Below, in pieces: positions 1 through 64,000 of a DNA stretch of 64,000 nucleotides. Source of the stretch: Escherichia phage vB_EcoM_ESCO8. The stretch lies in the sequence record OM386653.1; one strand, 5' to 3'. The position numbers were made by a program, and so were the translations under genes. The notes under the pieces were generated by a model that saw only the letters and a list, made by a program, of their open reading frames with translations, ran no database searches and was not told the origin of the DNA. Positions within the stretch are counted from its first letter, which is position 1. Each line of letters starts with the position of its first letter.

Positions 1-330
1 ATTTGATAGTTTATTCCTTTGATGTTTTGTTGTTTGATAGTTATTAGCTATCAATATATAGCGGGATCTTCCGGTGATTATCTTCCCCTGTCCCCAGGTG
101 CCGCCCGTTCCATAATAATAATCAAAAGCAGGGTAAAAGGCAAGATAAAAAGCAAATTATTTCCTATGTGCTTTAAACGCTCTAGATAGCTTTATAACGG
201 CTTTTTCATCCTGGTAAGGTGATTAATCATCACTACCTTGTTTAAGCGGTTATAATCGGTTTTAGGCTGTTTTACGCCACCTTTACGCCTATTCTTTACG
301 TGTTGTTTCCATCGTGAAAAAAGAATACAA

Positions 331-360
331 AAAAGGGCGCTTAGTGCGCCCCTTTCTTTT
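331..360 (-). terminator. Rho-independent terminator-like hairpin (bidirectional)
   Basis: GGGCGC-ttagt-GCGCCC stem-loop at 335-351 flanked by A-run and T-rich tract, immediately 3' of minus-strand ORF 369..758. Confidence 0.55.
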
Positions 361-368
361 ACCGTGTA

Positions 369-758
369 TTAATATTCGTTATAATACATCGCTAATTTTT
401 CATCAAAAGCTGATTGACGATCCGCATACTCCCAGAACATTTCCTGATCCTGTTGTTCGTCATCATCCATCATGTTGAATTGCGCAACCTCCTGGTAAGT
501 GATCGCTATATTATAACGATAGGTGATCTCTTCTGCGATGTTTTCCGGTAAAGATGATTCTACACTGTCTAACAGCATATCTAACATCATTTCAGCCGCT
601 TTTTCATCATTATCAAAGCAGTAAGCAGACCATGCCGCATGATGTTTATTTTTCATCTTTGCAATCAAGCCGTTTACTAAAAAAGGCGCTACGTTGTTAA
701 CGATACCCTGTAAAGATTGGAATTTTTCAACGTTAGAAACAGAAACCAGGTTGCGCAT
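369..758 (-). CDS. hypothetical early protein, acidic C-terminus
   Basis: ORF track 129 aa; no domain recognised. Confidence 0.55.
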   Translation of the reverse strand: MRNLVSVSNVEKFQSLQGIVNNVAPFLVNGLIAKMKNKHHAAWSAYCFDNDEKAAEMMLDMLLDSVESSLPENIAEEITYRYNIAITYQEVAQFNMMDDDEQQDQEMFWEYADRQSAFDEKLAMYYNEY

Positions 759-813
759 AGTATTTACCTTTTTTGATTACCTGGCGGGAAACCATTTCCC
801 GCCTACGTGGTAA

Positions 814-841
814 ATAATACCATATTGGGGATCGGTGTCAA
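814..841 (-). promoter_or_regulatory. sigma70-like early promoter with 5' leader hairpin
   Basis: Minus strand reads TTGACA-16nt-TATTAT; conserved hairpin GGCGGGAAACCATTTCCCGCC (783-803) lies at predicted transcript 5' end upstream of ORF starting at 758. Confidence 0.5.
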
Positions 842-847
842 TACTTT

Positions 848-1234
848 TTATTCAATATAAATCAAATTATCTTCACCAATGTAAGCATGCACCGATGGCA
901 TTAATTTAGCTGCATTTGTTAGGCGGTTGGCGGTGTTAGTAGTGTATATTTCAGGGCGATCCCAAAAGCCTACGCCGTGACCGTTACGGGTGAAATGTAA
1001 GTCATTCCCGATCTGGTTTGCTGTTGCGCCGTCGCTCATTGCCTCAGAGATAGCAGCATCATTGGCATCACAATAAGCCGCTACGTCATGAATGATCCGC
1101 TGATGGGCTTGATCTGAAAAATCATAATCGTCTAAGTTATCAATAAAATAGCCTTCATGATCCCTGGCTGATTCAGCAAAAATAAAGGCTTCTTTATAAC
1201 CGTTGATGATTTCAATAATGATTTCAGTTTTCAT
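848..1234 (-). CDS. hypothetical protein
   Basis: ORF track 128 aa; no domain recognised. Confidence 0.55.
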   Translation of the reverse strand: MKTEIIIEIINGYKEAFIFAESARDHEGYFIDNLDDYDFSDQAHQRIIHDVAAYCDANDAAISEAMSDGATANQIGNDLHFTRNGHGVGFWDRPEIYTTNTANRLTNAAKLMPSVHAYIGEDNLIYIE

Positions 1235-1464
1235 GCTGTACGCTCGACAATAATAATGGTTTGCGGGATCTCGTTTTCTACTACTAACAAGGCTTTTTTC
1301 TGTGTGATAGATATTTTAACACGTTGTAAAGTAGCGGTAAAATCTTTCATTTCATTATGCGCGGATTTAGTGCAATGCCAGATCTCAGGTTTACCTATTT
1401 GCAAGCCGCGTAAAAATTCTGTTTTACCTGTCTTATTCGTGATCATTTGATTCACCTTATCCAA
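1231..1464 (-). CDS. hypothetical protein
   Basis: ORF track 77 aa; start overlaps upstream stop (ATGA). Confidence 0.5.
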   Translation of the reverse strand: MDKVNQMITNKTGKTEFLRGLQIGKPEIWHCTKSAHNEMKDFTATLQRVKISITQKKALLVVENEIPQTIIIVERTA

Positions 1465-1561
1465 TACCGTGGGAAGATAGGATCATGTTAGCCATAGTTG
1501 CAACCAATCCAACCGATAACGCCAGGCCAACTACTACAACCGTGAAAATTTTCTCTAACAT
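1457..1561 (-). CDS. small hydrophobic peptide (34 aa, putative membrane)
   Basis: Manually read ORF MLEKIFTVVVVGLALSVGLVATMANMILSSHGIG, below ORF-track cutoff; single predicted TM helix. Confidence 0.3.
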   Translation of the reverse strand: MLEKIFTVVVVGLALSVGLVATMANMILSSHGIG

Positions 1562-1642
1562 GATTCTACCCTCATTAATGGGCGTTGCCTTATTGCCCCG
1601 CCCTATGTCGTACACTTTACCAGATAACAGCATATTGTCAAA

Positions 1643-1867
1643 CTATTTTTTATAAGGGATCAGTAAACTTCTCGCTATTGCTTCACGTAAACCTTTACTT
1701 TTTATTAGATCTATTGTTGCAGGGTGGCAAGTAAAAGCCTTTGACCATTTTTGATCACCTGGTTTACGGGCGAAAATGTAAACTTCTCCGTCGATTTCAT
1801 CCCAACGAGTATTGCTTGTTAGTTTTTTAAGCGCCATGCTGATTTCTCTTTTAGTTGTGAGCGGCAC
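1643..1867 (-). CDS. hypothetical protein
   Basis: ORF track 74 aa; preceded by conserved leader hairpin 1859-1878. Confidence 0.5.
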   Translation of the reverse strand: MPLTTKREISMALKKLTSNTRWDEIDGEVYIFARKPGDQKWSKAFTCHPATIDLIKSKGLREAIARSLLIPYKK

Positions 1868-1917
1868 TATTGCCGCCCTACGAAATACATTCTACCCGAT
1901 TTATAATTGTTGTCAAA

Positions 1918-2187
1918 CTATTTTTTCAAGCTCGACCAGTCAAAACACGGGGCGATCTCGTTAAAACTTGTACCCTGTAAAGCACATAATTTTTTAGCAA
2001 TAGCCGCCGTAACCTGGCGTTGTACGCGAGGATCTGCTACTGATTGGAGAAAGTAGGCGGCTTTATATGTGATCATGCTTTCGCCTGTTTCCTTGTTAAC
2101 GTGGTGCACGGTTTTAGCCTTATCATCTTTTACCAGGGTGTAACCGGATTCGATGGCCTTGATTGCAACGTCCAAAGATATTTTCAT
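1918..2187 (-). CDS. hypothetical protein
   Basis: ORF track 89 aa. Confidence 0.5.
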   Translation of the reverse strand: MKISLDVAIKAIESGYTLVKDDKAKTVHHVNKETGESMITYKAAYFLQSVADPRVQRQVTAAIAKKLCALQGTSFNEIAPCFDWSSLKK

Positions 2188-2234
2188 GATTTACCTCTTT
2201 ATTGACGGCGGGGAATACTCCCCCGCCTTATTAA

Positions 2235-2435
2235 TTACTCTTCATCGTCGCCGTTATAGTATTCAATGCCGTTTTCATCGGTTACAGTAATGTTAACGCC
2301 ACCGATAGCAACACGATCACGGGCAAACGTCATGGCTTCATTTAAATCTTCAGACCAAAAAATATTGTGACCTTTGCGCGATACGTAAAACATAGTTGGG
2401 ATCATGATTTGTTTCTCTTCTGTTATGAGCGGCAC
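2235..2435 (-). CDS. hypothetical protein
   Basis: ORF track 66 aa; leader hairpin 2427-2446 upstream. Confidence 0.5.
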   Translation of the reverse strand: MPLITEEKQIMIPTMFYVSRKGHNIFWSEDLNEAMTFARDRVAIGGVNITVTDENGIEYYNGDDEE

Positions 2436-2486
2436 TATTGCCGCCCTATGTGATAAACTTTACTACGTTGTTTGCCTAGTGTCAAA

Positions 2487-2771
2487 TTATTTTTTAATGT
2501 TTTGCCCTACAAAATTAATCACTTCCTTAAGCTGTTTCTCAGTCATGATCGTGCCTGGCAATTCTTCTTTGATTTCTTCCGGTAGATAGATATTACCGCG
2601 CCAGGTTAATAAACAACCGTTTTGATCTTCGCAGATAGAATAAGAGAAGATCCACTCATTATCATTCTCAAGCTCCCAAAAGCACAAAAAATCTTCTTTC
2701 CCCAGGTTTTCAACGGTTAAACATAAGCCGCGACGTGCTGCATAGTTGGAAAGTGCTTTTGTGATCTTCAT
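2487..2771 (-). CDS. hypothetical protein
   Basis: ORF track 94 aa; leader hairpin 2791-2812 upstream. Confidence 0.5.
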   Translation of the reverse strand: MKITKALSNYAARRGLCLTVENLGKEDFLCFWELENDNEWIFSYSICEDQNGCLLTWRGNIYLPEEIKEELPGTIMTEKQLKEVINFVGQNIKK

Positions 2772-2825
2772 AGCTTATCTCTTCTTTTAAGGCGGGGGAA
2801 ACCATTTCCCCGCTCTATGAGATAC

Positions 2826-2854
2826 AATATACTACCCGTTCAGTGTGCTGTCAA
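2826..2854 (-). promoter_or_regulatory. sigma70-like early promoter with leader hairpin
   Basis: Minus strand TTGACA-17nt-TATATT followed by hairpin 2791-2812. Confidence 0.5.
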
Positions 2855-3178
2855 TCAATAATCTTCAATATTTTCTACATTGACAAAAGCATGTTTATTT
2901 TCTAAGTTTTCGCCGTACCATTGCCCCATGTTGATTTCTGCGGTGCGCAACCAGGACATGCCGCGTTCTATCTTTTTGCTCGCAATGTCGATCCGGCTTT
3001 TGCATAGTGATTTAGCTTGCAATGTAAAAACACTATTGCCCTGTAATGCTTCCAGGTCATCATGTGCAAGGCGATACTCTTTAAAGCCTGATTCTATCAT
3101 TTCAATCGCATCAAGGAAACGAGCGCGATGATAGAAAAAATCAGAGTTATCCAAATAAACACCGATCACAGATTTCAT
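2855..3178 (-). CDS. hypothetical protein
   Basis: ORF track frame; start moved to internal ATG (MKSVIGV) preceded by AAAGGG RBS. Confidence 0.5.
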   Translation of the reverse strand: MKSVIGVYLDNSDFFYHRARFLDAIEMIESGFKEYRLAHDDLEALQGNSVFTLQAKSLCKSRIDIASKKIERGMSWLRTAEINMGQWYGENLENKHAFVNVENIEDY

Positions 3179-3507
3179 AATTTTACCCTTTTGTTTGCGG
3201 CCTTTGCCGTTTTCAAGATATAGTTTAAAGCATAACAAAAAATTGTCAAGCCTTTAAAGCGTACAACTATAAAACCTATTAAAACACAATGTATAATAAC
3301 ATGGCTATAGTAGCAATACAACATAAAGCCATGCTTGTTTTCCTTCCTTCCTCGTATGCTGGATTTATTACGCTATATTGTACGGGAATAATTTTCATGC
3401 TGTTTCCTTAATGTCTTAAAACGTGGTTTACAATAGAAACAAGCATACAGAAGAAAAAAGATCCTGTCAATAAGATACCGAAAAATAAATGTAAATAGGG
3501 CATGGTT

Positions 3508-3810
3508 TTACTCCTTAAAAAAATCATTGACAATTAAACTGATAACGCCCAGCACCAGATCACCAGGTAGCGCCGCGCTTTCGTTGTTGCTTGTTTGCAC
3601 TTCCTCACTAGTACCAGCATGATAAATCGCATGGTAAGCAATAGTATAATAACCTTTCGTTATTTCTTTAAGATTAATGATTAGCACGTTATTTGTTTCA
3701 TCTTGAAACAATTTAGCGGTGATAGTATTGTTTTCTTTTACACTATCGACTTTTATTGATGGATCATTTACACCAGAAAAAAGAAAAAACGTTTTAGCTA
3801 TGCCGTTCAT
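3508..3810 (-). CDS. hypothetical protein
   Basis: ORF track 100 aa. Confidence 0.5.
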   Translation of the reverse strand: MNGIAKTFFLFSGVNDPSIKVDSVKENNTITAKLFQDETNNVLIINLKEITKGYYTIAYHAIYHAGTSEEVQTSNNESAALPGDLVLGVISLIVNDFFKE

Positions 3811-3857
3811 GTAGTTCTCCTTTGTTGTGTGTATCTTATAACGTGCTTTCTATGTTG

Positions 3858-4259
3858 TCAATCTTTTATCTCGGTGCATTTTGCTAGGGTATACGTTGCA
3901 AGTGCTGACACTAGTTTTTCATTGCTACGATCTGCGGCTGTACTGTGTACTTTTTGAATACTTTTTAACCACGGCGTAAAATTTTGAGTAGTGAGCACAC
4001 TGGTAATAATTTCACATGGCACATCTTCATTTAAGCCATTAACAATAGATTTATCTATTTTTGCCGTTAGTTGTGTAACAGCACCATAAGCGATCATGTG
4101 TGAATCCTCCATGATTTCATCGGGGATCGCATTATTAATAAGCATGACGTTTTCCATTGCATCAACGGCGCTTAATTCTGCTACTGTGGAGGATATCGCC
4201 GCGCTAGATGTTCCAACCATGCCAAAAGAGATTAAACCAGCGATCAATAATTTTTTCAT
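3858..4259 (-). CDS. hypothetical secreted protein (signal peptide)
   Basis: ORF track frame; start at MKKLLIAGLISFGMVGTSSA with GAGG RBS; N-terminal Sec-type signal. Confidence 0.5.
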   Translation of the reverse strand: MKKLLIAGLISFGMVGTSSAAISSTVAELSAVDAMENVMLINNAIPDEIMEDSHMIAYGAVTQLTAKIDKSIVNGLNEDVPCEIITSVLTTQNFTPWLKSIQKVHSTAADRSNEKLVSALATYTLAKCTEIKD

Positions 4260-4267
4260 TTCTTGCC

Positions 4268-4450
4268 TCATATATGTTTTATTGAGATTATATTGTCACT
4301 ATATACAACGTTTTTCAACGTGTCAATAAAAATCTTATTGCCTTCAATCCCCAGGATCACGCCGCTAGTTATGAAGCCATATTGATCACGATATCTGGCG
4401 CATAACCTTTGCCCCTGGGCTAGTGCCTTGCTTATTTCTTCTAATCTCAT
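4268..4450 (-). CDS. hypothetical protein
   Basis: ORF track 60 aa. Confidence 0.4.
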   Translation of the reverse strand: MRLEEISKALAQGQRLCARYRDQYGFITSGVILGIEGNKIFIDTLKNVVYSDNIISIKHI

Positions 4451-4720
4451 TTTAAAGCTCCTGTAAAGCCGTCTAACGTTGATTTATAGGCTTGCCCTGG
4501 CGTTACCATTGCCTATGGGTAACAAGCCTCTATATAAGCTAAAAGGGCGCTTATTGCGCCCTTTTTGTTATTCGTTCCAGTATCTTTTTGTGCTGCGATC
4601 TCTTTTTGTTTTGTTCCGCTTATCGCCTTTTTTGGTGATCTCTTCGTTCCAATTTTTACGCGCCTTGCTGCGGTTGAATTTTTCGATCTGCTGTGATGCG
4701 TTCATGTTTTTTCCTCTTAA

Positions 4721-5080
4721 TTACGCCACGTTATGCTGTTTTGCCAGGGTTACGATCATGCTTGCAATATATAACCAATAATTTTCCCGCTCACGGGTAA
4801 CGGTTGTTTCTTTACTTGTTTCTTTTATGTACTTCCATTCAATTAACAAGTGATCGATCTCGTTATAATCAAAAGCAATATTGATTTCTGACGGTAAACC
4901 TTGTAACCAGGAGGCTATCGCCTTGATCATGTTATGATTGTAACGTTTTTGATTATCGGGATACCAGTATTCAGATTTAAAACGGCGCATCAGTTCGGTG
5001 ATCTTTTCTTTTTCTGTTGTAGTACCATTAAAAGAAATAGCCGACACAATGTAAGTTTTAATTGCTTTTACTGATTTCAT
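4721..5080 (-). CDS. hypothetical protein
   Basis: ORF track 119 aa; leader hairpin 5101-5121 upstream. Confidence 0.55.
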   Translation of the reverse strand: MKSVKAIKTYIVSAISFNGTTTEKEKITELMRRFKSEYWYPDNQKRYNHNMIKAIASWLQGLPSEINIAFDYNEIDHLLIEWKYIKETSKETTVTRERENYWLYIASMIVTLAKQHNVA

Positions 5081-5130
5081 AATCTTATCTCTTTATTGAT
5101 GGCGGGAAACCATTTCCCGCCGTTGTTGTT

Positions 5131-5159
5131 ACTTTACTTATAAATCATGCTACTGTCAA
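5131..5159 (-). promoter_or_regulatory. sigma70-like early promoter with leader hairpin
   Basis: Minus strand TTGACA-17nt-TAAAGT then hairpin GGCGGGAAATGGTTTCCCGCC (5101-5121). Confidence 0.45.
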
Positions 5160-5169
5160 GCGGATATTA

Positions 5170-5337
5170 TTTATTTTTTAACGTTAATGTTCCCAGCTTA
5201 TCAGCGTGACGCAGACCAGGGAAGATCCATTTTCCTGATTCATCTTTTACCGGGGCTTTAAGCGTAGCGCCCAAGTTGGCGGCATTAACTTTACGTGCAA
5301 CGTTGCGAGCGGCTTCACGGGTGGCGAAAGTGATCAT
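5170..5337 (-). CDS. hypothetical small protein (55 aa)
   Basis: Manually read ORF MITFATREAARNVARKVNAANLGATLKAPVKDESGKWIFPGLRHADKLGTLTLKNK with GAGG-type RBS; below ORF-track cutoff. Confidence 0.4.
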
Positions 5338-5408
5338 GGTGTTTTCCTCTTCTCTTTGTTAGGCGGTTGGCTATTCCACCGCCTTGATGAATACAGTTTA
5401 CTCTATTT

Positions 5409-5567
5409 TTATTTCTTTGCAACTACTTTTATATTTTCTTTCTTTGCCTCTTCCACCTGATCCGCCCACTGCTTACCCCACGTTTGAGCGTTATAGTGAT
5501 ATTGACAAAGAGCAACGCCACGTTTTAAACCAGAGATAGACTTTTTACCACATTGGCAAGTTTTCAT
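5409..5567 (-). CDS. hypothetical small Cys-rich protein (52 aa, zinc-ribbon-like)
   Basis: Manually read ORF MKTCQCGKKSISGLKRGVALCQYHY...; CxC...CxxH pattern; AAGGG RBS. Confidence 0.4.
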   Translation of the reverse strand: MKTCQCGKKSISGLKRGVALCQYHYNAQTWGKQWADQVEEAKKENIKVVAKK

Positions 5568-5578
5568 TTTGTGATCCC

Positions 5579-5842
5579 TTAGTTGATAATTGTCAAAGTA
5601 AAATCATAATCTTTTGACAGTTTATATTGCACCTTGTTACCGTATATGTCACCTTTACGTAAAGATCCACGGATACCGATAACATCCTTCACGTCTTTTA
5701 AATTTTTCACGCCTGTAATGTCTTTGTTGAAATACTCGTCATCTGAAAATAAAACTTGACTTGCATTTTTTAACAGTGTGCGGATATTAGCCATTTTGAT
5801 AATCTCTCTTACTATGAGCGGCACTATTGCCGCCCTATGCAT
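5579..5842 (-). CDS. hypothetical protein
   Basis: ORF track 87 aa; hairpin 5806-5825 lies inside the 5' end of this ORF as tracked, so the true start may be an internal ATG. Confidence 0.5.
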   Translation of the reverse strand: MHRAAIVPLIVREIIKMANIRTLLKNASQVLFSDDEYFNKDITGVKNLKDVKDVIGIRGSLRKGDIYGNKVQYKLSKDYDFTLTIIN

Positions 5843-5881
5843 TACATTTTACTGATTTTAGTTATCTTGTCAAGATTATTT

Positions 5882-6109
5882 TTAGTTTAATCCATCCAGG
5901 CACAACAAGCGATCAACATTCAGATCGGTTAGGCTAATCGTTGGCACCTGGTAGGATTCGATGTACTCAACGCTCGACCATTGCCCGAAGTTAGCGACCG
6001 CCCAGCTATTCAAGGAAGAGTGAAGATCATCCCCTTTCTTCTCGGTGATAACTGCTACTACCTGGGAGCTTCCAACCGTACCGGATACGCGAACAATAAC
6101 GATAGCCAT
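5882..6109 (-). CDS. hypothetical protein
   Basis: ORF track 75 aa; leader hairpin 6123-6143 upstream. Confidence 0.5.
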   Translation of the reverse strand: MAIVIVRVSGTVGSSQVVAVITEKKGDDLHSSLNSWAVANFGQWSSVEYIESYQVPTISLTDLNVDRLLCLDGLN

Positions 6110-6154
6110 AATGATAACCTTTCTTTGATTTGGCGGGAAACCATTTCCCGCCCT

Positions 6155-6182
6155 ATGTGATATATCTTACACTAATTTAAAA
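6155..6182 (-). promoter_or_regulatory. sigma70-like early promoter with leader hairpin
   Basis: Minus strand TTGACA-16nt-TAAGAT followed by hairpin 6123-6143. Confidence 0.5.
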
Positions 6183-6286
6183 CGTTGTCAAATTATTTTC
6201 TATTTCTTCCGTAATAGCCTAATTTATGATCTAAGCTAAAACGTTTTGTGAGATAGGTCGAACGATGTTTCATTTTTATATCTCCT

Positions 6287-6526
6287 TTACATTCCAACCA
6301 TCGCGGCGCGGATTGCAGTTTTACTGAACTTGTAACCGTCTGGCGTTTTATCTTGATCCATACTTTCAAGAAATAACATCATATCACGCGCTGCGTCATT
6401 CTTATTGGTGTTAGCTGCGATAAATTCACGCGCAAGATTATAAAAACCTTCATCATTGTTGATCCAAAGGCTTACATTCCAATGAGTTTTGTTTTTGTGA
6501 CCTAAGAACATTTTTGATTTAGCCAT
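6287..6526 (-). CDS. hypothetical protein
   Basis: ORF track 79 aa; leader hairpin 6551-6567. Confidence 0.5.
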   Translation of the reverse strand: MAKSKMFLGHKNKTHWNVSLWINNDEGFYNLAREFIAANTNKNDAARDMMLFLESMDQDKTPDGYKFSKTAIRAAMVGM

Positions 6527-6614
6527 GATGTTAATCTCTTTTTCAGTGAGGCGGGAACTATTCCCGCTCTCTATGTAATACAGTTTACTCTTTTTATTCG
6601 TGCTGTCAATGCTT

Positions 6615-6980
6615 TTATAAATCTTTTTTACGTTTTACATCGCTTGCATGACTGTATACAGTGATCCCATTGTCACGGCAAAAACGGGAAAGGTAGGCAT
6701 AATTTGAAAACTCTTTACCTTCCAGGTTGATAACCTTGCTAAATTCTTCCATTGCTACAGTGTCAAAGTGATCCCCGTATCCATATTGGAACGGCACGTT
6801 TACTACTTCGATCAGTTTACCGCCGATCTCAACGTCAACCATCAAAGAGAAATAAGTATTACCATAAGACTTTTGAAACCAGCGACGGGCGCTAATATGT
6901 ACCGCTTCAATGCTGGATAGTTCAATTTTAGCAGTGTTAGCCAGGGTAGCATAAGCAGAAACATTGATATTTTTAGCCAT
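6615..6980 (-). CDS. hypothetical protein
   Basis: ORF track 121 aa. Confidence 0.55.
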   Translation of the reverse strand: MAKNINVSAYATLANTAKIELSSIEAVHISARRWFQKSYGNTYFSLMVDVEIGGKLIEVVNVPFQYGYGDHFDTVAMEEFSKVINLEGKEFSNYAYLSRFCRDNGITVYSHASDVKRKKDL

Positions 6981-7075
6981 AGTCTTTAATCTCTTTTGAT
7001 TAGTTAGGAGTATTCCCGATAAAAGTTATTATGCTTGTACTATCGTTCGTTGTCAATAGCACAAGACTAAAACTT

Positions 7076-7255
7076 TTAACGATAATCATCATAGGCTTTA
7101 TTGACCTGGCGAATATAGCATTCAAAAGCTAGATCAATAGATTTATATTCACGGATATAATCACCATAGGAAACCACATACATTTCTATAGCTTCCTCAT
7201 ATGCCAAGATGATAGAATCTAAACCTACGATCTCAGTCTTTGCAATAATAGCCAT
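7076..7255 (-). CDS. hypothetical small protein (59 aa)
   Basis: Manually read ORF MAIIAKTEIVGLDSIILAYEEAIEMYVVSYGDY...; just below ORF-track cutoff. Confidence 0.35.
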   Translation of the reverse strand: MAIIAKTEIVGLDSIILAYEEAIEMYVVSYGDYIREYKSIDLAFECYIRQVNKAYDDYR

Positions 7256-7401
7256 GCTTTTATTCCTTAGTAATGTTTCAATCTATATAAGCATTATAGC
7301 TTACTGATTTCAGGTGTCAAGTGATTTTTTATTTCACCTTATGGGGCGTTGCCCCGCTTTATGTGGTACATATTACGGGGCTTGTTTGCATATGTCAAGC
7401 C

Positions 7402-7947
7402 TTACACAATACAATTTTCATAATTTTTTAGGGCTTGTCTTTTTTCCTCTTCTGTCGGCATGTATGGCTGGATCTCTTCCTCTTCCAGGGTAGGCATGAT
7501 TTCTTCCTCTTCCTCCTGGTCTTCCTCTTGCGCTACGGCAACAAGTTTATTGATCTTCTCCTGGGCTTTAATCAATTTTGCATCTAGCACCATTTTAGCG
7601 GTGTTGTATACCGTCCATGCCATGCGTTTTTCTTCGTATGCTTTATCTAGTGCGGCTAATTTAGCGGGATACTCTTCTAACACCTTAAAAGCCGGATCAA
7701 TGCTATATAAGGGATTATTTTTAGCGTCATCGCTTGGATCTGCGGCGCTTGCAATGTCAGCGTTACCATTTGCCAGCCAACCAGGGCGAACGGATCGCGT
7801 CTTTGTGTGCCCGTTGCTCTTTGCCGCTCGATTCCCTATCTGCTCCCCGCTGTACCCTTCCATGTGATCGATCATGTCATCTGGTATTATGCGCGGATCA
7901 TTAGCGTCATGCTTTACCCATGACTGGATCACATATTCACGCCCCAT
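7402..7947 (-). CDS. hypothetical protein with highly acidic E-rich segment
   Basis: ORF track 181 aa; poly-Glu stretch; antisense ORF 7460..7867 judged shadow. Confidence 0.55.
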   Translation of the reverse strand: MGREYVIQSWVKHDANDPRIIPDDMIDHMEGYSGEQIGNRAAKSNGHTKTRSVRPGWLANGNADIASAADPSDDAKNNPLYSIDPAFKVLEEYPAKLAALDKAYEEKRMAWTVYNTAKMVLDAKLIKAQEKINKLVAVAQEEDQEEEEEIMPTLEEEEIQPYMPTEEEKRQALKNYENCIV

Positions 7948-8209
7948 GTTCGTTCGCCTCTTCTGTTAGTAGTTTACACACCTTAAACATGCTTGCCGCG
8001 TCTTTTGACGGTAGCCAGCCTATGCGATACACTCCAGGATCTGGATTCGTTATATCTGTTAATTGAGCGTTACGATGATTAAAGATAGTGTAACCGCCAC
8101 CAGCACGGGGATAAACATTATCTTTAAACCTGATAGCGTATCTCGCCAGGTTGAACGTTGTAGCATGTTCAAAAGCGATCACATTATCAAAAACTTTTAG
8201 AAAAAACAA
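7937..8209 (-). CDS. hypothetical protein
   Basis: ORF track 90 aa. Confidence 0.5.
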   Translation of the reverse strand: MFFLKVFDNVIAFEHATTFNLARYAIRFKDNVYPRAGGGYTIFNHRNAQLTDITNPDPGVYRIGWLPSKDAASMFKVCKLLTEEANEHGA

Positions 8210-8436
8210 GATTATCCTCCCCAGCGTTTAAAGCCCGTTGCACGGTTATTTTTTAACTCTCGTTTTAGTCTCTTGCAACGGTTTACAAGTGCAAACCGTG
8301 CCGGAGTTGTAACAGTAGCGCCGTTTTTGGTGTGAATACTCATTACATATTGTTTCATAAAGTTTTATCCTATGTAAGCGGGAATAGTTCCCGCTTTAAG
8401 ATAGCTTATCAGGTTTTAGTGCAATGTTAACCGTTT

Positions 8437-8799
8437 TTATTCGTAAATTTTACCGCTTTCTACCCATACCATAACACGGCGCATGTTATCCCATGCATCT
8501 TGTCGCAGATTTAAGGCATGCAATTCTTCGGTTGTGCTCATACCTGGTACGGGCTTGCTATATGTTACAAAGAGATCGCCAGCATATTCATAAGCCAGGG
8601 TAAGATCACATTGAATCATCTTTTTAAGCATAGCATTAAGCATCATATTAGCGGCATGTTGATCACGTTTTAGCGGTAGCGTTGCGATCTGTGAGCGATA
8701 GCTTTCGATCCGTGCATCCACTGCATCACGTGGAAGATTTTTCACGTCGTCGCGGAAAGATACCAGGTTTAACATGATAGTATTGATTTGCTTGCTCAT
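8437..8799 (-). CDS. hypothetical protein
   Basis: ORF track 120 aa; leader hairpin 8822-8843 upstream. Confidence 0.55.
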   Translation of the reverse strand: MSKQINTIMLNLVSFRDDVKNLPRDAVDARIESYRSQIATLPLKRDQHAANMMLNAMLKKMIQCDLTLAYEYAGDLFVTYSKPVPGMSTTEELHALNLRQDAWDNMRRVMVWVESGKIYE

Positions 8800-8885
8800 T
8801 GCATTACCCTTTCTTTGATTTGGCGGGAAACCATTTCCCCGCCTTATGTGGTATATATTACAAAATTATTTTTAAGTGTCAAGCC

Positions 8886-9158
8886 TTAAAGCAAAAACGC
8901 TACATCTTGCGCTTTTAGTGTAGTGTCGATCATTTTCGGGCTTTTATAATCCACAAAGCGCGCGGTTTTTTCAATAACGAAGCCGAGATAATCTTGTTTA
9001 TTGAAATTACATTCTTTTTTAAATGTTTCCCGTGCCACGGTGATCGCTGCATCCAGGGATAAACGCCCATCAATATTGATGTTAGCGAAAGATCCGCCAC
9101 CGCGCATAGGTTTACCAGTGATGCCAGCTACGATCATTGATGCGCTATATGATGCCAT
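8886..9158 (-). CDS. hypothetical protein
   Basis: ORF track 90 aa; leader hairpin 9181-9200 upstream. Confidence 0.55.
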   Translation of the reverse strand: MASYSASMIVAGITGKPMRGGGSFANINIDGRLSLDAAITVARETFKKECNFNKQDYLGFVIEKTARFVDYKSPKMIDTTLKAQDVAFLL

Positions 9159-9210
9159 GATTATTTCTCTCTTCTGTTATGAGCGGCACTATTGCCGCCC
9201 TATGTGATAC

Positions 9211-9238
9211 ATCTTATCAGATTAAAAAACGTTGTCAA
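9211..9238 (-). promoter_or_regulatory. sigma70-like early promoter with leader hairpin
   Basis: Minus strand TTGACA-16nt-TAAGAT followed by hairpin GGGCGGCAATAGTGCCGCTC (9181-9200). Confidence 0.5.
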
Positions 9239-9246
9239 GAATATTT

Positions 9247-9342
9247 TTAAAAGATAATAACCGCTACTACAATCCAAAATGGAACGGCTAGAATGATAGC
9301 GTTAATCGTTCCAACCGTCAAGCTGTTTTCTTTCTTGATCAT
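9247..9342 (-). CDS. small hydrophobic peptide (31 aa)
   Basis: Manually read ORF MIKKENSLTVGTINAIILAVPFWIVVAVIIF; first ORF downstream of promoter 9470-9498. Confidence 0.3.
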   Translation of the reverse strand: MIKKENSLTVGTINAIILAVPFWIVVAVIIF

Positions 9343-9469
9343 CGTTATCAACCTTTTATAAGTAATGTTATTGTGACGGTGGATTGTGGAGATCCTCACC
9401 TTTGCCCGTCCTGCATTGCGCCCTCCTTTTGTTTATTGTCGTTGTGCCTCGCCCCCCTCGACAAGATGA

Positions 9470-9498
9470 ATAATACGCTACCAGGTGAGGAACGTCAA
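9470..9498 (-). promoter_or_regulatory. near-consensus sigma70 promoter (leftward, head of early gene array)
   Basis: Minus strand TTGACG-17nt-TATTAT; GC-rich ~120-nt leader follows. Confidence 0.5.
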
Positions 9499-9532
9499 CC
9501 CCTTTTTTAATCTTTTTTCATTTCTTTTTTGC

Positions 9533-9562
9533 TTGCTATCTATAAAGGAAAGGGGCTATTAT
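9533..9562 (+). promoter_or_regulatory. sigma70-like promoter (rightward)
   Basis: TTGCTA-18nt-TATTAT upstream of ORF starting 9610. Confidence 0.4.
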
Positions 9563-9609
9563 CTTTCTACCGCGCCAACCAGGGCGCACATCAAAGAAAG
9601 GGCGATACC

Positions 9610-9876
9610 ATGACAAATACTACTTTACACCTCATGCACTCATTAGGCTGGCAAGGCGGCACGGTGCACCAGGTAGCAAGCGCAACGGGCTTAAAGGTTG
9701 AAACCGTTCTCAACCTGGGCGATCATAAGGTGGAAGAAATAGATCATTTTGATACGTTCGCAAATGGTTATCTATGGGCTTGCAGTGGCGGCGGGGAAAG
9801 CAAGATCCCGCCAGGGGCGCGGGGCGACATGTATTTTTGGCTAGGTGTCCTATCCTGGCAAGAAAACAAAAAATAA
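9610..9876 (+). CDS. hypothetical protein (88 aa) in GC-rich island
   Basis: ORF track frame 9529..9876 trimmed to ATG with AAGGG-type RBS; local GC content clearly above surrounding AT-rich genes. Confidence 0.4.
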   Translation: MTNTTLHLMHSLGWQGGTVHQVASATGLKVETVLNLGDHKVEEIDHFDTFANGYLWACSGGGESKIPPGARGDMYFWLGVLSWQENKK

Positions 9877-9878
9877 TC

Positions 9879-9907
9879 TTGACAAGCCCAGGGATCGGGC
9901 TTATACT
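9879..9907 (+). promoter_or_regulatory. near-consensus sigma70 promoter (rightward)
   Basis: TTGACA-17nt-TATACT; spacer contains inverted repeat AGCCC/GGGCT; no obvious CDS downstream before repeat region. Confidence 0.5.
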
Positions 9908-10140
9908 GTTTTACATACAGAAGAGGAAGCGCCACCCCCACGGCGTAAAGGCGGGGCTAACATACCAGGGCACTACTGGTTGGAAGGTTGATCGCCGGTA
10001 GCTCGTCTAAAATAAATTTGTAAAGAAATGTAAAGATAAAAATAATCGCTTGCTTTTGTTGTTGGTTATGCTATTCTTATTGTATGGCGAGGGGACACGG
10101 GAGCGCGAGACAAACACCGCCCCTGCGCGTTATTCTCTAA

Positions 10141-10250
10141 ATGAGAAAATTCTCATTTGCTAATGATTCTCATTCTCTTACTGAGAATGATTATCACTTA
10201 CATACTTAAATGATAATGATTCTCATTTACAAATGAAAATGATTATCATA
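10141..10250. repeat. Cluster of Fur-box-like / ATGAGAA-TTCTCAT palindromic repeats
   Basis: Repeated units AATGATTCTCATT, GAGAATGATTATCA, AATGATAATGATTCTCATT, AATGAAAATGATTATCA resembling GATAATGATAATCATTATC. Confidence 0.45.
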
Positions 10251-10269
10251 CGCACACCCATAAAAACAC

Positions 10270-10480
10270 GAAATTGAACTTTTCATTTTTGATTTTTCTA
10301 CGGAAAAAGGCAAAAAACTTTAAATAAACTGGGGAATTTTTAAAAAATTGAAGTTTTCATTTTCAAAATCTGGATAGAAATACGTACAAAAACTTTAAAT
10401 AATTTTGACCAAACTTGAACTTTTCATTTTCAAAATTTGTACCCAAAAATCTGTAAAAACTTTAAATAATTTTGTCCTTT
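10270..10480. repeat. Three tandem ~70-bp direct repeats (iteron-like)
   Basis: Unit TTGAAC/G-TTTTCATTTTCAAAAT...AACTTTAAATAA recurs at 10274, 10348, 10415 with 67-74 bp period. Confidence 0.6.
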
Positions 10481-10688
10481 TTATAAAAATGATTTTACTG
10501 TTCTGTTATAAGTAGTAGTTAAGAGATAGTATGCCTTTTAAAGATCAGATACCATAGTCAAACAAACAAATTAAATACTTTATTAACAGAGTACAGAATA
10601 ATATTTACTCTGGATATATTATTCAGAGGGTGGATTTCCGTACATGAAACCCACACCCCTTTTTATAAAAATAAAAATTTTCAAAATA

Positions 10689-11240
10689 TCAGGAAATATC
10701 AGATTGTGCTTTTAGATAAACAGCAAGGTCTGTATGCCATTTTCCTAAAAGATTTTGTCCTTTCCAACAGTCCTTATTTTCCACATCACGATCCCACATT
10801 CCCATTTTGATACCATAAATAGAATCATAAGGGCTTGCCTCTACGAACTCCTTATCTGCGTAAGCGATAAGTTTATTTTTGAGATCTTCATTTTGTGTGT
10901 ATTTAAGATACAAACCACGCTTGACAATCTTCTCCCGTAAAGAAGTCCAAGTAGCTTCATCGTAATCTTTAACTAATCTACCTAGTCGCTTATAATATGC
11001 CTGTTCTTTTTCTCCTGTATATCTTAGATCTCCGGTTAAAATAGAAGATGCAATGTTGTAATCATAAAACAAACATGCTTTTCTCCACATCATATATTGT
11101 TCCACACAAGTAAATTCAACAGAACTTGTAATAGAATTATTATACTTGGGAGCTAAAGGTTCAATAAAAGATGATAGATACCAGTTGCTAAATTCATCTT
11201 TTGCCGAGAAGAAGAACACATACTTATCAGTAATCCGCAT
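10689..11240 (-). CDS. NADAR-domain protein (YbiA-like)
   Basis: 183 aa; motifs FFFS..EFSNWY, VEQY..W.KA, and C-terminal GIKMGMW...G.N.LGK.H align with E. coli YbiA-type NADAR pattern. Confidence 0.65.
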   Translation of the reverse strand: MRITDKYVFFFSAKDEFSNWYLSSFIEPLAPKYNNSITSSVEFTCVEQYMMWRKACLFYDYNIASSILTGDLRYTGEKEQAYYKRLGRLVKDYDEATWTSLREKIVKRGLYLKYTQNEDLKNKLIAYADKEFVEASPYDSIYGIKMGMWDRDVENKDCWKGQNLLGKWHTDLAVYLKAQSDIS

Positions 11241-12413
11241 TTACATCTCCTTACTGTATACTAATTTGCCACCATATTGTGTAATAATTTTTTGAAGATT
11301 TTCCAAATCAGAAACACTTACTGTTTCTGTATAACCATCTTTCAACTCTCTTGCCGTTAAAATACCAGTTTTTAATTTTTTCTTTATAGCTCTTTCAGCA
11401 GCCCTACATTGTTTCACTGTGCTAAAATCATATAAACAAATACGCCCCATAAAAAACAGATTACGGCTCTTTTGACCGTTTAATCGTCTATCGCTATCTT
11501 TAGATATACCAAACTTAAGAGCAACTATAATATCATTATCTTTAACAATATTAATATATAATTGCTGTTGATTATGACCAGCACACTGTGGACAACCTTG
11601 ACCGAGGCTTAATAAATTACGAGCACTCCCTATCTGCTCACCATGCACAAGACAAAGATATTTAAACTTACCTATAGAAGAGGGTTTGGTAATCCAATCT
11701 ACCCAGACATACCCTTTCCCTTCTACTTCCTTTTTTACCCTATAGGTGATCTGGTCTTCTGTATACTGATAGTTCCCACAACGACACGGAATATACCCTT
11801 GTTTAAGGTTATGTCCTGCAGAGTAAAATTTACCATCACAAACACCTGCTTGAACATATTCATCATGGGAGCAAACAGGACACTCAACCATCCATACTGC
11901 ATCACGCTTGTTACGTTTCCCTGTATTGGTGAAGATAGTGCCTTCCTTAAATTCCCCTGTAGAAAAGAAATCTGCAATATGTTGATCGTCGGACATTGTT
12001 TGTCTCTCCCTCTTACATTGTGGACAACCGCTACCACGTTTAAAATTGTTAATACTTGTAGTATCCCATTTATTACCACAATGACACAACAAATCAAGTT
12101 TTGTTTTATTCCCTTTCCATTCTCCCACGTACCCTAACACCTGATACCCCCTCTTCTGTGCTATCTCTTCCAAGATCGGCAATTCTGTTTCCCATGTTAA
12201 CGGCTTCTTACCAGAACAGATAGGACAACCACGTCCCTTCTTAAAATCATTAATGTTCGTGGTGTTCCACTCTCCATGTTTAGGACAAGATAGCTTAAGT
12301 TTAGTCTTGTTCCCTTTCCATTCACCAACATAACCCAGGATTTGAATATTGCGATTTTTAGCAAGGGGTGTTAATTCTTCTTTATATTGTTCCCATGATT
12401 TTGGTGCTGTCAT
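11241..12413 (-). CDS. T5orf172 (GIY-YIG-like) domain protein with tandem zinc-ribbon modules
   Basis: 390 aa; three repeats of GYVGEWKGNKTKL..C..HG.W.TT.IN.FK.G.GCP.C followed by C-terminal LYINIV..GIS...RRL segment typical of T5orf172. Confidence 0.55.
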   Translation of the reverse strand: MTAPKSWEQYKEELTPLAKNRNIQILGYVGEWKGNKTKLKLSCPKHGEWNTTNINDFKKGRGCPICSGKKPLTWETELPILEEIAQKRGYQVLGYVGEWKGNKTKLDLLCHCGNKWDTTSINNFKRGSGCPQCKRERQTMSDDQHIADFFSTGEFKEGTIFTNTGKRNKRDAVWMVECPVCSHDEYVQAGVCDGKFYSAGHNLKQGYIPCRCGNYQYTEDQITYRVKKEVEGKGYVWVDWITKPSSIGKFKYLCLVHGEQIGSARNLLSLGQGCPQCAGHNQQQLYINIVKDNDIIVALKFGISKDSDRRLNGQKSRNLFFMGRICLYDFSTVKQCRAAERAIKKKLKTGILTARELKDGYTETVSVSDLENLQKIITQYGGKLVYSKEM

Positions 12414-12450
12414 CTATTACTCCTCTTATTAAATCTGGCATCAATACAAG

Positions 12451-12476
12451 AAAACCCGCCGGAGCGGGTTTTTATT
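12451..12476 (-). terminator. Rho-independent terminator (bidirectional)
   Basis: AAAACCCGC-cgga-GCGGGTTTT stem-loop with flanking T/A runs, 3' of ATPase gene. Confidence 0.65.
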
Positions 12477-12487
12477 TGCTGGCTTAC

Positions 12488-13615
12488 TTAAAACACGCTT
12501 GCCAAAGTTGCACCATTGGTGATAGTTGGTTCCAGAACAATACGGAAAGAATCTTCTGGATCATCACTAAACACAACGATTTTACCGCCTGTAATAAGAT
12601 CTGCTTTCATTTTTGTCGCATTCAATGGAATTCGAGCATCTCCTTCATCATCAAAAACCACGTAAGAGCTATTAGCAAGGGCTTCTTTAGAGTCTGCATC
12701 ACTTGGAGATGACAAGTACACGTCTAGTGTGCACGAGCCACCTAAAAAGATTGCAGGTGTGAAGTTATGCCAACTAGATACCCAGCTAACTTTCTGAAGT
12801 TTCCCATTAATAACAACGCTGCTGATATCCCACTTATTACCACCACCCAAAGAAACGCCCATCATAGAGATGCATTCTTTAAAGGATAAATCAGGGTAGA
12901 AATTAAGTTCTTCTACTATACCTTGGATCACATCAAAGGACAACTCTAAACTTACATCCCAAAGCCTTTGGAAATTATCAAAGTGTGCTTTGTTATCCAG
13001 GTTTTTATCTAAATAGTCAATCATAGTTTCTAGTGAGATTTTATCATAATTAAAATTATAAAACACACGACTAGGACGATTTAGAAAGAATTCAGAGATA
13101 AAGCCACTGTTTTTAGTTAGAATAAACAGTTTATTACCACTGCCAGTACCATCTAACAAAGTGAGAAGTGCTTCTTGATCTTGTTTCTTCTCATACACTT
13201 TATCAAACTCGTCAAAAATAATCACTGCTTTGTCGGTGATCTTGCTAATAAGTTCAATGAAATTAGCATCGCTGTAGGCTTGAGTAACCATAATAGTTGG
13301 AATACCTTCTTCTACAAGGTCACGACTAATGAGTTTGGCTAACATAGTTTTACCACTACCCTTAGTTCCTGTCAGAAGCAATCCTGTATTTTTACCTTGT
13401 GCACTCCGGCGATGGAATGTACGGATAACGTGATTTGCTCGTTTTTCTGTTTCACCATACAGAACATCCGGTACACCTGTCAGATTACCACGGCTTAAAA
13501 AATAATTGCCAAGGGGATCACGACTAACAGTATAGAATCCAGGTGGAAGATAGTTAGATTCCACGCCCATATCTTTATTTACACTTACAATATCACCATA
13601 AATCGTGTATTTCAT
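12488..13615 (-). CDS. AAA-type ATPase (paralog A)
   Basis: 375 aa; Walker A GTKGSGKT, Walker B IIFDEFDK; paralogous to 28181..29341. Confidence 0.7.
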   Translation of the reverse strand: MKYTIYGDIVSVNKDMGVESNYLPPGFYTVSRDPLGNYFLSRGNLTGVPDVLYGETEKRANHVIRTFHRRSAQGKNTGLLLTGTKGSGKTMLAKLISRDLVEEGIPTIMVTQAYSDANFIELISKITDKAVIIFDEFDKVYEKKQDQEALLTLLDGTGSGNKLFILTKNSGFISEFFLNRPSRVFYNFNYDKISLETMIDYLDKNLDNKAHFDNFQRLWDVSLELSFDVIQGIVEELNFYPDLSFKECISMMGVSLGGGNKWDISSVVINGKLQKVSWVSSWHNFTPAIFLGGSCTLDVYLSSPSDADSKEALANSSYVVFDDEGDARIPLNATKMKADLITGGKIVVFSDDPEDSFRIVLEPTITNGATLASVF

Positions 13616-13626
13616 TTTAACCCCTT

Positions 13627-14064
13627 TTATTTTTGTTGAGATGAACGAATTAAATCAGCAGCAAATTCAATCAGATACACTTTTGGTGCAATAATGATTT
13701 TTAGCCAATCAAAATTCGAAAAGAAAATAACAAATCCTAAAAAGAAAAAGAAAGCACAGACAACAAGGCCAACAATAGGTAAAGCAGATACTTCACCATA
13801 GCGATCTCGTGACCACAGGCATTCTTTATCTTTAATTGCTTTTACGAGGTTCCGCACAGCAATAAAAGTAATAAACATAAAGCAAATACTAAAAAGTTGC
13901 CATAAACCTGCGGATACTGCTTTCCACACTAATAGTTGATGGATTACTTCTGGAATTTGTTGTTTTCCAAACTCTACAACATCACTCATTGTTTGAATAG
14001 TGACGTTAACCATGTTCAGAAGTACATCCGTTGCTTTATCTGCGATTGCGTTTGTTTTACTCAT
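13627..14064 (-). CDS. hypothetical membrane protein
   Basis: ORF track 145 aa; multiple hydrophobic helices. Confidence 0.55.
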   Translation of the reverse strand: MSKTNAIADKATDVLLNMVNVTIQTMSDVVEFGKQQIPEVIHQLLVWKAVSAGLWQLFSICFMFITFIAVRNLVKAIKDKECLWSRDRYGEVSALPIVGLVVCAFFFFLGFVIFFSNFDWLKIIIAPKVYLIEFAADLIRSSQQK

Positions 14065-14078
14065 TCTTTATTCCTCAC

Positions 14079-14252
14079 TTACCTTTTAAGGAAACCAATC
14101 ATAATGAAGAACCACATCCAGGCAGGAGAGATAATAAAGCCAAAGAAACCGCAAATAACCGCTTTCTTAATCTCTTCCAGACAACCCACCAGGAAAAGAA
14201 CGAGTGAGACTACAATCCAGATAGCCATAAATACTGTAACAAAGAAACTCAT
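14079..14252 (-). CDS. small membrane protein (57 aa)
   Basis: Manually read ORF MSFFVTVFMAIWIVVSLVLFLVGCLEEIKKAVICGFFGFIISPAWMWFFIMIGFLKR; GGAGAAAGG RBS. Confidence 0.4.
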   Translation of the reverse strand: MSFFVTVFMAIWIVVSLVLFLVGCLEEIKKAVICGFFGFIISPAWMWFFIMIGFLKR

Positions 14253-14272
14253 ACCTTTCTCCCGTCTGTATT

Positions 14273-14524
14273 TTAAAATTCAACCACCACTTTATCGAGG
14301 TGCTCTGCTTCAACTTGATCTAATGTTAACACCTCAACTAAACCCTTGTCAATACCTAATTTAATAACATCAACATATTGTCCAAACAGATCCTGGATAG
14401 ATATCTTGTGTTCGACAACAACAACCACTTCATTCCCTTTTGTGAATTCTCTCCATACACGTCCACATTTGAAAATAAAGTCTGCTTCATCTGCTGTTAT
14501 CATTTTAGGTTTGATACTTAACAT
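14273..14524 (-). CDS. hypothetical protein
   Basis: ORF track 83 aa. Confidence 0.5.
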   Translation of the reverse strand: MLSIKPKMITADEADFIFKCGRVWREFTKGNEVVVVVEHKISIQDLFGQYVDVIKLGIDKGLVEVLTLDQVEAEHLDKVVVEF

Positions 14525-14862
14525 TATAAAACTCCGTACTCTGGTTCAATATTATGCTTACGACAAATGGCATCCCAACGCTCATTACCAAAACTTCTTC
14601 CATGTAGTGCATCGTATGCGAAATGTTCTGCCAACCACATTACTACACCATCTGGTTCAGTGTCAAGCGGAATTCGAAACTCTCGATCATAACGCATACG
14701 GAGAACAAACTCATTACCGTCTTCCAGCAGGTGCATATGACTTTTAGCTCGTGATGCCAAATCGAAGAAAGGAGGTTCATCGTTCCAAACGTGACGCTCA
14801 ACTTCAACACCATGATCAACTACCAAAGTGGCAATTACTTCTCTCATTTCTTTACTAAACAT
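14524..14862 (-). CDS. hypothetical protein
   Basis: ORF track 112 aa. Confidence 0.55.
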   Translation of the reverse strand: MFSKEMREVIATLVVDHGVEVERHVWNDEPPFFDLASRAKSHMHLLEDGNEFVLRMRYDREFRIPLDTEPDGVVMWLAEHFAYDALHGRSFGNERWDAICRKHNIEPEYGVL

Positions 14863-14960
14863 ATTAAAGCCCTCCTAATTTAATAGTCCACTCAACACCT
14901 GTTAGATAACTTCTTTACACAAGTATACTAAGAACATATAAGTGATTTTACCAGATATGT

Positions 14961-15314
14961 TTAGCTCCACAAATTATGGAAATACTTAGCAAACAAAATA
15001 CGACCTTCTAAACGCTCTTGCCGTTGTTTTTCATTAACTTCTTCAGGTGGAGTTGAATCCTTAAAAGAGGACTCCATTTTTTCAAGAATTTCTAACCAGT
15101 GTTCTGCTGCTCGTTCTTCCATATAAGGTAGATAGTCACCTTTAGCGTGTGGGTACATCCGACGAAGTAACCCGCTAGGAATTTTAACATTGTTTGTGGC
15201 TATCACTTTTGCACGATATGCAGAAAGTGCGTTGTAGATCAGTTTACTTAGTGTCACATCCAGATCAAGAAGATCACTCTCTTCAAATTGAATTTCATCG
15301 TGTACAATTTTCAT
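14961..15314 (-). CDS. hypothetical protein
   Basis: ORF track 117 aa. Confidence 0.55.
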   Translation of the reverse strand: MKIVHDEIQFEESDLLDLDVTLSKLIYNALSAYRAKVIATNNVKIPSGLLRRMYPHAKGDYLPYMEERAAEHWLEILEKMESSFKDSTPPEEVNEKQRQERLEGRILFAKYFHNLWS

Positions 15315-15325
15315 ATCACTCTCCT

Positions 15326-15616
15326 TTATAGTAAAACACGTTTTGCACTGCTTGGTGCATTGTCGAACATGTTTATCACTTTGTCAAGTTTGTGTATTAA
15401 CTCGTTCGTAATGTTCCACTCTTTGTATGATCTCCATTGTTTCTTATTCTCACCTACCTGGTGTAAAACTTTGATTGGTGCATTCAAACGTACATTGCGT
15501 TCTTTGTCCTCTTCAAAAGAGGCTAACCATTTTTCGTTATGCCCATGAACAGCAATAATAATGCCAAAACCATCAAAAGTTTCTGTAATATTCTTAGTTG
15601 CTAGTGTGATGTTCAT
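15326..15616 (-). CDS. hypothetical protein
   Basis: ORF track 96 aa; first gene of leftward block 10.7-15.6 kb. Confidence 0.55.
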   Translation of the reverse strand: MNITLATKNITETFDGFGIIIAVHGHNEKWLASFEEDKERNVRLNAPIKVLHQVGENKKQWRSYKEWNITNELIHKLDKVINMFDNAPSSAKRVLL

Positions 15617-15675
15617 ATCTAACCTCTTTTGTTACGATACCCACAGAGTACCAGAAACTAATTTCAAATCAAGTA

Positions 15676-15703
15676 TTGACATACATTTTTATTTTGTTAA
15701 GAT
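15676..15703 (+). promoter_or_regulatory. sigma70-like promoter (rightward block)
   Basis: TTGACA-16nt-TAAGAT with TGT immediately upstream, ahead of ORF at 15735. Confidence 0.5.
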
Positions 15704-15734
15704 TAGCGCATACCAAATGAAAGGAGAAAAACAA

Positions 15735-15881
15735 ATGCAAAACATCGAACTAACTTCTATCGAAGCTAAAGAAGCAATGAAGGAAGATAGACGTGTTGAA
15801 CATAACCGTTTTTGCGGTGGTGAGTGGTTTGAGATGGAATTCAGATCGGAAGTTTGGCAAGGGAGTGATGGGGGGGTGTAA
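15735..15881 (+). CDS. hypothetical small protein (48 aa)
   Basis: AAAGGAG RBS then ATG; C-terminal part of ORF-track entry 15561..15881. Confidence 0.4.
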   Translation: MQNIELTSIEAKEAMKEDRRVEHNRFCGGEWFEMEFRSEVWQGSDGGV

Positions 15882-15899
15882 TCAAAAAGGAAAGAAGAA

Positions 15900-16046
15900 A
15901 TGATCTACAAAAATAAGTTCACTGGCTGTCTGCGTAAATTTATTGACAAAAAAGGGTATGTTTCTGTTGACAATGGTGTTACGTGGGTGCAAAATGGCAC
16001 TTCAGAACAACTGATCAAGGCTTTACCTTACTATGAGGAGGTTTAA
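15900..16046 (+). CDS. hypothetical small protein (48 aa)
   Basis: Manually read ORF MIYKNKFTGCLRKFIDKKGYVSVDNGVTWVQNG... with RBS. Confidence 0.35.
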   Translation: MIYKNKFTGCLRKFIDKKGYVSVDNGVTWVQNGTSEQLIKALPYYEEV

Positions 16047-16370
16047 ATGTCAAACAGTCTGTTTAGCGTGTCAATTGCACCACGTGTCAATATCCGTTGT
16101 CAGTTTGTTACTTTACCTGGTGTAACGCATATCACATTAGAATACGATCCTCGCTCACGAGACAACCCAATCACAGGGAAAATTGATTGTGCTTATGGTG
16201 ATTTTGTTATGGATCACCAAACCATCTTATGCTGTGTGCAACGCTTACAGGCAGGATCTTTATACATCTTTAAGAAAACGGTGTTCCAAGAGATTGCTCA
16301 AGCAGTTGAAAGTGGTATGGAGACTCTTAACGCTATGATTGAAGCAGCCAACAAGAAGGAGGTTTTATGA
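16047..16370 (+). CDS. hypothetical protein
   Basis: ORF track 107 aa. Confidence 0.55.
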   Translation: MSNSLFSVSIAPRVNIRCQFVTLPGVTHITLEYDPRSRDNPITGKIDCAYGDFVMDHQTILCCVQRLQAGSLYIFKKTVFQEIAQAVESGMETLNAMIEAANKKEVL

Positions 16371-16624
16371 CACTTTATCACGTAACTACAGAAGGCGACT
16401 GTGAAGGCCGCACTACAAAAGATTTGGGGTATGTTGAAGCAGATTCACCTGAACATGCAATTAAGTATCTGCACTCTATTGGTAAGTATGCTTATTATGA
16501 ATATTATATTTATGAGGTTGAGGAAAATCCTATACAAGTAGCAACACCTATGGTAGAGTTGGAACCTCTTAAAGCAAAAGTTAAAACTGGCAGTACATCT
16601 GGATTTAAGGGGGTAGTACAATGA
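16367..16624 (+). CDS. hypothetical protein
   Basis: ORF track 85 aa; ATGA overlap with upstream gene. Confidence 0.5.
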   Translation: MTLYHVTTEGDCEGRTTKDLGYVEADSPEHAIKYLHSIGKYAYYEYYIYEVEENPIQVATPMVELEPLKAKVKTGSTSGFKGVVQ

Positions 16625-16890
16625 AAATTCGTGATAATATTGCAGACTACATTGTAACTTGTGAAGATGGTACAGATGTTTTGCTCCCGCAACCAATTGT
16701 TTGGGAGGATGGTGAAATGTACCGTGTAGCTACGGAACATTGTAAAGGTATTGACATTAAAGCTCTTTGTGCTATGCTTGTCGAAGATCAAGAATCTGAT
16801 CTCTCAGTTGTAACATACCAAGATGTGTATGAAATCTGTGAAACTTTACTACAAATGCATGAAGATGGACAAGAGGTATTTCCAAAATGA
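16621..16890 (+). CDS. hypothetical protein
   Basis: ORF track 89 aa. Confidence 0.5.
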   Translation: MKIRDNIADYIVTCEDGTDVLLPQPIVWEDGEMYRVATEHCKGIDIKALCAMLVEDQESDLSVVTYQDVYEICETLLQMHEDGQEVFPK

Positions 16891-17087
16891 CAGAATGGGT
16901 AAAAGTAGAAGATCCATACGATATCCCACTAGGTGAGTATGTGGTGGTAATGGAAGATGGTGAAAAAGGGTATTGTGAAGTGCATAAAAGTATGTCTGGT
17001 AAGATTATTGTGGTGAACCATCATTTTCACTTTGATTACCCTCCTATTGTGGCATATATGCCTTTACCTAAATATGAAGGGGATTAA
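16887..17087 (+). CDS. hypothetical protein
   Basis: ORF track 66 aa. Confidence 0.5.
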   Translation: MTEWVKVEDPYDIPLGEYVVVMEDGEKGYCEVHKSMSGKIIVVNHHFHFDYPPIVAYMPLPKYEGD

Positions 17088-17234
17088 ATGTTATTCTTTA
17101 GACTTAATATTGCTTTTTGTTTGTTTGCAAACATTGCATTCTGGGTATTGGGTAGTGTAAAATTAGGCTACTTCTTTATTGTACTACAAGCTATTTGTTT
17201 AGCTGGTCAAATAATCACTAAGGGGCGAGTATGA
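17088..17234 (+). CDS. small hydrophobic peptide (48 aa)
   Basis: Manually read ORF MLFFRLNIAFCLFANIAFWVLGSVKLGYFFIVLQAICLAGQIITKGRV. Confidence 0.3.
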   Translation: MLFFRLNIAFCLFANIAFWVLGSVKLGYFFIVLQAICLAGQIITKGRV

Positions 17235-17659
17235 CACAACAAATCCAAGATAAATTTAATGAACTCTATCCAGCAAGCGAAAGCGGCACTCATAACGTGC
17301 GTAAATCGCTCTATAACGTCTTTAAAGCAGGATGGGAGGCTTGCCTTCAGGCTCAAGAAAAACCAGCGTTAGGGACGCGTAACGGCTTTTATATCCCGAT
17401 TGTTGAAAGCGAGGAAGGATGGGGTAGCAAATATGATGGCTATATGGTAGGATTCACCATAGAAGATCTTGAAGAACGCCGTAAAGTCTTTGAGGCAGCT
17501 AATACAGAAAAGTATGGCTACTATTATGAACGACCTATTCGTTACACTCCTGTTGTGCTTAGTCCTAAAGCTGTTGAAACAATGTCTGCAACAGAAAAAG
17601 AAAGGACTCGCCATTGTGTATGGTTTGATGATATTGACGATTTTCGATTTGGAGAATAA
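17231..17659 (+). CDS. hypothetical protein
   Basis: ORF track 142 aa. Confidence 0.55.
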   Translation: MTQQIQDKFNELYPASESGTHNVRKSLYNVFKAGWEACLQAQEKPALGTRNGFYIPIVESEEGWGSKYDGYMVGFTIEDLEERRKVFEAANTEKYGYYYERPIRYTPVVLSPKAVETMSATEKERTRHCVWFDDIDDFRFGE

Positions 17660-17662
17660 TTT

Positions 17663-17935
17663 ATGAAAAATAAACACCCTTACTATCAACTATTGCATGT
17701 ACTGCGCCGATTGCGCAATAAGCAGATTGAAGATTTCCGTCACTTCAAGCGTGATCGTGTGAATCGTCAATGGATGGATCATCGTTTCTTCTCTTTAACT
17801 GTACGTAAGTTCCGTGAAGAGATTAAGAAGACAGACCAGGTAATTGCAGGTGCTAAACGTGCAATCTCTATGTCAAAAATCACAGGTGTAAATCATATGT
17901 ACGACTTCAAAACAGACTCTGTTGTACCTATGTAA
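17663..17935 (+). CDS. hypothetical basic protein
   Basis: ORF track 90 aa. Confidence 0.5.
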   Translation: MKNKHPYYQLLHVLRRLRNKQIEDFRHFKRDRVNRQWMDHRFFSLTVRKFREEIKKTDQVIAGAKRAISMSKITGVNHMYDFKTDSVVPM

Positions 17936-18099
17936 AAGTATTTTGTAAAGTTTTGTGGAGAGTATTGACTTTTTCAGAAAAACATGCTACCCTAAACCTG
18001 AAAGGTGACGAGCGAAGCGAGTTAGTATTCTCTATAGATATTGTTCCTGTCACTCATGGAGGGGCAGGAACAGAGTATATTACTGTATAGGAGAATACT

Positions 18100-18366
18100 A
18101 TGGATGTTACTACACTAAGGTTTATACTTCTCTTCTTACTTATAGTTATAGGATTAATTGTTATACCCTATCTATATGTCTACATGTTATCTCGTAAGTA
18201 TGGTTATGATCGTATACCATTTTACTATTTAATACCTGTCTTAGTTATCTATCTATTTCTCTTTTGTAGATATTGTCCTGAACTAGTTCCTGAACACTGG
18301 AAGTTAGAACCTGTTGAAGTTTACCATTGTGAATGGAAGACAGAGTACAGATCTAACAGTAATTAG
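18100..18366 (+). CDS. hypothetical membrane protein
   Basis: ORF track 88 aa; two hydrophobic helices. Confidence 0.5.
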   Translation: MDVTTLRFILLFLLIVIGLIVIPYLYVYMLSRKYGYDRIPFYYLIPVLVIYLFLFCRYCPELVPEHWKLEPVEVYHCEWKTEYRSNSN

Positions 18367-18426
18367 TTATTGACTCTACCTACTAAATAATCTAGATTCT
18401 ATGTAAAATTTACTAAGGAGACTACT

Positions 18427-18591
18427 ATGCAAAACATTTCTATCACTAAAACAAAAAGATCTGTACCTAAACTTACTCACTCTACCTACCCTGTTATCAT
18501 CCGAAAAGGAAAAGAATGGATTAAAGATGATCATGGTGGTTATGTAGAAGTGTCAAAGCTGAAAGAAGCAGAAGTTAACTTTGTACGCTAA
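18427..18591 (+). CDS. hypothetical small protein (54 aa)
   Basis: Manually read ORF MQNISITKTKRSVPKLTHSTYPVIIRKGKEW... with TAAGGAG RBS. Confidence 0.35.
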   Translation: MQNISITKTKRSVPKLTHSTYPVIIRKGKEWIKDDHGGYVEVSKLKEAEVNFVR

Positions 18592-18601
18592 GGAGTAGAT
18601 T

Positions 18602-18883
18602 ATGACTGAAGAGTTTAAGCAATGGTTTGATAAAAACTTTCTACCCCATCTGTGGCCTAATGAAGAAGAACGTCAAGAGATGATGATCTACACTTGGCTT
18701 GCCTGGCGGGATGGCATCCGTAGCAAAGAAGCACAGGAAGAGGAACCTATTGCTTACATCTTTAAACATCCGGCAGGTAAGTTGTTTTGGGCTTTAACAG
18801 ACGAAAGTAATAAAGATCACCATGATGTTATTCCTGTGTATGCCAAGAACAATGTGAAGGATCAATCAGATGACAATGTATAG
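18602..18883 (+). CDS. hypothetical protein
   Basis: ORF track 93 aa. Confidence 0.5.
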   Translation: MTEEFKQWFDKNFLPHLWPNEEERQEMMIYTWLAWRDGIRSKEAQEEEPIAYIFKHPAGKLFWALTDESNKDHHDVIPVYAKNNVKDQSDDNV

Positions 18884-19352
18884 CATATGGGGTAGAATGG
18901 GTGAAGACCATGACTACTATTGCTTGAAAAGTAACGTTGAACAGGTAGATGTTGATCAAATTATAAAGCACTACCTGAAAACATGGCGTGAGGTGGAGTT
19001 TAGAGAGTTCGCTATCCTCCATAGTCAAGAAGGAGAAAAGGAGATAGACATGAGTACACTAACTAAAGCAGTACAAACGCATAAAGAATATGAGGAAGCA
19101 GTTAAAGATGAAGTAAACCCTACTTCACTGACCTTCGAAAACCTTACCCCTTTGTTTTGGTCATATGATGGTAATGAAATCCTTACACATCATACACCAG
19201 AGGCTGTTAAAAATTGGGAAGGCTGTTGTAATTCCTATGAGGTACGGTATGTTGTAGAAGAAGATGATACGTACATTATGTTCCGCATAGATAACGGTTG
19301 TGGTGATCAATGGGATATTGTTCTTTCTAAACATTTGCAATTGGGTGGTTAA
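18870..19352 (+). CDS. hypothetical protein
   Basis: ORF track 160 aa. Confidence 0.55.
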   Translation: MTMYSIWGRMGEDHDYYCLKSNVEQVDVDQIIKHYLKTWREVEFREFAILHSQEGEKEIDMSTLTKAVQTHKEYEEAVKDEVNPTSLTFENLTPLFWSYDGNEILTHHTPEAVKNWEGCCNSYEVRYVVEEDDTYIMFRIDNGCGDQWDIVLSKHLQLGG

Positions 19353-19353
19353 A

Positions 19354-19716
19354 ATGCTAAAGTACCTGATGATTACTTGGTTATGTTTACTTTCATTTGC
19401 TGGACATGCAACAGAAGGTTTTAAACTTGGTGCTGACGGTACTAAATTCTTTACATATTGGGGTGGGAAAGCCTTATACCAAGAAGAAAAGAATAGCATA
19501 GAATGTACGGTTAGTAAGAAGATTAAATCAGTAGATCAATATGGGGATGCCTATACTGGTGTAGGTTTTAACTGTGGAAAAGATTTATTTCTATTTGTTA
19601 AAAAGTATTTAGATGTTAACCTTGTATTGCTTATTGTTGTAGATCCTGCTAAGTTTGAAGAGCGTAAAGCATATCGTGCAGATATGTTCCTAGAATATGA
19701 TGATAAGGAGAAATAA
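19354..19716 (+). CDS. hypothetical secreted protein
   Basis: ORF track frame trimmed to MLKYLMITWLCLLSFAGHA signal-peptide start. Confidence 0.5.
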   Translation: MLKYLMITWLCLLSFAGHATEGFKLGADGTKFFTYWGGKALYQEEKNSIECTVSKKIKSVDQYGDAYTGVGFNCGKDLFLFVKKYLDVNLVLLIVVDPAKFEERKAYRADMFLEYDDKEK

Positions 19717-20067
19717 ATGCTTGATGTAACTATTAATGGTGTTAAATATATTCCTTACGTAGAGAAAAGCAATCCTGATGCCCTGGATGTTATGTTTGAG
19801 GATTCAGATCTTGGTACTGTCACTGTACGGGAATATTTCCGACAACTACTCTCTACGTTATGGAGAGAAGAAGAGTGTTTTAATGGTAAACGTCCATTTG
19901 GTAACTCATGCTGGCAATTTGATATGATCCGCGCCTTAATTGAGGCAGGGTATATTGAAGGTACAGTTGTGTACGATGAAGATGGATATCCAGAAGAGAC
20001 TGACTACGACAGTAAAGAAGCTAATAAATTTATACAGGGCTTGATTGCACAGATGTGTTTGGGTTAA
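19717..20067 (+). CDS. hypothetical protein
   Basis: ORF track 116 aa. Confidence 0.55.
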   Translation: MLDVTINGVKYIPYVEKSNPDALDVMFEDSDLGTVTVREYFRQLLSTLWREEECFNGKRPFGNSCWQFDMIRALIEAGYIEGTVVYDEDGYPEETDYDSKEANKFIQGLIAQMCLG

Positions 20068-20068
20068 T

Positions 20069-20455
20069 ATGAAAGTATTAAATTTTTACCACTTAGGTAA
20101 AGTAATACCTGAAGGTGCAGTTTACATTGGCAGAGCTATGCCTCATATGGGGTTAAAAGCCTCAAAGTTTGCAAATCCTTTTAAGTTAAAGGATGATGAA
20201 CCACGAGGGTCAACTATACAAAGATATAAAGAGTGGTTGTGGGAACAAATTCGTTGTGGTAAAATCACTCTTGAGGATTTGTTAGAATTAGAAGGGAAAG
20301 ACTTAGTTTGCTTCTGCGCACCTCAACCTTGTCATGGTGATGTGTTGGTAGCAGCGGTTGCTTGGGCTAGAACAGAGTGGGATAAAAGGCATCCTACTTA
20401 CACAGATGATTATTGGATTTGGGAGGATATTTATGAAGACTACACAAGAAATTAA
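20069..20455 (+). CDS. hypothetical protein (DUF4326-like, tentative)
   Basis: ORF track frame trimmed to MKVLNF; G.A.P.......S.F.NPF and CFCAP.PCHGDV motifs. Confidence 0.45.
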   Translation: MKVLNFYHLGKVIPEGAVYIGRAMPHMGLKASKFANPFKLKDDEPRGSTIQRYKEWLWEQIRCGKITLEDLLELEGKDLVCFCAPQPCHGDVLVAAVAWARTEWDKRHPTYTDDYWIWEDIYEDYTRN

Positions 20456-20798
20456 CGTATTTGATCTGTCAGGTTTAGATATGGAAAAAGCAACCCTGTA
20501 TCATCACGATAAAGATAACATTACATACATCTACATCGGAGCAGATAAATATAACATTCCTGAAGACTCCCTGGCAGTAATGAAGGAAGGGGATATGCCT
20601 TTGCAAGAGAAGATGATTGGTTTTTCCTTTCGTCAAGATGTTAAGATGGATGGTGTTATTGCTATCTTCCAGGTGGACGAGTTTTATATGGTTACTTTTG
20701 TAACACCAAATTTCACCAATATCAATGGGGAAGAGGCAGCAAACGATGTTATTGTTCTAACGTTGGGTAATGCCTTAAAAGATTTAGAAAACGTTTAA
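20433..20798 (+). CDS. hypothetical protein
   Basis: ORF track frame trimmed to ATG after GGAGG RBS. Confidence 0.5.
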   Translation: MKTTQEINVFDLSGLDMEKATLYHHDKDNITYIYIGADKYNIPEDSLAVMKEGDMPLQEKMIGFSFRQDVKMDGVIAIFQVDEFYMVTFVTPNFTNINGEEAANDVIVLTLGNALKDLENV

Positions 20799-20819
20799 CA
20801 AACCAATAAGGAAAATATA

Positions 20820-21335
20820 ATGTTTTTTGATGCTCAATCTCCACTTGTTGACTCTGTAAGCAGAGCGGTAATATATCCAGACTTTGATGAAAGAGAAATA
20901 TGGCTTAAGGAACACCACTATGATCCAGAAAATGTCAACTGGTGCAATCTGGATGTTGGTAAGTATCCGCGAGATAAGGGCATCTTGAAATATTATGCTT
21001 GCTATACGGTGGATAACATCTATGAATACTACGTGTTTCGTAGTTTGATTATCCATCTAAATAAATTGGGTGCTCTAACAGGGGATTCTCAATTTACTCT
21101 AGGCCACTATAAACCATTTAAGAAAGGTGGAGAGCACTTTCCAAGCAATTGGATTATACAAACATTAAAAGATAATTCTCGTGCTAGTGATGTTATCCCA
21201 GACAAAAAAGAAAAGTGGACATGGCATGAGCAAATGGAGTATATTATACAACATATGCCACAACGTGTATTGTATGAGGAAAAGTTGGTCAACCGTTGTG
21301 CCGAGTTAATACAGATTGTTAAAGGGTTTTACTAG
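20820..21335 (+). CDS. hypothetical protein
   Basis: ORF track 171 aa. Confidence 0.55.
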   Translation: MFFDAQSPLVDSVSRAVIYPDFDEREIWLKEHHYDPENVNWCNLDVGKYPRDKGILKYYACYTVDNIYEYYVFRSLIIHLNKLGALTGDSQFTLGHYKPFKKGGEHFPSNWIIQTLKDNSRASDVIPDKKEKWTWHEQMEYIIQHMPQRVLYEEKLVNRCAELIQIVKGFY

Positions 21336-21343
21336 GGGGAAAT

Positions 21344-21820
21344 ATGTCTAAACGTTTTGGTCGTAATCAAAAAAGAAAGTTAAGTGCTCAACTAGCAACT
21401 TTGCAAAAAGAGGTTAACACTTTACAAAAAAGTGTTTGTGAACTTAAGGAACAAAACCAACTTGAAAAAGAGTGTATCCAGCTTACACAGGAAGTTATTG
21501 GTGAGTATTTTCCTTCACTAGTTCCTAAGAAGGTGGCTCTTAGGGAAAATCTACCTTTTACTTTATCCTTAATGCAAGCAAATGATAGATTCCAAACTGA
21601 AACTGATGATTTGATGTTTGCAATGCATCAATTACATGGTTTAGAATATACAGCACAAGTGGATAAACTTCGTAACATGTTATATGTGCGGGTAGAAACA
21701 CCTAAAGGTGAGACAGTAGCTTTTAATTATAATTTCCAACAGCTACCTGATCATATTATTGAACAAATTTTAAAACGAGATTTTGTTCCTATGCTTGTTA
21801 AACAAATTAAGAGAGGTTGA
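21344..21820 (+). CDS. hypothetical protein (coiled-coil N-terminus)
   Basis: ORF track 158 aa. Confidence 0.55.
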   Translation: MSKRFGRNQKRKLSAQLATLQKEVNTLQKSVCELKEQNQLEKECIQLTQEVIGEYFPSLVPKKVALRENLPFTLSLMQANDRFQTETDDLMFAMHQLHGLEYTAQVDKLRNMLYVRVETPKGETVAFNYNFQQLPDHIIEQILKRDFVPMLVKQIKRG

Positions 21821-21821
21821 A

Positions 21822-23558
21822 ATGGCTAAGAAAGAGTTGAGCTTCACTCCAACAGAAGAGCAAACAGCTATTAAGGAGGCTTTTCCAGACCATCGCTTTT
21901 TAACTATCCAAGCTAAATCTGGATCAGGCAAAACGTCAACACTTTATTTGCTGGCTAACAGTACAGAAGATCGCATTCTTTACTTAGCTTTCAATAAAAG
22001 CATGGCAGAAGAAGCACGACGTAAGATGCCACTAAATGTAGAATGCCGTACATTGCATTCTATTTGCTATCAATTCCTGGATCATCGTTTACGTGCAAAA
22101 CTGTCACGACCAGAAGGACAGTATGTTAACGTTGCAGGTACAGGTAGCGAGATAGCAAAGAAATTTAAGATTAATAATCTTATTGATAAACGAGGGAAAA
22201 CACTTTTAACTCGTGCTATGATCGGTTTAATGATCAAGCAAACCGTAGGTAAGTTTGAATTTTCGGATGATCCTTTTATCAGCCGTAAACATTTTCCTAG
22301 TGTACATCTTGCAGATATTAAAAGAAAAGGTATTAACGAACACAAACTAATTACAGAAGTAGTTAAGTATGCAAAACAACTGTGGCGAGAGCGCATCGAT
22401 CCTAACACAGATACTTTGATGACGCATGACACCTATGTAAAATTGTTTGAATTGTCTGGTGCTGATCTTGGTTATGATATTATTTTTGGTGATGAATTCC
22501 AGGATGTTAACCCTGCATTCTTGTCTATTCTGCGAAATGCTAAATCTGCAAAACAAGTAGTAGTGGTGGGTGACGAATATCAGAGCATCTACCAGTTCCG
22601 TGGAAGCCAAAATATGATGAAGGAAACCTCTACATATGGGGCAGAGCTTCCATTAACTGCTTGCTTCCGTTTTGGCCCCAAAGTGGCAAACATTGCCAAT
22701 ATGATTTTAAGCGATAAAGAACCTTTGCGTCATCCTTTGGTTGGTAAAGGCTTTGATACTGTAGTAGGTAGCTACAAATCAGATGTTGTAGACTATACAA
22801 AACCTTACACTATCATCTTTCGCAAGAATTTAACCTTGCTTATGGAGGCAATGGATCGTATTGCAGATGGGGAAGAAATTATTATTAACGTAGATACCAG
22901 AGATTTTATCTCTATGGTAGATAGTGTTAATGCTCTTCGGAGAGGAGATATTGAGAAAGTAAAACATGAAACTGTATTACCTTACGCAGACTGGAATGAA
23001 TTTGTTGAGTGTGCAGAGGCTGATCCAGATGCTAAACGCTTGTTAAACATCGTAGTTTCTGGTAAGGCGAACACTATAGCACATACACTTAGAACGCATA
23101 GAAATTCTCCTACAGCAAAAGTCACACTGACTACAGCACACAAGTCTAAAGGTTTGGAGTGGGATCAGGTTATTGTTGCTAATGATTTTCCTTCCAACTA
23201 TGATAAAAAGACTGGTGAATGGATAGGACTGGAAGAGGCAGAGCGAAACCTACTGTATGTAGCGCATACCCGTTGTGTTAAATGCTTACAATGGAACACA
23301 ACCGTACAGGAGATTATAGATATCAACCGTGTTGCAACAGAGAAAGTACCAACAAGCACCACTTTACCGATCAATGGTATTAAACTTGGTGTATTTGGCG
23401 CTGGCACATCTCGAAAAGCTGTAGAAAAATTTGTTGCAGATTCTTTTGATGGTAACTATAATCATGCACAAGCATATGAGAGTTGGTTAGAGGAAGGTGA
23501 AGGTGATTTTTTAGGTGAAATAAATCTTTTACCAGATATAAATAAACTGGTAAACTAA
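21822..23558 (+). CDS. SF1 (UvrD/Dda-like) DNA helicase
   Basis: Walker A AKSGSGKTS, motif II GDEFQDVN, later SF1-like motifs; start at ATG after GAGAGG RBS. Confidence 0.7.
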   Translation: MAKKELSFTPTEEQTAIKEAFPDHRFLTIQAKSGSGKTSTLYLLANSTEDRILYLAFNKSMAEEARRKMPLNVECRTLHSICYQFLDHRLRAKLSRPEGQYVNVAGTGSEIAKKFKINNLIDKRGKTLLTRAMIGLMIKQTVGKFEFSDDPFISRKHFPSVHLADIKRKGINEHKLITEVVKYAKQLWRERIDPNTDTLMTHDTYVKLFELSGADLGYDIIFGDEFQDVNPAFLSILRNAKSAKQVVVVGDEYQSIYQFRGSQNMMKETSTYGAELPLTACFRFGPKVANIANMILSDKEPLRHPLVGKGFDTVVGSYKSDVVDYTKPYTIIFRKNLTLLMEAMDRIADGEEIIINVDTRDFISMVDSVNALRRGDIEKVKHETVLPYADWNEFVECAEADPDAKRLLNIVVSGKANTIAHTLRTHRNSPTAKVTLTTAHKSKGLEWDQVIVANDFPSNYDKKTGEWIGLEEAERNLLYVAHTRCVKCLQWNTTVQEIIDINRVATEKVPTSTTLPINGIKLGVFGAGTSRKAVEKFVADSFDGNYNHAQAYESWLEEGEGDFLGEINLLPDINKLVN

Positions 23559-23568
23559 GGGGGTTAAA

Positions 23569-23820
23569 GTGGCAGGGTATCATTTGAAGGAGATTAGCAA
23601 AGAGGAATATGGTTCTATTGCTAAAATTCAAGAAGAGCTTTATGAACTTCAGGATGCTATTGATCAAGATTGCAAGCTGATGCAACTTATTGAGTTATCA
23701 GATATTGTAGGCGCTGTTGAAGGTGTTCTTGAACAGCATTTTCCTGATATGACGCTTCAAGATTTGATCACTATGTCGAACATTACTAAACGTGCATTCC
23801 GCAATGGAGGTCGCTCATGA
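23569..23820 (+). CDS. MazG-like nucleotide pyrophosphohydrolase domain protein (tentative)
   Basis: 83 aa, GTG start; IQEELYELQDAI ... ELSDIVGAV resembles the EExxE/D helix pair of small MazG proteins. Confidence 0.4.
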   Translation: MAGYHLKEISKEEYGSIAKIQEELYELQDAIDQDCKLMQLIELSDIVGAVEGVLEQHFPDMTLQDLITMSNITKRAFRNGGRS

Positions 23821-24389
23821 ATGTTGAAGTAATAGCCCAAGCTATTGATTACTATGGTCGGTTTGCACAAATGTTGGAAGTTCCATATCTCGTGGATGCT
23901 GATATACTGGTGTACACACTACCAGAAAATAAAGAGGATCGCCCATTAGGGCATCCTAACGGTAAATACTATGTAGCCAGTGCAGAACAATCTTTCCTGC
24001 AAATGGAGAAGGATGGTTTTGAATTTGCAGCAGGTAATCCTTATATGGCACTAACACCATGTTACCGTACAGAAGAAAATTTAGATGATACTCATTTCAA
24101 TATTTTCTTGAAATTGGAGTTGATTGAGTTCTATCCTGATGCTACAATTGAAGAGTATGCTAACTCTATGCGCTGTTTCTTCTCTACTTACTATGGAGTT
24201 AAAACATATTTAGTACCCACTAATATTGGGGTTGACGTAGAGGATGAATATGGTTTAGAATTAGGTTCATTCGGTATGAGGGAGTCTCCAAAAGGTCATC
24301 CTTATATCTATGCAACAGGTATTGCGGAGCCTAGGGCTTCACTGGCAATAAACCGTGTTGTAAATAAGATTCAAAGCATTAGCAAATAA
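23817..24389 (+). CDS. hypothetical protein
   Basis: ORF track 190 aa; weak class II aaRS-like motif (TPCYRTEE) not considered sufficient. Confidence 0.5.
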   Translation: MNVEVIAQAIDYYGRFAQMLEVPYLVDADILVYTLPENKEDRPLGHPNGKYYVASAEQSFLQMEKDGFEFAAGNPYMALTPCYRTEENLDDTHFNIFLKLELIEFYPDATIEEYANSMRCFFSTYYGVKTYLVPTNIGVDVEDEYGLELGSFGMRESPKGHPYIYATGIAEPRASLAINRVVNKIQSISK

Positions 24390-24401
24390 GAGGAGAATAG
24401 A

Positions 24402-24836
24402 ATGTCTATTGTGACACAAATGAAAGCAGATCGTATCTTAGCACGTACAACCGATAAGGGTGCTTTTGCTTTGTTAACTAATATTATTGGTGAGTTTGAC
24501 CTTGCTCGTACTCAAAAGGCAAATCTAAATAAATCAGAAGACGATATTATGATTAACATTGTTAAGATTGGTATTGCACACGCTAAAGAGGAGCTAGACT
24601 CACTTAAGAAAGTTAATGCTTCCCTTAGCAAATGTGAGCGAGCTATGCGTGATATCACCACTCTGGAAAAATATTTACCAGAAATGCTATCTGAAGATGA
24701 CCTTCGAGCGATTGCTGAAGAATTTGCCTTGACAGGCAAGAAAATGCCAGATATGATGAAACACCTTAAAGCAGAGTATCCGAATCAATATGATGGAAAA
24801 CTTGCTTCTACCATTGCAAAAGAAATTTTAAACTAA
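24402..24836 (+). CDS. hypothetical protein
   Basis: ORF track 144 aa. Confidence 0.5.
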   Translation: MSIVTQMKADRILARTTDKGAFALLTNIIGEFDLARTQKANLNKSEDDIMINIVKIGIAHAKEELDSLKKVNASLSKCERAMRDITTLEKYLPEMLSEDDLRAIAEEFALTGKKMPDMMKHLKAEYPNQYDGKLASTIAKEILN

Positions 24837-24853
24837 TTTAGAAGGAGAACATA

Positions 24854-25804
24854 ATGATTGCATTTTACGCTAATAAACTGGAAGTTAAAAAAGCAGCAGA
24901 AGAGATGGGTATCCTGCATATTCTTAACGAAGCAATTCACAAAAGTTTTGGTTACACGTCTGAAGCAGAAATCAATGATCTGATTCACAGTGTTAATGAC
25001 TTGTTCTTCTACCCTAACTTTCTACAGCAATTAGATGGTTGTGGATTTGAATATATGGAGCTTCATCCTGAATATACATTTATGGAAGTAACACCTGAAG
25101 GTTTTCTGGAGATTATTCGTACTGAATATCTTGCTAAAGAGGATAAAGAAAAAGATATGGCTGAAAAAGTACAACTGACTGTGCATAATACGTGTTTCCT
25201 GGATACTGAGGCCACGGAAGAAAATATTAATTACTTGCTTTCCGTTTGTAATCCTCATTGTCCACAACCACATTGGAAAAATGCAGATCATTATCTAATG
25301 TATTCAACTGAAGAAAACATTACTTTCTTCGATGAAAATAGTGGTATTAATGGTGCACATAAGAATTCTCCATATAGGAAAGATCGGTTTGTAGTTGATG
25401 TAAAAACATTTACTAAACTGTTTGAGGAGTATTATTCAAAAAATGAAAGTAAGACTGAATCTTCACCAAAACCACGTTTTCGCCGACCGCGTAAACCTGT
25501 GCCTACTCGTTCTGTAAGTTATGTTCGTATCATTTACACTACGCAGCAGGTATATACTCTTAAGAACGTAAGTACCCTTTCTGTACAAGAAGATGTAATT
25601 AATATTGTGCGTAATAATGTTATTACAGAGGGTATTGAGGAAAAGATTATGTCTGTTATCGATCCTAAACTTGTTATGGCAATCATTATTAATGAACCAA
25701 AAGGTGTAACAACATTGTTCCGAAATATTCATGGCACTTGGGAAACTCAAGTTGACGGTTTGACTTCTGATGGTTGTACACGTATTACCAAAAACCTTGA
25801 CTAA
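24854..25804 (+). CDS. hypothetical protein
   Basis: ORF track 316 aa. Confidence 0.55.
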   Translation: MIAFYANKLEVKKAAEEMGILHILNEAIHKSFGYTSEAEINDLIHSVNDLFFYPNFLQQLDGCGFEYMELHPEYTFMEVTPEGFLEIIRTEYLAKEDKEKDMAEKVQLTVHNTCFLDTEATEENINYLLSVCNPHCPQPHWKNADHYLMYSTEENITFFDENSGINGAHKNSPYRKDRFVVDVKTFTKLFEEYYSKNESKTESSPKPRFRRPRKPVPTRSVSYVRIIYTTQQVYTLKNVSTLSVQEDVINIVRNNVITEGIEEKIMSVIDPKLVMAIIINEPKGVTTLFRNIHGTWETQVDGLTSDGCTRITKNLD

Positions 25805-25852
25805 GATCAAGGACAATCTTACGAAAAAGATTTAAAATAAAGATCCACCCTA

Positions 25853-25880
25853 AAGCCAGCTTAATGCTGGCTTTTATTTT
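25853..25880 (+). terminator. Rho-independent terminator
   Basis: AAGCCAGC-ttaat-GCTGGCTT followed by TTATTTT. Confidence 0.65.
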
Positions 25881-25893
25881 CCACGGAGGATTA

Positions 25894-27693
25894 ATGACCC
25901 AAAAACTATATGAGGATGTAATCGGATTCCTCGAACAAACATCCGAAGAATTTACTCGTGAAAATGCAAACAAACCTGCAATGATTGTTAATACTCACCG
26001 AGACTTACTAGCAGGTATCCTAAGCAAGCACATGGCAATGACCCATATTTTACCGGAAGATCTGGCAGAATGGCATAAAAGTGGGTATGGTCACATTCAC
26101 GATTTAGATTATTTACTCTCACCTTTAACTAATTGTTGCCTGGTAAATTACCAAGATATGCTTGAGAACGGTTTCCGTATTGGTAATGCACATATTGAAA
26201 AACCAAAATCTATCGGTGTAGCGACTACTGTCCTAACTCAAATTATTCAAGCAGTAGCTTCTAGCCAATATGGTGGACAAACTTGTGCACATGTTGATAC
26301 TGGGCTTAGTCAATACGTTAAAGCAAGTTTTAATAAAATATATGCCGATGTTGGCGATTATGATATTGCTATGCGTATGGTAGATAAACAGGTCTATGAT
26401 GCAATGCAAACTTTAATCTACCAGGTGAACACTCTAATGAGTGTAAATGGTCAGTCACCTTTTATAACAATTAGTTTAGGTTTGGATACCTCTGCTTTTG
26501 GTAGAATGATCACTAAAAACTACCTAATGGTGCACAAACAAGGATTGGGAAAAGATAGGGTAACTCCTGTGTTTCCTAAAGTTATCTTCTTCTTGGAAGA
26601 TGGTGTTAACATGAAAGCTGGCGATCCAAATTATGATTTGAAGCAACTGGCAATGGAGTGTTGTGCTGAACGCATTTATCCTGATTTTATCTCTGTACCT
26701 TTAAACAAAGAAGTTACAGGATCTTCAGATGGTCGCGTCACAAGCATGGGTTGCCGTAGCTTCTTGTCATACTATGCAACAGAGCAAGGTGAAAAATATG
26801 ATGGTCGTTTCAACTTAGGCGTAGTTTCTTTAAACTTACCTATCATTGCAGCAGAGTCCCGTGAAAAGGGCATCTTATTTACTGAACTGTTGGAACAACA
26901 TATGGAGATGGCGTATAAGGCACATATGCTACGTGTTAACCGTATTAGACATACCAAAGCATCTCAAAACCCTACATTGTTTATGGAAGGGGCTTTAGCT
27001 CGACTAGAAGCTAATGAAGAGATTGGTAAGCTATTTGAAGGTGGTTATGCCTCTATTAGTATCGGTTATGTAGGTTTAGCAGAAGCTATGGAGATTTTAT
27101 ACCCAGGTAACACCAATCCAAAAGCAATGGGTAAAAACATCCTTCAATATATGAAGGATATCTGTGGCACATTTAAAGAACGTTCTGGTTTAGCTTTTAG
27201 TTTGTATGGAACACCAGCAGAATCCTTGTGCTATAAATTTGCCAAAGCATTAAATGATCGCTATCCTGGTTCTATTGATCGTGACTACTTGACAAACTCT
27301 TTCCATCAACCTGTGTGGATGCACACTACCCCGTTCCAAAAGTGGGATTATGAGGAAGGTTTTGCACAAATCAGTAATGGTGGGAACATAGGCTATGTAG
27401 AAACACCAAACCTTAAAAATAACTTGCAAGCACTGGAAACCCTTGTAGATTATGCCTACAACAAAATTCCTTATTTTGGCGTGAACCAACCTGTAGATCA
27501 GTGTTTCAAATGTGGTTTTCATGGTGAATTTAAGGCAACAGCTAAAGGCTTCGAGTGTCCAAGTTGTGGCAATCATGAGGAAGAATCTATATCTGTAATC
27601 AGAAGAGTGTCAGGATACCTGTCTGCCCCTAACTCTCGCCCTTATAATAAAGGTAAAATGCAAGAGGTATTAGAAAGGGAGAAACATTTTTGA
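25894..27693 (+). CDS. nrdD: Anaerobic ribonucleoside-triphosphate reductase (class III RNR)
   Basis: 600 aa; C-terminal Zn site CFKCGFHGEF...CPSCGN and glycyl-radical motif RRVSGYL; followed by nrdG. Confidence 0.85.
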   Translation: MTQKLYEDVIGFLEQTSEEFTRENANKPAMIVNTHRDLLAGILSKHMAMTHILPEDLAEWHKSGYGHIHDLDYLLSPLTNCCLVNYQDMLENGFRIGNAHIEKPKSIGVATTVLTQIIQAVASSQYGGQTCAHVDTGLSQYVKASFNKIYADVGDYDIAMRMVDKQVYDAMQTLIYQVNTLMSVNGQSPFITISLGLDTSAFGRMITKNYLMVHKQGLGKDRVTPVFPKVIFFLEDGVNMKAGDPNYDLKQLAMECCAERIYPDFISVPLNKEVTGSSDGRVTSMGCRSFLSYYATEQGEKYDGRFNLGVVSLNLPIIAAESREKGILFTELLEQHMEMAYKAHMLRVNRIRHTKASQNPTLFMEGALARLEANEEIGKLFEGGYASISIGYVGLAEAMEILYPGNTNPKAMGKNILQYMKDICGTFKERSGLAFSLYGTPAESLCYKFAKALNDRYPGSIDRDYLTNSFHQPVWMHTTPFQKWDYEEGFAQISNGGNIGYVETPNLKNNLQALETLVDYAYNKIPYFGVNQPVDQCFKCGFHGEFKATAKGFECPSCGNHEEESISVIRRVSGYLSAPNSRPYNKGKMQEVLEREKHF

Positions 27694-28160
27694 ATTACGC
27701 CGGATATGAACCTGTTGACATGCTCAACGGTGATGGTGTAAGATGCTCTTTGTGGGTGAGCGGTTGTAGCCACGGTTGCCGTGGCTGCTTTAACCAGAAA
27801 GCCTGGTCGTATAACTACGGACAAGAGTTCACTACTGAAACATTAGATCTTATCTTGAAAGATTTATCTCGACCTTTCATTAAAGGATTAACAGTTTTAG
27901 GTGGTGAACCTCTTGACAAAGAGAACATTGACACTGTAGAGTATGTTCTTGAGAAGGTAAGAGATTGTTTTGGAAACAAAAAAGATATTGTCTTATATAC
28001 AGGATATCTTTTTGAAGAAATTCCAGAGAAAATTAAAAAACTGGTTGACATAGTAATAGATGGTAAGTATGATATGACTCAACCAACAACGAAACGTTAT
28101 AGAGGTTCAGATAATCAACGAATGTGGGTTAAGAAAGACAACATTTGGGAATCTGACTAA
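27690..28160 (+). CDS. nrdG: Anaerobic RNR activating protein (radical SAM)
   Basis: TTG start; N-terminus MNYAGYEPVDMLNGDGVRCSLWVSGCSHGCRGCFN closely parallels E. coli NrdG N-terminus as recalled. Confidence 0.85.
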   Translation: MNYAGYEPVDMLNGDGVRCSLWVSGCSHGCRGCFNQKAWSYNYGQEFTTETLDLILKDLSRPFIKGLTVLGGEPLDKENIDTVEYVLEKVRDCFGNKKDIVLYTGYLFEEIPEKIKKLVDIVIDGKYDMTQPTTKRYRGSDNQRMWVKKDNIWESD

Positions 28161-28180
28161 ATTAAATAGAGGAGAAAACT

Positions 28181-29341
28181 ATGTTTACAGTATTCGGCAA
28201 TCAAATCTTCCTGCGTCAGAAGTCTGGTACAGATATTGAAGAAATTCCAGCAGGAACTTTTGGTGTAGGTGTTACTCAAAGTGGCGAGTTCTTCCTGTAT
28301 CCTAAAAACGATATGGAAGTCCCTTCAGTAACATACGGTGATACTGATGATAAATCAGAACGTATTATCAAGACGTTCCTTAGCCGCAAAGGTAAAAACA
28401 CAGGTGTTCTCCTTGAGGGTACGAAGGGTAGCGGTAAAACTTTGCAAGCTAAAATGCTGTCTTCTGCTCTTCGTGAAATGGGTATTCCTACTATTTCTAT
28501 CGGTAGTGCTTTTAATGGTGAAGGCTTTATCAATTTTATGTCTAAAATCACACAACCTGTGATGATTATGATCGATGAATTTGATAAACTGTATGCTGAA
28601 AAAGATGCACAGGATGGTTTGCTTACCCTGCTGGATGGTGTTGGTGGCTATGACAAGCTGTTTGTATTGACTAAAAATGATGGTTATGTATCAGAATTTT
28701 TGCGTAATCGCCCTAGCCGTATTTTCTACAGCTTTAACTATAAGAAACTACCTAAAGCTACTATGGATGATTATCTGGCTAAAAATCTGGAGAACAAAGC
28801 CTTTTTACCAGATTTTGAAACGCTTTATAATCTGTCCGTGGACTTGAACTTTGATATTGTTCAGTCATTAGTAGAAGAACTTAACCGTTACCCTAATGAC
28901 AAATTCTCTGATGCACTTGCATTAATGGGTATCAGTATTACTGAACACCGCTATGCTGCAAAAGAAGTTAAACTTCTGAAAGTTAACGGTGTAGATCGTA
29001 CAGGAGATGTTTCGGCAGATACCGATATTGACGGTATGACAGCACAGGGTTTGTTTAGCGGTAATCGTTATGTTGTAGCTGTAGACCATAAGCTAGGAGA
29101 AGAGCATCTTCCTGAAATGGAAGGAGTCGTTACCGTAGAAGATAAAGACGAAGAAGGTGACTACTACTGGGGTGTAGACCGTATCTTGCTGACGTATGAT
29201 GAAAAACACATCCGTACAATGGGCGGTGACGGTTATCACTTTATGTTCACCGATGATAAAGGTAACAACATTGAAGTTGTTATTAAAAACAAAGAACGTA
29301 AAAACTACACAGAGTATGTGTTTGGTGGTCGTTCTTACTAA
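28181..29341 (+). CDS. AAA-type ATPase (paralog B)
   Basis: 386 aa; GTKGSGKT, IMIDEFDK, RPSRIFYSFNY; N-terminal ~250 aa similar to 12488..13615. Confidence 0.7.
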   Translation: MFTVFGNQIFLRQKSGTDIEEIPAGTFGVGVTQSGEFFLYPKNDMEVPSVTYGDTDDKSERIIKTFLSRKGKNTGVLLEGTKGSGKTLQAKMLSSALREMGIPTISIGSAFNGEGFINFMSKITQPVMIMIDEFDKLYAEKDAQDGLLTLLDGVGGYDKLFVLTKNDGYVSEFLRNRPSRIFYSFNYKKLPKATMDDYLAKNLENKAFLPDFETLYNLSVDLNFDIVQSLVEELNRYPNDKFSDALALMGISITEHRYAAKEVKLLKVNGVDRTGDVSADTDIDGMTAQGLFSGNRYVVAVDHKLGEEHLPEMEGVVTVEDKDEEGDYYWGVDRILLTYDEKHIRTMGGDGYHFMFTDDKGNNIEVVIKNKERKNYTEYVFGGRSY

Positions 29342-29348
29342 GTGATAA

Positions 29349-29375
29349 AAGGAGGCGAAAGCCTCCTTTATTTGT
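29349..29375 (+). terminator. Rho-independent terminator
   Basis: AAGGAGGC-gaaa-GCCTCCTT followed by TATTTG. Confidence 0.6.
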
Positions 29376-29387
29376 ATGGAGGGTATT

Positions 29388-29579
29388 ATGGATCATTATT
29401 TTGTTTTTAAAGATAAAGTTGATACCGCAGGTGGTCACGTTGCTAAAAATGATCGTGACATTAAAGAAGTATTAGGAGATCTGATTAACATTTTAGAACA
29501 AAAAGAGTTGCTTTTAGATAAGGATATTGCTAGACTTCTTGGTGTGGGGATAAGTGACATACAAAGATTACCATTCTAA
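29388..29579 (+). CDS. hypothetical protein
   Basis: GGAGGG RBS then ATG; 63 aa. Confidence 0.4.
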   Translation: MDHYFVFKDKVDTAGGHVAKNDRDIKEVLGDLINILEQKELLLDKDIARLLGVGISDIQRLPF

Positions 29580-29590
29580 AGGGGAAGAAA

Positions 29591-29746
29591 ATGCTTACAG
29601 ATGATGAATATAAAGCTATCCAAGAAAAACTAACGGAACTTGAAATTCTTGCTGTCAATATTAAAGATCAATCACATGCTGGAAAGTTACTACATCAAGA
29701 GATCAATAAAATTAAGCAGATGATATTCTTTTGGACGGAGGATTAA
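29591..29746 (+). CDS. hypothetical small protein (51 aa)
   Basis: Manually read ORF MLTDDEYKAIQEKLTELEILAVNIKDQSHAGKLL...; RBS AAAGGGGAAG. Confidence 0.35.
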   Translation: MLTDDEYKAIQEKLTELEILAVNIKDQSHAGKLLHQEINKIKQMIFFWTED

Positions 29747-29748
29747 AA

Positions 29749-30405
29749 ATGACTGTTAAGCATATTTCTTTTGATGTATGGAATACTCTTATTACTGCTA
29801 ATCCTTTGTATGCAGAAGAACGCAACAAGGTTATTGCCGAGTATGCCTCTTGTTCTGAGGTAGAAGCAGCTACCGTATATAAAGAGGTAAAAACTCTCCT
29901 GGATTTAAAAGCAGAAAAAGGCATTTGTGGAACATCTAGAAATGCTTGGGAAACACTTTCTGCTCGTTTGAACATTGATCTTGATAAAGTAGATGGGTTA
30001 AAAAGAGACTGTTTAGCAATGTTTATAAAACATCCTCCAACATTAAACCCTGAACTTTGCAAGAAGTTGGAAGAGCTAAGTTCAACCTATTCTTTGAGTA
30101 TTAAAAGCAATACTAATTTTGTACCTGGTAGTTTTTTAGCTGTATATTCTGGCTTGACAAAATTACCATTCGACTTTATGCATTTTTCTGACGAGTTTTG
30201 CTTGTGTAAACCAGATCCTAGGTTTTTTAAACTCTCTTTTGATGAAATGGTAACGTTTGATCTCGCACCAGAGGAGATCTTACACGTTGGAGATAGTTTG
30301 ATCTATGATGGAAAAGCTGTTGACATAGGGATGAAGTTCTGTCATATTATTAATCCAGAAGACTTGTTGGCTAAACTTAAAAAAGAGGAACTTATTAATG
30401 CGTAA
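29749..30405 (+). CDS. HAD-superfamily hydrolase (phosphatase-like)
   Basis: Motif I FDVWNTL near N-terminus, motif IV VGDSLIYDGK near C-terminus; 8-nt overlap with next gene. Confidence 0.55.
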   Translation: MTVKHISFDVWNTLITANPLYAEERNKVIAEYASCSEVEAATVYKEVKTLLDLKAEKGICGTSRNAWETLSARLNIDLDKVDGLKRDCLAMFIKHPPTLNPELCKKLEELSSTYSLSIKSNTNFVPGSFLAVYSGLTKLPFDFMHFSDEFCLCKPDPRFFKLSFDEMVTFDLAPEEILHVGDSLIYDGKAVDIGMKFCHIINPEDLLAKLKKEELINA

Positions 30406-31255
30406 TCAAATTCAACATTTTGCTAATACTTTTACTAACCTGAAGGAAGCAAAATTTAACATTGCAGATTATTCCAAGCTAAAGTTTGGTAGTAACCAGG
30501 CAGCAAAAAGAATGGGGCGCATTCTGGCTGAAAGTTTCTTTTCCAAGTATGAAGAACGACTGGTAAATGAAAGTTTTGTTGTTATTCCATCTCCATATAA
30601 CTATGTGAAAAATGCAGCTACAGTGTTATCTGAACATTTTGTAGATCACCTCAACTACCTAATCTCTATCAAAGGAGGTAAAGCAGTGGAGTGGGATATC
30701 GTTCATCGTAAAGTGAGCTATATCAATGATTATGGATTTCTTAGCAAAGAAGATCGTAAGGCTTTGATCGATGGTGACACTTTCTCTATCAATCGTGATT
30801 TCTGGGGTAATAAAACTCTGATTTTCATTGATGATGTTAATATTACAGGAACGCACGAAGAAAAACTTATTGAAATTTTAGACAAAGAAGGTGTTGAAAA
30901 CGATACGTTTTTCCTGTACTTTGCAAAGTATGAAGGTACAGAAGCCAATACCGAAGCTGCACTTAACTTCAACTATATCAATAACCTGGCAGCTTTTATT
31001 AAAATGATTAAACAAGAAACTGATGCTAAATGTTTGGTTCGTCCTATTAAGTATCTAATGAGTCAAAGCGAAGTTGATTTTAAAATTGCACTTTCACAGC
31101 TTCCTTTGTATTATGTAGAACAACTGTTCTTTGGTTGCCTTGCAGAAGGCTACAATAACATTGAAAAATATAAAGAGAACTTTGATTTCCTACGTCAATT
31201 TTTTGAAAGCAACATTATCAACAAATCTAATGTTAAAGGGGATTATTATGTCTAA
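30398..31255 (+). CDS. Phosphoribosyltransferase-like protein (divergent type I PRTase)
   Basis: 285 aa; LIFIDDVNITGTHEE resembles PRPP-binding loop of type I PRTases; translationally coupled to HAD and macro genes. Confidence 0.45.
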   Translation: MRNQIQHFANTFTNLKEAKFNIADYSKLKFGSNQAAKRMGRILAESFFSKYEERLVNESFVVIPSPYNYVKNAATVLSEHFVDHLNYLISIKGGKAVEWDIVHRKVSYINDYGFLSKEDRKALIDGDTFSINRDFWGNKTLIFIDDVNITGTHEEKLIEILDKEGVENDTFFLYFAKYEGTEANTEAALNFNYINNLAAFIKMIKQETDAKCLVRPIKYLMSQSEVDFKIALSQLPLYYVEQLFFGCLAEGYNNIEKYKENFDFLRQFFESNIINKSNVKGDYYV

Positions 31256-31964
31256 TAAAGTAATGACTTTCGGAGATCCTATCACCAATATTACAGAAAA
31301 AGATTTTGGGCGTGTAGCAACAGATAAAGATGGTGTCTTAAGAATTCGTGTACAAGGTATTACAGCACAGGATGAATATGCTGTGTATGTTTCAGGTCTT
31401 AACTATATTGATGATCGCATTACACAAAACTTTGCACTGATCGGTGGTGTAGAGAAAATGTATTGGGAAGATGAAATTGTAACAAGTTATCCGGCAGGTA
31501 TCATTGAGGTATACGGTGATCTTTTAGCAGCAGCCGAGAGAGGCGATATAGACGCTATAGCACACTGCTGTAACTGTTTTTGCACTATGGGTAGTGGTAT
31601 TGCACCAAAAATTAAAAGCAAGTGGCCTGGTGCGTTTAAAGCAGATTGTGCCACTAAACATGGTGATTATAAAAAATTAGGTACGTTTACCAAATATATA
31701 GAAAACAATTTGACAATTTATAATTTATATGGACAATATGGTTATAGTCGTCGTGAGGAAGGTAAGCGTGACCTGAATTATGAAGCTATCTACAATGCGT
31801 TAGATAGTATGGGAGACGATGTTGTATCTTCAGGCGGTAAAATTGTAGGTTTACCAATGCTTGGTTGTGGTTTGGCTGGAGGTTCTTGGAGTATTGTAAA
31901 ACTTATGATCGAAGAAACTCTAGTAAACAAAGGTTTAAATGTAATTGTTTACAAACTGAAATAA
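31248..31964 (+). CDS. Macro-domain protein with unknown N-terminal domain
   Basis: ATG preceded by AAAGGGG; C-terminal half has macro-like IDAIAHCCNCFCTMGSGIA and LPMLGCGLAGGS motifs; ORF-track start 31131 rejected. Confidence 0.55.
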   Translation: MSNKVMTFGDPITNITEKDFGRVATDKDGVLRIRVQGITAQDEYAVYVSGLNYIDDRITQNFALIGGVEKMYWEDEIVTSYPAGIIEVYGDLLAAAERGDIDAIAHCCNCFCTMGSGIAPKIKSKWPGAFKADCATKHGDYKKLGTFTKYIENNLTIYNLYGQYGYSRREEGKRDLNYEAIYNALDSMGDDVVSSGGKIVGLPMLGCGLAGGSWSIVKLMIEETLVNKGLNVIVYKLK

Positions 31965-31973
31965 GGAGAAAGT

Positions 31974-32180
31974 ATGGCAGGTGTTTTAGCAGTATTAGGT
32001 TGTTTTATTGTTGTGTTTTTGATTGTGTTAATCCCTAGTTGGCTACTGCTTTTAGCATACAACTATATGATTGACATTATCGGCTTAGACTGGCATCATG
32101 TTCCTGTAACGTTTTGGAGTGTAGTCTGTGTGACGTTCATTCTTGCGGTACTTCGTGGTATCTTTCAATCTAACAAATAA
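31974..32180 (+). CDS. hypothetical small membrane protein
   Basis: ORF track 68 aa; two TM helices. Confidence 0.45.
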   Translation: MAGVLAVLGCFIVVFLIVLIPSWLLLLAYNYMIDIIGLDWHHVPVTFWSVVCVTFILAVLRGIFQSNK

Positions 32181-32194
32181 GAGAGGATTTTTAT

Positions 32195-32443
32195 ATGCGT
32201 AAAGTAAATGTTGAAGTGCTTGAAAAATTTAGAAACACTCGTGATTGTACTATCGGCAAGGTTTACGAGGCTATTCTCCTTGAAGATGGAGATCAAGTTC
32301 CTGCCCCGTATCACGCCTTTAATGGTCAAATCAGCAAAGTGGAAGGTGGTCTTGCTATTTGCTTTATTGATGACGTAGGTGATGCTGTAGCTTTCCCTGT
32401 CATTAACAAAGAAGATAAACTTAAAATTACAGAACTGAACTAG
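32195..32443 (+). CDS. hypothetical protein
   Basis: ORF track 82 aa. Confidence 0.5.
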   Translation: MRKVNVEVLEKFRNTRDCTIGKVYEAILLEDGDQVPAPYHAFNGQISKVEGGLAICFIDDVGDAVAFPVINKEDKLKITELN

Positions 32444-32471
32444 TTGACTTTCTTTAAAAACAGTTTATAGT
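32444..32471 (+). promoter_or_regulatory. sigma70-like promoter with leader hairpin ahead of TerC gene
   Basis: TTGACT-16nt-TATAGT followed by CATAGAG and hairpin GCGGAGGA-ttgt-CCTCCGC (32484-32502), same architecture as early-array promoters. Confidence 0.5.
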
Positions 32472-32520
32472 ATAAGACATAGAGCGGAGGATTGTCCTCC
32501 GCATTAAAGAGGAGAAAAGA

Positions 32521-33498
32521 ATGCAACTGGGTTTCCCAATTATTGATGTGGTTGTTTTAGTGGGTATTTTAGTCTTGTCGATTTGTATTGACTTCTTTGG
32601 ACACAGAGAAAACAAAGAAATTTCATTTAAATCTGCAATTGGCTGGTCAATTTTCTGGATTGGGGTATCATTAGCCTACTATGGTTTTGTATACTTCCAA
32701 CACGGTGCTGATTTTGCGAGCTTGTTCTTGAGTGGGTATGTGTTGGAGAAATCTCTTTCTGTAGATAACTTAGTAGTATTTGTAGCAGTATTCGCAAGTT
32801 TTGGTATTAAAAGCACACACTTGCAGCACAAGATTCTACTTTGGGGTATTGCAGGTGCGATTGTCTTCCGAGGTGTGTTTGTAGCAGTAGGTACTTACTT
32901 GTTGAGTTTGGGCTGGTATGTTAATATCTTCTTCGGTGCTGTCATCCTTTTCTGTGCGGCTAAAATGGTATTCGCTGGAGATAATGATGCAGAAGTTGAT
33001 TACTCTAAACACTGGGCTACTCGCATTGTTCGTAAGCTGTTCCCTGTATCTGATCAGATGGATGGTGAGAAGTTCTTCACAATCAAAAATGGTGTTCGTG
33101 TAGCAACTCCGGCTCTGGTTTGTGTGTTTGTAATGGAAATGGTTGACGTAATCTTTGCAGTAGACTCTGTTCCAGCAGTAATTGCAGTGACACAAGAACC
33201 TCTGCTGGTGTTCTCTTCGATGCTCTGTGCAATCTTAGGTTTACGTGCTCTGTTCTTTGTTCTTAGTGTTGCACTGAAGTATTTGGTTCATCTGGAGAAA
33301 GCAGTTATCGTAGTCCTGGTGTTTGTGGGTGTAAAACTGATGTATCACCCGTTTGCAGAAACTCTGCACGCAAAAGTGAGTTTCCTGCCAGCACACATTG
33401 ACCCGACGATCAGTATGTATATTGTGTTAGGTACTCTTGGGCTGGGTGTTCTTGCAAGTTTAATCTTCCCTGAAAAAGAAGACCAGGCTGTTGCTTAA
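32521..33498 (+). CDS. TerC-family integral membrane protein
   Basis: 325 aa, multi-TM; conserved EKSLSVDNLVVF and DVIFAVDSVPAV motifs. Confidence 0.75.
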   Translation: MQLGFPIIDVVVLVGILVLSICIDFFGHRENKEISFKSAIGWSIFWIGVSLAYYGFVYFQHGADFASLFLSGYVLEKSLSVDNLVVFVAVFASFGIKSTHLQHKILLWGIAGAIVFRGVFVAVGTYLLSLGWYVNIFFGAVILFCAAKMVFAGDNDAEVDYSKHWATRIVRKLFPVSDQMDGEKFFTIKNGVRVATPALVCVFVMEMVDVIFAVDSVPAVIAVTQEPLLVFSSMLCAILGLRALFFVLSVALKYLVHLEKAVIVVLVFVGVKLMYHPFAETLHAKVSFLPAHIDPTISMYIVLGTLGLGVLASLIFPEKEDQAVA

Positions 33499-33504
33499 TT
33501 CATT

Positions 33505-33528
33505 AAGCCCCTTCGGGGGCTTTATTGA
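33505..33528 (+). terminator. Rho-independent terminator
   Basis: AAGCCCC-ttcg-GGGGCTT followed by TATTGA. Confidence 0.55.
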
Positions 33529-33537
33529 GGTGATCTG

Positions 33538-33744
33538 ATGGTGGTTTTACGTGTTCTTTGGATTCTGTTTGAAAATATTTGTTTTGCTCTAGGTTTGTTT
33601 TGTTTGATTTTTATCTTGACAACATATATTGATAACCATACAATTACTATCAACAGGAACGGAGAACAGATGTATTGTTTCTCTAGGGATTTTAAAAATT
33701 GTGTTGAGATTTTAAATGAGAGGGTTACAAATGAAAAACATTAA
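33538..33744 (+). CDS. hypothetical small membrane protein
   Basis: ORF track 68 aa. Confidence 0.35.
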   Translation: MVVLRVLWILFENICFALGLFCLIFILTTYIDNHTITINRNGEQMYCFSRDFKNCVEILNERVTNEKH

Positions 33745-34321
33745 ATCTTTTATTGTTGCAGTTGTTTTAGGTAGTGCATTGCTGGTAGGTTGTGATGATT
33801 CTGAAAATGTACAAAATCAACGTTACCAACAAACACCAAATCAGATGGTAGATGAACAATATGTAAATCAGCCTGCACCTCAAGTTGTTCAAGCAGCACC
33901 TGCACAACCTTCAACAGTTGTTGTGCAAGGAGGCGGCAGTGGTTCTTCTGGCGTAGGTGAGTTTGCTACAGGTATGCTTCTTGGTCATATGTTGAGTGGT
34001 AATAGTGGCGGTGGTGGTTATAGAGATGGCGGTAGCAATACAACAATTATCAATAACAACGCTGCTCCTACAACTAATAGTAAAGCATATACAACACAAA
34101 AGCATAGGTTTTATGATAAACAAGGGAATACATATACAACCACTAAACAAAACACAATTAAGCAGCAAAGTGTACAAACGTATTCACGCCCATCAACAAC
34201 AAAAGTGAATAGTGATTACTCTGCTCGTAAGTCTTACTCAAGTCCTATTAGCTCTTATAGTAAGTCTTCGAAAAGTTATTCTTCGTCGAAACGTAGTTTT
34301 AGTAGCTCACGTCGTCGTTAA
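33731..34321 (+). CDS. Putative lipoprotein with Ser/Tyr-rich low-complexity tail
   Basis: Start MKNIKSFIVAVVLGSALLVGC (lipobox LVGC) after GAGAGGG RBS; G-rich and S/Y/K-rich C-terminus. Confidence 0.5.
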   Translation: MKNIKSFIVAVVLGSALLVGCDDSENVQNQRYQQTPNQMVDEQYVNQPAPQVVQAAPAQPSTVVVQGGGSGSSGVGEFATGMLLGHMLSGNSGGGGYRDGGSNTTIINNNAAPTTNSKAYTTQKHRFYDKQGNTYTTTKQNTIKQQSVQTYSRPSTTKVNSDYSARKSYSSPISSYSKSSKSYSSSKRSFSSSRRR

Positions 34322-34356
34322 TAATTTAATACAGATTAAATAAGAAGGAGAAACAG

Positions 34357-35208
34357 ATGAAACTAGAAGTTGGTAAAGTGTATCGCCTGGAAGGTTGGAT
34401 CTTTAATCAAGAAATTCTTGAGAAGAATAAAGATGGTTTTGAGTTTGTTGGTACTACCAAGGAAAGTATGCACAATGACGAATACTGTAAATTCGTTGGT
34501 AAAAATACAGGTCAAGAACAATTTTGCTTTAAGAGCGCAATCGGTGATTATGCTTCTGTAATGCCAACACCAGAAAAGACTTCGAAGCAATATACTGTCT
34601 TTGGTGTAAAACTTGAAGAACTTGTAGAACACCCACGTTTTGAAGAGTTCAAGGTTGCTGCAATGCGCAAGCATTCTGAAATTAAAATACATAATTTGTT
34701 TGATTTAGAAGATCGGTTTGATATCTTTATGTATGATCGCAGGGAAAAGCATTTTGATGCAACGACTTCAAAATTTGCTGCAACAGAGGATATTAAAATC
34801 CTTGATGTTGATACCTTTCTTGAGAGTGTATCGTTTGTATTCATTCCTAAATACAAAAAACGTAGTGATCATAAACGTGTGAAAGGAACTCCTCGTAAAA
34901 AACGTACTGTAAACAAAGCAACTTTGCACTTCACTTCTGGTGATAAATATACTCTCAAAGGGTTTGAAAGTGTTTTGTATGATGCTGGAACGGGTAATAT
35001 CAAGTTTATCATTAAGGCAACCTACAAAGGTACGGTATTGCACGAAGAGGCTGTTACACTACCTGTATTCGATATCTCTCGTGTTGAGGTACGGGGTGTT
35101 AAAGAGTCCTTCGATCTGGATTTCTTAACTGCTAATACCACGGGTTATGTTAATCTGGAAGCAGATGGAGCATTTATTACTACAAATTATTTAGATATGT
35201 TTGTTTAA
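34357..35208 (+). CDS. hypothetical protein
   Basis: ORF track 283 aa. Confidence 0.55.
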   Translation: MKLEVGKVYRLEGWIFNQEILEKNKDGFEFVGTTKESMHNDEYCKFVGKNTGQEQFCFKSAIGDYASVMPTPEKTSKQYTVFGVKLEELVEHPRFEEFKVAAMRKHSEIKIHNLFDLEDRFDIFMYDRREKHFDATTSKFAATEDIKILDVDTFLESVSFVFIPKYKKRSDHKRVKGTPRKKRTVNKATLHFTSGDKYTLKGFESVLYDAGTGNIKFIIKATYKGTVLHEEAVTLPVFDISRVEVRGVKESFDLDFLTANTTGYVNLEADGAFITTNYLDMFV

Positions 35209-35276
35209 TACTTAACTTGTGTTATGATGGTGGTATAGAAGTATCACCATCTACTAAAGAATATGGAGGAAATTGA

Positions 35277-36380
35277 ATGTCCAGTCCTTTTATCAGTGCC
35301 GTAAAAAGCAAACCGTCTGAAATGAGTGTATTCACGGCAACAACAGAAAAAAGTAAGTCTTTGTTTGCTCCAACTGCTATGGATGCAAGTCCTGTATATG
35401 CCCCTGCTGTTGCACGACCTGTACAAATGCTGCCTCCAATGTCTCGTGAAGAGATTGAACAGGTTGGTGCTGATGCAGGACTTACTCTTCGTAACCTTAA
35501 TGCTGAAGTGCTTAAACACCAGCGTTCATCTCAGGGAGATGAAATGAGTGAACGTTTAACTGCGCTTATTAAGCAAGCAAAGCAACTTGATCCTAACTCT
35601 ATTAAACAATCTAAAGGTTTAGGTAAACTAGTTAAGAAAGTTTTAGGTATGAAAGAAGATTTGTTTGGAGAATTTGACACCATCAATAACCGTATTGAAG
35701 GTTTGGTAAAGACACTCCAAACAGACTTGAAAAAAGAAGAAGATTCTTTACGATATCTGCAACGTTTAGAAGAGGCTATTGCAAAATATGCCCTTAGTTT
35801 AAACAGGGATATAGAGCTTCTAACAGCTACTTATGAAAAAGAAGAAATTCGCCTTAATACACTGCCTGAAAATGAGGTAGAAGAGCGTCAACGTACTCGT
35901 GATACTATGGATCTGCTTGAAATTCGTATTGCAGACCTGAAAGCCTTACGCTTACTATGTGTTCAGATGGGGCCACGTGTACAAAGTATGCAGAAAGTAT
36001 CTGCAAGTTTGATGCGATCAGCCCGTAATATTGTGAATAATGTTATCCCTGCTTACTCTGCAAACTTTTCTATGCATATTGAAAGTCTACGCCAGAAGAA
36101 AGCAGCCGATACACAGAACAATGTACTAAATGAATTTAATGCTGCTATTGCAATGGGTAGTGATTTGGCTGCACAAAACCAAATTGAAGCTACACAACTT
36201 GCTAATCGTCAAGTATTGGATATTGAAACATTACGTCGTGATCAAGAAAACTTGGTTAAAATGTTGGAAGAAACTAACCGAATCAACACTGAAGCCCGTG
36301 CTGCTCGTATTGATTACATTCAAGAAGTGCAATCTCTTGAAGATGGTATGATTCAAACTGTTAAACGTGGTCTACTTTAA
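35277..36380 (+). CDS. TelA-like (toxic anion resistance family) protein, tentative
   Basis: 367 aa, predominantly coiled-coil, size and context (between TerC and TerD/vWA) fit TelA/KlaA family; not confirmed by motif. Confidence 0.4.
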   Translation: MSSPFISAVKSKPSEMSVFTATTEKSKSLFAPTAMDASPVYAPAVARPVQMLPPMSREEIEQVGADAGLTLRNLNAEVLKHQRSSQGDEMSERLTALIKQAKQLDPNSIKQSKGLGKLVKKVLGMKEDLFGEFDTINNRIEGLVKTLQTDLKKEEDSLRYLQRLEEAIAKYALSLNRDIELLTATYEKEEIRLNTLPENEVEERQRTRDTMDLLEIRIADLKALRLLCVQMGPRVQSMQKVSASLMRSARNIVNNVIPAYSANFSMHIESLRQKKAADTQNNVLNEFNAAIAMGSDLAAQNQIEATQLANRQVLDIETLRRDQENLVKMLEETNRINTEARAARIDYIQEVQSLEDGMIQTVKRGLL

Positions 36381-36393
36381 GGAGAAATATATT

Positions 36394-36600
36394 ATGAATA
36401 TTAAAATTTACAAACTGTCTGGTTCTATGATTGCTGTTCAGTATGATAATGAAGATCGTTATGTTCTCCTCCAGGATGCTTGGTTAGATGATCCTAATGT
36501 ATTCACTGTCCTGCGAGAACTACGTTCTGTCTATACCTATTCTTCTAAAGATGGTTTTGACAATTCAACGATGGAATTGGTAAAAGAGGAGAATGTGTAA
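36394..36600 (+). CDS. hypothetical protein
   Basis: ORF track frame trimmed to ATG after GGAG RBS. Confidence 0.45.
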   Translation: MNIKIYKLSGSMIAVQYDNEDRYVLLQDAWLDDPNVFTVLRELRSVYTYSSKDGFDNSTMELVKEENV

Positions 36601-36800
36601 TGAGTAAAGATATTCACTTAACTCGTGAAGAATTGCAAACCATTATGGAAGATGCTTTCATTGATGGTTGGAAACAAGGTCAAGAATCAGATTGGTATGA
36701 TGCCGAAGATTTTTTGTATTATCATATGACTGCACCTGTAGACGAGCAAACACACTCTGAAACAACTTTGGCTTTAATTGATCTTAAGGCTGGTGTATAA
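36600..36800 (+). CDS. hypothetical protein sharing motif with C-terminus of next gene
   Basis: 66 aa; LTREELQTIMEDAFIDGWKQG matches ISLNELQKITREAFYLGWKVG in 36800..37363. Confidence 0.45.
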   Translation: MSKDIHLTREELQTIMEDAFIDGWKQGQESDWYDAEDFLYYHMTAPVDEQTHSETTLALIDLKAGV

Positions 36801-37363
36801 TGGGGTGTTTTAGTTTCTTGTGCAAAGAGTCTGGTAATGCTGCTCTTTCTACCTCTTTTGATGGCTCTCCTTGCTACCTATTTCTTTTGAAAGGTGGTAA
36901 GGTTGTCGAAGAGATGTATGGGAATTATGATAGCTATGGTAGTGTTTTCTCTAACGAAGAAGATAAACATGGCAATCGTAAAAGATTTAAGTGGTCTATG
37001 CCTTGGGAAGAAGTTTGTAATTTGATGTTCTCTTCCGATCTTGGAGATGGGATTGCTCTGGTATTAGAAGAGCACTTTACAGGTGAGATCCCAACAGAAA
37101 GATCTGAAGAAGATCCTAACCAGGGTTGGGGTGATGGAGAAGAAGATCCAGATTGCTTCTTCAACACTGAAAATAATAAATTTAAACGTGTTGACAATCC
37201 TTACCACAAAGTGCATAATACTTGCATTGAGACAGAAGAAGACTCAAAGCTAGAAATTGAAGATGATTTAGTTGTAACTATCTCTTTAAACGAGTTGCAA
37301 AAAATCACTAGAGAGGCTTTCTATTTAGGTTGGAAAGTAGGTAAAGGAGGAGATAGTGCTTAA
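36800..37363 (+). CDS. hypothetical protein
   Basis: ORF track 187 aa. Confidence 0.5.
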   Translation: MGCFSFLCKESGNAALSTSFDGSPCYLFLLKGGKVVEEMYGNYDSYGSVFSNEEDKHGNRKRFKWSMPWEEVCNLMFSSDLGDGIALVLEEHFTGEIPTERSEEDPNQGWGDGEEDPDCFFNTENNKFKRVDNPYHKVHNTCIETEEDSKLEIEDDLVVTISLNELQKITREAFYLGWKVGKGGDSA

Positions 37364-37625
37364 ATTTAATATCAAAGACGACAAATCAGATGAACCTAAA
37401 TGTTTTGGAGAACTTGACGTAGGTGATACATTTGTATATTATGTTGCCTATCAAGATTCTGGTTTAGATACGTTCAGAAACTTAGTGTTTATTAAAGTTA
37501 ATACAAACCAAGCAATGTGTCTGAACGGTTCGCAAAGAGGTCAACTTAGCTGTATTTCGTATGATACAGAAATGGTAGAAGTGGATTTAGAAGTTACTAA
37601 CATTACACTCAGAAAGGAGAAATAA
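37356..37625 (+). CDS. hypothetical protein
   Basis: ORF track 89 aa; GTG start. Confidence 0.4.
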   Translation: MLKFNIKDDKSDEPKCFGELDVGDTFVYYVAYQDSGLDTFRNLVFIKVNTNQAMCLNGSQRGQLSCISYDTEMVEVDLEVTNITLRKEK

Positions 37626-37626
37626 T

Positions 37627-38421
37627 ATGTCCAATAAAATCAGTCTTAAAAAACGTCAAGAAACTCTTACCGTATCTCTGCGTAAGAAAAAGATTAACGA
37701 TGTTGTTCTTCGTGTCGGTAGCGCCTTAGATATTTCGGGTAGTATGTGTGAGCTGTATCGTGATGGCACTGTTAGTGATTTTGTAGGTAAGCTACTGCCG
37801 TTTGGTATGAAGTTTGATGATAATGCACAGATTGACATGTGGGCTTTCAATAGTTCTTCTTTTGAACTGCCTCCTGCAACGGCTGATGTATATGATGATT
37901 ATGTCGGCTCTTGTATGTCTAATGTTTGCATCAATGGTGGTACAGCTTATGCTCCAGTAATGCAAGAGATCTATGATACATACTTCGGTAGTGTACCTAT
38001 GAAAAATATTACACGCGAAGTCGTTGAGTATGAAGAAGTTCCGGCTAAGGGTTTCCTTGCTAAACTAACTGGTAAAAAAGAACGTGTAGAAGTTACACGT
38101 ACTGTTGTAGAACAGGTTGTAGATACTGATGCACAAGTTGATCGTACTCCTGCAATGATTTTCTTCCAAACTGACGGGGAGAACATGGATACTTCAGCAG
38201 TACGTAGTTTGCTGAACAAACACCGCAACACTCCTGTTTACTGGTTTATGGTTGGTGTAGGTAATGCAAACTTTAAATTCCTGAAAGACTTGGCAAAAGA
38301 ATACGATAACGTTGATTTTATCGGTATTGCAGATTTGTCCTTGTCTGACGAAGAACTTTACGATAAACTGCTATCCGAAGAGTTTGGCGAGTGGGTTAAA
38401 AAATTTGGAGCAAAAGCGTAA
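37627..38421 (+). CDS. von Willebrand factor A (vWA) domain protein (TerY-like)
   Basis: 264 aa; MIDAS motif LDISGSM near N-terminus, later FFQTDGEN; adjacent to TerD. Confidence 0.6.
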   Translation: MSNKISLKKRQETLTVSLRKKKINDVVLRVGSALDISGSMCELYRDGTVSDFVGKLLPFGMKFDDNAQIDMWAFNSSSFELPPATADVYDDYVGSCMSNVCINGGTAYAPVMQEIYDTYFGSVPMKNITREVVEYEEVPAKGFLAKLTGKKERVEVTRTVVEQVVDTDAQVDRTPAMIFFQTDGENMDTSAVRSLLNKHRNTPVYWFMVGVGNANFKFLKDLAKEYDNVDFIGIADLSLSDEELYDKLLSEEFGEWVKKFGAKA

Positions 38422-38493
38422 AAAACGCTTGACTTTGTAGAAAAGATTAGTAAAATAGACAACGTAAATTAACAACAAAGGAGATAATAAATT

Positions 38494-39090
38494 ATGACTC
38501 AGAAAATTTCCCTGAAAAAAGGTTCTAGCGAAAAAGTTTCTCTGAAAAAGATTGCACCAGCACTGAAACGCATTCGTCTGGAATTCTCTTGGAAATCTAA
38601 CGAAAAACTGGATCTGGATGTTAGTGCTCTGATTTGCCGACACAATGCATCTGGTCTGCCGGAACTGTTGTCTCCTCGCCACCTGGTATGCTACGCACAG
38701 AAATTTGATCCTGAACGTTCTACTTTTGCAGGTGAAGATGTTCGTGACGGTGTAGGACAAATGGAGCAGATTGATGTTACACTGGATAATATCTCTGCTG
38801 AAGCACAGGAAATTGCATTCGTAATCACTATTGATGACGAAACGGGTAAGAAACGCCTTGGTCACGCTACCGAAGGTTTCCTTAAAATCTTCGATGATGA
38901 ACGTAACGTTGAACTGCTGGATTTTGACTTCTTGGCTCCAGAACTTGCAGGTAATACCATTTGCCACGTTGCCTCCCTGGTGCGGGAAGATAGCGAATGG
39001 AAACTGAAAGCATATGGTGTAGGTAAAGCTGGACTTGACATTTATGATGTAGTTAAAGCGTTTGGCGCTGGCGACGATTGGTTCGAGTAA
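38494..39090 (+). CDS. TerD-family protein
   Basis: 198 aa; ISLKKGSSEKVSLKK, DLDVSAL, ITIDD, EWKLKAYGVG pattern matches TerD/TerE/TerZ family as recalled. Confidence 0.75.
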   Translation: MTQKISLKKGSSEKVSLKKIAPALKRIRLEFSWKSNEKLDLDVSALICRHNASGLPELLSPRHLVCYAQKFDPERSTFAGEDVRDGVGQMEQIDVTLDNISAEAQEIAFVITIDDETGKKRLGHATEGFLKIFDDERNVELLDFDFLAPELAGNTICHVASLVREDSEWKLKAYGVGKAGLDIYDVVKAFGAGDDWFE

Positions 39091-39099
39091 TAAATCATA

Positions 39100-39124
39100 G
39101 CGCCCTTCGGGGCGCATATTTTAA
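39100..39124 (+). terminator. Rho-independent terminator
   Basis: GCGCCC-ttcg-GGGCGC followed by ATATTTT. Confidence 0.6.
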
Positions 39125-39142
39125 ATAGAAGAGGAGAAAACA

Positions 39143-39745
39143 ATGGGTATTACTTTAGAAGGTCAAAAACTTATTCGCAGCGGTAATTTTCTTGTGGATA
39201 TTGACAACAATGAAGATTATGCTTTAGAAGTTAGTGATGTACTGTTTAATGCTTTGCAGTCTGGTTTCAATTTTGAAGTTTATGAAGTAATCCGTGGAAC
39301 TAAACTCAGAGAAACCCTTGGATCAACTAGTGATGTTTATTCTGCGATCTGGCAATATTTCGGGTTAATGGATGGTAAGACATACCTTACTGATAGTTAT
39401 TCTGAAGATGTTGTTTATCTTGATATGGAAGAGTTTCGTCGTCTGTTCAAAAGTGAAGAAAATGAAGAAGAGGGTGAACTTTTTGAAGGAATTACTCTCG
39501 AAGGTAATGTTGAAATTGTGTATAAAGCAGGAAAAACATTCCACTTGCGTGAAAACGGTAAAGCAAAAGTTGATTTTGTAAACAAGACAGTAACAACTGA
39601 ACATAATTATCTTAAAGATGGTCAACCAGCTTTTGAACGTGTAACAATTAAATTTAAAGTATTGTCTGCACTAGTTACGGATCAAGAACGTATTGATTTT
39701 GTAGAAGATGGTGTAGTAACTCATACAAAGGTTTACAACATCTAA
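39143..39745 (+). CDS. hypothetical protein
   Basis: ORF track 200 aa. Confidence 0.55.
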   Translation: MGITLEGQKLIRSGNFLVDIDNNEDYALEVSDVLFNALQSGFNFEVYEVIRGTKLRETLGSTSDVYSAIWQYFGLMDGKTYLTDSYSEDVVYLDMEEFRRLFKSEENEEEGELFEGITLEGNVEIVYKAGKTFHLRENGKAKVDFVNKTVTTEHNYLKDGQPAFERVTIKFKVLSALVTDQERIDFVEDGVVTHTKVYNI

Positions 39746-39777
39746 CAGGGTGTAAGAGGGGGATAATCCCCCTCCAC

Positions 39778-39806
39778 TTGCAAAACAGCCTCTTCTGTGT
39801 TACAAT
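39778..39806 (+). promoter_or_regulatory. sigma70-like promoter
   Basis: TTGCAA-17nt-TACAAT; preceded by hairpin GAGGGGG-ataat-CCCCCTC (39759-39777). Confidence 0.45.
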
Positions 39807-39837
39807 AAAAGTTCGTTTAACAAAATAGGAGGCAAGT

Positions 39838-40347
39838 TTGTCAATAAAAACCTTTGTCGCAATTGCGTTACTATCCTTAACTGCTTTTACATTTACACCT
39901 GTTGTGGCGCAAGCCGAAGCTGCAAACGTAAAAACTGCTAAAGTAGTTCACAAGTGTACAAAGCGTGATAGTAAAGAAAATCTATTAGCTTGTGCAATCT
40001 ATGCAGAAAGTCGTAATCAAGGAAAGCGAGGTATGTCTGCTGTTGGTAATGTAGTATTGAATAGGGCTAGAGATTCATATTTCCCTGATACTATAAAAGA
40101 AGTTTTGTTTCAAAAAGGACAATTCTCTTACACAAAGACATTCAACGTTATGGAACGTGATAAGTGGAAGGAAGCTAAGACTATAGCAGAACGTCTACGT
40201 TATCTCGATACGCATTTTCCAGAATTACGAATTGCATTAGATATTACAAAAGGAGCATTATACTTTAAAAAATCTACAATAAGAGCACACTGGGAAAAAG
40301 ATATGGTTCTAGTGTACCGCTACAAAGAACATCAATTCTATCGCTAA
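39838..40347 (+). CDS. Cell-wall hydrolase (SleB/Hydrolase_2-like) with signal peptide
   Basis: TTG start after AGGAGG RBS; signal peptide ending AQA; LACAIYAESRNQG...GNVVLNRAR motif. Confidence 0.55.
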   Translation: MSIKTFVAIALLSLTAFTFTPVVAQAEAANVKTAKVVHKCTKRDSKENLLACAIYAESRNQGKRGMSAVGNVVLNRARDSYFPDTIKEVLFQKGQFSYTKTFNVMERDKWKEAKTIAERLRYLDTHFPELRIALDITKGALYFKKSTIRAHWEKDMVLVYRYKEHQFYR

Positions 40348-40357
40348 GGAGATATAG

Positions 40358-40636
40358 ATGAAAGATGGCGTTATCGTTGCAAGTTATCTTGTTATTGGTC
40401 TTACAGAAGAGGATGTACATTACATTAGGAAACATTTAGAACAGTTTGCAATGATGTTCATCGAAGACGAAGACAATATGGATGTTTATTCAATTGAAAT
40501 GATCAATGATAACGTCTATCCTTGTATAGCTTTACGAGTCGATGAAGATGTTTGGGAACGTTTTTCACGTAGTCACGATAATGTTGAATGTTCTATGGTT
40601 ATGTCACAAAGCAACATACTGGGAGTGTTACACTGA
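40358..40636 (+). CDS. hypothetical protein
   Basis: ORF track 92 aa. Confidence 0.5.
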   Translation: MKDGVIVASYLVIGLTEEDVHYIRKHLEQFAMMFIEDEDNMDVYSIEMINDNVYPCIALRVDEDVWERFSRSHDNVECSMVMSQSNILGVLH

Positions 40637-40866
40637 TGGCTGATGTTATTGAAGTTAACTTTAAAACAAAAAAGAAAGTTGATAAGTATACAATCTTAAA
40701 AAATATTTGCGTTGTGTGCTTCAATTCTGTAATATATGACTCACGTAAGGGCGAAAATGAAAATGAACCTTACATCCAGATTTCTAAAGGTAAAGGGCAG
40801 TGTATCTGCAAAAACTGTGCTGTAGCAATTAAGGAGGTTGTAGATGAAAACCATTGGGATCAATGA
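40636..40866 (+). CDS. hypothetical small Cys-rich protein
   Basis: ORF track frame trimmed to MADVIEV; CVVCF...CICKNC. Confidence 0.4.
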   Translation: MADVIEVNFKTKKKVDKYTILKNICVVCFNSVIYDSRKGENENEPYIQISKGKGQCICKNCAVAIKEVVDENHWDQ

Positions 40867-41038
40867 TACTGGCGAAGTTGTAAAATCTTGGGATGATCTT
40901 AGTGGTATCCCTACAGATAAATTGATTAAACTGCGTGATGTTTGTCGTGATCATCTTAATGAAACGTATAAAGAGTATATGGAAGCACGAGATCACAGTT
41001 TAGCTATCCAAATGGAACTCGCAAAACGTAATCAATAG
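40844..41038 (+). CDS. hypothetical protein
   Basis: ORF track 64 aa. Confidence 0.4.
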   Translation: MKTIGINDTGEVVKSWDDLSGIPTDKLIKLRDVCRDHLNETYKEYMEARDHSLAIQMELAKRNQ

Positions 41039-41095
41039 GTAAAACCATTTAGACTTTTTAGTCTAAAAATGCTAAAGTAATAATACGGAGGGAGT

Positions 41096-41659
41096 ATGAT
41101 ATTTCACATAACTCCCTATCTTTCTGGAGATATTGGAAAAGGTATCAATGACACAATAAGTGTCTTACCAGAAGATAGTTGGATTTGCCTAAGAGACATT
41201 GATACAATGTTTCTTCTTCCAGAACAACCTGCTTGGCTGGAATCAATAGTCCGTTCAAATCCTGATTTTGATGTTCTTGGTGCATCTTGTAATAGATTGG
41301 GATCAACATATCAATTATTTAATAATGAAAGAAGTGAAGATCCGAATATACTACACCACATTGAGATTGCAAAAAGAGCACATCTAGAATGGGGAAACTC
41401 AATAGAGGAAGTACCTACAGATGCTATCTTAGCAGGATTCTTTCTTCTCTTTCGTAAGAGTCTGTGGAATGAAATCCCTTTTGAGGAAAGATCAATACAG
41501 TTTGATATAATTTTCTCTAAAGCATTGCACGCTAACAATAAAAGGCTAGGTTTACTACGTGGGTTATATTTATTTCACACATACCGTTTAGGTAATGATG
41601 ATCCTAGAAAAGCTATTTCACACCTTTTACATTGTCAAGACATGAATAAAATTATTTAA
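41096..41659 (+). CDS. hypothetical protein (possible nucleotide-sugar transferase fold)
   Basis: ORF track 187 aa; DxD-like LRDIDTMF; assignment weak. Confidence 0.45.
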   Translation: MIFHITPYLSGDIGKGINDTISVLPEDSWICLRDIDTMFLLPEQPAWLESIVRSNPDFDVLGASCNRLGSTYQLFNNERSEDPNILHHIEIAKRAHLEWGNSIEEVPTDAILAGFFLLFRKSLWNEIPFEERSIQFDIIFSKALHANNKRLGLLRGLYLFHTYRLGNDDPRKAISHLLHCQDMNKII

Positions 41660-41668
41660 GGAGTTATT

Positions 41669-42355
41669 TTGGAAAATACAAAAATTGGTGTTGGTGTTAT
41701 TACTGTAGGTAAGCGTCCTCTTAAAGATTATCTTGTGACTGATCCTAATGCTACTTTTGTTGTACAGTATGATCGGGAGCGAAAAGGTGTTGCATATGCT
41801 CGTAATGAACTGATGAAAAAGTTTTATGATGAAGGGTATGATTACTGGTTTATTTTTGATGATGATTGCTATCCTGTTGTTCAAGGTTGGGAAACATATT
41901 TTGTAAAACAGGCGAAGGAAAATGGTTGGGATTTCTTTGGTATGCCTGAATACTTTAAAGATAAAGTAAAAGGTATTGAAGGGGAAGTGGTTATTTGGGA
42001 ACTAGGTATGTGCCAGTTTGGTATGTATTCCCGTGCAGTTATTGAGAAAGCTGGCTATTTCCGCTCATACACCCACGGTTATGGATATGAAGATGCAGAG
42101 TGGATTCATCGCGTTCCACTGGCAGGTTTGAACCGAGGTATTCAAGGCGTGCCATGTCCTATTCGAATTATGGCGTTTATCCATCCTGATGATGTATTTG
42201 GAGACAATCCTTTACCTTTTGCGAATCTGTCAAAAGAAGAGAAAGAACAGGGGATTGGTGTAAACTGGGAACAATATAAACAATCCTTGGAGGATCTTCG
42301 CAATGGTAAAACTTTTATCTCTTATGAGGAGGCTCAAAAATATGGTAAATCCTAA
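41669..42355 (+). CDS. Putative glycosyltransferase (GT-A-like)
   Basis: 228 aa, TTG start; Rossmann-like N-terminus and FIFDDDCYP DxD-type motif. Confidence 0.45.
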   Translation: MENTKIGVGVITVGKRPLKDYLVTDPNATFVVQYDRERKGVAYARNELMKKFYDEGYDYWFIFDDDCYPVVQGWETYFVKQAKENGWDFFGMPEYFKDKVKGIEGEVVIWELGMCQFGMYSRAVIEKAGYFRSYTHGYGYEDAEWIHRVPLAGLNRGIQGVPCPIRIMAFIHPDDVFGDNPLPFANLSKEEKEQGIGVNWEQYKQSLEDLRNGKTFISYEEAQKYGKS

Positions 42356-43316
42356 TACTCCTGTACTTAAGTGTGATAATAAGTTAGGCAGTGGTTGTGA
42401 TTACCATCGTATTGTAATGCCATTTGCTGGAAATACGTTTAAACCTAAGAAAGACGTTTTAGTTTTTAATAGAGTGTATTCTCGTGGAGCAGACGAGGTT
42501 AAACGCCTGAAGGCACAAGGTGTTAAGATTATTGTTGATTTAGATGACTTTTATTCACTTAATCCTGAACATTATATGGCTGGCGTATTTACTAATCATT
42601 CAAAGACTATTGTAGAGATGGTTAAGTTAGCAGATGTTGTTACTGTAACAACAGAATACCTAGCTTACAAAATTCGTCATTTAAATCGTAATGTTGTCGT
42701 AATTAGAAACGCACTACCTTACGACGAAGGTCAATTTACTTTGACAAAAGACCGTAATTCTGACACGCCTATTATCTGGGCTGGAGGAGCAAGCCACGAG
42801 CCTGATTTATCTCTTGTAGCTAATACATTTGATGATACACTATTGACAATTGCAGGGTATGAAGTGTATCCTTCTGCACCTGTTGGAAATAACAGTCAGT
42901 ATCTAACTACTGCGGAGTGGGTTAAAATAAAACGTAAAATTCCAAATGCACAGTATAAACCAGCTATTAAAAATTTAGGTGAGTATATGTCTGTGTATGA
43001 CGGTCACAGCATTGCAATTGCTCCCCTGGTAGATAATGACTTCAACAACTGTAAAAGCAATTTGAAGATTTTGGAAGCAGGTGCAAAGGGTCTTCCTATT
43101 ATCTGTTCTCCTGTGCTGCCGTACTTCAATCCGGTAGATGCAAAGGCTGTTATCTATGCAGACTCTAAAGCATCTTGGCATTATGAAGTTGTCAAGCTAA
43201 TGAGGAACCCTAGATACACAGAAGATCGTGGTATGATGCTTGCAGAACACGTTCGTCTTAATTATAATCTTGCAGATGCCAATGAACTGCGTCGTCAAGT
43301 TATTGAAAGTCTTTAA
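42342..43316 (+). CDS. Putative glycosyltransferase (GT-B-like), paralog 1
   Basis: Start ATG after AGGAGG; LKILEAGAKGLPIICSP motif; paralog of 43328..44272. Confidence 0.5.
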   Translation: MVNPNTPVLKCDNKLGSGCDYHRIVMPFAGNTFKPKKDVLVFNRVYSRGADEVKRLKAQGVKIIVDLDDFYSLNPEHYMAGVFTNHSKTIVEMVKLADVVTVTTEYLAYKIRHLNRNVVVIRNALPYDEGQFTLTKDRNSDTPIIWAGGASHEPDLSLVANTFDDTLLTIAGYEVYPSAPVGNNSQYLTTAEWVKIKRKIPNAQYKPAIKNLGEYMSVYDGHSIAIAPLVDNDFNNCKSNLKILEAGAKGLPIICSPVLPYFNPVDAKAVIYADSKASWHYEVVKLMRNPRYTEDRGMMLAEHVRLNYNLADANELRRQVIESL

Positions 43317-43327
43317 CAAGGAGTTAT

Positions 43328-44272
43328 ATGCCTAATATTATTCTTGACACACGCGGAAATGAAAAGTATAGTGTATGTGATTTTCATAGAATCATTTTGC
43401 CATATAAACGCAAACTGACCATTAATCCTAAGCATAATATTTTTGTGTTCAATGGTGTACCAACACGTGGAAAGCCAGGTTTCCTGGCTCTTAAACAACT
43501 TGGGTTTAAATTGGTAATGGATCTGGATGATTCTTTAATTATTCCTGAAGGACATATGCTTGAAGGACTATTTGAAAATCAAATCCGAGATGACCTAAAA
43601 TGGTTTCTTGAAAGAAGCGATCTTGTAACTACAACAACTCCGGCATTAAAGGTTGAATTAAGCCAATACAATGATAATGTACATATTGTGCCTAACGGAC
43701 TACCTTTTGATGAAGGACAGTTTGTTCTTACTAAAGATCGTTATTCTAAAAGTCCACTGGTTTGGGCGGGAAGTGAAACCCATAAACATGATTTAGCAAT
43801 TCTTCCTGATTTTGGTAAAGATTTAACTTTATGTGGATTTCGTAGAGATCACGAAGAGTTAAGTAGTGCTCAATGGTTGCAAATTAAAGAAGATATTCAA
43901 CCAGATTGTGTTTATGAAGGTATTCGTCCTTATGAGTGTTATATGGAAGCATACGATGGTCATCAAATCTCCATAGCTCCATTAGTAAATAATCATTTTA
44001 ATAATGCCAAAAGTAATTTAAAAATTCTTGAAGCTGGTGCTAAAGGTTTGCCACTCGTTTGTTCGCCACGAGAGAACTATTATACTGAAGAATTTAAAGA
44101 TCTAATCTTCTTTGCTGATTCAGTTAAAGAGTGGAAAGATATTGTAGAATACTTAATCGAATCTCCTGATGTTTGTATTGAGAAAGGATTGGCTCTTGCT
44201 AAGTATGTAAGAGATAACTACAATATTGATGATTTAAATGAAACCCGCAGACTGCTTATCGAGGATTTATAA
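43328..44272 (+). CDS. Putative glycosyltransferase (GT-B-like), paralog 2
   Basis: 314 aa; shares GQF.LTKDR, ISIAPLV.N.FNN.KSNLKILEAGAKGLP blocks with 42342..43316. Confidence 0.5.
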   Translation: MPNIILDTRGNEKYSVCDFHRIILPYKRKLTINPKHNIFVFNGVPTRGKPGFLALKQLGFKLVMDLDDSLIIPEGHMLEGLFENQIRDDLKWFLERSDLVTTTTPALKVELSQYNDNVHIVPNGLPFDEGQFVLTKDRYSKSPLVWAGSETHKHDLAILPDFGKDLTLCGFRRDHEELSSAQWLQIKEDIQPDCVYEGIRPYECYMEAYDGHQISIAPLVNNHFNNAKSNLKILEAGAKGLPLVCSPRENYYTEEFKDLIFFADSVKEWKDIVEYLIESPDVCIEKGLALAKYVRDNYNIDDLNETRRLLIEDL

Positions 44273-44541
44273 TGAACACTTTTGATTTTGAGTATAAACA
44301 AGATAATAAAGAACCTATTATTGTTGAAGTAGATTACTATTATGAAGAACCTAACCCTTTCTCACGAGAAAGTGATTGGGATTATTATGGTGGTCTTATT
44401 GTTGATGGTATTAGGTTTTATTCTGGTACAAAAGAACTTTTTGATATAGATATTTCCCCATCGGAAATTGTTTACCAATTTAAGAAACATATGGAAGATT
44501 TGGAAATGCAATATATTATGGAGACAAACGAATCATTTTAG
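44272..44541 (+). CDS. hypothetical protein
   Basis: ORF track 89 aa. Confidence 0.5.
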   Translation: MNTFDFEYKQDNKEPIIVEVDYYYEEPNPFSRESDWDYYGGLIVDGIRFYSGTKELFDIDISPSEIVYQFKKHMEDLEMQYIMETNESF

Positions 44542-44553
44542 TAGGAGAATCCT

Positions 44554-46326
44554 GTGTCTTATGTTGTAAATAAATATGGGTATAACATTGATCTAAGTCA
44601 AGAAGGACATACTGGGTGTCCTCGTTGTATGAAAGGAGGGCGTGATCGATCACAAAACAATTTGATGGTATATGGCTTAGATGCCGATGAAGACCATCGA
44701 GGCGCACATTGTTTTTCTTGTGGCTTTACTATCCCTGATCAAAAATGGTTAAATGCACACGGCGAAGAAATTGAAGAGGAGGATATCTTGGGTAGTGAGT
44801 TTAATCCAGAAGTACATGATAAACTAAAAGCCAGCACTGGAACTAATCCAAAAGGTTATCGCGGTATTCGTGAAGATATCTCTAAGCCTTTCGGTGTACG
44901 TTATATGTACGATGAAGCTACTGGCGAAGTAATTTCAACACTATACCCTACAACTAAAGATTACAATATTGCTGGGTATAAACAACGTATCGATCCAAAA
45001 GATTTCTCGCATCCTATCGGTGAAACAGGAAAGGATTGTGATCTTTTTGGGGAGTTTAAATATCGTAACCACAGCGGTACTATTCTAATCGTTGGTGGTG
45101 AACACGATATGCTGGCTGCAACACAGATGCTAAAAGATTATAACAAGGGTGGTAAATATCCTGTTCCTGCTGTAGTATCTGGTACTTGTGGCGAAACATC
45201 TCTGCATAAGCAGCTTCAACATCGTTATAAATTCTTAGATCAATTTAAAAAGATTGTTCTATGTATGGATAATGATGAAGCTGGACGTGCAGCAGTTGAG
45301 AAATGTGTTAAAATCTTACCACGTAATAAAGTTTACGTGATGGAACTAACGGATGTTAAAGATCCTAACCAGGCACTAGTAGAAGGAAAAATTGATCATT
45401 TTATTGATCGCTTTTTCAAAGCTAAATTGTACACACCTGCTGGTGTTTACGCTTCTAACGTACTGTATGAAGCAGCCTTGGAATGCCTGGAAGCTAAAAT
45501 GATCACCCTTCCTCCATTCATGCGTGTTGCTTCTAATATGTTAGGTGGAGGCTTGGTAGAAGAAGAAATTACTGTTATACTTGCAAAAACAAGTATCGGT
45601 AAGACACTGTTGGTTAACGAGATTACAAAGCACATTATTCTTGCACATCCAGAACATACTCTTGGTATTTTATCTTTGGAGGCAACGTATAAGAAGTATT
45701 CTCGTAACTTACTGTCTTCATTCTTGCATATCCCTCTTCACCGTAAAACGAAAGAAGAGAAGGAAAAGATTTTAAAAGATAATGAAGAAAAGATTCGTGA
45801 TTTTTACGAACGAGAAGATGGAACACCACGTTTCTATGTTTGTGATGATCGTGGAGCTAACGTAGATGTGATTAAAGAGAAGGTTCTGGAAATGATTATT
45901 TATTTCGGAGTAACCATTCTTGTTATCGACCCTTATTCTGATTTGCTTTCTGGTATGGACGTGTCACAACAAGAGGAACTTGCGACGTGGCTGAAACGCA
46001 TTATGAAAGAGTATGCAATAACCATTGTTGTAATTTCACACGTTAAAAAGTCTTCTAACAATAGTAATGAACATATTGTAGAAGATGATGCAATGGGTAG
46101 TAGCTTCCTTGCTAAAGGTGCTGGTATCACAATTGCGCTGGAGCGTGATAAACAAGCTGAAGATCCTATGGAACGTAACCGCACATATTGCTACATTCTA
46201 AAGAACCGTGAGTTCTCAGAGACTGGTGCAGCAGGTAGTTTCTTCTATGAGATTAAAACAGCTACACTTCACGATTACGATCAATACACAAGTAACCCAG
46301 AGAACATCTCTGCTGGTTCTTATTAA
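44554..46326 (+). CDS. Bifunctional DNA primase-helicase (T7 gp4-like)
   Basis: GTG start; N-terminal Zn ribbon CPRC...CFSCGF, TOPRIM-like GGEHDM and CMDNDEAGR, C-terminal helicase Walker A KTSIGKT and Walker B VIDPY. Confidence 0.8.
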   Translation: MSYVVNKYGYNIDLSQEGHTGCPRCMKGGRDRSQNNLMVYGLDADEDHRGAHCFSCGFTIPDQKWLNAHGEEIEEEDILGSEFNPEVHDKLKASTGTNPKGYRGIREDISKPFGVRYMYDEATGEVISTLYPTTKDYNIAGYKQRIDPKDFSHPIGETGKDCDLFGEFKYRNHSGTILIVGGEHDMLAATQMLKDYNKGGKYPVPAVVSGTCGETSLHKQLQHRYKFLDQFKKIVLCMDNDEAGRAAVEKCVKILPRNKVYVMELTDVKDPNQALVEGKIDHFIDRFFKAKLYTPAGVYASNVLYEAALECLEAKMITLPPFMRVASNMLGGGLVEEEITVILAKTSIGKTLLVNEITKHIILAHPEHTLGILSLEATYKKYSRNLLSSFLHIPLHRKTKEEKEKILKDNEEKIRDFYEREDGTPRFYVCDDRGANVDVIKEKVLEMIIYFGVTILVIDPYSDLLSGMDVSQQEELATWLKRIMKEYAITIVVISHVKKSSNNSNEHIVEDDAMGSSFLAKGAGITIALERDKQAEDPMERNRTYCYILKNREFSETGAAGSFFYEIKTATLHDYDQYTSNPENISAGSY

Positions 46327-46336
46327 GGAGAAAAAT

Positions 46337-46732
46337 ATGAAAGACAACGAAAACATCCTCTATGGGGTATGCCCTTCTGCTTTAGCGTATGATTATACGA
46401 AAACTATTGCTAAGTTTAAATTTCAAGACGGATCAGAATTAGAACCATACGGTTATGCTTATGGTGAACATTTGTGGTTTGAGGATGGTTGTCTATACCT
46501 TCTCATTCAAACTACCAGTGGTTTTGTGGGAGAGCTTGTAGATCGTATGTTGAAAAATGTCAGTGATAAAGTTATTCTTGATATCACTAGTAAGGATGAA
46601 AACATTAATAACATTGTTTCCACTTTTAATGGTTTGACAGGCACTGTTAAAATTGAACGTGTAGGCTTGAGAAATACCAATGGTGTCCCTAATTGCCTTA
46701 TTAAAGTACAACTAAGTGCTGACAATAAATAA
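46337..46732 (+). CDS. hypothetical protein
   Basis: ORF track frame trimmed to ATG after AAGGAG RBS. Confidence 0.5.
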   Translation: MKDNENILYGVCPSALAYDYTKTIAKFKFQDGSELEPYGYAYGEHLWFEDGCLYLLIQTTSGFVGELVDRMLKNVSDKVILDITSKDENINNIVSTFNGLTGTVKIERVGLRNTNGVPNCLIKVQLSADNK

Positions 46733-46736
46733 CAAG

Positions 46737-46754
46737 AAGGGGCGAAAGCCCCTT
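46737..46754 (+). terminator. Hairpin, weak terminator
   Basis: AAGGGGC-gaaa-GCCCCTT; weak T tract. Confidence 0.35.
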
Positions 46755-46781
46755 TACAAAACAATTAATTTGTGGTACAGT
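46753..46781 (+). promoter_or_regulatory. sigma70-like promoter ahead of DNA polymerase gene
   Basis: TTTACA-17nt-TACAGT. Confidence 0.4.
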
Positions 46782-46822
46782 ATTAACAAATTAAGACTTT
46801 AGAAATATTTTAAGGAGGGAGA

Positions 46823-49402
46823 ATGGGAGCTTTTACTTTCGACATTGAAAGTAACAACTTGCTTAATGACGAAAGTGTAGATTACTTGGCAAGTCCATAT
46901 CGTTTAAAAGATAGTTTTGCAATGCACTGTATTGTGTGCGAAAGTCATGATACTGGAGAGATTATTGCTTTCCATGATGGTGATAAATATCTTTTCGATG
47001 GTCGTCCGTATGTTGAGACTGACGGAAAGTATGAATACCGACTGGAGGAATATGAGCATTTAGAATATACCCATTTCCCTCTTAAAGATTTTCCTGATTT
47101 TGTAAATGGAACAGGTAAATTTAAAGGTAATTCAAACTATAAAATTACCAAAGTAGTTGGACATAACATCATTAACTTTGACTTACTGGCAATTAAATTA
47201 TTTTTTAAACTCAACTACAGTATTAAGTACAATACTTGGGGTAATAGTAACATTGAAATTTGTGATACTATGATCTTAAGTAAGACACTAAACCCTGATC
47301 GCTTCGGTGGTCATAGTCTGGCAGAGTTATCTAAGAAAGCTGGAGGGGATGTTAAAATTGATTTTAGAAAAAACATTCCTGAAACTGAAAGATTTAAAAC
47401 ATTTGCAGCAGATATGCTGTATTACTGTATTTACGATAACAAAGCTAACACCGCAGTGTTCCGTTATTTGATGGAAGAGTGGGGTGATTATAACAAGTGG
47501 TCTGAACCATTTAACTTAGAACAACGTGTAGCTGATATTATTACACGTCAAGAGCACCGTGGCTTTGCTTTCAATATGAAACAAGCAGAAGATAATATTC
47601 GTGATCTGGATGCTCGAATGGAAGCATGTCGTTTAGAGGCAGAACCTGTGCTACCTCCTAAACCTGCTACTAAAGGTTATTTGAAATCATTCATTCCACC
47701 TAAACTACAGTTTAAAAAGAATGGTGAACCTTCAAGTAACATGATAAAGTTTGCAGAGAAACATTCTGGTGAACTTGTACAAAAAGAAGATGGTTGGTGG
47801 CTATTTGCATTAGGTAAAGAGTTTAAACTACCTATTCCAGCAGAAGAACCTATTTGTGATCCTACAGTACCTGCTACTTTAGACGACACTACACATATTA
47901 AAAACTGGTTAGTTGGTTTAGGTTGGAGTCCATCTGAATATAAAGATAAAGATATCACTCTTAAATCTGGCACTAAGATTAAGAAAGATGAAGCACAAAT
48001 GGAGAAAGCTATTCGTGACTATGTTGATCAAACATTAGCATCTAACTTCTGCCAGGACAGATGTGATCATCTGGAGTGCACACCAGAAACTTTGGAATGG
48101 AAACTAAGAGATCGTATTGCTAAAGCTAAAGGTCGTGGTGTTAAAGTGCTTACGAACCCTTCCTTTACAAAAGGGCAAGAGAAAGATATTTGTCCTAACT
48201 TGGAAGCACTAGGTGAAAAGTTTCCTTATGCTACGCAGATTGTGCAGTATCTTACGTATAAACACCGTAGGAACTCTATTCTAGGGGGTGGTGCTGATTG
48301 GGAAGAAGATGAAGAGGATTACGATAAAGGTTATCTGGCAGCAGTAAGGGCTGATGGTCGTATACCAACTCCTGCTGCAACGTGTGATGCAGCTACGTCT
48401 CGTATGAAACATAGGCTAGTAGCAAATATCCCACGTGTAACATCTCTGTACGGATATGAAATGCGTAACTTATTTGGTGTAGAAGTTCCAAAATACTTCC
48501 AAATTGGTTATGACTTTGATTCTCTTGAGGCAAAAATAGAATCACACTACTGTTGGCGGTACGAGCAGGAACCACACGAATATTGTAATGCTCTGTTATT
48601 GGAAAAACCTAATGACGTTCATACAATGATGGCTCGACGTATTTCTGACACTATTGGTCGTAAGTTTGAACGAAGCCCTGCTAAATCTGTTAAGTATGGT
48701 ATTACTTATGGTGCTCAAGCTGCAAAAGTAGCAAAAACTATAGGTAGTGATATGTATACAGGACAGCTTGTATACGATGCTTTCTGGGAAGCTGCAAAAC
48801 CTCTTGCGCTTCTTAAAGAACGTCTGCATGACTTTTGGGTTAAAACAGGTAAGAAATACATTCTGGGTATTGATGGTAGGAAAGTACCTACACGATCTGC
48901 ACACGCAATACTTAACTCTCTGTTCCAGAGTGGTGGTGTTATTTGTGCAAAAAGAGCAATGGTTATCTACGACGATCTTATCGAAGAAGAAGGATTAGCT
49001 GTTGACTTTTTTGTTGATGACTGGAAAAATAAGTCATTCGTTCAACAAATGATTGCATATCACGATGAAGCACAGCTTGAAGTAACTCGTGATCTGGTGC
49101 ATTTTAAATGGTTCTCTAAAGAATCTTTAGGTTGGACTCAAGTTGATGATCCAGAAGAACAAAAGAAAATTGATAAAGAATGTTTGGATAAAGTTAATGC
49201 CTGGAAAGAAGAGGAAGAGAAACGTACTGGCAAGATTTGGGCTAACGTACATGAATCTCCGAAAGGTGGTTGGTTTACAGCCTACAGTCGTGCTGGAGAA
49301 TTAGCATCTATCGCTGTTAATAAAGCTGGTGAGTATTACAATCTTAATGTACCTCTCACTGCTGGTTACGATGTTGGTAACTCATGGGCGTCTTGTCACT
49401 GA
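46823..49402 (+). CDS. DNA polymerase, family A, with 3'-5' exonuclease domain
   Basis: 859 aa; exo I FDIESNNL; pol motif A GYDFDSLEAKI, motif B RSPAKSVKYGITYG, motif C AYHDEAQLEV. Confidence 0.85.
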   Translation: MGAFTFDIESNNLLNDESVDYLASPYRLKDSFAMHCIVCESHDTGEIIAFHDGDKYLFDGRPYVETDGKYEYRLEEYEHLEYTHFPLKDFPDFVNGTGKFKGNSNYKITKVVGHNIINFDLLAIKLFFKLNYSIKYNTWGNSNIEICDTMILSKTLNPDRFGGHSLAELSKKAGGDVKIDFRKNIPETERFKTFAADMLYYCIYDNKANTAVFRYLMEEWGDYNKWSEPFNLEQRVADIITRQEHRGFAFNMKQAEDNIRDLDARMEACRLEAEPVLPPKPATKGYLKSFIPPKLQFKKNGEPSSNMIKFAEKHSGELVQKEDGWWLFALGKEFKLPIPAEEPICDPTVPATLDDTTHIKNWLVGLGWSPSEYKDKDITLKSGTKIKKDEAQMEKAIRDYVDQTLASNFCQDRCDHLECTPETLEWKLRDRIAKAKGRGVKVLTNPSFTKGQEKDICPNLEALGEKFPYATQIVQYLTYKHRRNSILGGGADWEEDEEDYDKGYLAAVRADGRIPTPAATCDAATSRMKHRLVANIPRVTSLYGYEMRNLFGVEVPKYFQIGYDFDSLEAKIESHYCWRYEQEPHEYCNALLLEKPNDVHTMMARRISDTIGRKFERSPAKSVKYGITYGAQAAKVAKTIGSDMYTGQLVYDAFWEAAKPLALLKERLHDFWVKTGKKYILGIDGRKVPTRSAHAILNSLFQSGGVICAKRAMVIYDDLIEEEGLAVDFFVDDWKNKSFVQQMIAYHDEAQLEVTRDLVHFKWFSKESLGWTQVDDPEEQKKIDKECLDKVNAWKEEEEKRTGKIWANVHESPKGGWFTAYSRAGELASIAVNKAGEYYNLNVPLTAGYDVGNSWASCH

Positions 49403-49429
49403 CATCTCTTTGATTTTAAAGGAGTTTTT

Positions 49430-50026
49430 ATGCTTACCGTATATGGTGAAGGTATTAATGATTTGGAAGGCGAGAGTACGCTACCTGGTAGTAAGAAACT
49501 AACGCCGCATTATATGAAATGGATGGCTATGTTGGGGAGGTGTTACTCCCCTTGTCAACAAGAACGTGATCCTTGTTATAATGGGGTGACGGTTTGTGAA
49601 GAATGGAAACTGTTCTCCAATTTCTACTCCTGGTTGCAAACTTGGGATAACTGGGAAAACTTAGAACTTGATAAAGATATTATAGGAGGGAGAGTTTACT
49701 CTCCCGATACCTGTCTTTTAGTAACAGGAGATCTTAACAAGTTCTTAGCTTATAGAGTAAGTAAAAGATCTCATGGGACTATGGTAGGATGTAGTTACGA
49801 AAAAGATCGTAAAAAGTATAAAGCCCATATTCAACGTGATGGACGTATTATAACGCTGGGACGTTTTAATACTGAAATTGAAGCGCATCTTTGCTGGTTG
49901 AAAGCTAAGGCAGAGCAGCTTACAAAATTCTTTGAAACTGAAGATGAAAGAGTTGTTCCACATCTTAAAGCACTATATAATGAAATGCTTGAGTATGTAG
50001 AACAACACAAAGAGTGGACACGATAG
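49430..50026 (+). CDS. AP2-domain DNA-binding protein (homing-endonuclease-associated type)
   Basis: 198 aa; GCSYEKDRKKYKAHIQRDGRIITLGRFNTEIEAH matches AP2/HNH-associated DNA-binding module; catalytic HNH motif not identified. Confidence 0.45.
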   Translation: MLTVYGEGINDLEGESTLPGSKKLTPHYMKWMAMLGRCYSPCQQERDPCYNGVTVCEEWKLFSNFYSWLQTWDNWENLELDKDIIGGRVYSPDTCLLVTGDLNKFLAYRVSKRSHGTMVGCSYEKDRKKYKAHIQRDGRIITLGRFNTEIEAHLCWLKAKAEQLTKFFETEDERVVPHLKALYNEMLEYVEQHKEWTR

Positions 50027-50034
50027 GAGAAAAT

Positions 50035-50628
50035 ATGAATATTGAAGATCAAAAAGTACGAGCTTTAGAAGTATTACGTATGTGCCAACTGGTAGATCCG
50101 TTTGCAATTGTAGCTGGCGGCGCTGTACGTGATTGGCGATTAGAGAAACCTGCGCAAGATATTGACATTTACTTGCGTATGCCTAACCACAATACACTCG
50201 TACTAGTAGAGAAATTTTTGATGTTGGGTGTTGGTGCACGTAATGTTAAACAACTTACTAAGCAAACAGAACACACTTATGCCGAACTACCACATTTGAA
50301 ATGGGTATTTGAAGCATACTATAAAGATCTTAAGTTTAACTTTATGATCATGGAAGAGGGTGTACGCAGTGAAATCGTATGGAACTTTGATGTGGCTATT
50401 TGCCTGTGTTACTGGGATGGTCAAAATTATGTATATCATCCAGACTTTGAATTTGCACTGAAAACTAATATTTGTACTATTAATCACCGATACACAGGTA
50501 AGGAAGCACACGTCCGTAAAATGGCAGAACGTTTCCCTATGTTCCGCTTTGTAAAAGACGTTTTCATTCCCAAAGAACCAGAAGTACGTACACTGGATTC
50601 ATTTAACAACGAAGAATTTAAGATTTAA
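50035..50628 (+). CDS. Nucleotidyltransferase, CCA-adding-enzyme head-domain-like
   Basis: Start ATG after AGGAG; AIVAGGAVRDWRL...DIDIY parallels GGAVRD...D.D motif of tRNA nucleotidyltransferases; only ~197 aa. Confidence 0.5.
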   Translation: MNIEDQKVRALEVLRMCQLVDPFAIVAGGAVRDWRLEKPAQDIDIYLRMPNHNTLVLVEKFLMLGVGARNVKQLTKQTEHTYAELPHLKWVFEAYYKDLKFNFMIMEEGVRSEIVWNFDVAICLCYWDGQNYVYHPDFEFALKTNICTINHRYTGKEAHVRKMAERFPMFRFVKDVFIPKEPEVRTLDSFNNEEFKI

Positions 50629-50671
50629 GTGTTGACAAACATTATAATTATGTGTTATTATGAGGACTTGA

Positions 50672-51070
50672 ATGACAGATAATCGTTCTAAAATCTTAGT
50701 CGAGACGTTCTACAGTAGAGAAACTAACCGTCTTGAGCTAACTAAAAAAGATGTTGAACCTCAAGATAATACCTTTTTTATTCAAATACTATGTCTCTTT
50801 GGTGGATACAACCGTTTAACAGTGCGGGTAGAAAACAAAGAGATATCTGAAACCACTATCACAAAACGTGAGCTTATGTTACTACAGGATACAATACGAG
50901 ATGTTTTGGATAATCCTGGAAAAGCAAAAGTAATTAACCTTGGTGGAGAAAAGATACAAATCCTCCATTTCGAAAGTGGTGAAATAGGATTTGGTATTGG
51001 TCTTGGTAAATACCTGTTGGAAGAAACTGACGCTACTCTTTTACGAGAGTTTTGTGTTAAAGTAATGTAA
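50672..51070 (+). CDS. hypothetical protein
   Basis: ORF track 132 aa. Confidence 0.5.
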   Translation: MTDNRSKILVETFYSRETNRLELTKKDVEPQDNTFFIQILCLFGGYNRLTVRVENKEISETTITKRELMLLQDTIRDVLDNPGKAKVINLGGEKIQILHFESGEIGFGIGLGKYLLEETDATLLREFCVKVM

Positions 51071-51086
51071 TTATAGAGGAGAATTT

Positions 51087-52034
51087 ATGCCAGTAATTAA
51101 TTCTGAAATCGACCGTCGTACTAAAAAAGAAGCATTCTGGGCTGAAGGTATCGTTGAATATGTCAAACTGGATAAGTTTGATGAAATGAAAGTCTCTTAT
51201 ATTAAGGTTGCAGGTCAGCCAGATAAGAAAATTGAATCAACTCACAAAGCATCTCTGCTTATTAAAGAGAAAGGTGCTAGTGCTGATGATAAAGGTGTTT
51301 GGGTTAGCCTAGGTGAAGTTAAACTGCATCCAGAACATGAAAACCTGCAAGTTAAAGATGGTGACAAGTGGGTTACTATCGAAAAAGGTGTAGAACTAAC
51401 TATGGATGTTAAACCTTCTGAATGGAATGGCAAAACATACTACAATTCCTCTAAAGGTAAAATCACTATTCTTTCAACAGAAGGTGTTCAGCAAGCACAA
51501 TCTTCTTCAAAAGGTGGAAATAAGCCATCTAATAACGAAGGTAGCAAGCCTAACTACAAAAAACGTGATACCGTAGGGATTGAAACAGGACACGCTGTAA
51601 ACGGCGCTCTGGAGCTTCTACGTGCTGGTGTGAAAGGTGATGCTTTCGACTTGGCTGGTGTGGTACAATCTGCAACTGTTACTCTGAAAGCAGAAATTGC
51701 TAAAGATCGTGGCGTTGATGTGACTGACTATGATCTTGGTGCTTCAGTTGGACACGCAATTCTTAACGCTTGTCGTGATCATACAGGTAAAACTGTAACG
51801 GCAGAAGAGATTATTGAAGCTGCTCGTGAAGTTCTTGCTTTGTCTGATAAAGTAGCTGCTGCTATCCGTGGAATGTCTACCCCAGTACAAGAAGTTAAGA
51901 AAGAAACTAAAAAAGTAGAGAAGAAAGAGCCAGCACCGAAAGAACCAGAACCTGTTGTTCAAGATTTCGATGATGATATCCCATTTGCTCCTATTGGTTT
52001 GCAGTATGGTCGAAACTTCCTGCACTGTTTCTAA
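51087..52034 (+). CDS. SSB-like protein with internal DFDDDIPF motif
   Basis: 315 aa; DFDDDIPF (E. coli SSB C-terminal tip) located 15 residues before C-terminus; context among replication genes. Confidence 0.45.
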   Translation: MPVINSEIDRRTKKEAFWAEGIVEYVKLDKFDEMKVSYIKVAGQPDKKIESTHKASLLIKEKGASADDKGVWVSLGEVKLHPEHENLQVKDGDKWVTIEKGVELTMDVKPSEWNGKTYYNSSKGKITILSTEGVQQAQSSSKGGNKPSNNEGSKPNYKKRDTVGIETGHAVNGALELLRAGVKGDAFDLAGVVQSATVTLKAEIAKDRGVDVTDYDLGASVGHAILNACRDHTGKTVTAEEIIEAAREVLALSDKVAAAIRGMSTPVQEVKKETKKVEKKEPAPKEPEPVVQDFDDDIPFAPIGLQYGRNFLHCF

Positions 52035-52056
52035 TAGTTAAATATTGTGTAAATAT

Positions 52057-52083
52057 AAGGAGCCTAACGGCTCCTTTTCTTTG
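52057..52083 (+). terminator. Rho-independent terminator
   Basis: AAGGAGCC-taac-GGCTCCTT followed by TTCTTTG. Confidence 0.6.
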
Positions 52084-52094
52084 AAGGAGATATA

Positions 52095-52826
52095 ATGAGC
52101 GAATTTGTAAACAACACCGCGTTAAACTACCTGCAAACCCTCGAAAGCAATAGTGTAGATTTGATTCTTACTGACCCACCATATGCTATTTCTCGTGACA
52201 CAAATTTTCAATCTGGAGAGCCTACTGGAAAAGATACAGATAGATTCCGTGTATCTTACAACTTTGGGGATTGGGATGTTGTAGATATTCCTTACTTTAA
52301 AGAAGTATTCAAAGAAGCCTATAGGGTGCTTAGAAAAGGTGGTACTTGCATAGTTTGGTATGATATCTGGAAGATCCAGGAGCTACGTGAAATCCTTGAA
52401 CCGCTTGGTTTTCGTATGTTCCGTACTATTGAATGGATTAAAACAAACCCTGTACCCATCAACAGTGGTGTTAACTACCTTAGTAACGCTAAAGAGATGG
52501 CTATTGTTTGTGTTAAAGGTTCTAAGCCAACCTTCAATGCCTCCTACCACAAGGGTGTGTTTGAGTATCCTATCTATCAAGGAGCAGATCGTTTTCATCC
52601 GACACAAAAACACTTGACTTTGTTTTGTGACCTTATTAATATACATACCAACGAAGGAGATGTAGTCTTAGACTTCTTCTCTGGAAGTGCAACAACACAA
52701 GTTGCGGCACTTTTAACAGGTAGAGAATACTTAGGCTGTGAAGCCGATGTAAATATTTTTAAGCAAGCGGAGGAACGACTAAATGAGTACACTGAACAGC
52801 AAAATCACCCTGAAAGCACTGATTAA
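52095..52826 (+). CDS. DNA methyltransferase, beta-class amino-MTase (N6A or N4C)
   Basis: 243 aa; motif IV LILTDPPYAI near N-terminus, motif I DFFSGSATT near C-terminus (beta-class order). Confidence 0.7.
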   Translation: MSEFVNNTALNYLQTLESNSVDLILTDPPYAISRDTNFQSGEPTGKDTDRFRVSYNFGDWDVVDIPYFKEVFKEAYRVLRKGGTCIVWYDIWKIQELREILEPLGFRMFRTIEWIKTNPVPINSGVNYLSNAKEMAIVCVKGSKPTFNASYHKGVFEYPIYQGADRFHPTQKHLTLFCDLINIHTNEGDVVLDFFSGSATTQVAALLTGREYLGCEADVNIFKQAEERLNEYTEQQNHPESTD

Positions 52827-53214
52827 CAACGGTATGAACCTGGACTCTGGTCTGTCTCCAAAGATTTCTATGGCACGACTAGAACAAGTTACTGGTCTTC
52901 GTCAAGTAAGTAATGGCGGTAAGATTATTCGTGATGACGCTGTACCTTTTAATAAATTTCAGATTGAACGTCATTACGATCCTGTAACTGCAAGTCTCAC
53001 TGGTGTAACTTTCTCAGGTTATCGTACTGCCGGATACCAACGTAAGGTTGTAGCTGAACGTATTAAAAATCGCAAACAGAAAATTGCAACATTGAAGAAA
53101 CTAGTAGAGAAAGATGTTTCAGAACTTCTTAACCTGTATGAAACTCTTGAGACAAAAGGTGAAGATCATAAACTCTTCTCTAAAGAAGATGTGAGCGTAA
53201 TTTTCACTGATTAA
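52783..53214 (+). CDS. hypothetical protein (start uncertain)
   Basis: ORF track 143 aa; overlaps MTase 3' end by 44 nt, later ATG possible. Confidence 0.4.
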   Translation: MSTLNSKITLKALINNGMNLDSGLSPKISMARLEQVTGLRQVSNGGKIIRDDAVPFNKFQIERHYDPVTASLTGVTFSGYRTAGYQRKVVAERIKNRKQKIATLKKLVEKDVSELLNLYETLETKGEDHKLFSKEDVSVIFTD

Positions 53215-53223
53215 GATAAAAGA

Positions 53224-53248
53224 AAAGGAGCCTATTGGCTCCTTTTTG
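53224..53248. terminator. Bidirectional terminator between convergent genes
   Basis: AAAAGGAGCC-tatt-GGCTCCTTTT with T/A runs both sides. Confidence 0.65.
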
Positions 53249-53249
53249 T

Positions 53250-55136
53250 TTATGTAACATTGACTGTAAATCTGACAAGAGGTGATAACACGTCATTATC
53301 AGCATCATAGTGTGCAACATCAAACACTGCTGTACCTGCTGCAAACCCGTATTGTTCAACCTGATCTGCATAAGTAAATGTGTAAGTGTTAGTATCAAGA
53401 GTTTGTTCTGTAAGAATTGCTGCTGTGAGGACGTTTACATTTCGGAAGTAATGTTTGGTATATCCTGCTGGTTCCCAAGAAATAATTGCATCTTGGTTAG
53501 CTTGTCTTACAGCGGCTCCTCCTGTTGGAACAGACATATCAACCCAAACAGGTGGTGTTGATGTTAAATCTGTACCGTCTGCTGCTGATTTAGCAAGTTT
53601 TGTAGCTGCTGTTTGATATACAGAAGAAATATAATGGATACGACCATCAATACCTTCTTCATAAACATAACCACTGTAACGTTCAGCACCATCTACCCAA
53701 GAACCAATGATAACATCATCACGTGCTGTAGAGATGGTTCTTTGTACATTTCTGTACTTCTGCCAATCCACACCATTAACTTCTACACCATATAAATAAG
53801 AACGTCCTAGGATCTGCCAAACAATTTTTGCTTGAGAAGCAGGAACTATTGTACGCATCTTATCAAAGATAGCTATCGTAGCATCATGGTAACGTGTAGT
53901 GTTACTGTACCTACCTGCAACAGTCGAAGATGCTGATACAGCATCATTTTCACCTTGTCCCCAAATAATTGCTTTAACCTTACTTGCATAAGGTGTGACT
54001 TTAGTGATAAAGTTAGTTAAGCATGGCCCATCTGCTGTGTTATCCAGATCATACCAGTAGTTGTCTGGTGTACCTGTTCCAGCTTTATCGTCAGCATATT
54101 TATCTGCTGCTGATGATCCAGAAGCTGTATTTAACGGAAGAACTTCAGCATTTGCTAAACCACGTTGCGTAGCATATGCATTACGGGTTGTTGTGCTACT
54201 CATTACTGCTTTATTTGCACCAGATAATTCTGTAAAGTGTGCATTTACGTTATCTTGTCCAGCAAAGACAATAACTTCTTTAATGAACGAATCATCTGTA
54301 GCTATTGAGTTATTAAAGATAACGGCTGCTGCTTTGGTGCTCTTAACGCTAATTTTAAGGTATGTTGGAGCAAACCCATAAAGAGGAATAGAGTCAGAGA
54401 TATCAAAGTAAGCGTAAGTATTCGTGGTTGTTGTAGTCCACTGAACACTATTATCACTTAAATCTAATACTTCTACAGTATAAGTATCACCGTCTAGTGG
54501 ATCAGTTACATCCCAAGCAACACGAACGTCTCCATAACTGTTTGCCACGGCTGTTACATTAGAAATAACAGGAATAGCATTAACACCTAAATAAGAACTA
54601 TCAGAGGCCACAACTGTTCCTTGATACGTTGCAGTACAACCTATACGGCAATTGCCATCTTTAAGAGCAGTTATTAATCCTGTAGGGCTTACAGTAGCTA
54701 CTTCTGGATCTGTTGTGGTGTATGTAATTACCATATCTGGAAGGTCTTTAGCACCTTCTGGACTGATTGTAGCAACCAACTGTTGAGTAGTGCCTACATC
54801 CATAGCCGATAGACTTTCAGTGTACACACTTAATTCTGAAGCATAACCACCAGATTGATCAGTTAAGACAGCACCTAAATTATTTTTAGCTGTCATTATT
54901 GCATCAAAACCACCTTCAGCAACAAACTCCATCATACCATTATTATCTATAACCATTTTGGTATTATCTGAAGATGAAAAAGCTATATCAAATAACGCAC
55001 CATCTTCGGGTGTAACTGTATATGTCAGTTGTTTTTTACTACCAACTATTGCAATGCCAATAGAGGAAGTGGTTATAGATGTAGCTGTTACTACTGAAGC
55101 TGATGTTGTTGACATAAATAAAGGAATAGGATACAT
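53250..55136 (-). CDS. Tail fiber / receptor-binding protein with Ig-like (Big_2) domains and SASA-type carbohydrate esterase domain
   Basis: 628 aa; Big_2-like ATVSPTGLITALKDGNCRIGCTA; esterase-like motifs IVFAGQDNVNAH and IIWGQGENDA. Confidence 0.55.
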   Translation of the reverse strand: MYPIPLFMSTTSASVVTATSITTSSIGIAIVGSKKQLTYTVTPEDGALFDIAFSSSDNTKMVIDNNGMMEFVAEGGFDAIMTAKNNLGAVLTDQSGGYASELSVYTESLSAMDVGTTQQLVATISPEGAKDLPDMVITYTTTDPEVATVSPTGLITALKDGNCRIGCTATYQGTVVASDSSYLGVNAIPVISNVTAVANSYGDVRVAWDVTDPLDGDTYTVEVLDLSDNSVQWTTTTTNTYAYFDISDSIPLYGFAPTYLKISVKSTKAAAVIFNNSIATDDSFIKEVIVFAGQDNVNAHFTELSGANKAVMSSTTTRNAYATQRGLANAEVLPLNTASGSSAADKYADDKAGTGTPDNYWYDLDNTADGPCLTNFITKVTPYASKVKAIIWGQGENDAVSASSTVAGRYSNTTRYHDATIAIFDKMRTIVPASQAKIVWQILGRSYLYGVEVNGVDWQKYRNVQRTISTARDDVIIGSWVDGAERYSGYVYEEGIDGRIHYISSVYQTAATKLAKSAADGTDLTSTPPVWVDMSVPTGGAAVRQANQDAIISWEPAGYTKHYFRNVNVLTAAILTEQTLDTNTYTFTYADQVEQYGFAAGTAVFDVAHYDADNDVLSPLVRFTVNVT

Positions 55137-55154
55137 TTAATCTCCTTAAACAAT

Positions 55155-55172
55155 AAGCCCCCGAAGGGGCTT
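55155..55172 (-). terminator. Hairpin terminator
   Basis: AAGCCCC-cgaa-GGGGCTT 3' of minus gene 55176..57137. Confidence 0.5.
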
Positions 55173-55175
55173 TGA

Positions 55176-57137
55176 TTATGTGCGTTTAGCAACAATAGCA
55201 TCCACGTAATCACCAACACCACAATATGTTAGTTGTAGTATTGTTACTCCGTTAGGATCTGTATTAATATCACTAGAACCAATTACTTTATAAGATGGAT
55301 CTAAAGTAACAGTACGACCTCCAGTGGCATCTTGGATAAGATAAACTATTGCAGAGAATGGTTTAGGTTTTGTGCTATCTTCGACACCAGGCCATGCTTT
55401 TATAGTAGAGTTACCAGTAAGATTCAACACATTCATGTTATGTGTTCCTGGAGGTGTCCAGTCACCTGTAACAGAGTTGTTGGTATATGCTGTAACCTCT
55501 ATAAAATTAGTTGTTACTTTTGTTGGAACTATATCTTGACCATCTACAGAACTGGTGAGTTCTTCCCATGCTCCATCTTTACGAGCATAGATCTTACCGT
55601 CACTAGGTGCATCTGTAATGCTAGGTAGTGTACCTTGAGAAGTCCAGACAGTTGCAGATGTTTTTAAGAACACCTCGCCAGTGGAGATATTAAAGGCATA
55701 ATCCCCTTGTTTACCATCACTAGAGATTGGATCTGTTGTTTTAACAATCCAAGTTGCACCGTCTGTACCGTTAGTACCAGCGTCACCTTTCTCACCCTTA
55801 TCACCTTTCAAACTGCCCATATCTACATATTCAGCAGTTTGAGTTTGTTCATCATAGGTGTAAATGTAAAGATGACCTGTGTCTTCCGTTAGATAAGCAT
55901 CACCGTAATTGGATGTAGGAGGAAGTGCACTTGCAGACGCAACGTGTCCTTTTGCAGTGATTGGAGTACCAGCTAAACGACCAACATTTGTCCACTGTGT
56001 GGCTCCTTGCAACCAAACCCAAAGTTCATTATTGATCAGATAACCATCACCATCTTCTCCAGTTTGTGGTAGTTCAGAAGTGTCAGTCAGAATATCAATA
56101 ATGGTCAACCCTGCACCAGTTGGCCCCGTCAAGCCTTGTATACCCTGCTCACCTTGATCACCCTTGTCTCCCTTATCACCTTTTTCTCCTTTCAGAGAGG
56201 CAATATATTCGTCAATAGTACCAACGTTACCAGCGTTTAACCAGACTTGATAAGCTGAATCACCAGTGTTACCCTTATCTCCTTTGTCGCCTTTATCTCC
56301 TTTTGGCCCCACTATAGCACCCATATTGATCCATTCTACACCGTTTGACACGTATAGATATGTACCAATACTCCATGCTTGAGATGTGTTTCCAGGAGAT
56401 GCAGAAGGAAGATCTGAAACGGAATTAGCTGCACCTTGGTAATCAAAACCATTAGCATTGTTACCTGGTACACCTTGTGGCCCCTCTGGGCCAGGCTCCC
56501 CTTTATCACCTTTAATTGAAGCAAGATAATCTAGTTCTGTACCTTGGTTTCCTGCTGCAAGCCAAACTTGATAAGCTGATTTACCTTCTGGCCCCTGTGA
56601 GTTTACTTTTCTCCAAGCAGTACCATCCCAAGCATACATATTCTCGCCTACAATCCATGCATCTCCTGCATTGTTTCCAGTTGTAGGTAATTGGTTGGTA
56701 TTAGATAGCGTCCCTAGCAGCTTTAATGGAGCACCTGGATCACCTTTTAAAGAAGCCAACCACTCTGTCTCAGTACCTTGGAAACCATTGTCTACGGCAA
56801 TCTGGTAAGCTGATTTACCAGCTTCTGGAATGGATTCTCTAAGATCTTCAATTTCAGCTTCAATAGCATCTAATTCTGATTCTATTTGAGCAATGTCATC
56901 TGCATTACCCACATTTTTCCAAGCTGTATCTGAAATACCTCCAGTAGATGTAGGAGTAGAGTTAGCAGGTACAACTTTAGGTAGAGAACCTTTCCACTGA
57001 TAGTAGTTACCGTCAGTTTCAAAGAGCAATGCTTCACGAGCATCTCTTAAGGTAAAACCACTTGCAAAACTTCTACGCTTTCTATAGCGAGACTCTACCA
57101 TGTCTGCAATGGCACTATTTGGACGTGTTAAAATCAC
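55176..57137 (-). CDS. Tail fiber protein with collagen-like Gly-X-Y repeats
   Basis: 653 aa; runs GDKGDKGDKGNTG and GEKGDKGDKGDQGEQGIQGLTGPTG. Confidence 0.65.
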   Translation of the reverse strand: MILTRPNSAIADMVESRYRKRRSFASGFTLRDAREALLFETDGNYYQWKGSLPKVVPANSTPTSTGGISDTAWKNVGNADDIAQIESELDAIEAEIEDLRESIPEAGKSAYQIAVDNGFQGTETEWLASLKGDPGAPLKLLGTLSNTNQLPTTGNNAGDAWIVGENMYAWDGTAWRKVNSQGPEGKSAYQVWLAAGNQGTELDYLASIKGDKGEPGPEGPQGVPGNNANGFDYQGAANSVSDLPSASPGNTSQAWSIGTYLYVSNGVEWINMGAIVGPKGDKGDKGDKGNTGDSAYQVWLNAGNVGTIDEYIASLKGEKGDKGDKGDQGEQGIQGLTGPTGAGLTIIDILTDTSELPQTGEDGDGYLINNELWVWLQGATQWTNVGRLAGTPITAKGHVASASALPPTSNYGDAYLTEDTGHLYIYTYDEQTQTAEYVDMGSLKGDKGEKGDAGTNGTDGATWIVKTTDPISSDGKQGDYAFNISTGEVFLKTSATVWTSQGTLPSITDAPSDGKIYARKDGAWEELTSSVDGQDIVPTKVTTNFIEVTAYTNNSVTGDWTPPGTHNMNVLNLTGNSTIKAWPGVEDSTKPKPFSAIVYLIQDATGGRTVTLDPSYKVIGSSDINTDPNGVTILQLTYCGVGDYVDAIVAKRT

Positions 57138-57154
57138 TTTACTACTCCTTTTAT

Positions 57155-57176
57155 AAAGGGGCTTTCGCCCCTTTTT
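57155..57176 (-). terminator. Rho-independent terminator
   Basis: AAAGGGGC-tttc-GCCCCTTT with flanking T run, 3' of tailspike gene. Confidence 0.6.
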
Positions 57177-57178
57177 AA

Positions 57179-59593
57179 TTAAGCATTATTGACAGTAACA
57201 AAAGTAACAGGATTCAGAGCTTTAATTTGTGTATTCTCTGCTGTAGGTGTTACAATTGGATCTGCAATATCTATTGTGTACAAACTATTTGTCACGTATG
57301 TAGCACGTGCTATAGTTGTCACAAGATCGCCGCCATTTGCACCTGCACCTGGAATAACAATCTTAGTACCTGCTGCTTTAGCGTAGCCATTACTAGCCCA
57401 GTTTAAAGCATTAGACTGTAGATAGGTTTGACCTGTAACAGTTGCTTTTATTTTCTCGTTGGCACTAAAGAAAGCACCACCTACTGTAACAACATGTTTT
57501 TTACCGCTTGCACAATGAATAACTGTTCCAGTAGGGAATTCACGCCCACCTGGGAATTCATCATAAGCTGTAAAATATTGTTCAGAAATAGTAGTTAAAA
57601 CTGGCCCACGATGACCTGTACCATCAACAGCAGTTGGAACACCAAAGTTATTTCCAACCTGATCGCAACGATCAGTGTAGATTTTAGCAAAAGAAACTGT
57701 TGTTTCATCTCCGCTAAGTGCTGTACATCCTACCCACTTCATATACGTGAATTGGCTGCGAGTATAGAAACCGCCACCACTTCCTTCTCCGCTTCCGTGT
57801 TGACCAATAAAGTCAATACTACGGCAACGAATATTATTAAAGGTAGAGCTAGATGGTAGCCCACGCCATTTAAAAACATTACAATTGATGTTACTAACAA
57901 TTGTAGAGTTTTCCCAGGCATCTGATCCAGCCGTTGCAATCTCAATTGAAGATTCTGGAATATCCAAATTCTTAATTGTAAAGTTAATTGGTGGCCCCGC
58001 ATATCTTCCACTGTTAACACCCCAGTCAATAAAGACCATGCGTGTTGAAACAGACGGATCATTAAGCAGATAACCAGTTAAACCATCAACTTCAAAATCT
58101 TGGCATCCGTATAATGCAACACCACAAGTAGTTAAACCTGTACCTGTTGAAACTGCTGTGTTAGGATAAACTTCGTTATCACGTATTGTGAAGTTTTTAC
58201 CCATTTCAACGTGTAGACATTGACGGCAATTGTAAACCCTATTCCCAACGATACTGAAATTACGTACATATTGTGAGTCAGGAACATCAACACCATATGG
58301 GCCACTACCTGCTACACCAATACCAATACCCCAGTTTGCCCCTTGTCCAGAAGCATCTACGTTAGCAATGTGGTTATTCTCGATAATCAAACCTTCAGTG
58401 TAGTGTTTTTGAACTACGTTAAGTTCAATAGCATCACCTTTAATATCGTGAATATAGTTGTTAGAGTAACGCCCGTAGGTCATTACTTCTCCAGTACCTT
58501 GTTGCAGGATCGCATATTTACAACCATACATTTCGTTGTAACTGAAGTCCAACGTACCTTCACTTGTCATTGCTTGCATTAAGAATGCTGCTGTAGATGT
58601 TGCGTTGGAGAAGATATTACGATAGAATCGGCAATCACCACCTAACATCTTAACATAACATTTTTCAAAGCGAACGTTTTCCATCCAACAGGACACAGTA
58701 GAAATCATTGTTCCACCGTTACCAGTGAATGTACCACCATACCAACGAATACCAGACATAGCAATTGAGCTTGTGAATCTATAATTCTTATCTGCACGTA
58801 CTTGAATGTTATTCGTGTTAGCGAAAGTAATAGTTTTTAAAATTGCTTGAGTATCATCGGTAACTCCATCACCAATTGCACCAAACTGCTCAGGCGTTAC
58901 AAAGTATTGAGCTTGTAACAGGTTGCCTCCAGATGGAAGACCAACCATTGCTGCACCAGTGGTAGATGACAAAAGGTTTTTCTCTACGTAAGAAGTAGAG
59001 GCTGTTGTTTTACCAATAAAAGCAAACAATTTGTTAGGTAGACCAGTAGACGGATCTAAACCTAATGGTTCTGCCAGAATAATTTTACTATCTCTGATAG
59101 TAAATGCTTCACCTTGAATCTGAATTACACCGTTAATGGTGACAATAGCATTATCAAAGATATAAGGAGGACTGATTTCTGTTTCATATCCTGTAGCACC
59201 TTTAAAATACCAAGGATACACATCTGAAGCTAACTGTTCAGTTTTAAGAGCGTATAGAGTCCAGTTACTGTCTCCTACAGGTGTACCCTGCATAGGTACA
59301 GGGTTCGCAGTAGTGGCAGATGGGGCATAATAGTACCCACTCAAGATACCGTTTTCAAAATAACGTAACTGGTTAAATACAGTTTCAGTTGATCCTGCTG
59401 ACCAAGCAACAGGACTCTTAAAGAAGAAGTTATCAACAAGTGCTTTACGCAGTGTAGGTATTAAACCTGTTTCGGTTTCTACAGTTGCTGTAGCATCTCC
59501 ATTAATAACATCATGCATCTGGTTAGACGAGAATATAACAAGATCAACACCTTGTTCTAGTGTCGTAGCAGGATATGTTGGAAAATTCGCCAT
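57179..59593 (-). CDS. Tailspike protein (pectate-lyase-like beta-helix)
   Basis: 804 aa; GAIGDGVTDDTQAIL motif typical of beta-helix depolymerases; G/N/S-rich repeats. Confidence 0.65.
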   Translation of the reverse strand: MANFPTYPATTLEQGVDLVIFSSNQMHDVINGDATATVETETGLIPTLRKALVDNFFFKSPVAWSAGSTETVFNQLRYFENGILSGYYYAPSATTANPVPMQGTPVGDSNWTLYALKTEQLASDVYPWYFKGATGYETEISPPYIFDNAIVTINGVIQIQGEAFTIRDSKIILAEPLGLDPSTGLPNKLFAFIGKTTASTSYVEKNLLSSTTGAAMVGLPSGGNLLQAQYFVTPEQFGAIGDGVTDDTQAILKTITFANTNNIQVRADKNYRFTSSIAMSGIRWYGGTFTGNGGTMISTVSCWMENVRFEKCYVKMLGGDCRFYRNIFSNATSTAAFLMQAMTSEGTLDFSYNEMYGCKYAILQQGTGEVMTYGRYSNNYIHDIKGDAIELNVVQKHYTEGLIIENNHIANVDASGQGANWGIGIGVAGSGPYGVDVPDSQYVRNFSIVGNRVYNCRQCLHVEMGKNFTIRDNEVYPNTAVSTGTGLTTCGVALYGCQDFEVDGLTGYLLNDPSVSTRMVFIDWGVNSGRYAGPPINFTIKNLDIPESSIEIATAGSDAWENSTIVSNINCNVFKWRGLPSSSTFNNIRCRSIDFIGQHGSGEGSGGGFYTRSQFTYMKWVGCTALSGDETTVSFAKIYTDRCDQVGNNFGVPTAVDGTGHRGPVLTTISEQYFTAYDEFPGGREFPTGTVIHCASGKKHVVTVGGAFFSANEKIKATVTGQTYLQSNALNWASNGYAKAAGTKIVIPGAGANGGDLVTTIARATYVTNSLYTIDIADPIVTPTAENTQIKALNPVTFVTVNNA

Positions 59594-59934
59594 TAATTTT
59601 TGTCCTTACTTTGTGTGCGCTTTGTAATCTCCTCTAGCATTAATTGAACAGGAGCATTTTTTAAATCCATTATTTTTTCAATCTTCTGTTCTAAGGCAGT
59701 ATTATTTGCCATTAATGTAGAGTTGATCTGGTTAAGCATTTGAGCAAGTTCTGCTTTGGTAGCATAAGTGGATTCAACAAACACCAACTTCTTTTCTAGT
59801 TCGCGGTATTTGTCTTCCATTTTATCCAAATCACTTGCCATATCATCTATCTTCTGTTTGAAGACCACCCAGATTACGCCAATAAGAGGGATAATCGCCT
59901 CTTTAGCGATATCCCATACTTCTGTTAGCTCCAT
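59593..59934 (-). CDS. hypothetical membrane/coiled-coil protein
   Basis: ORF track 113 aa; one TM helix then coiled coil. Confidence 0.5.
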   Translation of the reverse strand: MELTEVWDIAKEAIIPLIGVIWVVFKQKIDDMASDLDKMEDKYRELEKKLVFVESTYATKAELAQMLNQINSTLMANNTALEQKIEKIMDLKNAPVQLMLEEITKRTQSKDKN

Positions 59935-59943
59935 ACATTGCCC

Positions 59944-60495
59944 CTATTTCTTAGGTCTTGTAGGCCAAGTTATATTAGGTGCATCTTCAACGTTAATTTG
60001 AATTAATGTTGCACGATAGAGTTTAACTTTTCCTAACCAATCTTTTTGTTCTTCAGATAAACCTTGTAATTCCTCTAAATCTTGAATCGCAGACACTTGA
60101 TTCGTAGCCCAAGTTAGCTCCTTTTCTAACTTAAGAGTAGCATCTTCAATAGCAAGATTATTGTGAGGAACAAACTTACCTTCAACATATTGCCAAGAGC
60201 CAATGTTACTTTCATCTTCTATTTTATCTGGTACATTATATGTAACTAAAATAGATTGTCCGGCAGGGAAATAGGTAGTAACATCTTTAGTAGCACCACG
60301 TACAATATTATTATCATCTAAGGTAATAAAATAAGCGTCGGGATATTCTACCATCAAAGTTTTTTGAAGCTGATACCAGTCGTTACCATCTTTGTCTTGC
60401 AAAAAACCACCACCAACAGAAAGATAAAGAATATTTTCTTCTGTTAACTCTGGTTCATACAATTCAAAACCTGTAAAAATAACGTCTTTTTTCAT
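59944..60495 (-). CDS. hypothetical tail-associated protein
   Basis: ORF track 183 aa; in tail gene block. Confidence 0.5.
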   Translation of the reverse strand: MKKDVIFTGFELYEPELTEENILYLSVGGGFLQDKDGNDWYQLQKTLMVEYPDAYFITLDDNNIVRGATKDVTTYFPAGQSILVTYNVPDKIEDESNIGSWQYVEGKFVPHNNLAIEDATLKLEKELTWATNQVSAIQDLEELQGLSEEQKDWLGKVKLYRATLIQINVEDAPNITWPTRPKK

Positions 60496-60504
60496 AGACT
60501 CTCC

Positions 60505-61488
60505 TTACGAAACGTTGGTTACTGTTATCCAGCTACCATTAATATAATATTGTAGCGGGGCTGACCAATACCAAGCACCACGAAGTTCTTTCTTGTCACC
60601 AAAACCCCAACCTGTGATCACGTGACCAGCATAGAAACGAGACTCAGATACACCAGCTTGGATACGTGTTCCAAGACGGATAGCAGACACAACAGAAGAA
60701 ACTCTATTGTTAATGCTATTAATTTGGCCTTGCAAGTTACTATTAACGTTGTTAATATTATTTTGCAGTGTGCTTTGCAATGAGTTTAGTCTGGAGTTAA
60801 GATAATCTAATCTTACAAGAGCATTACCATTGCCAGTATCTTGACCAGAATTAGAACGAGGATTGTCTATTAAAACATAACCTGCATCATACAAACGGAC
60901 TCCACAAGATGTTCCTCCAGTAGATGGATTTATTCTATAAATATAGAGTTGACCACCTGCACCTGGTTCAGAAGACATATTGCCTACTGTTTGTCCATTA
61001 TAGTTTCTAAAAAATAATGTTGCAGGATCTGTAGCACCTGTACCACAAGTGTAAATATCACCTGCATAGATAGCACCACCATTATCACGCTTAACAAGGA
61101 CATTCCCTACAACTTGGTTTGATGTTGCGTCTGTAATGTTAGCTGATAAGTGATTATGGCTGTTATCTACTACTTGAATAGATAATGTTACAGCAGCATT
61201 ACCATTCCATGTGACTTCACCTGTAGCATCACCTGCCATTGTAATTTTAGTACCGACTATAGGAAGATATGTAGTAGGCAATGTTGGGAAGAATTCATCT
61301 TGCATATAGCGAATCCAAGACCCAATATTGTTTAAGATCCAGTTCATTTCTTCACAAGTCATAATCTGACCAAAGTCCATACCAACATTACGGATGGTTT
61401 CTTTTGGTCTAATCTTGTTTGTGTTTCCCGTTCCTGGGAGGGTTACTGTTTGTGTCGCCCAGTCAGGGTAGTATTGTGGCTTTGCCAT
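60505..61488 (-). CDS. Putative tail fiber protein
   Basis: 327 aa; G/N/T-rich repeats and C-terminal coiled coil. Confidence 0.45.
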   Translation of the reverse strand: MAKPQYYPDWATQTVTLPGTGNTNKIRPKETIRNVGMDFGQIMTCEEMNWILNNIGSWIRYMQDEFFPTLPTTYLPIVGTKITMAGDATGEVTWNGNAAVTLSIQVVDNSHNHLSANITDATSNQVVGNVLVKRDNGGAIYAGDIYTCGTGATDPATLFFRNYNGQTVGNMSSEPGAGGQLYIYRINPSTGGTSCGVRLYDAGYVLIDNPRSNSGQDTGNGNALVRLDYLNSRLNSLQSTLQNNINNVNSNLQGQINSINNRVSSVVSAIRLGTRIQAGVSESRFYAGHVITGWGFGDKKELRGAWYWSAPLQYYINGSWITVTNVS

Positions 61489-61501
61489 TAAGAGTAACTC
61501 C

Positions 61502-62131
61502 TTATTCTATTTGAGCTATCAGCATAGTCATTCGCCCTGTATCATCTCCTTCAGCCTCGGTGTAAAGAGAACCTAAACCACCTATACCATGAGGTGGAGT
61601 TGTGGCATAATAGGAAGTGAAACCAAAGGCTGCACCCGCTTTCGCACCTAAGCGATAACTACTTAGGATCGGGAAAACGTTAAGTAACTGTGCTACTGCC
61701 TGATCGGATTGTAGACACAAATTATAAAAGAATACGTCGAATGTTTTATTTAATCCAACGTATGTATTGATCGTTTCTTTTTCTGTTCCTGTAAAACGAG
61801 CGAACATATCAATGATATCATCTCGCGTACCAGAAGACGCAACACGATAAGCCCTGATTTTTAATATTGTACGATACTCTTCATCTGTAGCACCATTTCT
61901 TTCCATTCCCATCTCTTCACCAATAAGATCTAAATACTTACCAGTTGCAGTAGAGATTAAGCGGTGTTTGGCAAGATAGATCATTGCCTGATCTATCTTT
62001 TGTTTTTCGCTAGAAATGATATAGAGTAGTTTGACAATGTTCGGAGAAGATTTAAAATCTTCAATCAGTAGGTCTTTAACATCTTCATTGATACTATCCC
62101 ACGTTGTCACATGGTCAACACTCACTGCCAT
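61502..62131 (-). CDS. hypothetical baseplate/tail protein
   Basis: ORF track 209 aa; adjacent to baseplate J-like gene. Confidence 0.45.
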   Translation of the reverse strand: MAVSVDHVTTWDSINEDVKDLLIEDFKSSPNIVKLLYIISSEKQKIDQAMIYLAKHRLISTATGKYLDLIGEEMGMERNGATDEEYRTILKIRAYRVASSGTRDDIIDMFARFTGTEKETINTYVGLNKTFDVFFYNLCLQSDQAVAQLLNVFPILSSYRLGAKAGAAFGFTSYYATTPPHGIGGLGSLYTEAEGDDTGRMTMLIAQIE

Positions 62132-62133
62132 TT

Positions 62134-63621
62134 TTAGACTCCGTACTCGTAGGAAATATTATCAAGGTCAAAGGATGGTACAACATTGTACGCTGGAGTG
62201 ATATCTCCCTCATTATATTTACTGTCATCCTCAGTATTAAGTTTAACATAAACACGGAGAGAAGTCAAGCGTCCGAACGCAAGTGCAGAATAAATTACAC
62301 CTTTTATCTGATCGTTAGTTACTGTTGACCCTAGCTCAAAATAAGCCTGTAAGTTTGCAAGAGCAGAAACAATATTTTCCCTTTCTGTTGTACTTAGCAC
62401 ACTACCATTGCCAGTTTGATACACCAGTTTAAGTGAATATTCAGCATTGTCACCAGGAGAAAAACGAATTACTTCTTGACCGCCATCTTCTGTTACGATA
62501 GTAATTGCTGTTGTACCATAGGTTAAGGTGTTAATAGGCTTAGTATTATAAATAACCTGTGCAACTTCTTCTGCTGTACCACCATACACAATAGTCTGGA
62601 ATGTCATAGCTGGAGCATGTTCCTGATCATGTAATGTAGGGTTATCATAAATCTTAACCTTTGTCACACCATCTGTCAGTAGCAGAGCTTTAACAATAGC
62701 AGCACGAGTAGCAGCATTAGCTTCATCCATATTATCATTGAAACGAGAACGGAATTCTGCATCTGTTTCAACATCTGTACCTGGAGAGAATGGATAGAAG
62801 TTACCTGTATCTAAAAAGCCTGTAAACGTTGAAGAAATACCTGTGATACTTTCTGTACCTACTGGATTATAACCAACGTCTGAACACGTAACTGGAATTT
62901 CACTCCATTTTGTACCAATTGCAATAGATGCGTAAAATTTCACTGGTGTTACTAGACCTATTGGGTTAACATTATCTTCTGGATTATAACCCATATAAAC
63001 ATTACTAGCATCATTCCATACTAAAGCACGATCTGTTGTTGATACGTTAGCTTTAATGAAATTCGTGAGATCTAAAATAAAGTTTGTATTGCTAGGACTT
63101 AATGTTTTACTGTTAAGACCACCATCAATAGCACTTTGAATGTAGAAAGTAATAGAAGTTTCACCAGAAGCTGTTGCGTTTGCTTTAGAAATGGTGTATG
63201 CTCCAATCTTAGCATTCAACATTGTTGGTGCACTGATATAATATGTCAAATCGTTATCGGCATTAAAATAAACATCTGTGCTTAGTTCATAAGTCCAAGC
63301 TGCCTTATTGTTAGATTTAACATAAGCATAACCACTACCAGCAGAAGCAGCTTTACGATAAAAACCTCTTTTAGAGAAGATTTCATCAAGGTAAATACCT
63401 TCTGCACCATCTAAGGTTTGGGTATTGTAAACACCTTGCATACCTTCCCAAAGGGTGTAATCTGTATATGCAATAATACGAAACAGTTGACCAAAGACAG
63501 TATCTTCAGATGTAGCTGTATCTGCACCGAAAGTGTTTTTCAATGCTGTCATATAATTATTTAAAATATCATCAAACGTTGGAATTACAAAACCAGCATC
63601 TGTTAAACCATAATCTGCCAT
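62134..63621 (-). CDS. Baseplate J-like protein (tentative)
   Basis: 495 aa; size, position and N-terminal pattern consistent with baseplate J family; not motif-verified. Confidence 0.4.
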   Translation of the reverse strand: MADYGLTDAGFVIPTFDDILNNYMTALKNTFGADTATSEDTVFGQLFRIIAYTDYTLWEGMQGVYNTQTLDGAEGIYLDEIFSKRGFYRKAASAGSGYAYVKSNNKAAWTYELSTDVYFNADNDLTYYISAPTMLNAKIGAYTISKANATASGETSITFYIQSAIDGGLNSKTLSPSNTNFILDLTNFIKANVSTTDRALVWNDASNVYMGYNPEDNVNPIGLVTPVKFYASIAIGTKWSEIPVTCSDVGYNPVGTESITGISSTFTGFLDTGNFYPFSPGTDVETDAEFRSRFNDNMDEANAATRAAIVKALLLTDGVTKVKIYDNPTLHDQEHAPAMTFQTIVYGGTAEEVAQVIYNTKPINTLTYGTTAITIVTEDGGQEVIRFSPGDNAEYSLKLVYQTGNGSVLSTTERENIVSALANLQAYFELGSTVTNDQIKGVIYSALAFGRLTSLRVYVKLNTEDDSKYNEGDITPAYNVVPSFDLDNISYEYGV

Positions 63622-63866
63622 TAATTATCCTCCTTATCAGGGGCAGGTGATCTGCCCCAACGTAAATCTATTAAATTCTTCATTAGTCTGGATGGTGTGA
63701 TCATAAAAACAAAAGCCCAGCCCATCCATTCAGGAATTTCTTTATCAATTCCCAAATAAATAAACATACTGGACATAACAATCATACCAATAGCATTCCA
63801 AACTTTAGTAGAACTGACTTTATTATCAGGATATGTACAGAACATACCTATTAAAAATTTTCTCAT
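63621..63866 (-). CDS. hypothetical small membrane protein
   Basis: ORF track 81 aa; two hydrophobic helices. Confidence 0.4.
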   Translation of the reverse strand: MRKFLIGMFCTYPDNKVSSTKVWNAIGMIVMSSMFIYLGIDKEIPEWMGWAFVFMITPSRLMKNLIDLRWGRSPAPDKEDN

Positions 63867-64000
63867 GGTGCGTTCTCATTACTTTTTAAATCACGATATA
63901 CAGCTAATTCCCCAAGGTCTACAGAACCCGCTGAATGCACAAGTACAGCAGCACTAAGACTAAAAGCAGTTCACCTGATTCATTCATAATATTACCGTAA

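Follow-up and report, generated by a model that had tools for sequence, protein, structure and literature searches.

A cluster of near-consensus Fur boxes in a conserved non-coding region of phi92-like coliphages

Sequence analysis of a phi92-like myovirus (Justusliebigvirus, Stephanstirmvirinae) revealed a cluster of Fur boxes in an ORF-free gap between two convergent genes. The window, meaning the whole stretch of DNA analysed here (64,000 nt), contains four strong boxes and one decayed box side by side, and this cluster is real and far above chance. We interpret it as an array of high-affinity Fur sites that belongs to a conserved non-coding module and may impose an iron-dependent block on transcription from the promoters P2 and P1, and we assign to this reading a probability of about 0.45. 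The array suggests that these phages read or manipulate the iron signal of their host.

The gap housing the array spans 812 bp (9877-10688). The region around it (9400-11300) showed 99.9% identity with Escherichia phage outra and 97-98% identity with phi92 and about 50 other isolates. The protein of the gp224-like ORF on the left side of the gap matched PHROG 19316, a family without known function, and gave no match in a Pfam search. The gene on the right side encodes a NADAR protein, and neither neighbour is informative about the role of the array. As the flanking genes converge, the array has no evident protein-coding target. The minus strand carries every other gene from position 1 to approximately 15,400. 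In phAPEC8, near-consensus sigma-70 promoters precede the homologous genes, and for this reason the neighbourhood of the gap was taken as an early region. The stretch 10130-10690 has a GC content of 25%. The features of the gap and of its boundaries are collected in Table 1.

Table 1. Predicted features of the ORF-free gap and its boundaries, with positions counted from the first nucleotide of the window.
Feature	Position	Strand	Description
gp224-like ORF	9610..9876	+	88 aa; left gap boundary; phi92 annotation
P1	9879..9907	+	strong sigma-70 promoter, TTGACA-17-TATACT; 11/12 consensus matches; putative start near 9914
RNA1	~9914..10025	+	conserved GC-rich non-coding element downstream of P1; 80-97% identity across both subfamilies
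Direct repeat	10019..10036		TGTAAAGA-N2-TGTAAAGA; directly upstream of P2; nearly invariant in 18 sequences
P2	10050..10077	+	TTGCTT-16-(TG)c-TATTCT, extended -10; putative start near 10084
GC-rich hairpin	10086..10129	+	loop ACAAACACC; 5' end of the putative P2 transcript; predicted in the fold of 10084-10262
Box 0	10140..10157		decayed Fur-type palindrome AATGAGAAAATTCTCATT; <4 bits in the window
Box A	10158..10177		TGCTAATGATTCTCATTCTC; 19-mer at 10159, 21.3 bits, 3 mismatches
Box B	10182..10201		TGAGAATGATTATCACTTAC; 19-mer at 10183, 16.8 bits, 4 mismatches
Box C	10206..10230		TTAAAT-GATAAT-G-ATTCTC-ATTTAC; five-hexamer forward-forward-x-reverse-reverse
Weak candidate promoter	10220..10249	+	TTCTCA-18-TATCAT; 9/12 consensus matches; wholly within boxes C and D
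Box D	10229..10253		ACAAAT-GAAAAT-G-ATTATC-ATACGC
Three direct repeats	10270..10477		67 nt each, AT-rich, iteron-like; copies at 10270, 10344 and 10411; spacings 74 and 67 nt
gp223-like NADAR (YbiA-like) gene	10689..11240	-	right gap boundary, convergent; Pfam NADAR E = 2e-36 and phi92 annotation

A first-pass annotation of the window had proposed four to five Fur-box-like units at 10141-10250. These units are present, four of them strong (boxes A to D) and one decayed (box 0). The exact unit given in that annotation, AATGATAATGATTCTCATT, corresponds to 10209-10227, and the array as delimited here (10140-10253) ends 3 nt further to the right. A repeat search recovered four direct copies at spacings of 24, 29 and 23 nt, as well as inverted pairs with 75-89% complementarity. 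The strong units consist of runs of Fur hexamers in a forward-forward-x-reverse(-reverse) layout; box A, for example, reads GAGAAT-GAGAAT-C-ATTAGC on the reverse strand. The Fur consensus GATAATGATAATCATTATC was matched with at most four mismatches at only five 19-mers in 64 kb, four of which lie within the array. The array boxes differ from the consensus 19-mer at 3-4 positions, compared with 3-8 positions in 13 host sites. The 7-1-7 motif TGATAATnATTATCA was found in the four boxes with two (box A) or one (boxes B, C, and D) mismatches in 14 positions, and only one further site in the window has two mismatches or fewer. Moreover, every strong box has a partner site at a distance of exactly 6 bp (10153/10159 for box A, 10177/10183/10189 for box B, 10206/10212 for box C, and 10229/10235/10241 for box D). 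The 19-mers of box C lie at 10212 (20.4 bits, 3 mismatches) and 10206 (14.3 bits), and those of box D at 10235 (20.7 bits, 4 mismatches), 10229 (16.0 bits) and 10241 (7.4 bits). Overlapping sites that are offset by exactly 6 (or 3) bp are the hallmark of Fur site clusters (Chen et al., PMC2189734), and the five-hexamer forward-forward-x-reverse-reverse layout showed the tightest Kd, 0.78 nM, with three dimers (Table 1 in PMC2189734). Judged by their sequence, the boxes are optimal Fur sites rather than vague AT-rich look-alikes, and the array has all the sequence features expected of a Fur operator cluster.

The scores in bits were obtained with a weight matrix built from 13 Fur-regulated promoters of E. 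coli K-12 (NC_000913.3), each contributing its best site, without the use of any phage sequence. The five best positions of the 64 kb (21.3, 20.7, 20.4, 16.8, and 16.0 bits) are all located in the array, and the best score outside the array in the same window was 15.4 bits. The E. coli training sites themselves scored 10.4-20.5 bits and the four strong phage boxes 16.8-21.3 bits. Scoring with a Fur weight matrix had been named in the first-pass annotation as a way to refute its Fur proposal. The proposal withstood this check, with scores that equal or exceed those of bona fide E. coli operators and do not resemble those of random AT-rich sequence. In 200 dinucleotide shuffles of the window, sites of at least 16 bits occurred with a mean of 0.47 and a maximum of 3, and no more than three positions of at least 14 bits fell within 130 nt, compared with six observed. 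When the local stretch with 25% GC was shuffled 2000 times, a site of at least 16 bits appeared in 1.6% of the shuffles and two or more appeared in none. Finally, 622 kb of unrelated viral contigs contained five sites of at least 16 bits, and two positions of at least 14 bits within 130 nt were found nowhere in these contigs. Purified Fur would very probably bind the array in vitro.

Alignments of 7 and then of 18 diverse relatives revealed a conserved plus-strand order of P1, RNA1, P2, the hairpin, the Fur boxes and three 67-nt repeats. Across the 18 diverse sequences, P1 and P2 each keep an invariant TTG in the -35 element and invariant A-11 and T-7 in the -10 element, while the spacers have been replaced between lineages. 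Because the key bases are invariant while the spacers diverge, P1 and P2 are argued to be working promoters. P2, which reads TTGCAA-17-TATATT in the relatives, has 8 of 12 consensus matches, which is under the cut-off of a simple promoter scan, and its assignment is drawn from conservation. With two conserved sigma-70 promoters just upstream of the boxes, the name "control region" originally given to this stretch is a fair one. The boxes themselves overlap only with the weak candidate promoter at 10220-10249, and the conserved P2 lies at least 57 nt upstream of them. This candidate was rejected as it is not conserved: its -10 element is lost in phage inny, whose box D reads GAAAATGATTCTCATTAAC. 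In Seunavirus-type relatives another promoter, TTGACA-18-GAAAAT, is located downstream of the boxes.

The remaining parts of the module were analysed for RNA structure, coding potential and features of replication origins. The consensus fold of RNA1 comprises 16 pairs. One of them covaries, being A-U in 9 sequences and G-C in 8, whereas the others are invariant. The folding energy of RNA1 gave no thermodynamic signal (z = -0.42), and with this value and one covarying pair in 16 no structured-RNA argument was built on it. A search of the whole window against Rfam at the gathering threshold gave no match. At E <= 10, the only results for the region 9850-10700 were chance matches to microRNA precursors and, over the boxes, a PrrF match below the threshold. 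A tRNA search found none. In the hairpin that follows P2, the loop is conserved and the stem sequences are lineage-specific. A short ORF starting from the ATG at 10084 was rejected as coding, since its frame is not kept in PVP-SE1 (alignment read by eye). Three repeats of 64-67 nt also follow the boxes in PVP-SE1 (spacings of 67 and 75 nt) and in IMG/VR locus L104 (67 and 74 nt), with a different sequence. A small ORF annotated in these relatives, probably a spurious one, overlaps with the repeats. Regular direct repeats beside an AT-rich stretch, an arrangement looked for in origins, were found here in the form of the three 67-nt repeats in DNA of 25% GC. The DnaA box TTWTNCACA was absent from 9877-10688, and no local GC-skew inflection was detected at the gap, the cumulative skew turning near 16 kb at the gene-strand switch. 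In its layout the repeat region would resemble a transcription-activated origin, though one without DnaA boxes or a local skew signal.

Conservation of the boxes was assessed in 23 loci with the RNA1 anchor, i.e., 7 GenBank phages and 16 IMG/VR contigs. The GenBank members belong to Justusliebigvirus, Phapecoctavirus, and Seunavirus, and their listed hosts are Escherichia, Klebsiella, Salmonella, and Cronobacter. Behind P2, each of the 23 loci has a Fur-type box that scores 13.7 bits or more. Its distance to the anchor was 178-197 nt in 21 of them, and the remaining two carry insertions. The loci have between one double site and about five boxes, and several boxes are lineage-specific insertions. 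Box 0 corresponds in position to the box that is strongest in the relatives and kept in all of them. Its alignment columns reach 17-21 bits in most lineages, among them phAPEC8, PVP-SE1, and GAP31, where they read AATGAGAATGATT(A/C)TCATT, and 13.7 bits in the phi92 copy. In the genus to which the window belongs, box 0 decayed via a deletion of 1-2 nt and the extra boxes A-D were gained downstream. Such a cluster, kept while its individual sites turn over, would follow the usual pattern of selected binding-site arrays, and it is likely that the array has been maintained through selection for Fur binding. As to the constant distance between the box and P2, inheritance of one conserved block could be a sufficient explanation.

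The following mechanism would connect the array with its module. In an iron-replete cell, Fe-Fur dimers would coat approximately 115 bp, beginning about 57 nt downstream of the putative P2 start. This coat would act as an operator or roadblock and would keep early transcription from P2 and P1 out of the AT-rich repeats and the convergent gene. When iron becomes scarce, Fur would depart and read-through transcription would follow. The output of the module would be either a non-coding transcript or the transcriptional activation of the origin-like repeats. As the block would be present with iron and relieved without it, this output would be tied to the iron status of the host. The analysis shows the sequence match with its statistics, the conservation, the promoters and the architecture, whereas the occupancy by Fur, the roadblock and what the module produces are inferred. 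The position of the boxes at +57 to +170 relative to the putative P2 start, and not over the -35 and -10 elements of P2 as in classical Fur repression, counts against a roadblock. So do the lack of a downstream protein-coding gene and the weakness and poor conservation of the single promoter-like site under the boxes. We propose the roadblock or operator mechanism itself as a tentative possibility, with the odds somewhat against it.

The search for Fur boxes was extended to the whole 145-kb genome, with the part outside the window taken from phage outra. Nine sites of at least 16 bits were found, where about one would be expected by chance. Seven of the nine fall in two ORF-free gaps (four in the array and three in a second gap), one lies over the start of the glutaredoxin gene and one elsewhere. 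The second gap (outra 111,732-113,480) is located just past window position 1, and its top box, GCAAATGATAATCATTATC, reaches 24.2 bits. Two boxes of the second gap are preceded at a short distance by promoter-like hexamers oriented toward early genes, and both are found at matching positions in phAPEC8, at a region identity of only about 72%.

Outside this phage group, a blastn search with the gap matched two T5-like phages, over the boxes only. Clusters of the same box occur in the ORF-free injection stop signal region of Gostya9 (up to 21.7 bits), EC104, and T5. In T5 the boxes (9549-9718, up to 19.8 bits) flank the calculated shear point at 9618, and DnaA boxes as well as a LexA-type palindrome adjoin them. 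The T5-like phage Gostya9 and phAPEC8 have a sequence of 25 nt, TTAAATGCGAATCATTATCATTTGC, in common without any difference. In IMG/VR, a pattern scan recovered at least 120 loci, and among those listed 14 have at least three strong boxes within 250 nt. In a jumbo contig of 345,809 bp, the TGTAAAGA repeat occurs in reverse complement beside a Fur-box cluster. Two contigs with a GC content of 52-53% carry five isolated boxes, 45-70 bp apart, in GC-rich non-coding DNA without an obvious promoter. When the array was compared by blastn with 5,426 E. coli genomes, only short matches (E 0.03 or worse) and no homologous promoter came up, which argues against capture of the array from a host chromosome.

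This distribution bears on a second explanation, in which the boxes would serve as a sponge for Fur. The replicating, high-copy genome would titrate host Fur through near-consensus decoys, and no promoter context would be needed. The principle of Fur titration is the basis of the Fur titration assay. As a consequence, repression would be lifted from iron uptake, from RyhB and from nrdHIEF, which Fur represses, and this would aid an iron-dependent nucleotide synthesis by the phage. In keeping with this role, the phage genome has genes for the two chains of a ribonucleotide reductase and for a glutaredoxin. The boxes score at or above the level of natural operators, as decoys should, and their number is variable. 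Further strong boxes in the second non-coding gap, with seven of the nine genomic sites of at least 16 bits lying in two ORF-free gaps, and similar arrays in differing contexts of unrelated phages (T5, the 345-kb jumbo contig, and the GC-rich contigs) point in the same direction. However, box 0 keeps a fixed position behind P2 throughout the relatives, and the boxes of the second gap lie just past -10-like hexamers, both of which suggest an action in cis. The stoichiometry is also uncertain: a genome would bind approximately 10-20 dimers, multiplied by its copy number, and a cell contains several thousand molecules of Fur. Furthermore, derepression of outer-membrane receptors could be costly to the progeny phage. 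On balance, we consider titration unlikely as the function of the array, though it is the main alternative to the roadblock. The contexts of the boxes in unrelated phages, i.e., the T5 injection stop and the promoterless GC-rich contigs, would fit a sponge-like, context-free role better than a roadblock, and the roadblock and the sponge are compatible with each other.

The iron-dependent block and the titration both presuppose that Fur of the host is the protein that binds. A tblastn search with E. coli Fur gave matches in only 31 of 50,697 phage records. No record among the 31 bears the name of an Escherichia, Klebsiella, or Cronobacter phage, and the only Salmonella-named one is a 1.9-kb fragment. 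A phage-encoded Fur was rejected on this basis for the records named for phages of these three genera, and the lack of a Fur homologue in the Escherichia- and Klebsiella-named records makes host Fur the likely binder. Host Fur is also likely on grounds of economy, the box being a full-strength enterobacterial Fur box that is common to unrelated phages. The first-pass annotation had offered an iron-responsive host repressor and a phage regulator as alternatives. The host repressor is favoured by the conservation of the boxes in phages of several hosts, by their recurrence in unrelated phages and by the tblastn result.

The boxes might instead be operators for a phage regulator or another host factor, and their likeness to Fur sites would then be coincidence or mimicry. 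The boxes have in common a motif that is slightly extended, TTAAATGA(G/T)AAT.ATT.TCATTT, but this motif is the expected look of a Fur hexamer array and GAGAAT is common in the E. coli training sites. The box motif recurs in the second non-coding gap. The identity of the 25-nt sequence between phAPEC8 and Gostya9 and the many small early proteins without known function that are encoded near the gap would agree with a regulator of phage origin. Against this, the phage groups that carry the motif have no detected common regulator. In addition to the negative tblastn result for Fur in the Escherichia-, Klebsiella-, and Cronobacter-named records, none of 12 sampled matches to the DNA-binding protein A2 of T5 came from a 145-150-kb phage, 11 being records of 108-120 kb and one a 1.6-kb fragment. 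Zur was rejected as its best consensus match has 10 mismatches in 23 positions, and DnaA, LexA, and IHF were rejected as the gap contains no consensus for any of them. A binder other than Fur is quite improbable in view of these results.

A role of the palindromes in structure only, as hairpins of the P2 transcript or as cruciforms in the origin-like region without Fur, is very improbable: the predicted fold of the RNA 10084-10262 has three hairpins rich in AU (box 0, A+B, and C+D; -51.3 kcal/mol, z = -6.45 against shuffles) and the arms are 75-89% complementary, but the same fold is expected from any palindromic operator array, the isolated 19-mer boxes of the GC-rich contigs would form only weak 7-bp AU stems, and sequence-specific recognition explains the boxes better than structure since identical bases and not compensating pairs are found across lineages.

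Beyond the iron-dependent block proposed for the phi92-like module, Fur-box arrays might be a general device by which large virulent enterobacterial phages exploit host Fur as a resource. We regard this generalization as rather unlikely. The groups concerned would be the phi92/rV5-like phages, the T5-like phages, the 345-kb jumbo contig and other viral contigs. Fur may be soaked up on replication, with iron uptake and alternative nucleotide synthesis being switched on; it may be recruited as a structural host factor at the origin-like region; or, in T5, it may be recruited at the DNA injection stop. All these routes differ from a mere repression of a phage gene by Fur.

The Fur box is a classic feature of iron genes in bacteria and is also known from a few cargo genes that temperate phages carry, and the non-coding core of a strictly lytic phage is a new setting for it. 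A literature search revealed no published link of Fur to non-coding regions of lytic phages or to the first-step transfer of T5. A conserved Fur array in such a core is apparently undescribed in the literature searched, and so are the boxes in the T5 injection stop. If Fur binds, infection by widespread, therapy-relevant coliphages of broad host range would be wired to the iron status of the host bacterium, and iron is a variable that the animal host manipulates during infection. The T5 boxes are a concrete candidate for a part of the injection-stop signal, which has remained unexplained for more than 50 years.

Several known systems can be compared with the array and its module. Transcription-activated origins are known from T7, where tandem promoters are followed by an AT-rich region, from T4, where a promoter is combined with an unwinding element, and from the iterons of lambda. 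The phage module likewise has two tandem promoters reading into a stretch of 25% GC with three spaced repeats, a layout found in three lineages. It differs from these origins in that no initiator protein, DnaA box or local turn of the GC skew was detected. To our knowledge, no replication origin carries a Fur array.

Repeat region 3 of T5 (iss) is likewise ORF-free and repeat-rich, lies between convergent genes and contains a cluster of the same box. T5 belongs to an unrelated siphovirus family, and its region lies within the terminal repeat. DnaA boxes and a LexA-type palindrome are present in T5 iss and in Gostya9, whereas the phage gap described here has neither. In Davison's analysis of the T5 repeats, these were ascribed to DnaA and to unknown roles, and Fur was never mentioned.

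The Fur operators of E. coli (fepA-fes, fepD-entS, fepB-entC, ryhB, and fhuA) share the 19-bp 9-1-9 and the 7-1-7 motif with the phage array (PMC2189734). They are built, as is the phage array, from GAGAAT, GATAAT, and ATTATC hexamers with 6-bp overlaps that accommodate several dimers, and the phage array scores in an equal or higher range. In contrast to these operators, the array belongs to a virulent phage and has four to five separate units over 115 bp. It lies downstream of a promoter and not over it, with no iron gene or other coding gene downstream, and by blastn it has no homology to any E. coli chromosomal region.

Fur boxes on phage DNA are also known from temperate phages. In Stx1 phages, a Fur box is located at the stx1 promoter. 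In temperate lambdoid coliphages, a Fur box precedes the cargo genes sitABCD (PMC6969025). In these cases, as in the array described here, a host Fur box on phage DNA plugs the phage into the iron regulon of the host, at least as predicted for our array from its sequence. The cargo boxes are single and lie at promoters of accessory genes that are expressed from the prophage, whereas the boxes described here form an array that is part of a lytic non-coding core and is conserved across subfamilies.

Predicted Fur boxes were found at further positions in the same phage, in addition to the array in the window. In phage outra, which is 99.9% identical to the window, a second gap without open reading frames contains three further strong Fur boxes, scoring 20.0, 24.2, and 18.8 bits with the E. 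coli K-12 Fur weight matrix. Promoter-like hexamers pointing at a group of small early genes lie directly 5' of two of these three boxes, and both boxes are kept in phage phAPEC8 (L231 2793 and 2972/2978). Another Fur box in outra overlaps the start of the glutaredoxin gene, and the genes for ribonucleotide reductase are located in that stretch too. The nrdHIEF operon of E. coli is repressed by Fur.

Coordinates of the predicted features in the window and in related and unrelated phages (L, locus)
Feature	Position	Remarks
P1 and GC-rich non-coding element	window 9879-10025	promoter TTGACA-17-TATACT; strong, conserved, early
Direct repeat TGTAAAGA-N2-TGTAAAGA	window 10019-10036	immediately 5' of P2
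Three direct repeats, ~67 nt	window 10270-10477; L019 (PVP-SE1) 1785-1993; L104 (IMG/VR relative) 2270-2474	3' of Fur boxes
390-aa ORF	window 11241-12413	adjoins NADAR gene
Second ORF-free, AT-rich gap, 1.7 kb	L108 1733-3481 = outra 111,732-113,480	~0.8-2.5 kb beyond window position 1
Fur box, 19.9 bits	L108 28327-28345 = outra 138,326-138,344	overlaps start of phage glutaredoxin gene
Non-coding Fur-box arrays	L110 5700-5950; L136 4040-4290; L176 5780-5920; L135 2540-2780; L169 76-320	IMG/VR
Near-consensus Fur-box clusters	L109 5550-5719 = T5 9549-9718; L004 (Gostya9) 2348-2603; L005 (EC104) 2411-2575	

Other conserved elements flank the Fur boxes of the window. The GC-rich non-coding element downstream of the predicted promoter P1 comprises about 110 nt, with 80-97% identity across Stephanstirmvirinae and Vequintavirinae-type phages. 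Because it contains one covarying base pair and matched no Rfam family, this element is a candidate phage small RNA, the predicted product of P1. The direct repeat preceding the predicted promoter P2 showed almost no variation among 18 relatives, and its reverse complement adjoins the Fur-box cluster of a 345,809-bp jumbo phage contig (L117 ~3600-3620); the repeat may be a site for a second DNA-binding factor. The ~67-nt repeats, which look like iterons, have a spacing of 67 and 74-75 nt in three lineages and differ in sequence between them. In PVP-SE1 they overlap gene 202 of the annotation, so that this gene is probably spurious.

The 390-aa ORF contains repeated modules with CxxC, and the annotation of several relatives calls it an endonuclease. 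Its gene looks variable and is possibly mobile, since the version in phage alia is longer (1,398 nt vs. 1,173 nt). Five records labeled "Campylobacter phage" (e.g., A150 and A110a, 146,366 bp) showed 94-97% identity to this E. coli phage group in non-coding DNA; a wrong host label, or else contamination of the records, is the probable reason.

Five unrelated IMG/VR viral contigs (21-53% GC) have comparable arrays, with four to six Fur boxes close to the consensus in each. Where the contig is GC-rich, every box stands alone as an AT-rich 19-mer, and the distance between boxes is 45-70 bp. The L110 array is located upstream of a terminase-like operon. The literature examined yielded no mention of Fur at the T5 injection stop signal. 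The clusters of T5 and the T5-like phages lie within this annotated signal and surround the shear point calculated for first-step transfer (9618). Next to them are DnaA boxes and a palindrome of the LexA type, which reads TACTGTATAAATATACAGTA in Gostya9.

Follow-up and report, generated by a model that had tools for sequence, protein, structure and literature searches.

A conserved three-unit repeat array as a candidate replication origin in phi92-like and rV5-type myophages

What is the function of a short, A+T-rich array of direct repeats that lies between two blocks of genes in the genome of Escherichia phage vB_EcoM_ESCO8? The array is found at 10270-10480 of the window, the stretch of 64,000 nucleotides (record OM386653.1) that was analyzed here. 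A first-pass annotation had offered several answers: a replication origin, with iterons or clustered binding sites beside easily unwound DNA; a phage-specific promoter array; and an element that might lie close to a genome terminus. Phages of this group have a T7-like replisome (a family A polymerase and a gp4-like primase-helicase), and when the rV5 authors looked for its origin by skew analysis they obtained only transcription-linked skew changes (PMC3606486). Our literature searches found no account of these repeats, nor of any origin for these phages.

The segment at 9300-11300 of the window is near-identical (2001 vs 2002 bases, with a 1-nt gap; Megablast) to the reverse complement of outra (MN850645.1, 145,482 bp), a phi92-like phage of the genus Justusliebigvirus within the Stephanstirmvirinae. 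The same segment is 97-99% identical to ~55 relatives, phi92 included. Both flanking gene blocks run leftward, as first described. The 1.3-kb non-coding region placed between them is shorter than claimed: a + strand ORF of 88 codons occupies 9610-9876, and the part that stands as non-coding is 9877-10688, ~810 bp.

Within this stretch, the three direct repeats of ~70 bp that the first-pass annotation had noticed are present at 10270-10336 (U1), 10344-10410 (U2), and 10411-10477 (U3). Their start-to-start distances, 74 and then 67 bp, agree with the 67-74-bp spacing given for them, and the AT-richness ascribed to the repeat stretch amounts to 77% A+T. Identity to the middle copy is 61, 100, and 81% for copies 1, 2, and 3, and TRF returned a period of 67 (score 178) covering copies 2-3. 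Each unit pairs an X box with a related Y box (Y = AAAAACTTTAAATAA), so that six related boxes, three X and three Y, fall within 210 bp. The X boxes lie at 10270-10295, 10344-10369, and 10411-10436, and the Y boxes at 10312-10327, 10388-10402, and 10455-10469. The cores of the Y boxes, CTTTAAATAA, begin at 10318, 10393, and 10460, giving intervals of 75 + 67 = 142 bp. X and Y have in common the core AAAnTTTAAAT, which contains the palindrome TTTAAA. A further palindrome, TTTTTATAAAAA, found by repeat search and in the sequence, closes the array at 10478-10489, and a similar one, AATTTTTAAAAAATT, lies between U1 and U2 (10335-10349). In two database records (inny and alia), the array carries the annotation 'repeat_region' with no explanation.

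The boxes are peculiar to this locus. Box A of outra (TTGAACTTTTCATTTTCAAAAT), which is a diverged X box, has two matches at ≤3 mismatches vs 0.00 expected from shuffled sequence, and box B (AAAACTTTAAATAA) is found in perfect form exactly three times, always inside the array. Three of the five exact occurrences of the 11-mer AAACTTTAAAT in the reassembled 145-kb genome are in the array, and the array locus itself is single in that genome.

The DNA in and beside the array is predicted to melt readily and to be curved. By nearest-neighbor energies, only one 400-bp stretch of the 145-kb genome, in the terminus-proximal non-coding region, is less stable than 10320-10719, and the array falls within the top 0.6% of 211-bp windows for low stability. 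Curvature was calculated with a self-written wedge model, whose values are approximate. Predicted curvature climbs sharply at 10300 and drops at 10490; it reaches 21.9 degrees per turn (genome mean 6.3, sd 3.4), a maximum that ranks third genome-wide, and the end-to-end/contour ratio from the same model, 0.733, is in the top 0.9%. Predicted curvature in JLBYU50 is as in outra, in most other lineages it is moderately raised (mean 9-10 vs 6), and phi1_175008 shows little rise. On the + strand, GC skew moves from ~-0.08 left of the locus to ~-0.21 right of it, and AT skew from ~-0.14 to ~0. This shift runs opposite to what a bidirectional origin would be expected to produce and may reflect merely different gene classes. 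Clusters of DnaA boxes, IHF sites, and GATC are absent at the locus; there is one lone TTTTCCACA, inside the neighboring NADAR gene, and one Fis-like match, at 10596.

Alignment with related phages had been put forward as a check on the repeats, and it showed them to be present and kept in close relatives and across two subfamilies. Homologous regions occur in Phapecoctavirus (phAPEC8, tuntematon, and phiWec188), in Citrobacter phage Tr1, and in two Klebsiella Stephanstirmvirinae. In a gap-free alignment, 16 units of six lineages resolve into an X box (AAAnTTTAaATTTTggTTTT), ~16-25 variable bases, and a Y box (AAAAAcTTTAAATAA), and the X-to-Y start-to-start distance is 44-46 bp in all lineages. 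All Stephanstirmvirinae examined have three units; in Phapecoctavirus, the middle unit is degenerate. Variable columns within the genus are few and lie outside the X and Y motifs, the exception being a 1-nt difference in the length of the run of A at the 5′ boundary of Y1.

The Vequintavirinae at first appeared to be devoid of an array, their repeats being different in sequence. Nine Vequintavirinae-like lineages (PVP-SE1, BIS47, Av-05, and six IMG/VR contigs) have three direct repeats in the equivalent position. Units of this type terminate in TGAAAAnC-CGATCGAG-AAC, and their core is palindromic (TCGATCGA, extending up to TCTCGATCGAGA in some units). Minus-strand 'hypothetical' ORFs annotated over these arrays (PVP-SE1 202/203 and BIS47_205) are probably spurious. 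The two core types are thus TTTAAATA in phi92-like and CGATCGAG in rV5-type phages. We consider the two types of array to be homologous, because both have an A-run preceding the core and A/T palindromes at the unit boundaries. Box-to-box spacing is 67+74/75 or 63+78 in the Vequintavirinae-like lineages vs 75+67 in the Stephanstirmvirinae, and the distance from first to third box is 141-143 bp almost everywhere (138-139 in Phapecoctavirus). A three-unit array of the same span is kept in 16 lineages of two subfamilies, amid flanking non-coding DNA that has diverged beyond alignment. Judged from these alignments, all copies switched core in concert between lineages. Two pattern scans of IMG/VR viral contigs gave mainly chance matches, leaving ~10 true relatives after BLAST filtering. 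No homology was found to plasmid origins or E. coli DNA; the sole plasmid matches were Fur-box-like and in Moraxella plasmids.

The array is one part of a larger non-coding module whose order on the + strand is the same in 16 of 16 lineages: P1, RNA1, GTAAA-N5-GTAAA, P2, RNA2, Fur-like palindromes, the array, a variable spacer of ~190 bp, and a hairpin with a U-run. In the Vequintavirinae only, an additional promoter-like site, P3, is inserted between the Fur-like palindromes and the array. P1, P2, and P3 are consensus matches only. P1 (9879-9907, + strand), a strong site, reads TTGACA-17-TATACT and matches at 11 of 12 positions, with equivalents in phAPEC8, Tr1, phi1_175008, and BIS47. P2 (10050-10077, + strand), read from the sequence as TTGCTT-16-TATTCT, has equivalents in all lineages (TTGACC/TTGATC/TTGCAA-16/17-TAATAT/TATTAT/TATATT). 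P3 stands directly upstream of the first unit, and the array begins a few bases from its predicted start; in the Stephanstirmvirinae, where P3 is absent, the nearest promoter is 200-300 bp from the array.

Between P1 and P2, the GC-rich segment RNA1 (9914-10010, + strand) is a candidate structured non-coding RNA that is ~84% identical across many phage genera and unannotated in all of them. Its RNAalifold consensus has the stems CGCC/GGCG and GGCGG/UCGCC, with one covarying pair (GC:9, AU:6). RNA1 has no Rfam family at E≤1, and its single-sequence minimum free energy is unexceptional (z -0.32). Just upstream of P2, at 10020-10034 on the + strand, lies the tandem GTAAA-N5-GTAAA, which occurs once in the 145-kb genome and is present in all 16 lineages with N5 varying. 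This CpxR-box-like element matches the CpxR consensus. The gap from the GTAAA pair to the -35 hexamer of P2 is either 5-6 or 14-15 bp; therefore, the helical phase of the pair is preserved. Downstream of P2, the conserved block RNA2 (10085-10130, + strand) is a GC-rich hairpin region (fold -16.4 kcal/mol, z -0.47) that comes in two sequence variants among the lineages.

Beyond the array, a terminator-like hairpin followed by UUUUUAU (10624-10666, + strand; -11.8 kcal/mol, z -2.1) precedes the convergent NADAR gene (10689-11240, - strand; Pfam, E 2e-36). Equivalent hairpins with a U-rich tail are present in phAPEC8 (z -3.8) and Tr1. Host RNA polymerase is thus predicted to enter the array from its left side and to halt before the NADAR gene, and the stretch entered from P1 and P2 contains no ORF.

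Immediately left of the array, at 10140-10248, five Fur-box-like palindromes are clustered (AATGAGAAAATTCTCATT, TGCTAATGATTCTCA, TGAGAATGATTATCA, TGATAATGATTCTCA, and TGAAAATGATTATCA). The 7-1-7 motif TGATAATNATTATCA has four matches within 91 bp, vs 0.9 expected in the whole 64 kb, and 19-mer Fur-like matches of 15-16/19 are confined to this cluster apart from one at 36445. At ≤2 mismatches, the 7-1-7 Fur box TGATAATnATTATCA is found four times in outra and one to four times in every lineage. Next to the reported terminal repeat, the non-coding region of outra contains four further Fur-like boxes, one of them perfect (TGATAATGATTATCA). None of our literature searches turned up Fur boxes in the genome of a lytic phage.

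A search in distant mode unexpectedly matched T5-like phages. In one of these, Gostya9, Fur-like palindromes lie in a non-coding region of ~2 kb and match phAPEC8 at up to 26 of 26 positions (over TTAAATGCGAATCATTATCATTTGCA); a run of these extended palindromes (AAATGnGAATnATTnTCATT) adjoins DnaA boxes and is followed by T5-specific direct repeats. This region, known in the literature as the T5 injection-stop (iss) region, has been called a 'bewildering array' of palindromes and repeats, in a paper in which Fur goes unmentioned (bioRxiv 10.1101/866236). The module resembles T5 'Repeat Region 3'/iss of that paper in consisting of a large non-coding block in which Fur-like palindromes are followed by family-specific direct repeats (bioRxiv 10.1101/866236). 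The likeness goes no further than the palindromes: the T5 direct repeats (GTGCAAATCCGA, ~9 copies, irregularly spaced) are unrelated to X and Y, the X/Y repeats have no T5 counterpart, and the T5 region, unlike this locus, has DnaA boxes and sits in a 10-kb terminal repeat.

Taken as a whole, the element is putatively a protein-binding repeat array whose geometry is unusual and strongly conserved and whose core is specific to the lineage. The proposal of iterons or clustered binding sites beside easily unwound DNA is supported in kind by the unique boxes, their rigid spacing, the low stability, and the curvature. Our tentative explanation, plausible though short of probable, is that the array is iteron-like, is bound by a lineage-specific phage protein, and serves most likely as an origin that transcription activates. 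The protein, encoded by the phage and probably dimeric, would recognize the sequence of the X and Y boxes, and the three box pairs, with 46 bp from X to Y and 142 bp between the first and the third Y, would on curved, meltable DNA be assembled into one higher-order nucleoprotein complex. That complex would be the phage replication origin, switched on by host RNA polymerase transcribing from P1 and P2, and from P3 as well in the Vequintavirinae. We infer all three steps, namely that a protein binds the boxes, that the phage encodes it, and that replication starts from the complex. Since Av-05 and phi92-like phages share the host E. coli but differ in their cores, the ligand is unlikely to be a host protein. 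The same architecture combined with a concerted change of core argues, by analogy, for a co-evolving pair of protein and site, of which the lambdoid O protein and its iterons are an example. The palindromic cores (TTTAAA and TCGATCGA) would fit dimeric DNA binders rather than RNA. On these grounds, we regard the array as, at present, the leading candidate for the origin from which these phages replicate.

Several known origins offer partial parallels. Ori lambda has four 19-bp direct repeats that are bound by the O protein, has an AT-rich flank, and is activated from pR. The array shares with it direct repeats that occur once per genome, a curved block, an unstable AT-rich neighbor, and inward promoters, which are predicted here, and the constant architecture with a lineage-specific repeat sequence is that of the lambdoid phages. 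It differs from ori lambda in that its units are 67-75 bp long and two-boxed rather than contiguous 19-bp iterons, and in lying outside any initiator gene. The unit period of 67-75 bp also far exceeds that of classical 17-22-bp iterons. Transcription-primed origins are represented by T7 (promoters 1.1A/1.1B and an AT-rich region) and T4 (oriF/oriG, promoter and unwinding element). Like these, the locus has tandem promoters on one strand followed by very AT-rich non-coding DNA, and the group has a T7-like replisome; unlike these, the promoters here are of sigma-70 type and the conserved, spaced boxes, needless in T7 and T4, are salient. The features expected of an iteron origin are therefore present as clustered direct repeats and an adjacent A+T-rich unwinding element, and absent as a cognate initiator (gp224 and gp221 having been considered) and as host accessory sites; that of a T7/T4-type origin, promoters directed into a non-coding AT-rich region, is present in predicted form. 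Direct repeats with a small palindromic core are likewise known from the partition sites sopC of F (43-bp repeats) and parC of R1 (11-bp iterons), where a dimeric protein binds and co-evolves with its site. Unlike those systems, the locus has no ParA/ParB-type genes nearby and three units only, in a virulent phage with no obvious need for partition.

The two neighboring genes considered as sources of the binding protein did not qualify. The + strand ORF at 9610-9876, which is in the ORF list and annotated in relatives, encodes the 88-aa protein of the phi92 gp224 family (PHROG 19316, to which that database assigns no function), and it is the sole protein gene that is syntenic with the non-coding module in the Stephanstirmvirinae, Av-05, and L255. 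Its AF2 model is all-helical (pLDDT 93) with no PDB match; by eye, the N terminus looks helix-turn-helix-like. We rejected gp224 as the binder of the array, since the same protein type stands beside both box types and the model matches no DNA-binding fold. Two genes away, the AAA+ ATPase gp221 (12488-13615) gives weak, sub-threshold matches to Hda/DnaC/Orc-like models and is restricted to the Stephanstirmvirinae plus unrelated phages. A role for gp221 as initiator is not supported, given the weakness of the matches and homologs in other phages that have no adjacent array. With gp224 and gp221 both considered, no initiator gene for the array was identified.

The main rival to the origin reading, possible but rather unlikely in our judgment, accepts the same protein and the same sites: a phage regulator on the six boxes would shut down or attenuate early rightward non-coding transcription from P1/P2/P3, or keep it apart from the convergent leftward NADAR operon, with no role in replication. 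Every signature of protein binding listed above serves this operator or roadblock equally well. In the Vequintavirinae, only a few bases separate the array from the predicted P3 start, the array is set between convergent transcription units with a + strand terminator, and the module is rich in regulator-like (CpxR-like and Fur-like) sites. However, P3 is missing in the Stephanstirmvirinae, whose nearest promoter is 200-300 bp away, there is no downstream coding sequence to regulate, and an invariant 142-bp span on curved DNA exceeds what a simple roadblock would need. Quite unlikely, in our view, is a structural role of the kind suggested by T5 iss, in which palindromes and repeats together would form a landing pad for architectural or host factors, a nucleoprotein knot that serves DNA entry, early genome handling, or the titration of a host protein. 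The near-identical Gostya9 palindromes, followed as here by family-specific direct repeats, and the second set of four Fur-like boxes beside the reported outra terminal repeat speak for it. Against it, the X/Y repeats are not shared with T5, and the early genes point toward the terminus, whereas those of Gostya9 point away from it. No early ORF between the array and the left end of the window approaches T5 A1 in size (the largest has 181 aa), and how T5 iss works is itself unproven.

The remaining readings dispense with a protein complex on the array DNA or give it another purpose. Repeats that act at the RNA level, as motifs of a long non-coding RNA started at P1/P2/P3 that might for instance be a sponge for an RNA-binding protein or another RNA, are highly doubtful. 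Predicted + strand transcription covers the array, which has a terminator after it and no ORF, and GGA-containing stretches often trail the Y box in several lineages; yet RNAalifold found 0 conserved pairs among 16 units, and the array folds no better than shuffled sequence (MFE z +0.79). The cores, being short DNA palindromes, are incapable of RNA hairpins; the cores differ between phages that share a host, and neither the RNA1 nor the RNA2 type changes with them; and P3 is again missing from the Stephanstirmvirinae. A search of 8500-11500 against Rfam gave nothing at E≤1 except a chance match at 9164. That the repeats are a functionless product of slippage or duplication in an AT-rich spacer is very improbable. 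AT-rich intergenic DNA does generate tandem duplications, and copy 1 is merely 61% identical to copy 2, but neutral duplication is contradicted by the conservation of the array across lineages, with three units of the same span in 16 lineages and two subfamilies despite diverged flanks, and by the concerted change of core. We attach very little probability to a genome terminus or a terminase recognition site of pac or cos type. Several database records do begin or end ~0.1-2.5 kb from the region, and three spaced sites on bent DNA recall the R sites of lambda cosB (R3, R2, and R1, IHF-bent, about 100-150 bp) or the pac boxes of SPP1. Unlike cosB, the array has no IHF site and lies ~12 kb from the reported genome end, and record starts this close are near what random linearization would give (roughly 8 expected in 244). 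Among close relatives, a terminal repeat has been determined from reads only in BME3 (342 bp, by PhageTerm; PMC12210895), and this maps to -2080 to -1739, ~2 kb left of the window start and in a separate 1.75-kb non-coding region. At ~12 kb from the array, it speaks against the first-pass suggestion of a nearby terminus. A 148-bp 'terminal repeat' of phiWec187, at window 3376-3523, was set aside, as it lies inside early genes and looks like an assembly overlap. The phage-specific promoter array also fails, and tandem promoters, whether for host sigma-70 or phage-specific, are scarcely credible. The TTGAAC/TTGAAG of the outra X box is -35-like and aligns with the -35 of BIS47 P3, but an acceptable -10 at 16-18 bp is missing from every unit (TCTACG, TGGATA, and TGTACC), and a scan of the units of outra, phAPEC8, Tr1, and phi1_175008 gave nothing recurrent; no sigma-70-type promoter recurs in the units of any lineage. 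Nor is the motif found upstream of other genes or enriched elsewhere in the window or genome: the 11-mer shows no genome-wide enrichment, and a 14-mer at ≤2 mismatches has 7 sites vs 4.0 expected, exact only in the three array copies. Resemblances by eye to OmpR, sigma-28, sigma-E, and MotA boxes failed across units or lineages.

The origin reading can be extended to the module as a whole. In a host-wired version, which we consider unlikely, the array would be the output device of a conserved non-coding control module: a phage protein of switchable specificity on the box pairs spanning 142 bp would fire or license replication, and the transcription that feeds into it would be gated by Fur and, through the GTAAA pair at P2, by CpxR, the envelope-stress regulator of the host.

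The rV5/phi92-like myophages are widely used candidates for therapy and biocontrol. For these phages, the array is a precise, genome-unique, and deeply conserved candidate element, defined by its spacings of 46 bp and 142 bp and a switchable core. It is placed within a conserved module that also holds candidate CpxR-like and Fur-like sites and two unannotated candidate RNAs, and the shared Fur-like palindromes tie this module to the long-unexplained injection-stop region of T5. If the host-wired version is true, multi-copy Fur boxes would give virulent coliphages a means of sensing or titrating the iron regulator of their host.

Immediately 3′ of a promoter-like site (9879-9907) lies a GC-rich block of ~100 nt on the plus strand (9914-10010), which we designate RNA1. 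Myophages of ~145-150 kb from many genera, including Klebsiella, Cronobacter, Pectobacterium and Salmonella phages, share the block at ~84% identity. It gave no match in Rfam and is without annotation in any of these phages. Its consensus fold comprises two conserved stems, one covarying pair (GC in 9, AU in 6) and a hairpin of variable length. RNA1 is a candidate for a new phage non-coding RNA.

Other elements are annotated in phAPEC8 as phage ("PHIRE") promoters (L004, the phAPEC8 locus, 38-57, 927-946 and 1566-1585). These are GC-rich hairpins (GTAGGGCGGCAATGGTGCCGCTC), and at the sole sigma-70-like promoter annotated alongside them (L004 1303-1341) a similar hairpin lies directly downstream. 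The "PHIRE" elements are more likely to be 5′ RNA structures than promoters.

Downstream of RNA1, a tandem GTAAA-N5-GTAAA element, which we take to resemble the CpxR consensus, precedes the promoter-like site P2; together they span 10020-10077 on the plus strand. The element occurs once in the 145-kb genome and is kept in all 16 lineages, with the N5 varying. The gap between the GTAAA pair and the P2 −35 element is always 5-6 or 14-15 bp, such that the phase is kept. These features suggest that P2 is a phage promoter activated by a host response regulator.

Between P2 and the array of three ~70-bp direct repeats lies a cluster of Fur-box-like palindromes (TGAgAATGATTaTCA; 10140-10248). The phage has two large non-coding regions, and both contain such clusters; the second region lies left of the window (111981-113119 in the outra record, MN850645.1). 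Every related lineage has one to four Fur-like boxes (at most two mismatches). T5-like phages have near-identical copies in their injection-stop repeat region (Gostya9, L010 1340-1610). A literature search found no report of Fur boxes in lytic phage genomes.

Around the array itself, minus-strand "hypothetical protein" ORFs are annotated directly over the three CGATCGAG-type repeats in the Vequintavirinae (PVP-SE1 genes 202 and 203, L006 2279-2706; BIS47_205, L136 1808-2152); these are probably annotation artefacts. Directly past the array, Phapecoctavirus and BIS47 carry two or three copies of (GGG)A(A)TTTGAGATA(A), another short motif (L004 2590-2640, L135 2180-2215, L136 2055-2090). It can be found in the T5-like repeat region too (L010 1990-2035) and is absent from outra. 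The A-run before the first Y box of the array (10311) is one A shorter in the window than in all five close relatives compared, a difference of homopolymer length bordering a conserved box. It may be the source of the single 1-nt gap relative to MN850645.1.

Beyond the module, an "endonuclease" gene adjoins the NADAR gene (11241-12413, minus strand) and resembles a homing endonuclease, given its three CapR-homology domains and weak T5orf172 match. Its length varies among relatives (1173 bp in the window and in inny, 1398 bp in alia), and this variation points to an insert that is mobile or variable. Left of the module, a 120-aa ORF (8437-8799) contains two short tandem repeats (8601-8714; period 12, 4.2 copies, and period 21, 2 copies).

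Strand composition differs sharply across the module between the two leftward-transcribed blocks: GC skew is ~-0.08 at 1-9000 versus ~-0.21 at 11000-15000, and AT skew ~-0.14 versus ~0. Gene class or replication may underlie this difference.

In the phiWec187 record (LC739536.1), each end carries a copy of a 148-bp repeat that maps within the early gene block (3376-3523). This repeat has the look of an overlap left by assembly, not of a genuine terminal repeat. The published description of these genomes, which are said to "terminate with direct terminal repeats", should therefore be taken with caution.

Follow-up and report, generated by a model that had tools for sequence, protein, structure and literature searches.

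An orphan NADAR-domain protein of a phi92-like Escherichia phage is effectively an allele of the anti-DarTG1 factor AdfN-Bas60

Results

Gene content and order at the NADAR locus

The window, by which we mean the whole 64-kb stretch of DNA analysed here, belongs to a phi92-like member of Justusliebigvirus (Stephanstirmvirinae). Over positions 9000-14000, its identity is 99.9% to Escherichia phage outra and 94-99% to about 50 other phi92-like phages of this genus, including Bas60, Bas61 and Bas62. This region contains a leftward unit whose last gene, as given in the list of open reading frames, starts with ATG, ends with TGA (10691..10689) and encodes a NADAR-domain protein of 183 amino acids. 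Its ribosome-binding site falls within the final codons of the preceding gene, at a spacing of 6 nt from the ATG, and the TAA stop codon of that gene (11243..11241) directly abuts the ATG. The coordinates of these and other features are collected in Table 1.

Table 1. Features of the NADAR locus, with the evidence on which each assignment is based.
Feature	Position	Strand	Basis
adfN-type NADAR gene	10689..11240	-	Open reading frame; Pfam NADAR; identity to Bas60, Bas61 and Bas62 proteins; structural model
GGAG ribosome-binding site of NADAR gene	11247..11250	-	Read from sequence
Codon of E47, predicted distal-ribose-positioning Glu	11100..11102	-	8BAU and T4 gp30.3 alignments
Codon of K54, predicted diphosphate-binding Lys	11079..11081	-	8BAU and T4 gp30.3 alignments
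Codon of E134, predicted catalytic Glu of last beta-strand	10839..10841	-	8BAU alignment; invariance
Stable hairpin about 30 nt after NADAR stop	10625..10660	-	Folding
Gene with three CapR/zinc-ribbon repeats and C-terminal T5orf172 (GIY-YIG-related) domain	11241..12413	-	Pfam; phrog_681
Intrinsic terminator between AAA ATPase gene and CapR-NADAR unit	12451..12472	-	Folding; annotation of phage Paula
AAA ATPase gene	12488..13615	-	phrog_2376

The preceding gene encodes a protein that matches Pfam CapR with 146 bits, Pfam T5orf172 with 18 bits (under the cutoff of 20) and phrog_681, which is labelled 'endonuclease'. Across phages, this gene differs mainly in the number of its repeats, and its product ranges from 325 to 486 amino acids. 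It is separated from the AAA ATPase gene by a strong terminator, a AAAACCCGC-TCCG-GCGGGTTTT hairpin followed by a T-rich tail (-16.9 kcal/mol, z -3.15), whose equivalent in phage Paula is annotated as bidirectional. The hairpin beyond the NADAR stop codon is also stable (-20.9 kcal/mol, z -3.25 in a 76-nt segment), with no clean U-tract on the minus strand; a 3'-end or terminator function is probable.

We found neither a DarT nor any other ADP-ribosyltransferase (ART) domain among the Pfam-scanned neighbours of the NADAR gene, which comprise the CapR/T5orf172 protein, the AAA ATPase and proteins without a Pfam match; the other nearby open reading frames are short. The NADAR protein is thus an orphan. 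A profile search of all six-frame segments of the 64-kb window revealed no second NADAR, and tRNAs and Rfam families were likewise not found in the window.

The Phapecoctavirus ESCO13 has its ATPase, CapR and NADAR genes in this order too, together with two additional small genes, and its NADAR is 56% identical to that of the window. More distant NADAR genes have other surroundings: that of Cronobacter phage CR8 adjoins genes for an HNH endonuclease and an exonuclease, and those of jumbo-phage-like contigs lie beside NMNAT-like and GIY-YIG genes or near NAMPT. That homing-endonuclease genes of different types repeatedly adjoin NADAR genes hints at mobility. The homologues on the longest contigs, P0111 and P0050, were considered as examples of bacterial genomic context and rejected, as both lie on jumbo-phage-like contigs.

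A separate observation concerns an unusually conserved non-coding region at 9877..10477, which begins with a near-consensus sigma70 promoter. In its first part (9877..10160), which adjoins the 3' end of the NADAR gene, two phage genera have about 94% identity, compared with only 56% for their NADAR proteins. After this part come four Fur-box-like palindromes at 10158..10248, which are also present in ESCO13, and three 67-nt direct repeats. The region has no Rfam match, and we rejected a structured RNA as its explanation on the basis of ordinary folding z-scores on both strands. We searched the literature on Fur boxes of lytic phages and found no relevant publication. It is possible that the region is an origin-like or regulatory element.

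The gene encodes a full-length NADAR domain

The phage protein matches the Pfam NADAR family (PF08719, DUF1768) with 126 bits (E 2.3e-36), far over the cutoff of 35.1. Residues 13-168 align to positions 9-154 of the 163-position model, so that the match covers a full-length domain. It is accompanied by matches to TIGR02464 (109.8 bits; cutoff 73.7) and to phrog_1017 (E 4e-50). Among five orthologues, we counted 110 synonymous and 22 non-synonymous codon differences, a ratio that indicates purifying selection on the gene. Together, these results confirm that the open reading frame is real and that it encodes a full-length NADAR domain. They also bear out a preliminary description, made from the DNA letters, that had named a NADAR-domain protein here and had proposed a search with the NADAR profile as the check. 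That description had further assigned the protein to the YbiA type. We found that this holds in the broad sense of de Souza and Aravind, in which a Glu at the last beta-strand (E134 in the phage protein) is diagnostic, and that it fails by sequence similarity: the family profile of the phage NADAR scores 127 bits against the Phytophthora nicotianae NADAR (PnNADAR) and 68 bits against E. coli YbiA, and a phmmer search with the single phage sequence misses YbiA (2B3W) at E <= 0.01, so that only the profile finds it.

The phage NADAR is 98-99% identical to the proteins of Bas60, Bas61 and Bas62

We next considered the closest relatives of the phage NADAR. Three substitutions (N62S, A96D and A178T) distinguish the protein from that of Bas60 (98% identity), and a single one distinguishes it from those of Bas61 and Bas62 (99% identity). 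The positions concerned all vary among 64 homologues, and the three substitutions relative to Bas60 lie outside the ADP-ribose contacts. Given this identity and the conserved synteny in Justusliebigvirus, the gene is an orthologue of the Bas60-type adfN. GenBank labels the outra copy 'hypothetical protein', and the names on homologues include 'putative YbiA-like N-glycosidase' and 'GTP cyclohydrolase II'.

By tblastn, relatives were found in 724 phage records, 55 of them at >=95% identity. Most of the 724 come from large myoviruses of Staphylococcus, Listeria, Bacillus, Enterococcus, Klebsiella and Escherichia. In keeping with this distribution, Iyer et al. 2022 found a NADAR in 27% of the myoviruses that they surveyed.

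The model has a NADAR fold, and the ADP-ribose-contact residues are conserved

An AlphaFold2 model of the phage NADAR, built with 64 homologues as input, has a mean pLDDT of 96.7 and a pTM of 0.91. The predicted fold consists of an alpha-helical core with two small flanking beta-sheets, the YbiA-like arrangement that is typical of NADAR proteins. Its only significant fold matches in the PDB are PnNADAR with bound ADP-ribose (8BAU, TM 0.77) and YbiA (2B3W, TM 0.69/0.75). The residues that hold ADP-ribose in the 8BAU co-crystal are E43, K50, K75, R79, W89, R93, E125, D130 and W133 (PMC11543638). After correcting for a +2 offset in the chain numbering, we found in HMMER alignments that eight of these nine contacting or catalytic residues are identical in the phage protein (E47, K54, K84, R88, W98, R102, E134 and D139). 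The ninth, W133, is replaced by Y142, a conservative aromatic change.

The Ser, Glu and Lys of the NADAR substrate channel and the acidic residue of the last beta-strand are all present, and S18, E47, K54, E134 and D139 are invariant among the 64 homologues. The equivalents of E47 are E43 of PnNADAR, E36 of the T4 protein AdfN and E88 of E. coli C7 DarG1; those of K54 are K50, K43 and K95, respectively. Mutation of K95 in C7 DarG1 impairs hydrolysis (PMC11543638), and mutation of E36/K43 in T4 AdfN weakens counter-defence. E134 occupies the family-diagnostic position, which corresponds to E125 of PnNADAR and to E167 of SCO5665, where the substitutions E167D and E167Q abolish activity. The same position holds an Asp in DarG1 and a His in T4-type AdfN.

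The phage NADAR differs from DarG1, AdfN-T4 and YbiA

Several characterised NADAR proteins provide points of comparison. The closest solved structure, PnNADAR (28% identity, profile E 5e-36), is that of a eukaryotic stand-alone enzyme whose loop and insertion elements differ from those of the phage protein. DarG1, the antitoxin within DarTG1 of E. coli C7 and Geobacter/Trichlorobacter lovleyi, has the fold in common with the phage NADAR and, as predicted for the latter, hydrolyses guanine-N2-ADP-ribose; functionally, the phage NADAR would mimic DarG1. However, DarG1 adjoins DarT1, whereas the phage gene has no DarT neighbour. Where the phage protein has E134, the catalytic residue of DarG1 is an Asp (D171 of E. 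coli C7), and the approximately 230 residues of DarG1 include a basic beta1-beta2-alpha1 N-terminal extension that the 183-residue phage protein, with its first core strand starting at residue 7 of the model, does not possess. The phage NADAR is therefore not a DarG1 antitoxin (the DarT1-associated, or BC4488, NADARs). At thresholds as loose as E <= 10, neither phmmer nor the family profile retrieved a DarG1-type chain from the PDB. In PADLOC, the phage protein matches the candidate-defence component PDC-M42C with 117 bits, and does not match the DarG models. Its score against the DS32_2 NADAR anti-phage protein (NCBIfam NF053876) is 25.9 bits, compared with an equivalog cutoff of 240.

AdfN-T4 (T4 gp30.3), the founding phage anti-DarTG1 NADAR, is likewise an orphan, and the two proteins would have their reaction and target system in common. 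Yet pairwise similarity between them is not detectable by BLASTP (E = 2), and hhalign gives a probability of 16%, with E36 and K43 of AdfN-T4 aligned to E47 and K54. AdfN-T4 has a His at the catalytic position, where the phage NADAR has E134, and is fully active only in a T-even infection, whereas the Bas60 type works alone (PMC11825919). With neither relatedness to gp30.3 nor the His, the phage NADAR is not of the T4 type.

E. coli YbiA has the NADAR core fold and the family-diagnostic Glu in common with the phage protein, at 22% identity. The Glu does not discriminate between families, because it is common to YbiA and to the stand-alone 'NADAR' family. YbiA is a housekeeping N-glycosidase of riboflavin intermediates, is encoded in a LexA operon and did not rescue DarT1 toxicity; the relatives of the phage NADAR are overwhelmingly phage-encoded, and neither they nor the genomic context place it with YbiA in the strict sense. 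Under the current scheme of four families, the phage NADAR falls in the stand-alone 'NADAR' family.

The orthologue AdfN-Bas60 counteracts DarTG1

The closest characterised system is AdfN-Bas60. Using DELTA-BLAST, Johannesman, Awasthi, Carlson and LeRoux (Nat Commun 2025) found a NADAR in Bas60, Bas61 and Bas62, known in the BASEL collection as PaulScherrer, EmilieFrey and JohannJBalmer, and named it AdfN-Bas60 (PMC11825919). We equate AdfN-Bas60 with bas60_0111, because this is the only NADAR annotated in those records and tblastn detects a single place in each. AdfN-Bas60 and the phage NADAR have length (183 amino acids), genomic position, neighbours and phage genus in common, and the two are effectively alleles.

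Expressed alone, AdfN-Bas60 neutralises DarT1 toxicity in uninfected E. coli and allows RB69, T5 and Bas25 to plaque at full titre on DarTG1 hosts (PMC11825919 Fig. 5). It does not help T5 on DarTG2 hosts, and in the published tree it lies among NADARs that are neither YbiA nor DarG1; the authors conclude that NADARs were co-opted by phages on several independent occasions (PMC11825919). The enzyme purified in that study was AdfN-T4 only, and the paper describes no assay of a purified Bas60-type enzyme. Our literature search revealed no study in which the gene had been deleted from a Bas60-type phage, or in which the sensitivity of such phages to DarTG1 was reported. In one study, YbiA and T4 gp30.3 did not rescue DarT1 toxicity, which indicates that in vitro activity on guanine-linked ADP-ribose alone does not predict protection in vivo.

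These data support the suggestion, made in the preliminary description, that the gene serves counter-defence against DarT: this activity has been demonstrated experimentally for the 98%-identical AdfN-Bas60. The anti-DarTG1 reading is correct, but had already been published for what is effectively the same protein.

Discussion

Our results indicate that the gene very probably encodes an orphan, antitoxin-like NADAR glycohydrolase, the outra allele of AdfN-Bas60, that removes ADP-ribose from guanine and so counteracts DarTG1. Schuller et al. 2023 found that DarT1 places ADP-ribose on the amino group of guanine and that NADARs hydrolyse this linkage (PMC11543638). In an E. coli host carrying DarTG1, DarT1 would transfer ADP-ribose from NAD+ to guanine N2 of the phage DNA, and this modification would block phage DNA replication. 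We propose that the phage NADAR then binds the lesion, with K54, K84, R88, W98 and R102 contacting the diphosphate and adenosine, and E47 and D139 positioning the distal ribose. E134 would serve as the catalytic acid, so that the N-glycosidic bond between ribose and guanine is hydrolysed and unmodified DNA is restored. The enzyme would target the modification rather than the toxin; if so, then it can act without a partner protein, and the DarT1 variant should make no difference to it. Thymine-linked ADP-ribose, the product of DarTG2, would not be removed. The chemical step has been measured in vitro only for NADARs outside the Bas60-type clade; from these and from the rescue in vivo, we infer that this clade removes guanine-linked ADP-ribose from DNA. 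We also infer that anti-DarTG1 activity is the main role of the gene in its native phage.

An alternative, which we consider unlikely, is that the protein is a broader nucleic-acid de-ADP-ribosylase that in nature acts mainly against toxins other than DarT1, on guanine and cytosine of DNA and RNA, with anti-DarTG1 activity as only one facet. Candidate toxins would include pierisin/ScARP-like, YarT-like or undiscovered ADP-ribosyltransferases. The stand-alone 'NADAR' and YbiA families remove ADP-ribose from cytosine as well as guanine, on DNA and RNA alike, whereas DarG1 (Asp-type) and the T4 NADAR (His-type) spare cytosine-linked ADP-ribose. The phage protein, with its Glu at position 134, sides with the former, and its PADLOC match to PDC-M42C rather than to a DarG model points in the same direction. 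Johannesman et al. themselves raise the possibility of wider targets (PMC11825919). However, no defence of E. coli is known that ADP-ribosylates cytosine or RNA in a manner reversible by a NADAR; the target of CmdT is adenine N6, and CmdT comes with an antitoxin of its own, CmdA. Moreover, the demonstrated phenotype of AdfN-Bas60 is specific for DarTG1 (PMC11825919).

The window contains a second protein with a potential role in removing ADP-ribose, a macrodomain protein of 244 amino acids encoded at 31230..31964 on the plus strand, 20 kb from the NADAR gene, with neighbours for a ComF-like PRTase, a HAD hydrolase and a TerC protein. It matches a PADLOC DarG model with E 5e-13, in the macrodomain part only, and its relatives in the PDB are SCO6735, TARG1 and Thermus DarG. 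As these relatives remove thymine-linked ADP-ribose, the macrodomain protein is a candidate orphan anti-DarTG2 factor, analogous to T4 AdfM. The activity of the 'NADAR' family on cytosine-linked ADP-ribose and RNA leaves room for a broader substrate range in the phage enzyme. We therefore raise, as a speculation that we find doubtful, that the Glu-type NADAR is a general eraser of ADP-ribose on guanine and cytosine, in DNA as well as RNA, which, with the macrodomain protein for thymine, would equip phi92-like phages against every known chemistry of base ADP-ribosylation, including that of undiscovered E. coli toxins.

A different proposal is that the protein acts on soluble ADP-ribose derivatives, clearing ADP-ribose-derived immune signals or by-products or feeding NAD+ salvage, rather than on DNA. 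Iyer et al. 2022 made this case for NADARs across phages, and the nearest relatives of the window protein outside its subfamily (40-45% identity) are encoded on jumbo-phage-like contigs beside an NMNAT-like gene or near NAMPT; such NAD-salvage neighbours hint at additional or other substrates. We consider this reading very unlikely for the gene studied here, although such processing may be a side activity: no NAD-salvage gene flanks it, the proposal predates the biochemical and genetic demonstration that guanine-linked ADP-ribose is hydrolysed on DNA, and DNA repair explains the rescue from DarT1, such that the published phenotype does not call for soluble substrates.

The preliminary description had read the neighbours, a nuclease-like gene and an AAA ATPase, as signs of an anti-defence locus. 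Their identities were confirmed, as a CapR/T5orf172 protein and an AAA ATPase, but the conclusion drawn from them does not stand. A three-gene anti-defence module, in which the NADAR would act with both neighbours, could be argued from the order ATPase, CapR/T5orf172, NADAR, which is found in both genera of Stephanstirmvirinae, and from the abutting stop and start codons of the CapR and NADAR genes. Against it, AdfN-Bas60 is sufficient on its own (PMC11825919), so that the neighbours add nothing to the functional argument, and the strong terminator sets the ATPase gene apart. In addition, two small genes intervene in Phapecoctavirus, NADAR genes elsewhere in phages lie among unrelated genes (often one for a homing endonuclease of another type), and in PADLOC the CapR gene matched nothing and the ATPase gave P-loop matches that were weak. 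Such a module is highly improbable. The idea that the protein is a YbiA-type housekeeping N-glycosidase that destroys reactive intermediates of the riboflavin pathway, to which the TIGR02464 name ('riboflavin biosynthesis intermediates N-glycosidase', matched over its cutoff) and the GenBank names of homologues would lend colour, is scarcely credible. TIGR02464 models the NADAR fold at the level of the domain, the phage protein has much greater similarity to PnNADAR than to YbiA, and the published tree places it outside the YbiA group (PMC11825919). In addition, there are no riboflavin genes in the vicinity, and it is not obvious why a lytic phage would need such a function.

The importance of these findings is modest, given that the function of AdfN-Bas60 is already known. 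They do provide a correction of annotation, from 'hypothetical protein' or 'YbiA-like N-glycosidase' to 'AdfN, anti-DarTG1 NADAR', in about 55 Justusliebigvirus genomes. They also predict that E. coli phages of Justusliebigvirus that are candidates for therapy would be insensitive to DarTG1.

Non-coding DNA beside the NADAR gene

We compared the region beyond the 3' end of the NADAR gene with that of ESCO13, a phage of the related genus Phapecoctavirus. We found that the non-coding stretch 9877..10160 is about 94% identical between Justusliebigvirus and ESCO13, with long runs of 100% identity, whereas the NADAR proteins flanking it share merely 56% identity. The stretch opens with a near-consensus sigma70 promoter (see table). 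No Rfam match or tRNA was found within it, and RNA folding of both strands gave unremarkable z-scores. It may be an origin-like or a regulatory element, or else a segment that was exchanged recently.

Adjacent to this stretch lies a cluster of Fur-box-like palindromes. The entire 64-kb window contains five such palindromes, against 0.9 expected, and the equivalent region of ESCO13 (segment L005, 6017..6089) contains two further ones. The clustered palindromes could be true Fur sites, forming either an iron-regulated promoter or a Fur decoy; alternatively, they could be phage iterons that merely resemble Fur boxes. A full-text literature search for Fur boxes in lytic phages gave nothing relevant. 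Between the palindromes and the NADAR 3' end is an AT-rich tract of direct repeats, the equivalent of which is annotated as 'repeat_region' in some related GenBank records.

Features of the NADAR region and of the macrodomain gene cluster
Feature	Coordinates	Strand	Description
Sigma70 promoter	9879..9907	+	near-consensus, TTGACA-17-TATACT
Four Fur-box-like palindromes	10158..10248		7-1-7, TGATAATnATTATCA, 1-2 mismatches, within 90 bp
Three direct repeats	10270..10477		tandem-like, ~67 nt each; 61-81% identity; spacing 74 and 67 nt
AAA ATPase	12488..13615	-	phrog_2376; P-loop/AAA match
HAD hydrolase	29749..30405	+	same cluster as macrodomain gene
ComF-like PRTase_3	30398..31255	+	overlaps macrodomain gene
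Macrodomain protein	31230..31964	+	244 aa; PADLOC DarG model and PDB relatives
TerC membrane protein	32521..33498	+	~0.5 kb downstream of macrodomain gene

Neighboring genes and related records

The CapR/zinc-ribbon and T5orf172 protein encoded next to NADAR (11241..12413, - strand) varies in length (325, 390, 467 or 486 aa) among otherwise near-identical phages, mainly because whole N-terminal repeats have been gained or lost. In unrelated phages, NADAR genes are flanked by differing homing-endonuclease families (HNH, GIY-YIG and T5orf172), a possible hint that NADARs move together with such elements. The AAA ATPase carries the existing labels 'FtsH-like protease' and 'ATPase or Zn metalloprotease'. 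Its Pfam matches fall only in the P-loop/AAA part (residues about 60-170); no peptidase domain was detected, and the C-terminal ~200 residues match no Pfam family.

DNA-level matches to window positions 9000-14000 included five Campylobacter-labelled records. The NADAR of 'Campylobacter phage A110a' (MG065689.1) is 98.9% identical to the E. coli phage protein and that of 'Campylobacter phage B15' (MG065650.1) 59%; both are host-labelled C. jejuni. The host labels of these Campylobacter-named records are probably wrong.

A candidate anti-DarTG2 macrodomain protein

A separate cluster, comprising PRTase_3, HAD hydrolase, macrodomain and TerC genes, corresponds to a Ter-type 'nucleoside-like metabolite' gene set.

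The PADLOC DarG model matched the macrodomain protein with an E-value of 4.6e-13, the match being confined to the macrodomain part. In the PDB, the protein is related to SCO6735, TARG1 and Thermus DarG, all thymine-ADP-ribose DNA hydrolases. Because of this match and this kinship, we consider the protein a candidate orphan anti-DarTG2 factor, similar to AdfM of T4. If so, this phage may hold erasers of both guanine-linked (G-ADPr) and thymine-linked (T-ADPr) ADP-ribose.

What the first reader, a model, noticed from the sequence alone, without database searches (positions are those of the whole stretch)
11241..12413. T5orf172-type nuclease-like protein with three tandem zinc-ribbon repeats
Three ~45-aa repeats each carry a Cys/His cluster (for example CPKHGEW...GCPICSG and CHCGNKW...GCPQCKR), followed by a C-terminal region with T5orf172 (GIY-YIG-like) character. 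The architecture suggests a sequence-specific nuclease or homing endonuclease, or a DNA-binding regulator.
Basis: partly seen in the sequence, partly recalled or inferred. Interest (0 to 1): 0.5.

Follow-up and report, generated by a model that had tools for sequence, protein, structure and literature searches.

The report
Zinc-finger-repeat homing-type nuclease gene in coliphage
This is an ordinary, already-described kind of phage gene: a probable site-specific DNA-cutting enzyme, with four small zinc-binding DNA-reading modules strung in front of a GIY-YIG-type (T5orf172) nuclease domain, sitting between two conserved genes of a phi92-like E. coli phage.

Summary
The ORF is real: 11241-12413, minus strand, 390 aa. 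The window is a phi92-like coliphage (Justusliebigvirus), 99.9% identical to phage outra.

- There are four Zn modules, not three. R1, R2 and R4 are clearly homologous; a divergent CxxC...CxC module (M3) lies between R2 and R4.
- The modules are about 65-80 aa, not about 45 aa.
- Pfam calls them CapR-homology or treble-clef domains, not zinc ribbons.

The C-terminal 109 aa score just under Pfam's T5orf172 cut-off (18.4 vs 20 bits). Other evidence supports the assignment:
- Three homologs pass the cut-off.
- Invariant Tyr, Lys-x-Gly, Arg and Glu sit on the expected β1/β2/α1/α2 elements.
- E340 aligns with the catalytic E180 of ICP1 Odn.

This CapR-repeat + T5orf172 architecture was published as a putative homing endonuclease class (Netter 2021; Barth 2023). 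Orthologs such as phi92 gp222 are annotated "endonuclease".

Locally, the gene is fixed in all 55 related genomes and absent only in Klebsiella relatives. Its DNA-binding half is a recombination mosaic with 1-4 N-terminal repeats, while the nuclease half and flanks stay 92-100% identical. Nuclease and homing activity are untested.

The parts
11241..12413 (-). Complete CDS, 390 aa plus TAA stop. CapR-repeat/T5orf172 putative homing-type endonuclease, ortholog of phi92 gp222.
   Evidence: ORF list. 99.7% aa identity to phage outra. PHROG 681 'endonuclease', E 1e-86. phi92 gp222 is annotated 'endonuclease' at the syntenic position.
12204..12413 (-). Zn module R1 (aa 1-70): helix plus beta-hairpin, ligands C43, H46, C63, C66.
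   Evidence: Pairwise R1/R2 z=29.7. Module HMM E 9e-32. pLDDT about 90. Pfam DUF723 match at 31-66.
12003..12203 (-). Zn module R2 (aa 71-137): ligands C110, C112 (CxC), C130, C133.
   Evidence: Best Pfam CapR stretch at 81-134, and DUF4379 'probable treble clef' at 101-135 with 28.2 bits, above the 24.5 cut-off. C130 and C133 are invariant and C110 is >=90% conserved in 63 homologs.
11766..12002 (-). Zn module M3 (aa 138-216): divergent CapR-type module with the CxxC...CxC motif (C178, C181, C210, C212).
   Evidence: All four Cys are >=90% conserved. In homologs the full-length Pfam CapR match (profile positions 2-67 of 67) falls on this module. The M3 profile weakly hits R1 and R2. The CxxC...CxC motif is the one described for CapR (PMC8096241).
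11571..11765 (-). Zn module R4 (aa 217-281): ligands C254, H257, C274, C277.
   Evidence: z=7.8 against R1 and 5.0 against R2. C277 is invariant; C254, H257 and C274 are >=90% conserved.
11244..11570 (-). C-terminal T5orf172-like (GIY-YIG superfamily) nuclease domain (aa 282-390). Invariant residues: Y286, K300, G302, R310, Q314, E340, D359, G360, E363, T364.
12420..12425 (-). Ribosome-binding site GAGGAG, 6 nt upstream of the ATG.
   Evidence: Read directly from the sequence. An AGGAG RBS is annotated at the same place in phi92.
12451..12472 (-). Intrinsic-terminator-like hairpin ending the upstream AAA-ATPase gene. The nuclease gene begins 37 nt after it, so this is the insertion point.
   Evidence: Terminator scan. 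A hairpin is kept after the ATPase gene in genomes with and without the nuclease gene.

Best explanation
The ORF encodes a free-standing, homing-type, site-specific DNA endonuclease of the published CapR-repeat/T5orf172 class.

Four independently folded zinc modules (R1, R2, M3, R4; 'beads on a string') together read a long, asymmetric DNA site. The C-terminal T5orf172 domain is a GIY-YIG-superfamily fold with Tyr286 on β1, Lys300-x-Gly302 on β2, Arg310 on α1 and Glu340 on α2. It cuts DNA near the bound site.

In a mixed infection the break in a sensitive genome is repaired from the nuclease-carrying genome. This copies the gene and its flanks into the cut genome (homing or marker exclusion).

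In this phage lineage the gene sits just after the terminator of an AAA-ATPase gene and directly abuts a NADAR gene. It has its own ribosome-binding site but no recognisable promoter, so it is probably expressed by terminator read-through.

Specificity appears to be re-set by recombination, which swaps or changes the number of the Zn modules while the nuclease module stays constant.

Shown here: gene structure, domain homology and fold, conserved residues, synteny, fixation and the mosaic pattern. Inferred: zinc binding, DNA binding, cleavage, homing and the expression route.
For: - Pfam CapR homology domain matches four times, E 2.9e-43; DUF4379 and DUF723 Zn-finger families are above their cut-offs. 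PHROG 681 'endonuclease', E 1.3e-86.
- The C-terminal domain is supported by 45 of 63 homologs hitting T5orf172 and 27 hitting MUG113, and three homologs passing the cut-off.
- Invariant Y/KxG/R/E residues lie on β1/β2/α1/α2. E340 aligns with E180 of ICP1 Odn, whose E180A mutant loses cleavage (PMC8263062).
- The full-length model has pLDDT 89.8 but pTM 0.46, which fits rigid beads with flexible linkers.
- The protein is homologous to ICP1 'putative homing endonuclease' genes (27.8% identity over 82% of the query). The same architecture is described in PMC8096241 and PMC10448857.
- Mobility signatures: the gene is absent downstream of the ATPase in three relatives (FKP3, phi1_175008, IMG/VR L007). 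A family member sits at a different locus and strand in FKP3. Phage genomes carry up to 5 matching places.
- The DNA-binding half is a mosaic. Nucleotide identity falls to 56-64% against phi92 and whole repeats are gained or lost, inside flanks of 92-100% identity. Synonymous divergence is saturated there and dN/dS is below 1. N-terminal repeat number ranges from 1 to 4 at the same locus.
Against: - No activity has been measured. Homing has not been shown experimentally for any CapR-T5orf172 gene (PMC10448857).
- This protein itself scores below Pfam's T5orf172 cut-off.
- The Odn alignment is weak (hhalign probability 12.5%, E 0.0023).
- Within the genus there is no empty site: 0 of 55 genomes have the two flanks adjacent. 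Active homing therefore cannot be seen.
- A fixed, intact gene under purifying selection is not what the classical invade-degenerate-lose cycle of homing endonuclease genes predicts.
- No target site could be identified.
Confidence: 0.55

Rival explanations
1. The biochemistry is the same (modular Zn-finger-guided T5orf172 nuclease), but the gene is domesticated. It is kept because it benefits the phage, for example by cutting satellites, competing phages or host DNA, as ICP1 Odn does. The swapped DNA-binding modules would then track changing targets in an arms race.
For: - The gene is fixed in 55 of 55 genomes with no empty site.
- Every module is under purifying selection (dN/dS 0.1-0.9).
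- Catalytic residues are invariant down to about 25% identity.
- The DNA-binding half is hypervariable beside a constant nuclease half.
- The precedent is Odn (PMC8263062). Odn-like RepA_N-T5orf172 genes occur in phages of this same subfamily: Inny, Muut and Mt1B1_P17 (PMC10448857).
Against: - No target, satellite or competitor is identified.
- There is no PADLOC match.
- The DNA-binding modules are the generic CapR type found in putative homing genes, not a captured satellite domain such as RepA_N.
- The location (intergenic, after a terminator, at a boundary of sequence exchange) is typical of free-standing homing genes.
Confidence: 0.28
2. The protein is a DNA-binding regulator. The Zn modules bind a promoter or operator, as PLE CapR does and as I-TevI does in autorepression, and the T5orf172 domain no longer cuts DNA.
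For: - CapR itself is a repressor built from the same Zn module (PMC8096241).
- I-TevI doubles as a repressor.
- The gene lies immediately upstream of, and is translationally abutted to, the NADAR gene.
Against: - CapR lacks the nuclease domain, whereas here it is retained.
- Tyr, Arg and Glu are invariant across 63 homologs, and 1478 cluster representatives carry this C-terminal domain.
- Selection on those residues is hard to explain without catalysis.
Confidence: 0.1
3. The C-terminal 'T5orf172' resemblance is a chance sub-threshold hit, and the protein is only a multi-Zn-finger protein of unknown role.
For: - The query scores 18.4 bits, below the cut-off of 20.
- A profile search against PDB sequences found nothing.
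- Foldseek on the whole model gave no significant hit.
Against: - Homologs pass the cut-off, and 45 of 63 hit T5orf172.
- The conserved residues fall on the catalytic secondary-structure elements.
Confidence: 0.03

Closest known systems
ICP1 CapR-domain/T5orf172 putative homing endonucleases (gp165, gp174, gp121, gp53, gp130; Netter 2021, Barth 2023)
   Same: N-terminal repeated CapR-type Cys Zn modules followed by a C-terminal T5orf172 domain. Free-standing genes, with variable repeat number and domain shuffling. There is direct sequence similarity: 27.8% identity over 82% of the query to ICP1 ORF165.
   Different: Different phage lineage and host (E. coli Justusliebigvirus versus Vibrio Mohonavirus). 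There is one copy in this window rather than the 4-5 places per genome seen in ICP1. Here the gene is fixed at one locus. The core module order R-M3-R-CT, with 1-4 extra N-terminal R modules, is specific to this subfamily.
phi92 gp222 and RefSeq 'endonuclease' genes of Justusliebigvirus and Phapecoctavirus
   Same: Orthologs at the same position: AAA ATPase, then this gene, then NADAR. The nuclease domain is 93% identical to phi92's.
   Different: Overall identity to phi92 gp222 is only 67%, because the M3/R4 region is a different allele. Other orthologs have 1, 3 or 4 N-terminal repeats.
PLE CapR (Vibrio cholerae phage satellite repressor)
   Same: The same Zn-finger DNA-binding module with a CxxC...CxC motif. 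The Pfam family PF21817 is named after it.
   Different: CapR has no nuclease domain and acts as a transcriptional repressor of the ICP1 capsid operon. The spacer between Cys pairs is 28 aa here, against the reported 24-26.
ICP1 Odn (gp88), the only biochemically tested T5orf172 nuclease
   Same: A C-terminal T5orf172 domain whose catalytic Glu (E180) aligns with E340. The YxI / KxG / R / E / ET motifs are shared.
   Different: Odn uses a RepA_N DNA-binding domain captured from its satellite and functions as an anti-satellite weapon, not in homing.
I-TevI and other T4 GIY-YIG homing endonucleases
   Different: The domain order is reversed: the nuclease is N-terminal in I-TevI and C-terminal here. 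The DNA-binding modules are different. T5orf172 has Lys-x-Gly in place of the second Tyr-Ile-Gly motif.

Membership tests
CapR homology domain (Pfam PF21817) | Profile HMM match above the curated cut-off (24.2 bits) | tested here: met
   146.3 bits, E 2.9e-43, four stretches. All 63 aligned homologs also match.
CapR homology domain (Pfam PF21817) | Two conserved Cys pairs, CxxC ... CxC, about 24-26 aa apart (Netter 2021) | tested here: met
   M3 has C178-x2-C181, then 28 aa, then C210-x-C212, all >=90% conserved. The spacer is 2 aa longer than reported. R1, R2 and R4 use the variant Cx2H or CxC ... Cx2C.
CapR homology domain (Pfam PF21817) | Zinc-dependent sequence-specific DNA binding | not testable with these tools
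   Shown for PLE CapR only, by EMSA with Cys-to-Ser mutants (PMC8096241).
T5orf172 (Pfam PF10544; GIY-YIG clan) | Profile HMM match above the curated cut-off (20 bits) | tested here: not met
   The query itself scores 18.4 bits, E 0.0032, 1.6 bits short. Homologs P0058, P0022 and P0019 score 24.0, 22.4 and 20.9. 45 of 63 homologs hit at E<=0.1. The subfamily straddles the threshold, so membership is by homology to members and not by this sequence's own score.
T5orf172 (Pfam PF10544; GIY-YIG clan) | GIY-YIG-like alpha/beta fold | tested here: met
T5orf172 (Pfam PF10544; GIY-YIG clan) | Catalytic Tyr (β1), Arg (α1) and Glu (α2) retained | tested here: met
   Y286, R310 and E340 are invariant in 63 homologs and lie on β1, α1 and α2 of the model. 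E340 aligns with Odn E180, though that alignment is weak (hhalign E 0.0023, probability 12.5%).
T5orf172 (Pfam PF10544; GIY-YIG clan) | Endonuclease activity | not testable with these tools
   Demonstrated only for Odn.
Free-standing homing endonuclease gene (functional class) | Presence/absence polymorphism at an otherwise syntenic site | tested here: inconclusive
   There is no empty site in 55 of 55 close genomes. The gene is absent downstream of the orthologous ATPase (74% aa identity) in FKP3, phi1_175008 and IMG/VR L007.
Free-standing homing endonuclease gene (functional class) | Intergenic insertion with own translation signals; family members at different loci or in multiple copies | tested here: met
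   The gene starts 37 nt after the ATPase terminator and has a GAGGAG RBS. A homolog lies at another locus and strand in FKP3. There are 4-5 places per ICP1 genome.
Free-standing homing endonuclease gene (functional class) | Cleavage of the cognate gene-less allele and super-Mendelian inheritance | not testable with these tools
   This has not been shown for any CapR-T5orf172 gene, according to PMC10448857.

The most novel reading that the evidence does not exclude
The gene may not be a selfish homing element. It could be a maintained, re-programmable 'natural zinc-finger nuclease': a constant T5orf172 cutter whose target is set by a cassette of exchangeable CapR modules. Phi92-like and phAPEC8-like phages would use it in conflicts with satellites or co-infecting phages. 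On this reading, the number and identity of modules (1-4 extra repeats, swapped M3/R4 alleles) encode target specificity in a readable modular code.
Probability: 0.2. Interest if true: 0.6.

Novelty: already known. Interest (0 to 1): 0.22.

Why it matters
As it stands, little is new. The result confirms a correct annotation ('endonuclease') and places the gene in a class described bioinformatically in 2021-2023.

The modest value lies in the local population picture:
- a constant nuclease module,
- a DNA-binding half that is exchanged by recombination and varies in repeat number,
- complete fixation of the gene across 55 genomes.

This makes the locus a clean natural series for two untested questions: whether CapR modules read DNA in a modular way, and whether T5orf172 'homing' genes really home.

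Tried and rejected
- NCBIfam: nothing near any cut-off.
- PADLOC: no match, so the gene is not a catalogued defence-system component.
- Profile of the C-terminal domain against PDB sequences: only chance hits (RF1, E about 8).
- Paralogs in the window: none by tblastn, by module HMMs or by phmmer with Odn. The best Odn 'hit' (61505-62158, minus strand) is a DUF2612 protein and is unrelated.
- The search for related loci with the ATPase protein returned only 4 loci, too few for a systematic presence/absence survey. A flank-junction megablast was used instead.
- Local positive selection as the cause of the hypervariable DNA-binding half was rejected. dN/dS is below 1 in every module and synonymous sites are saturated, so the divergent segments were imported by recombination.
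- No sigma-70-like promoter lies between the terminator and the start codon.
- No target site could be predicted.

Full report
**1. What is there**

The window carries an ORF at 11241..12413 on the minus strand. It encodes 390 aa, starts with ATG and has a GAGGAG ribosome-binding site 6 nt upstream. The surrounding DNA is 99.9% identical to Escherichia phage outra and 92-99% identical to other phi92-like phages of the genus Justusliebigvirus, subfamily Stephanstirmvirinae. The protein is 99.7% identical to an outra 'hypothetical protein'. RefSeq orthologs, including phi92 gp222, are annotated 'endonuclease'.

The gene lies between two conserved genes. Upstream is an AAA-ATPase gene (12488..13615), which ends with a terminator-like hairpin at 12451-12472. 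Downstream is a NADAR (YbiA-like) gene (10689..11240).

**2. The repeats**

Four paired 'knuckle' motifs are present, against 0.087 expected from shuffles (0 of 5000 shuffles reach four).

- R1 (aa 1-70), R2 (71-137) and R4 (217-281) are demonstrably homologous. Local-alignment z-scores against shuffles are 29.7 (R1/R2), 7.8 (R1/R4) and 5.0 (R2/R4).
- Between R2 and R4 lies a fourth module, M3 (138-216), with C178-x2-C181 ... C210-x-C212. It is not detectably similar to the others pairwise. However, a profile of M3 picks up R1 (E 5e-6) and R2 (E 5e-3).
- Pfam's CapR homology domain matches four stretches (146.3 bits, E 2.9e-43).
- In homologs, the full-length CapR match falls on M3.
- DUF4379 ('probable treble clef zinc finger') and DUF723 also pass their cut-offs.

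So there are four Zn modules of about 65-80 aa rather than three tandem 45-aa zinc ribbons. The putative ligands are invariant or at least 90% conserved across 63 homologs.

The AlphaFold2 model has mean pLDDT 89.8 but pTM 0.46. That combination points to well-defined beads with undefined relative orientation.

**3. The C-terminal domain**

On its own, the query scores 18.4 bits (E 0.0032) against Pfam T5orf172, 1.6 bits under the cut-off. Several lines of evidence support the assignment.

- 45 of 63 aligned homologs hit T5orf172 at E<=0.1, and 27 hit the sister family MUG113.
- Homologs P0058, P0022 and P0019 pass the cut-off with 24.0, 22.4 and 20.9 bits.
- A model of residues 272-390 (pLDDT 91.3, pTM 0.84) has the order β-β-α-β-α-α-β.
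- The invariant residues are Y286, K300, G302, R310, Q314, E340, D359, G360, E363 and T364.
- In the model, Y286 lies on β1, K300-x-G302 on β2, R310 on α1 and E340 on α2. This is the GIY-YIG catalytic layout.

A profile-to-sequence alignment with ICP1 Odn (gp88) places E340 opposite Odn E180. Odn is the only T5orf172 protein shown to cut DNA, and its E180A mutant is inactive (PMC8263062). That alignment is weak (E 0.0023, probability 12.5%) and is supporting evidence only.

The C-terminal domain family is large. It has 1478 50%-identity cluster representatives at E<=1e-3. In nearly all of the 150 listed hits the domain lies at the C-terminal end, behind N-terminal regions of variable length.

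**4. What is already published**

Netter et al. 2021 (PMC8096241) found that the satellite repressor CapR shares its Cys-rich DNA-binding domain with a set of ICP1 proteins. Those proteins end in T5orf172 domains, and the authors proposed them to be homing endonucleases.

Barth et al. 2023 (PMC10448857) surveyed 229 T5orf172 genes in phages.
- 87% carry CapR, DUF723 or a third related zinc-finger domain (printed in the paper as DUF4397 or DUF4379).
- These domains are often present in multiple 'beads on a string' copies.
- The authors documented repeat duplication, deletion and domain swapping, and location at boundaries of genetic exchange.
- They state that homing has not been verified experimentally.

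Phage inny, 99.5% identical to this locus, is in their genome table. The architecture found here is therefore a known kind.

**5. Local population genetics**

*Fixation.* A junction query made of the NADAR 5' end plus the ATPase 3' end matched 55 phage records. In none were the two flanks adjacent. The gene is also present after the ATPase in the sister genus Phapecoctavirus: nieznany, Ro121c4YLVW and ZCKP1.

*Absence in more distant relatives.* The gene is missing at this site in three relatives whose ATPase is about 74% identical.
- Klebsiella phage FKP3 has a DNA methyltransferase there instead, and carries a homolog at another locus on the other strand.
- Klebsiella phage phi1_175008 lacks it.
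- An IMG/VR contig (L007) lacks it.

*Insertion point.* All forms keep a terminator hairpin after the ATPase gene. Where present, the nuclease gene follows that hairpin.

*Mosaic structure.* Flanks and the nuclease domain are 92-100% identical between genomes. The DNA-binding half (about 11550-12413) falls to 56-64% identity against phi92 and shows whole-repeat indels. phi92 has a 100% identical ATPase and a 98% identical NADAR protein, but only a 67% identical nuclease protein, whose C-terminal domain is 93% identical.

*Selection.* dN/dS is below 1 in every module (0.1-0.9). Synonymous differences are saturated in the divergent segments. These segments were therefore imported by recombination from a divergent allele pool, not created by local positive selection.

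*Module architecture.* Module profiles give a core order of R-M3-R-nuclease. The number of N-terminal R repeats in total is one in EmilieFrey (325 aa), two in this window and phi92, three in PaulScherrer and alia (465-477 aa), and four in P0022 (562 aa). One protein, P0028, is a head-to-tail fusion of two complete units.

**6. Mechanism and rivals**

The best-supported reading is a site-specific endonuclease of the homing type. The Zn modules read DNA, the tethered GIY-YIG-type domain cuts nearby, and recombinational repair spreads the gene and its flanks. Module exchange would re-target the enzyme.

Fixation, intactness and purifying selection fit equally well, or better, with a maintained and beneficial nuclease, for example an Odn-like anti-satellite or competitor-exclusion function. 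The tools used here cannot separate these two readings.

A pure regulator role, like CapR, is less likely because the catalytic residues are invariant. Dismissing the nuclease domain as a chance hit is contradicted by the fold and family evidence.

No promoter-like site lies between the terminator and the start codon. Expression by read-through is an inference.

**7. Verdict**

The feature is an already-known kind of phage gene, and interest is low. The mosaic, repeat-number-variable DNA-binding half beside a constant nuclease module is a tidy natural series for experiments, but it matches what Barth et al. already described.

Noticed in passing
window 11238-11256 (minus strand): The nuclease gene's TAA stop is immediately followed by the ATG of the NADAR (YbiA-like) gene (TAAATG). 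The NADAR gene's AAGGAG ribosome-binding site lies inside the last codons of the nuclease gene. The 3' end of the putative mobile gene therefore supplies the translation signals of its neighbour. phi92's annotation places an RBS at the same spot.
   Followed up: partly
protein P0028 (669 aa, metagenomic): This is a head-to-tail fusion of two complete units (R-M3-R-nuclease twice) in one ORF. It suggests tandem insertion of one such gene next to another, followed by loss of the stop codon.
   Followed up: no
L010 (Klebsiella phage FKP3) 2613-3335 and 6536-7486: At the position where the E. coli phages carry the nuclease gene, FKP3 has a DNA methyltransferase. About 2 kb upstream of the ATPase gene, on the opposite strand among minus-strand genes, it has a 316-aa family member (two clear R-type modules plus an N-terminal CxxC...CxC segment, then the nuclease domain).
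   Followed up: partly
phage records MG065639, MG065645, MG065656, MG065689: Four records named 'Campylobacter phage' with host C. jejuni are about 146.4 kb and 97.8% identical to this E. coli Justusliebigvirus locus. The host label looks doubtful and may reflect contamination or mislabelling.
   Followed up: no
window 1-64000: ARAGORN finds no tRNA or tmRNA gene anywhere in the 64-kb window.
   Followed up: yes
window 61505-62158 (minus strand): A 218-aa ORF matches Pfam DUF2612 (27.4 bits, cut-off 23.5). It appeared only as a spurious weak hit to Odn and is unrelated to the finding.
   Followed up: yes
L001 (nieznany) and L009 (ZCKP1), nuclease gene of 486 aa: In Phapecoctavirus, two small genes lie between the nuclease gene and the NADAR ortholog. 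The nuclease domain is only 38-47% identical to this one, while the ATPase is 64% identical and NADAR 56-59%. The nuclease gene therefore evolves faster than both neighbours.
   Followed up: partly
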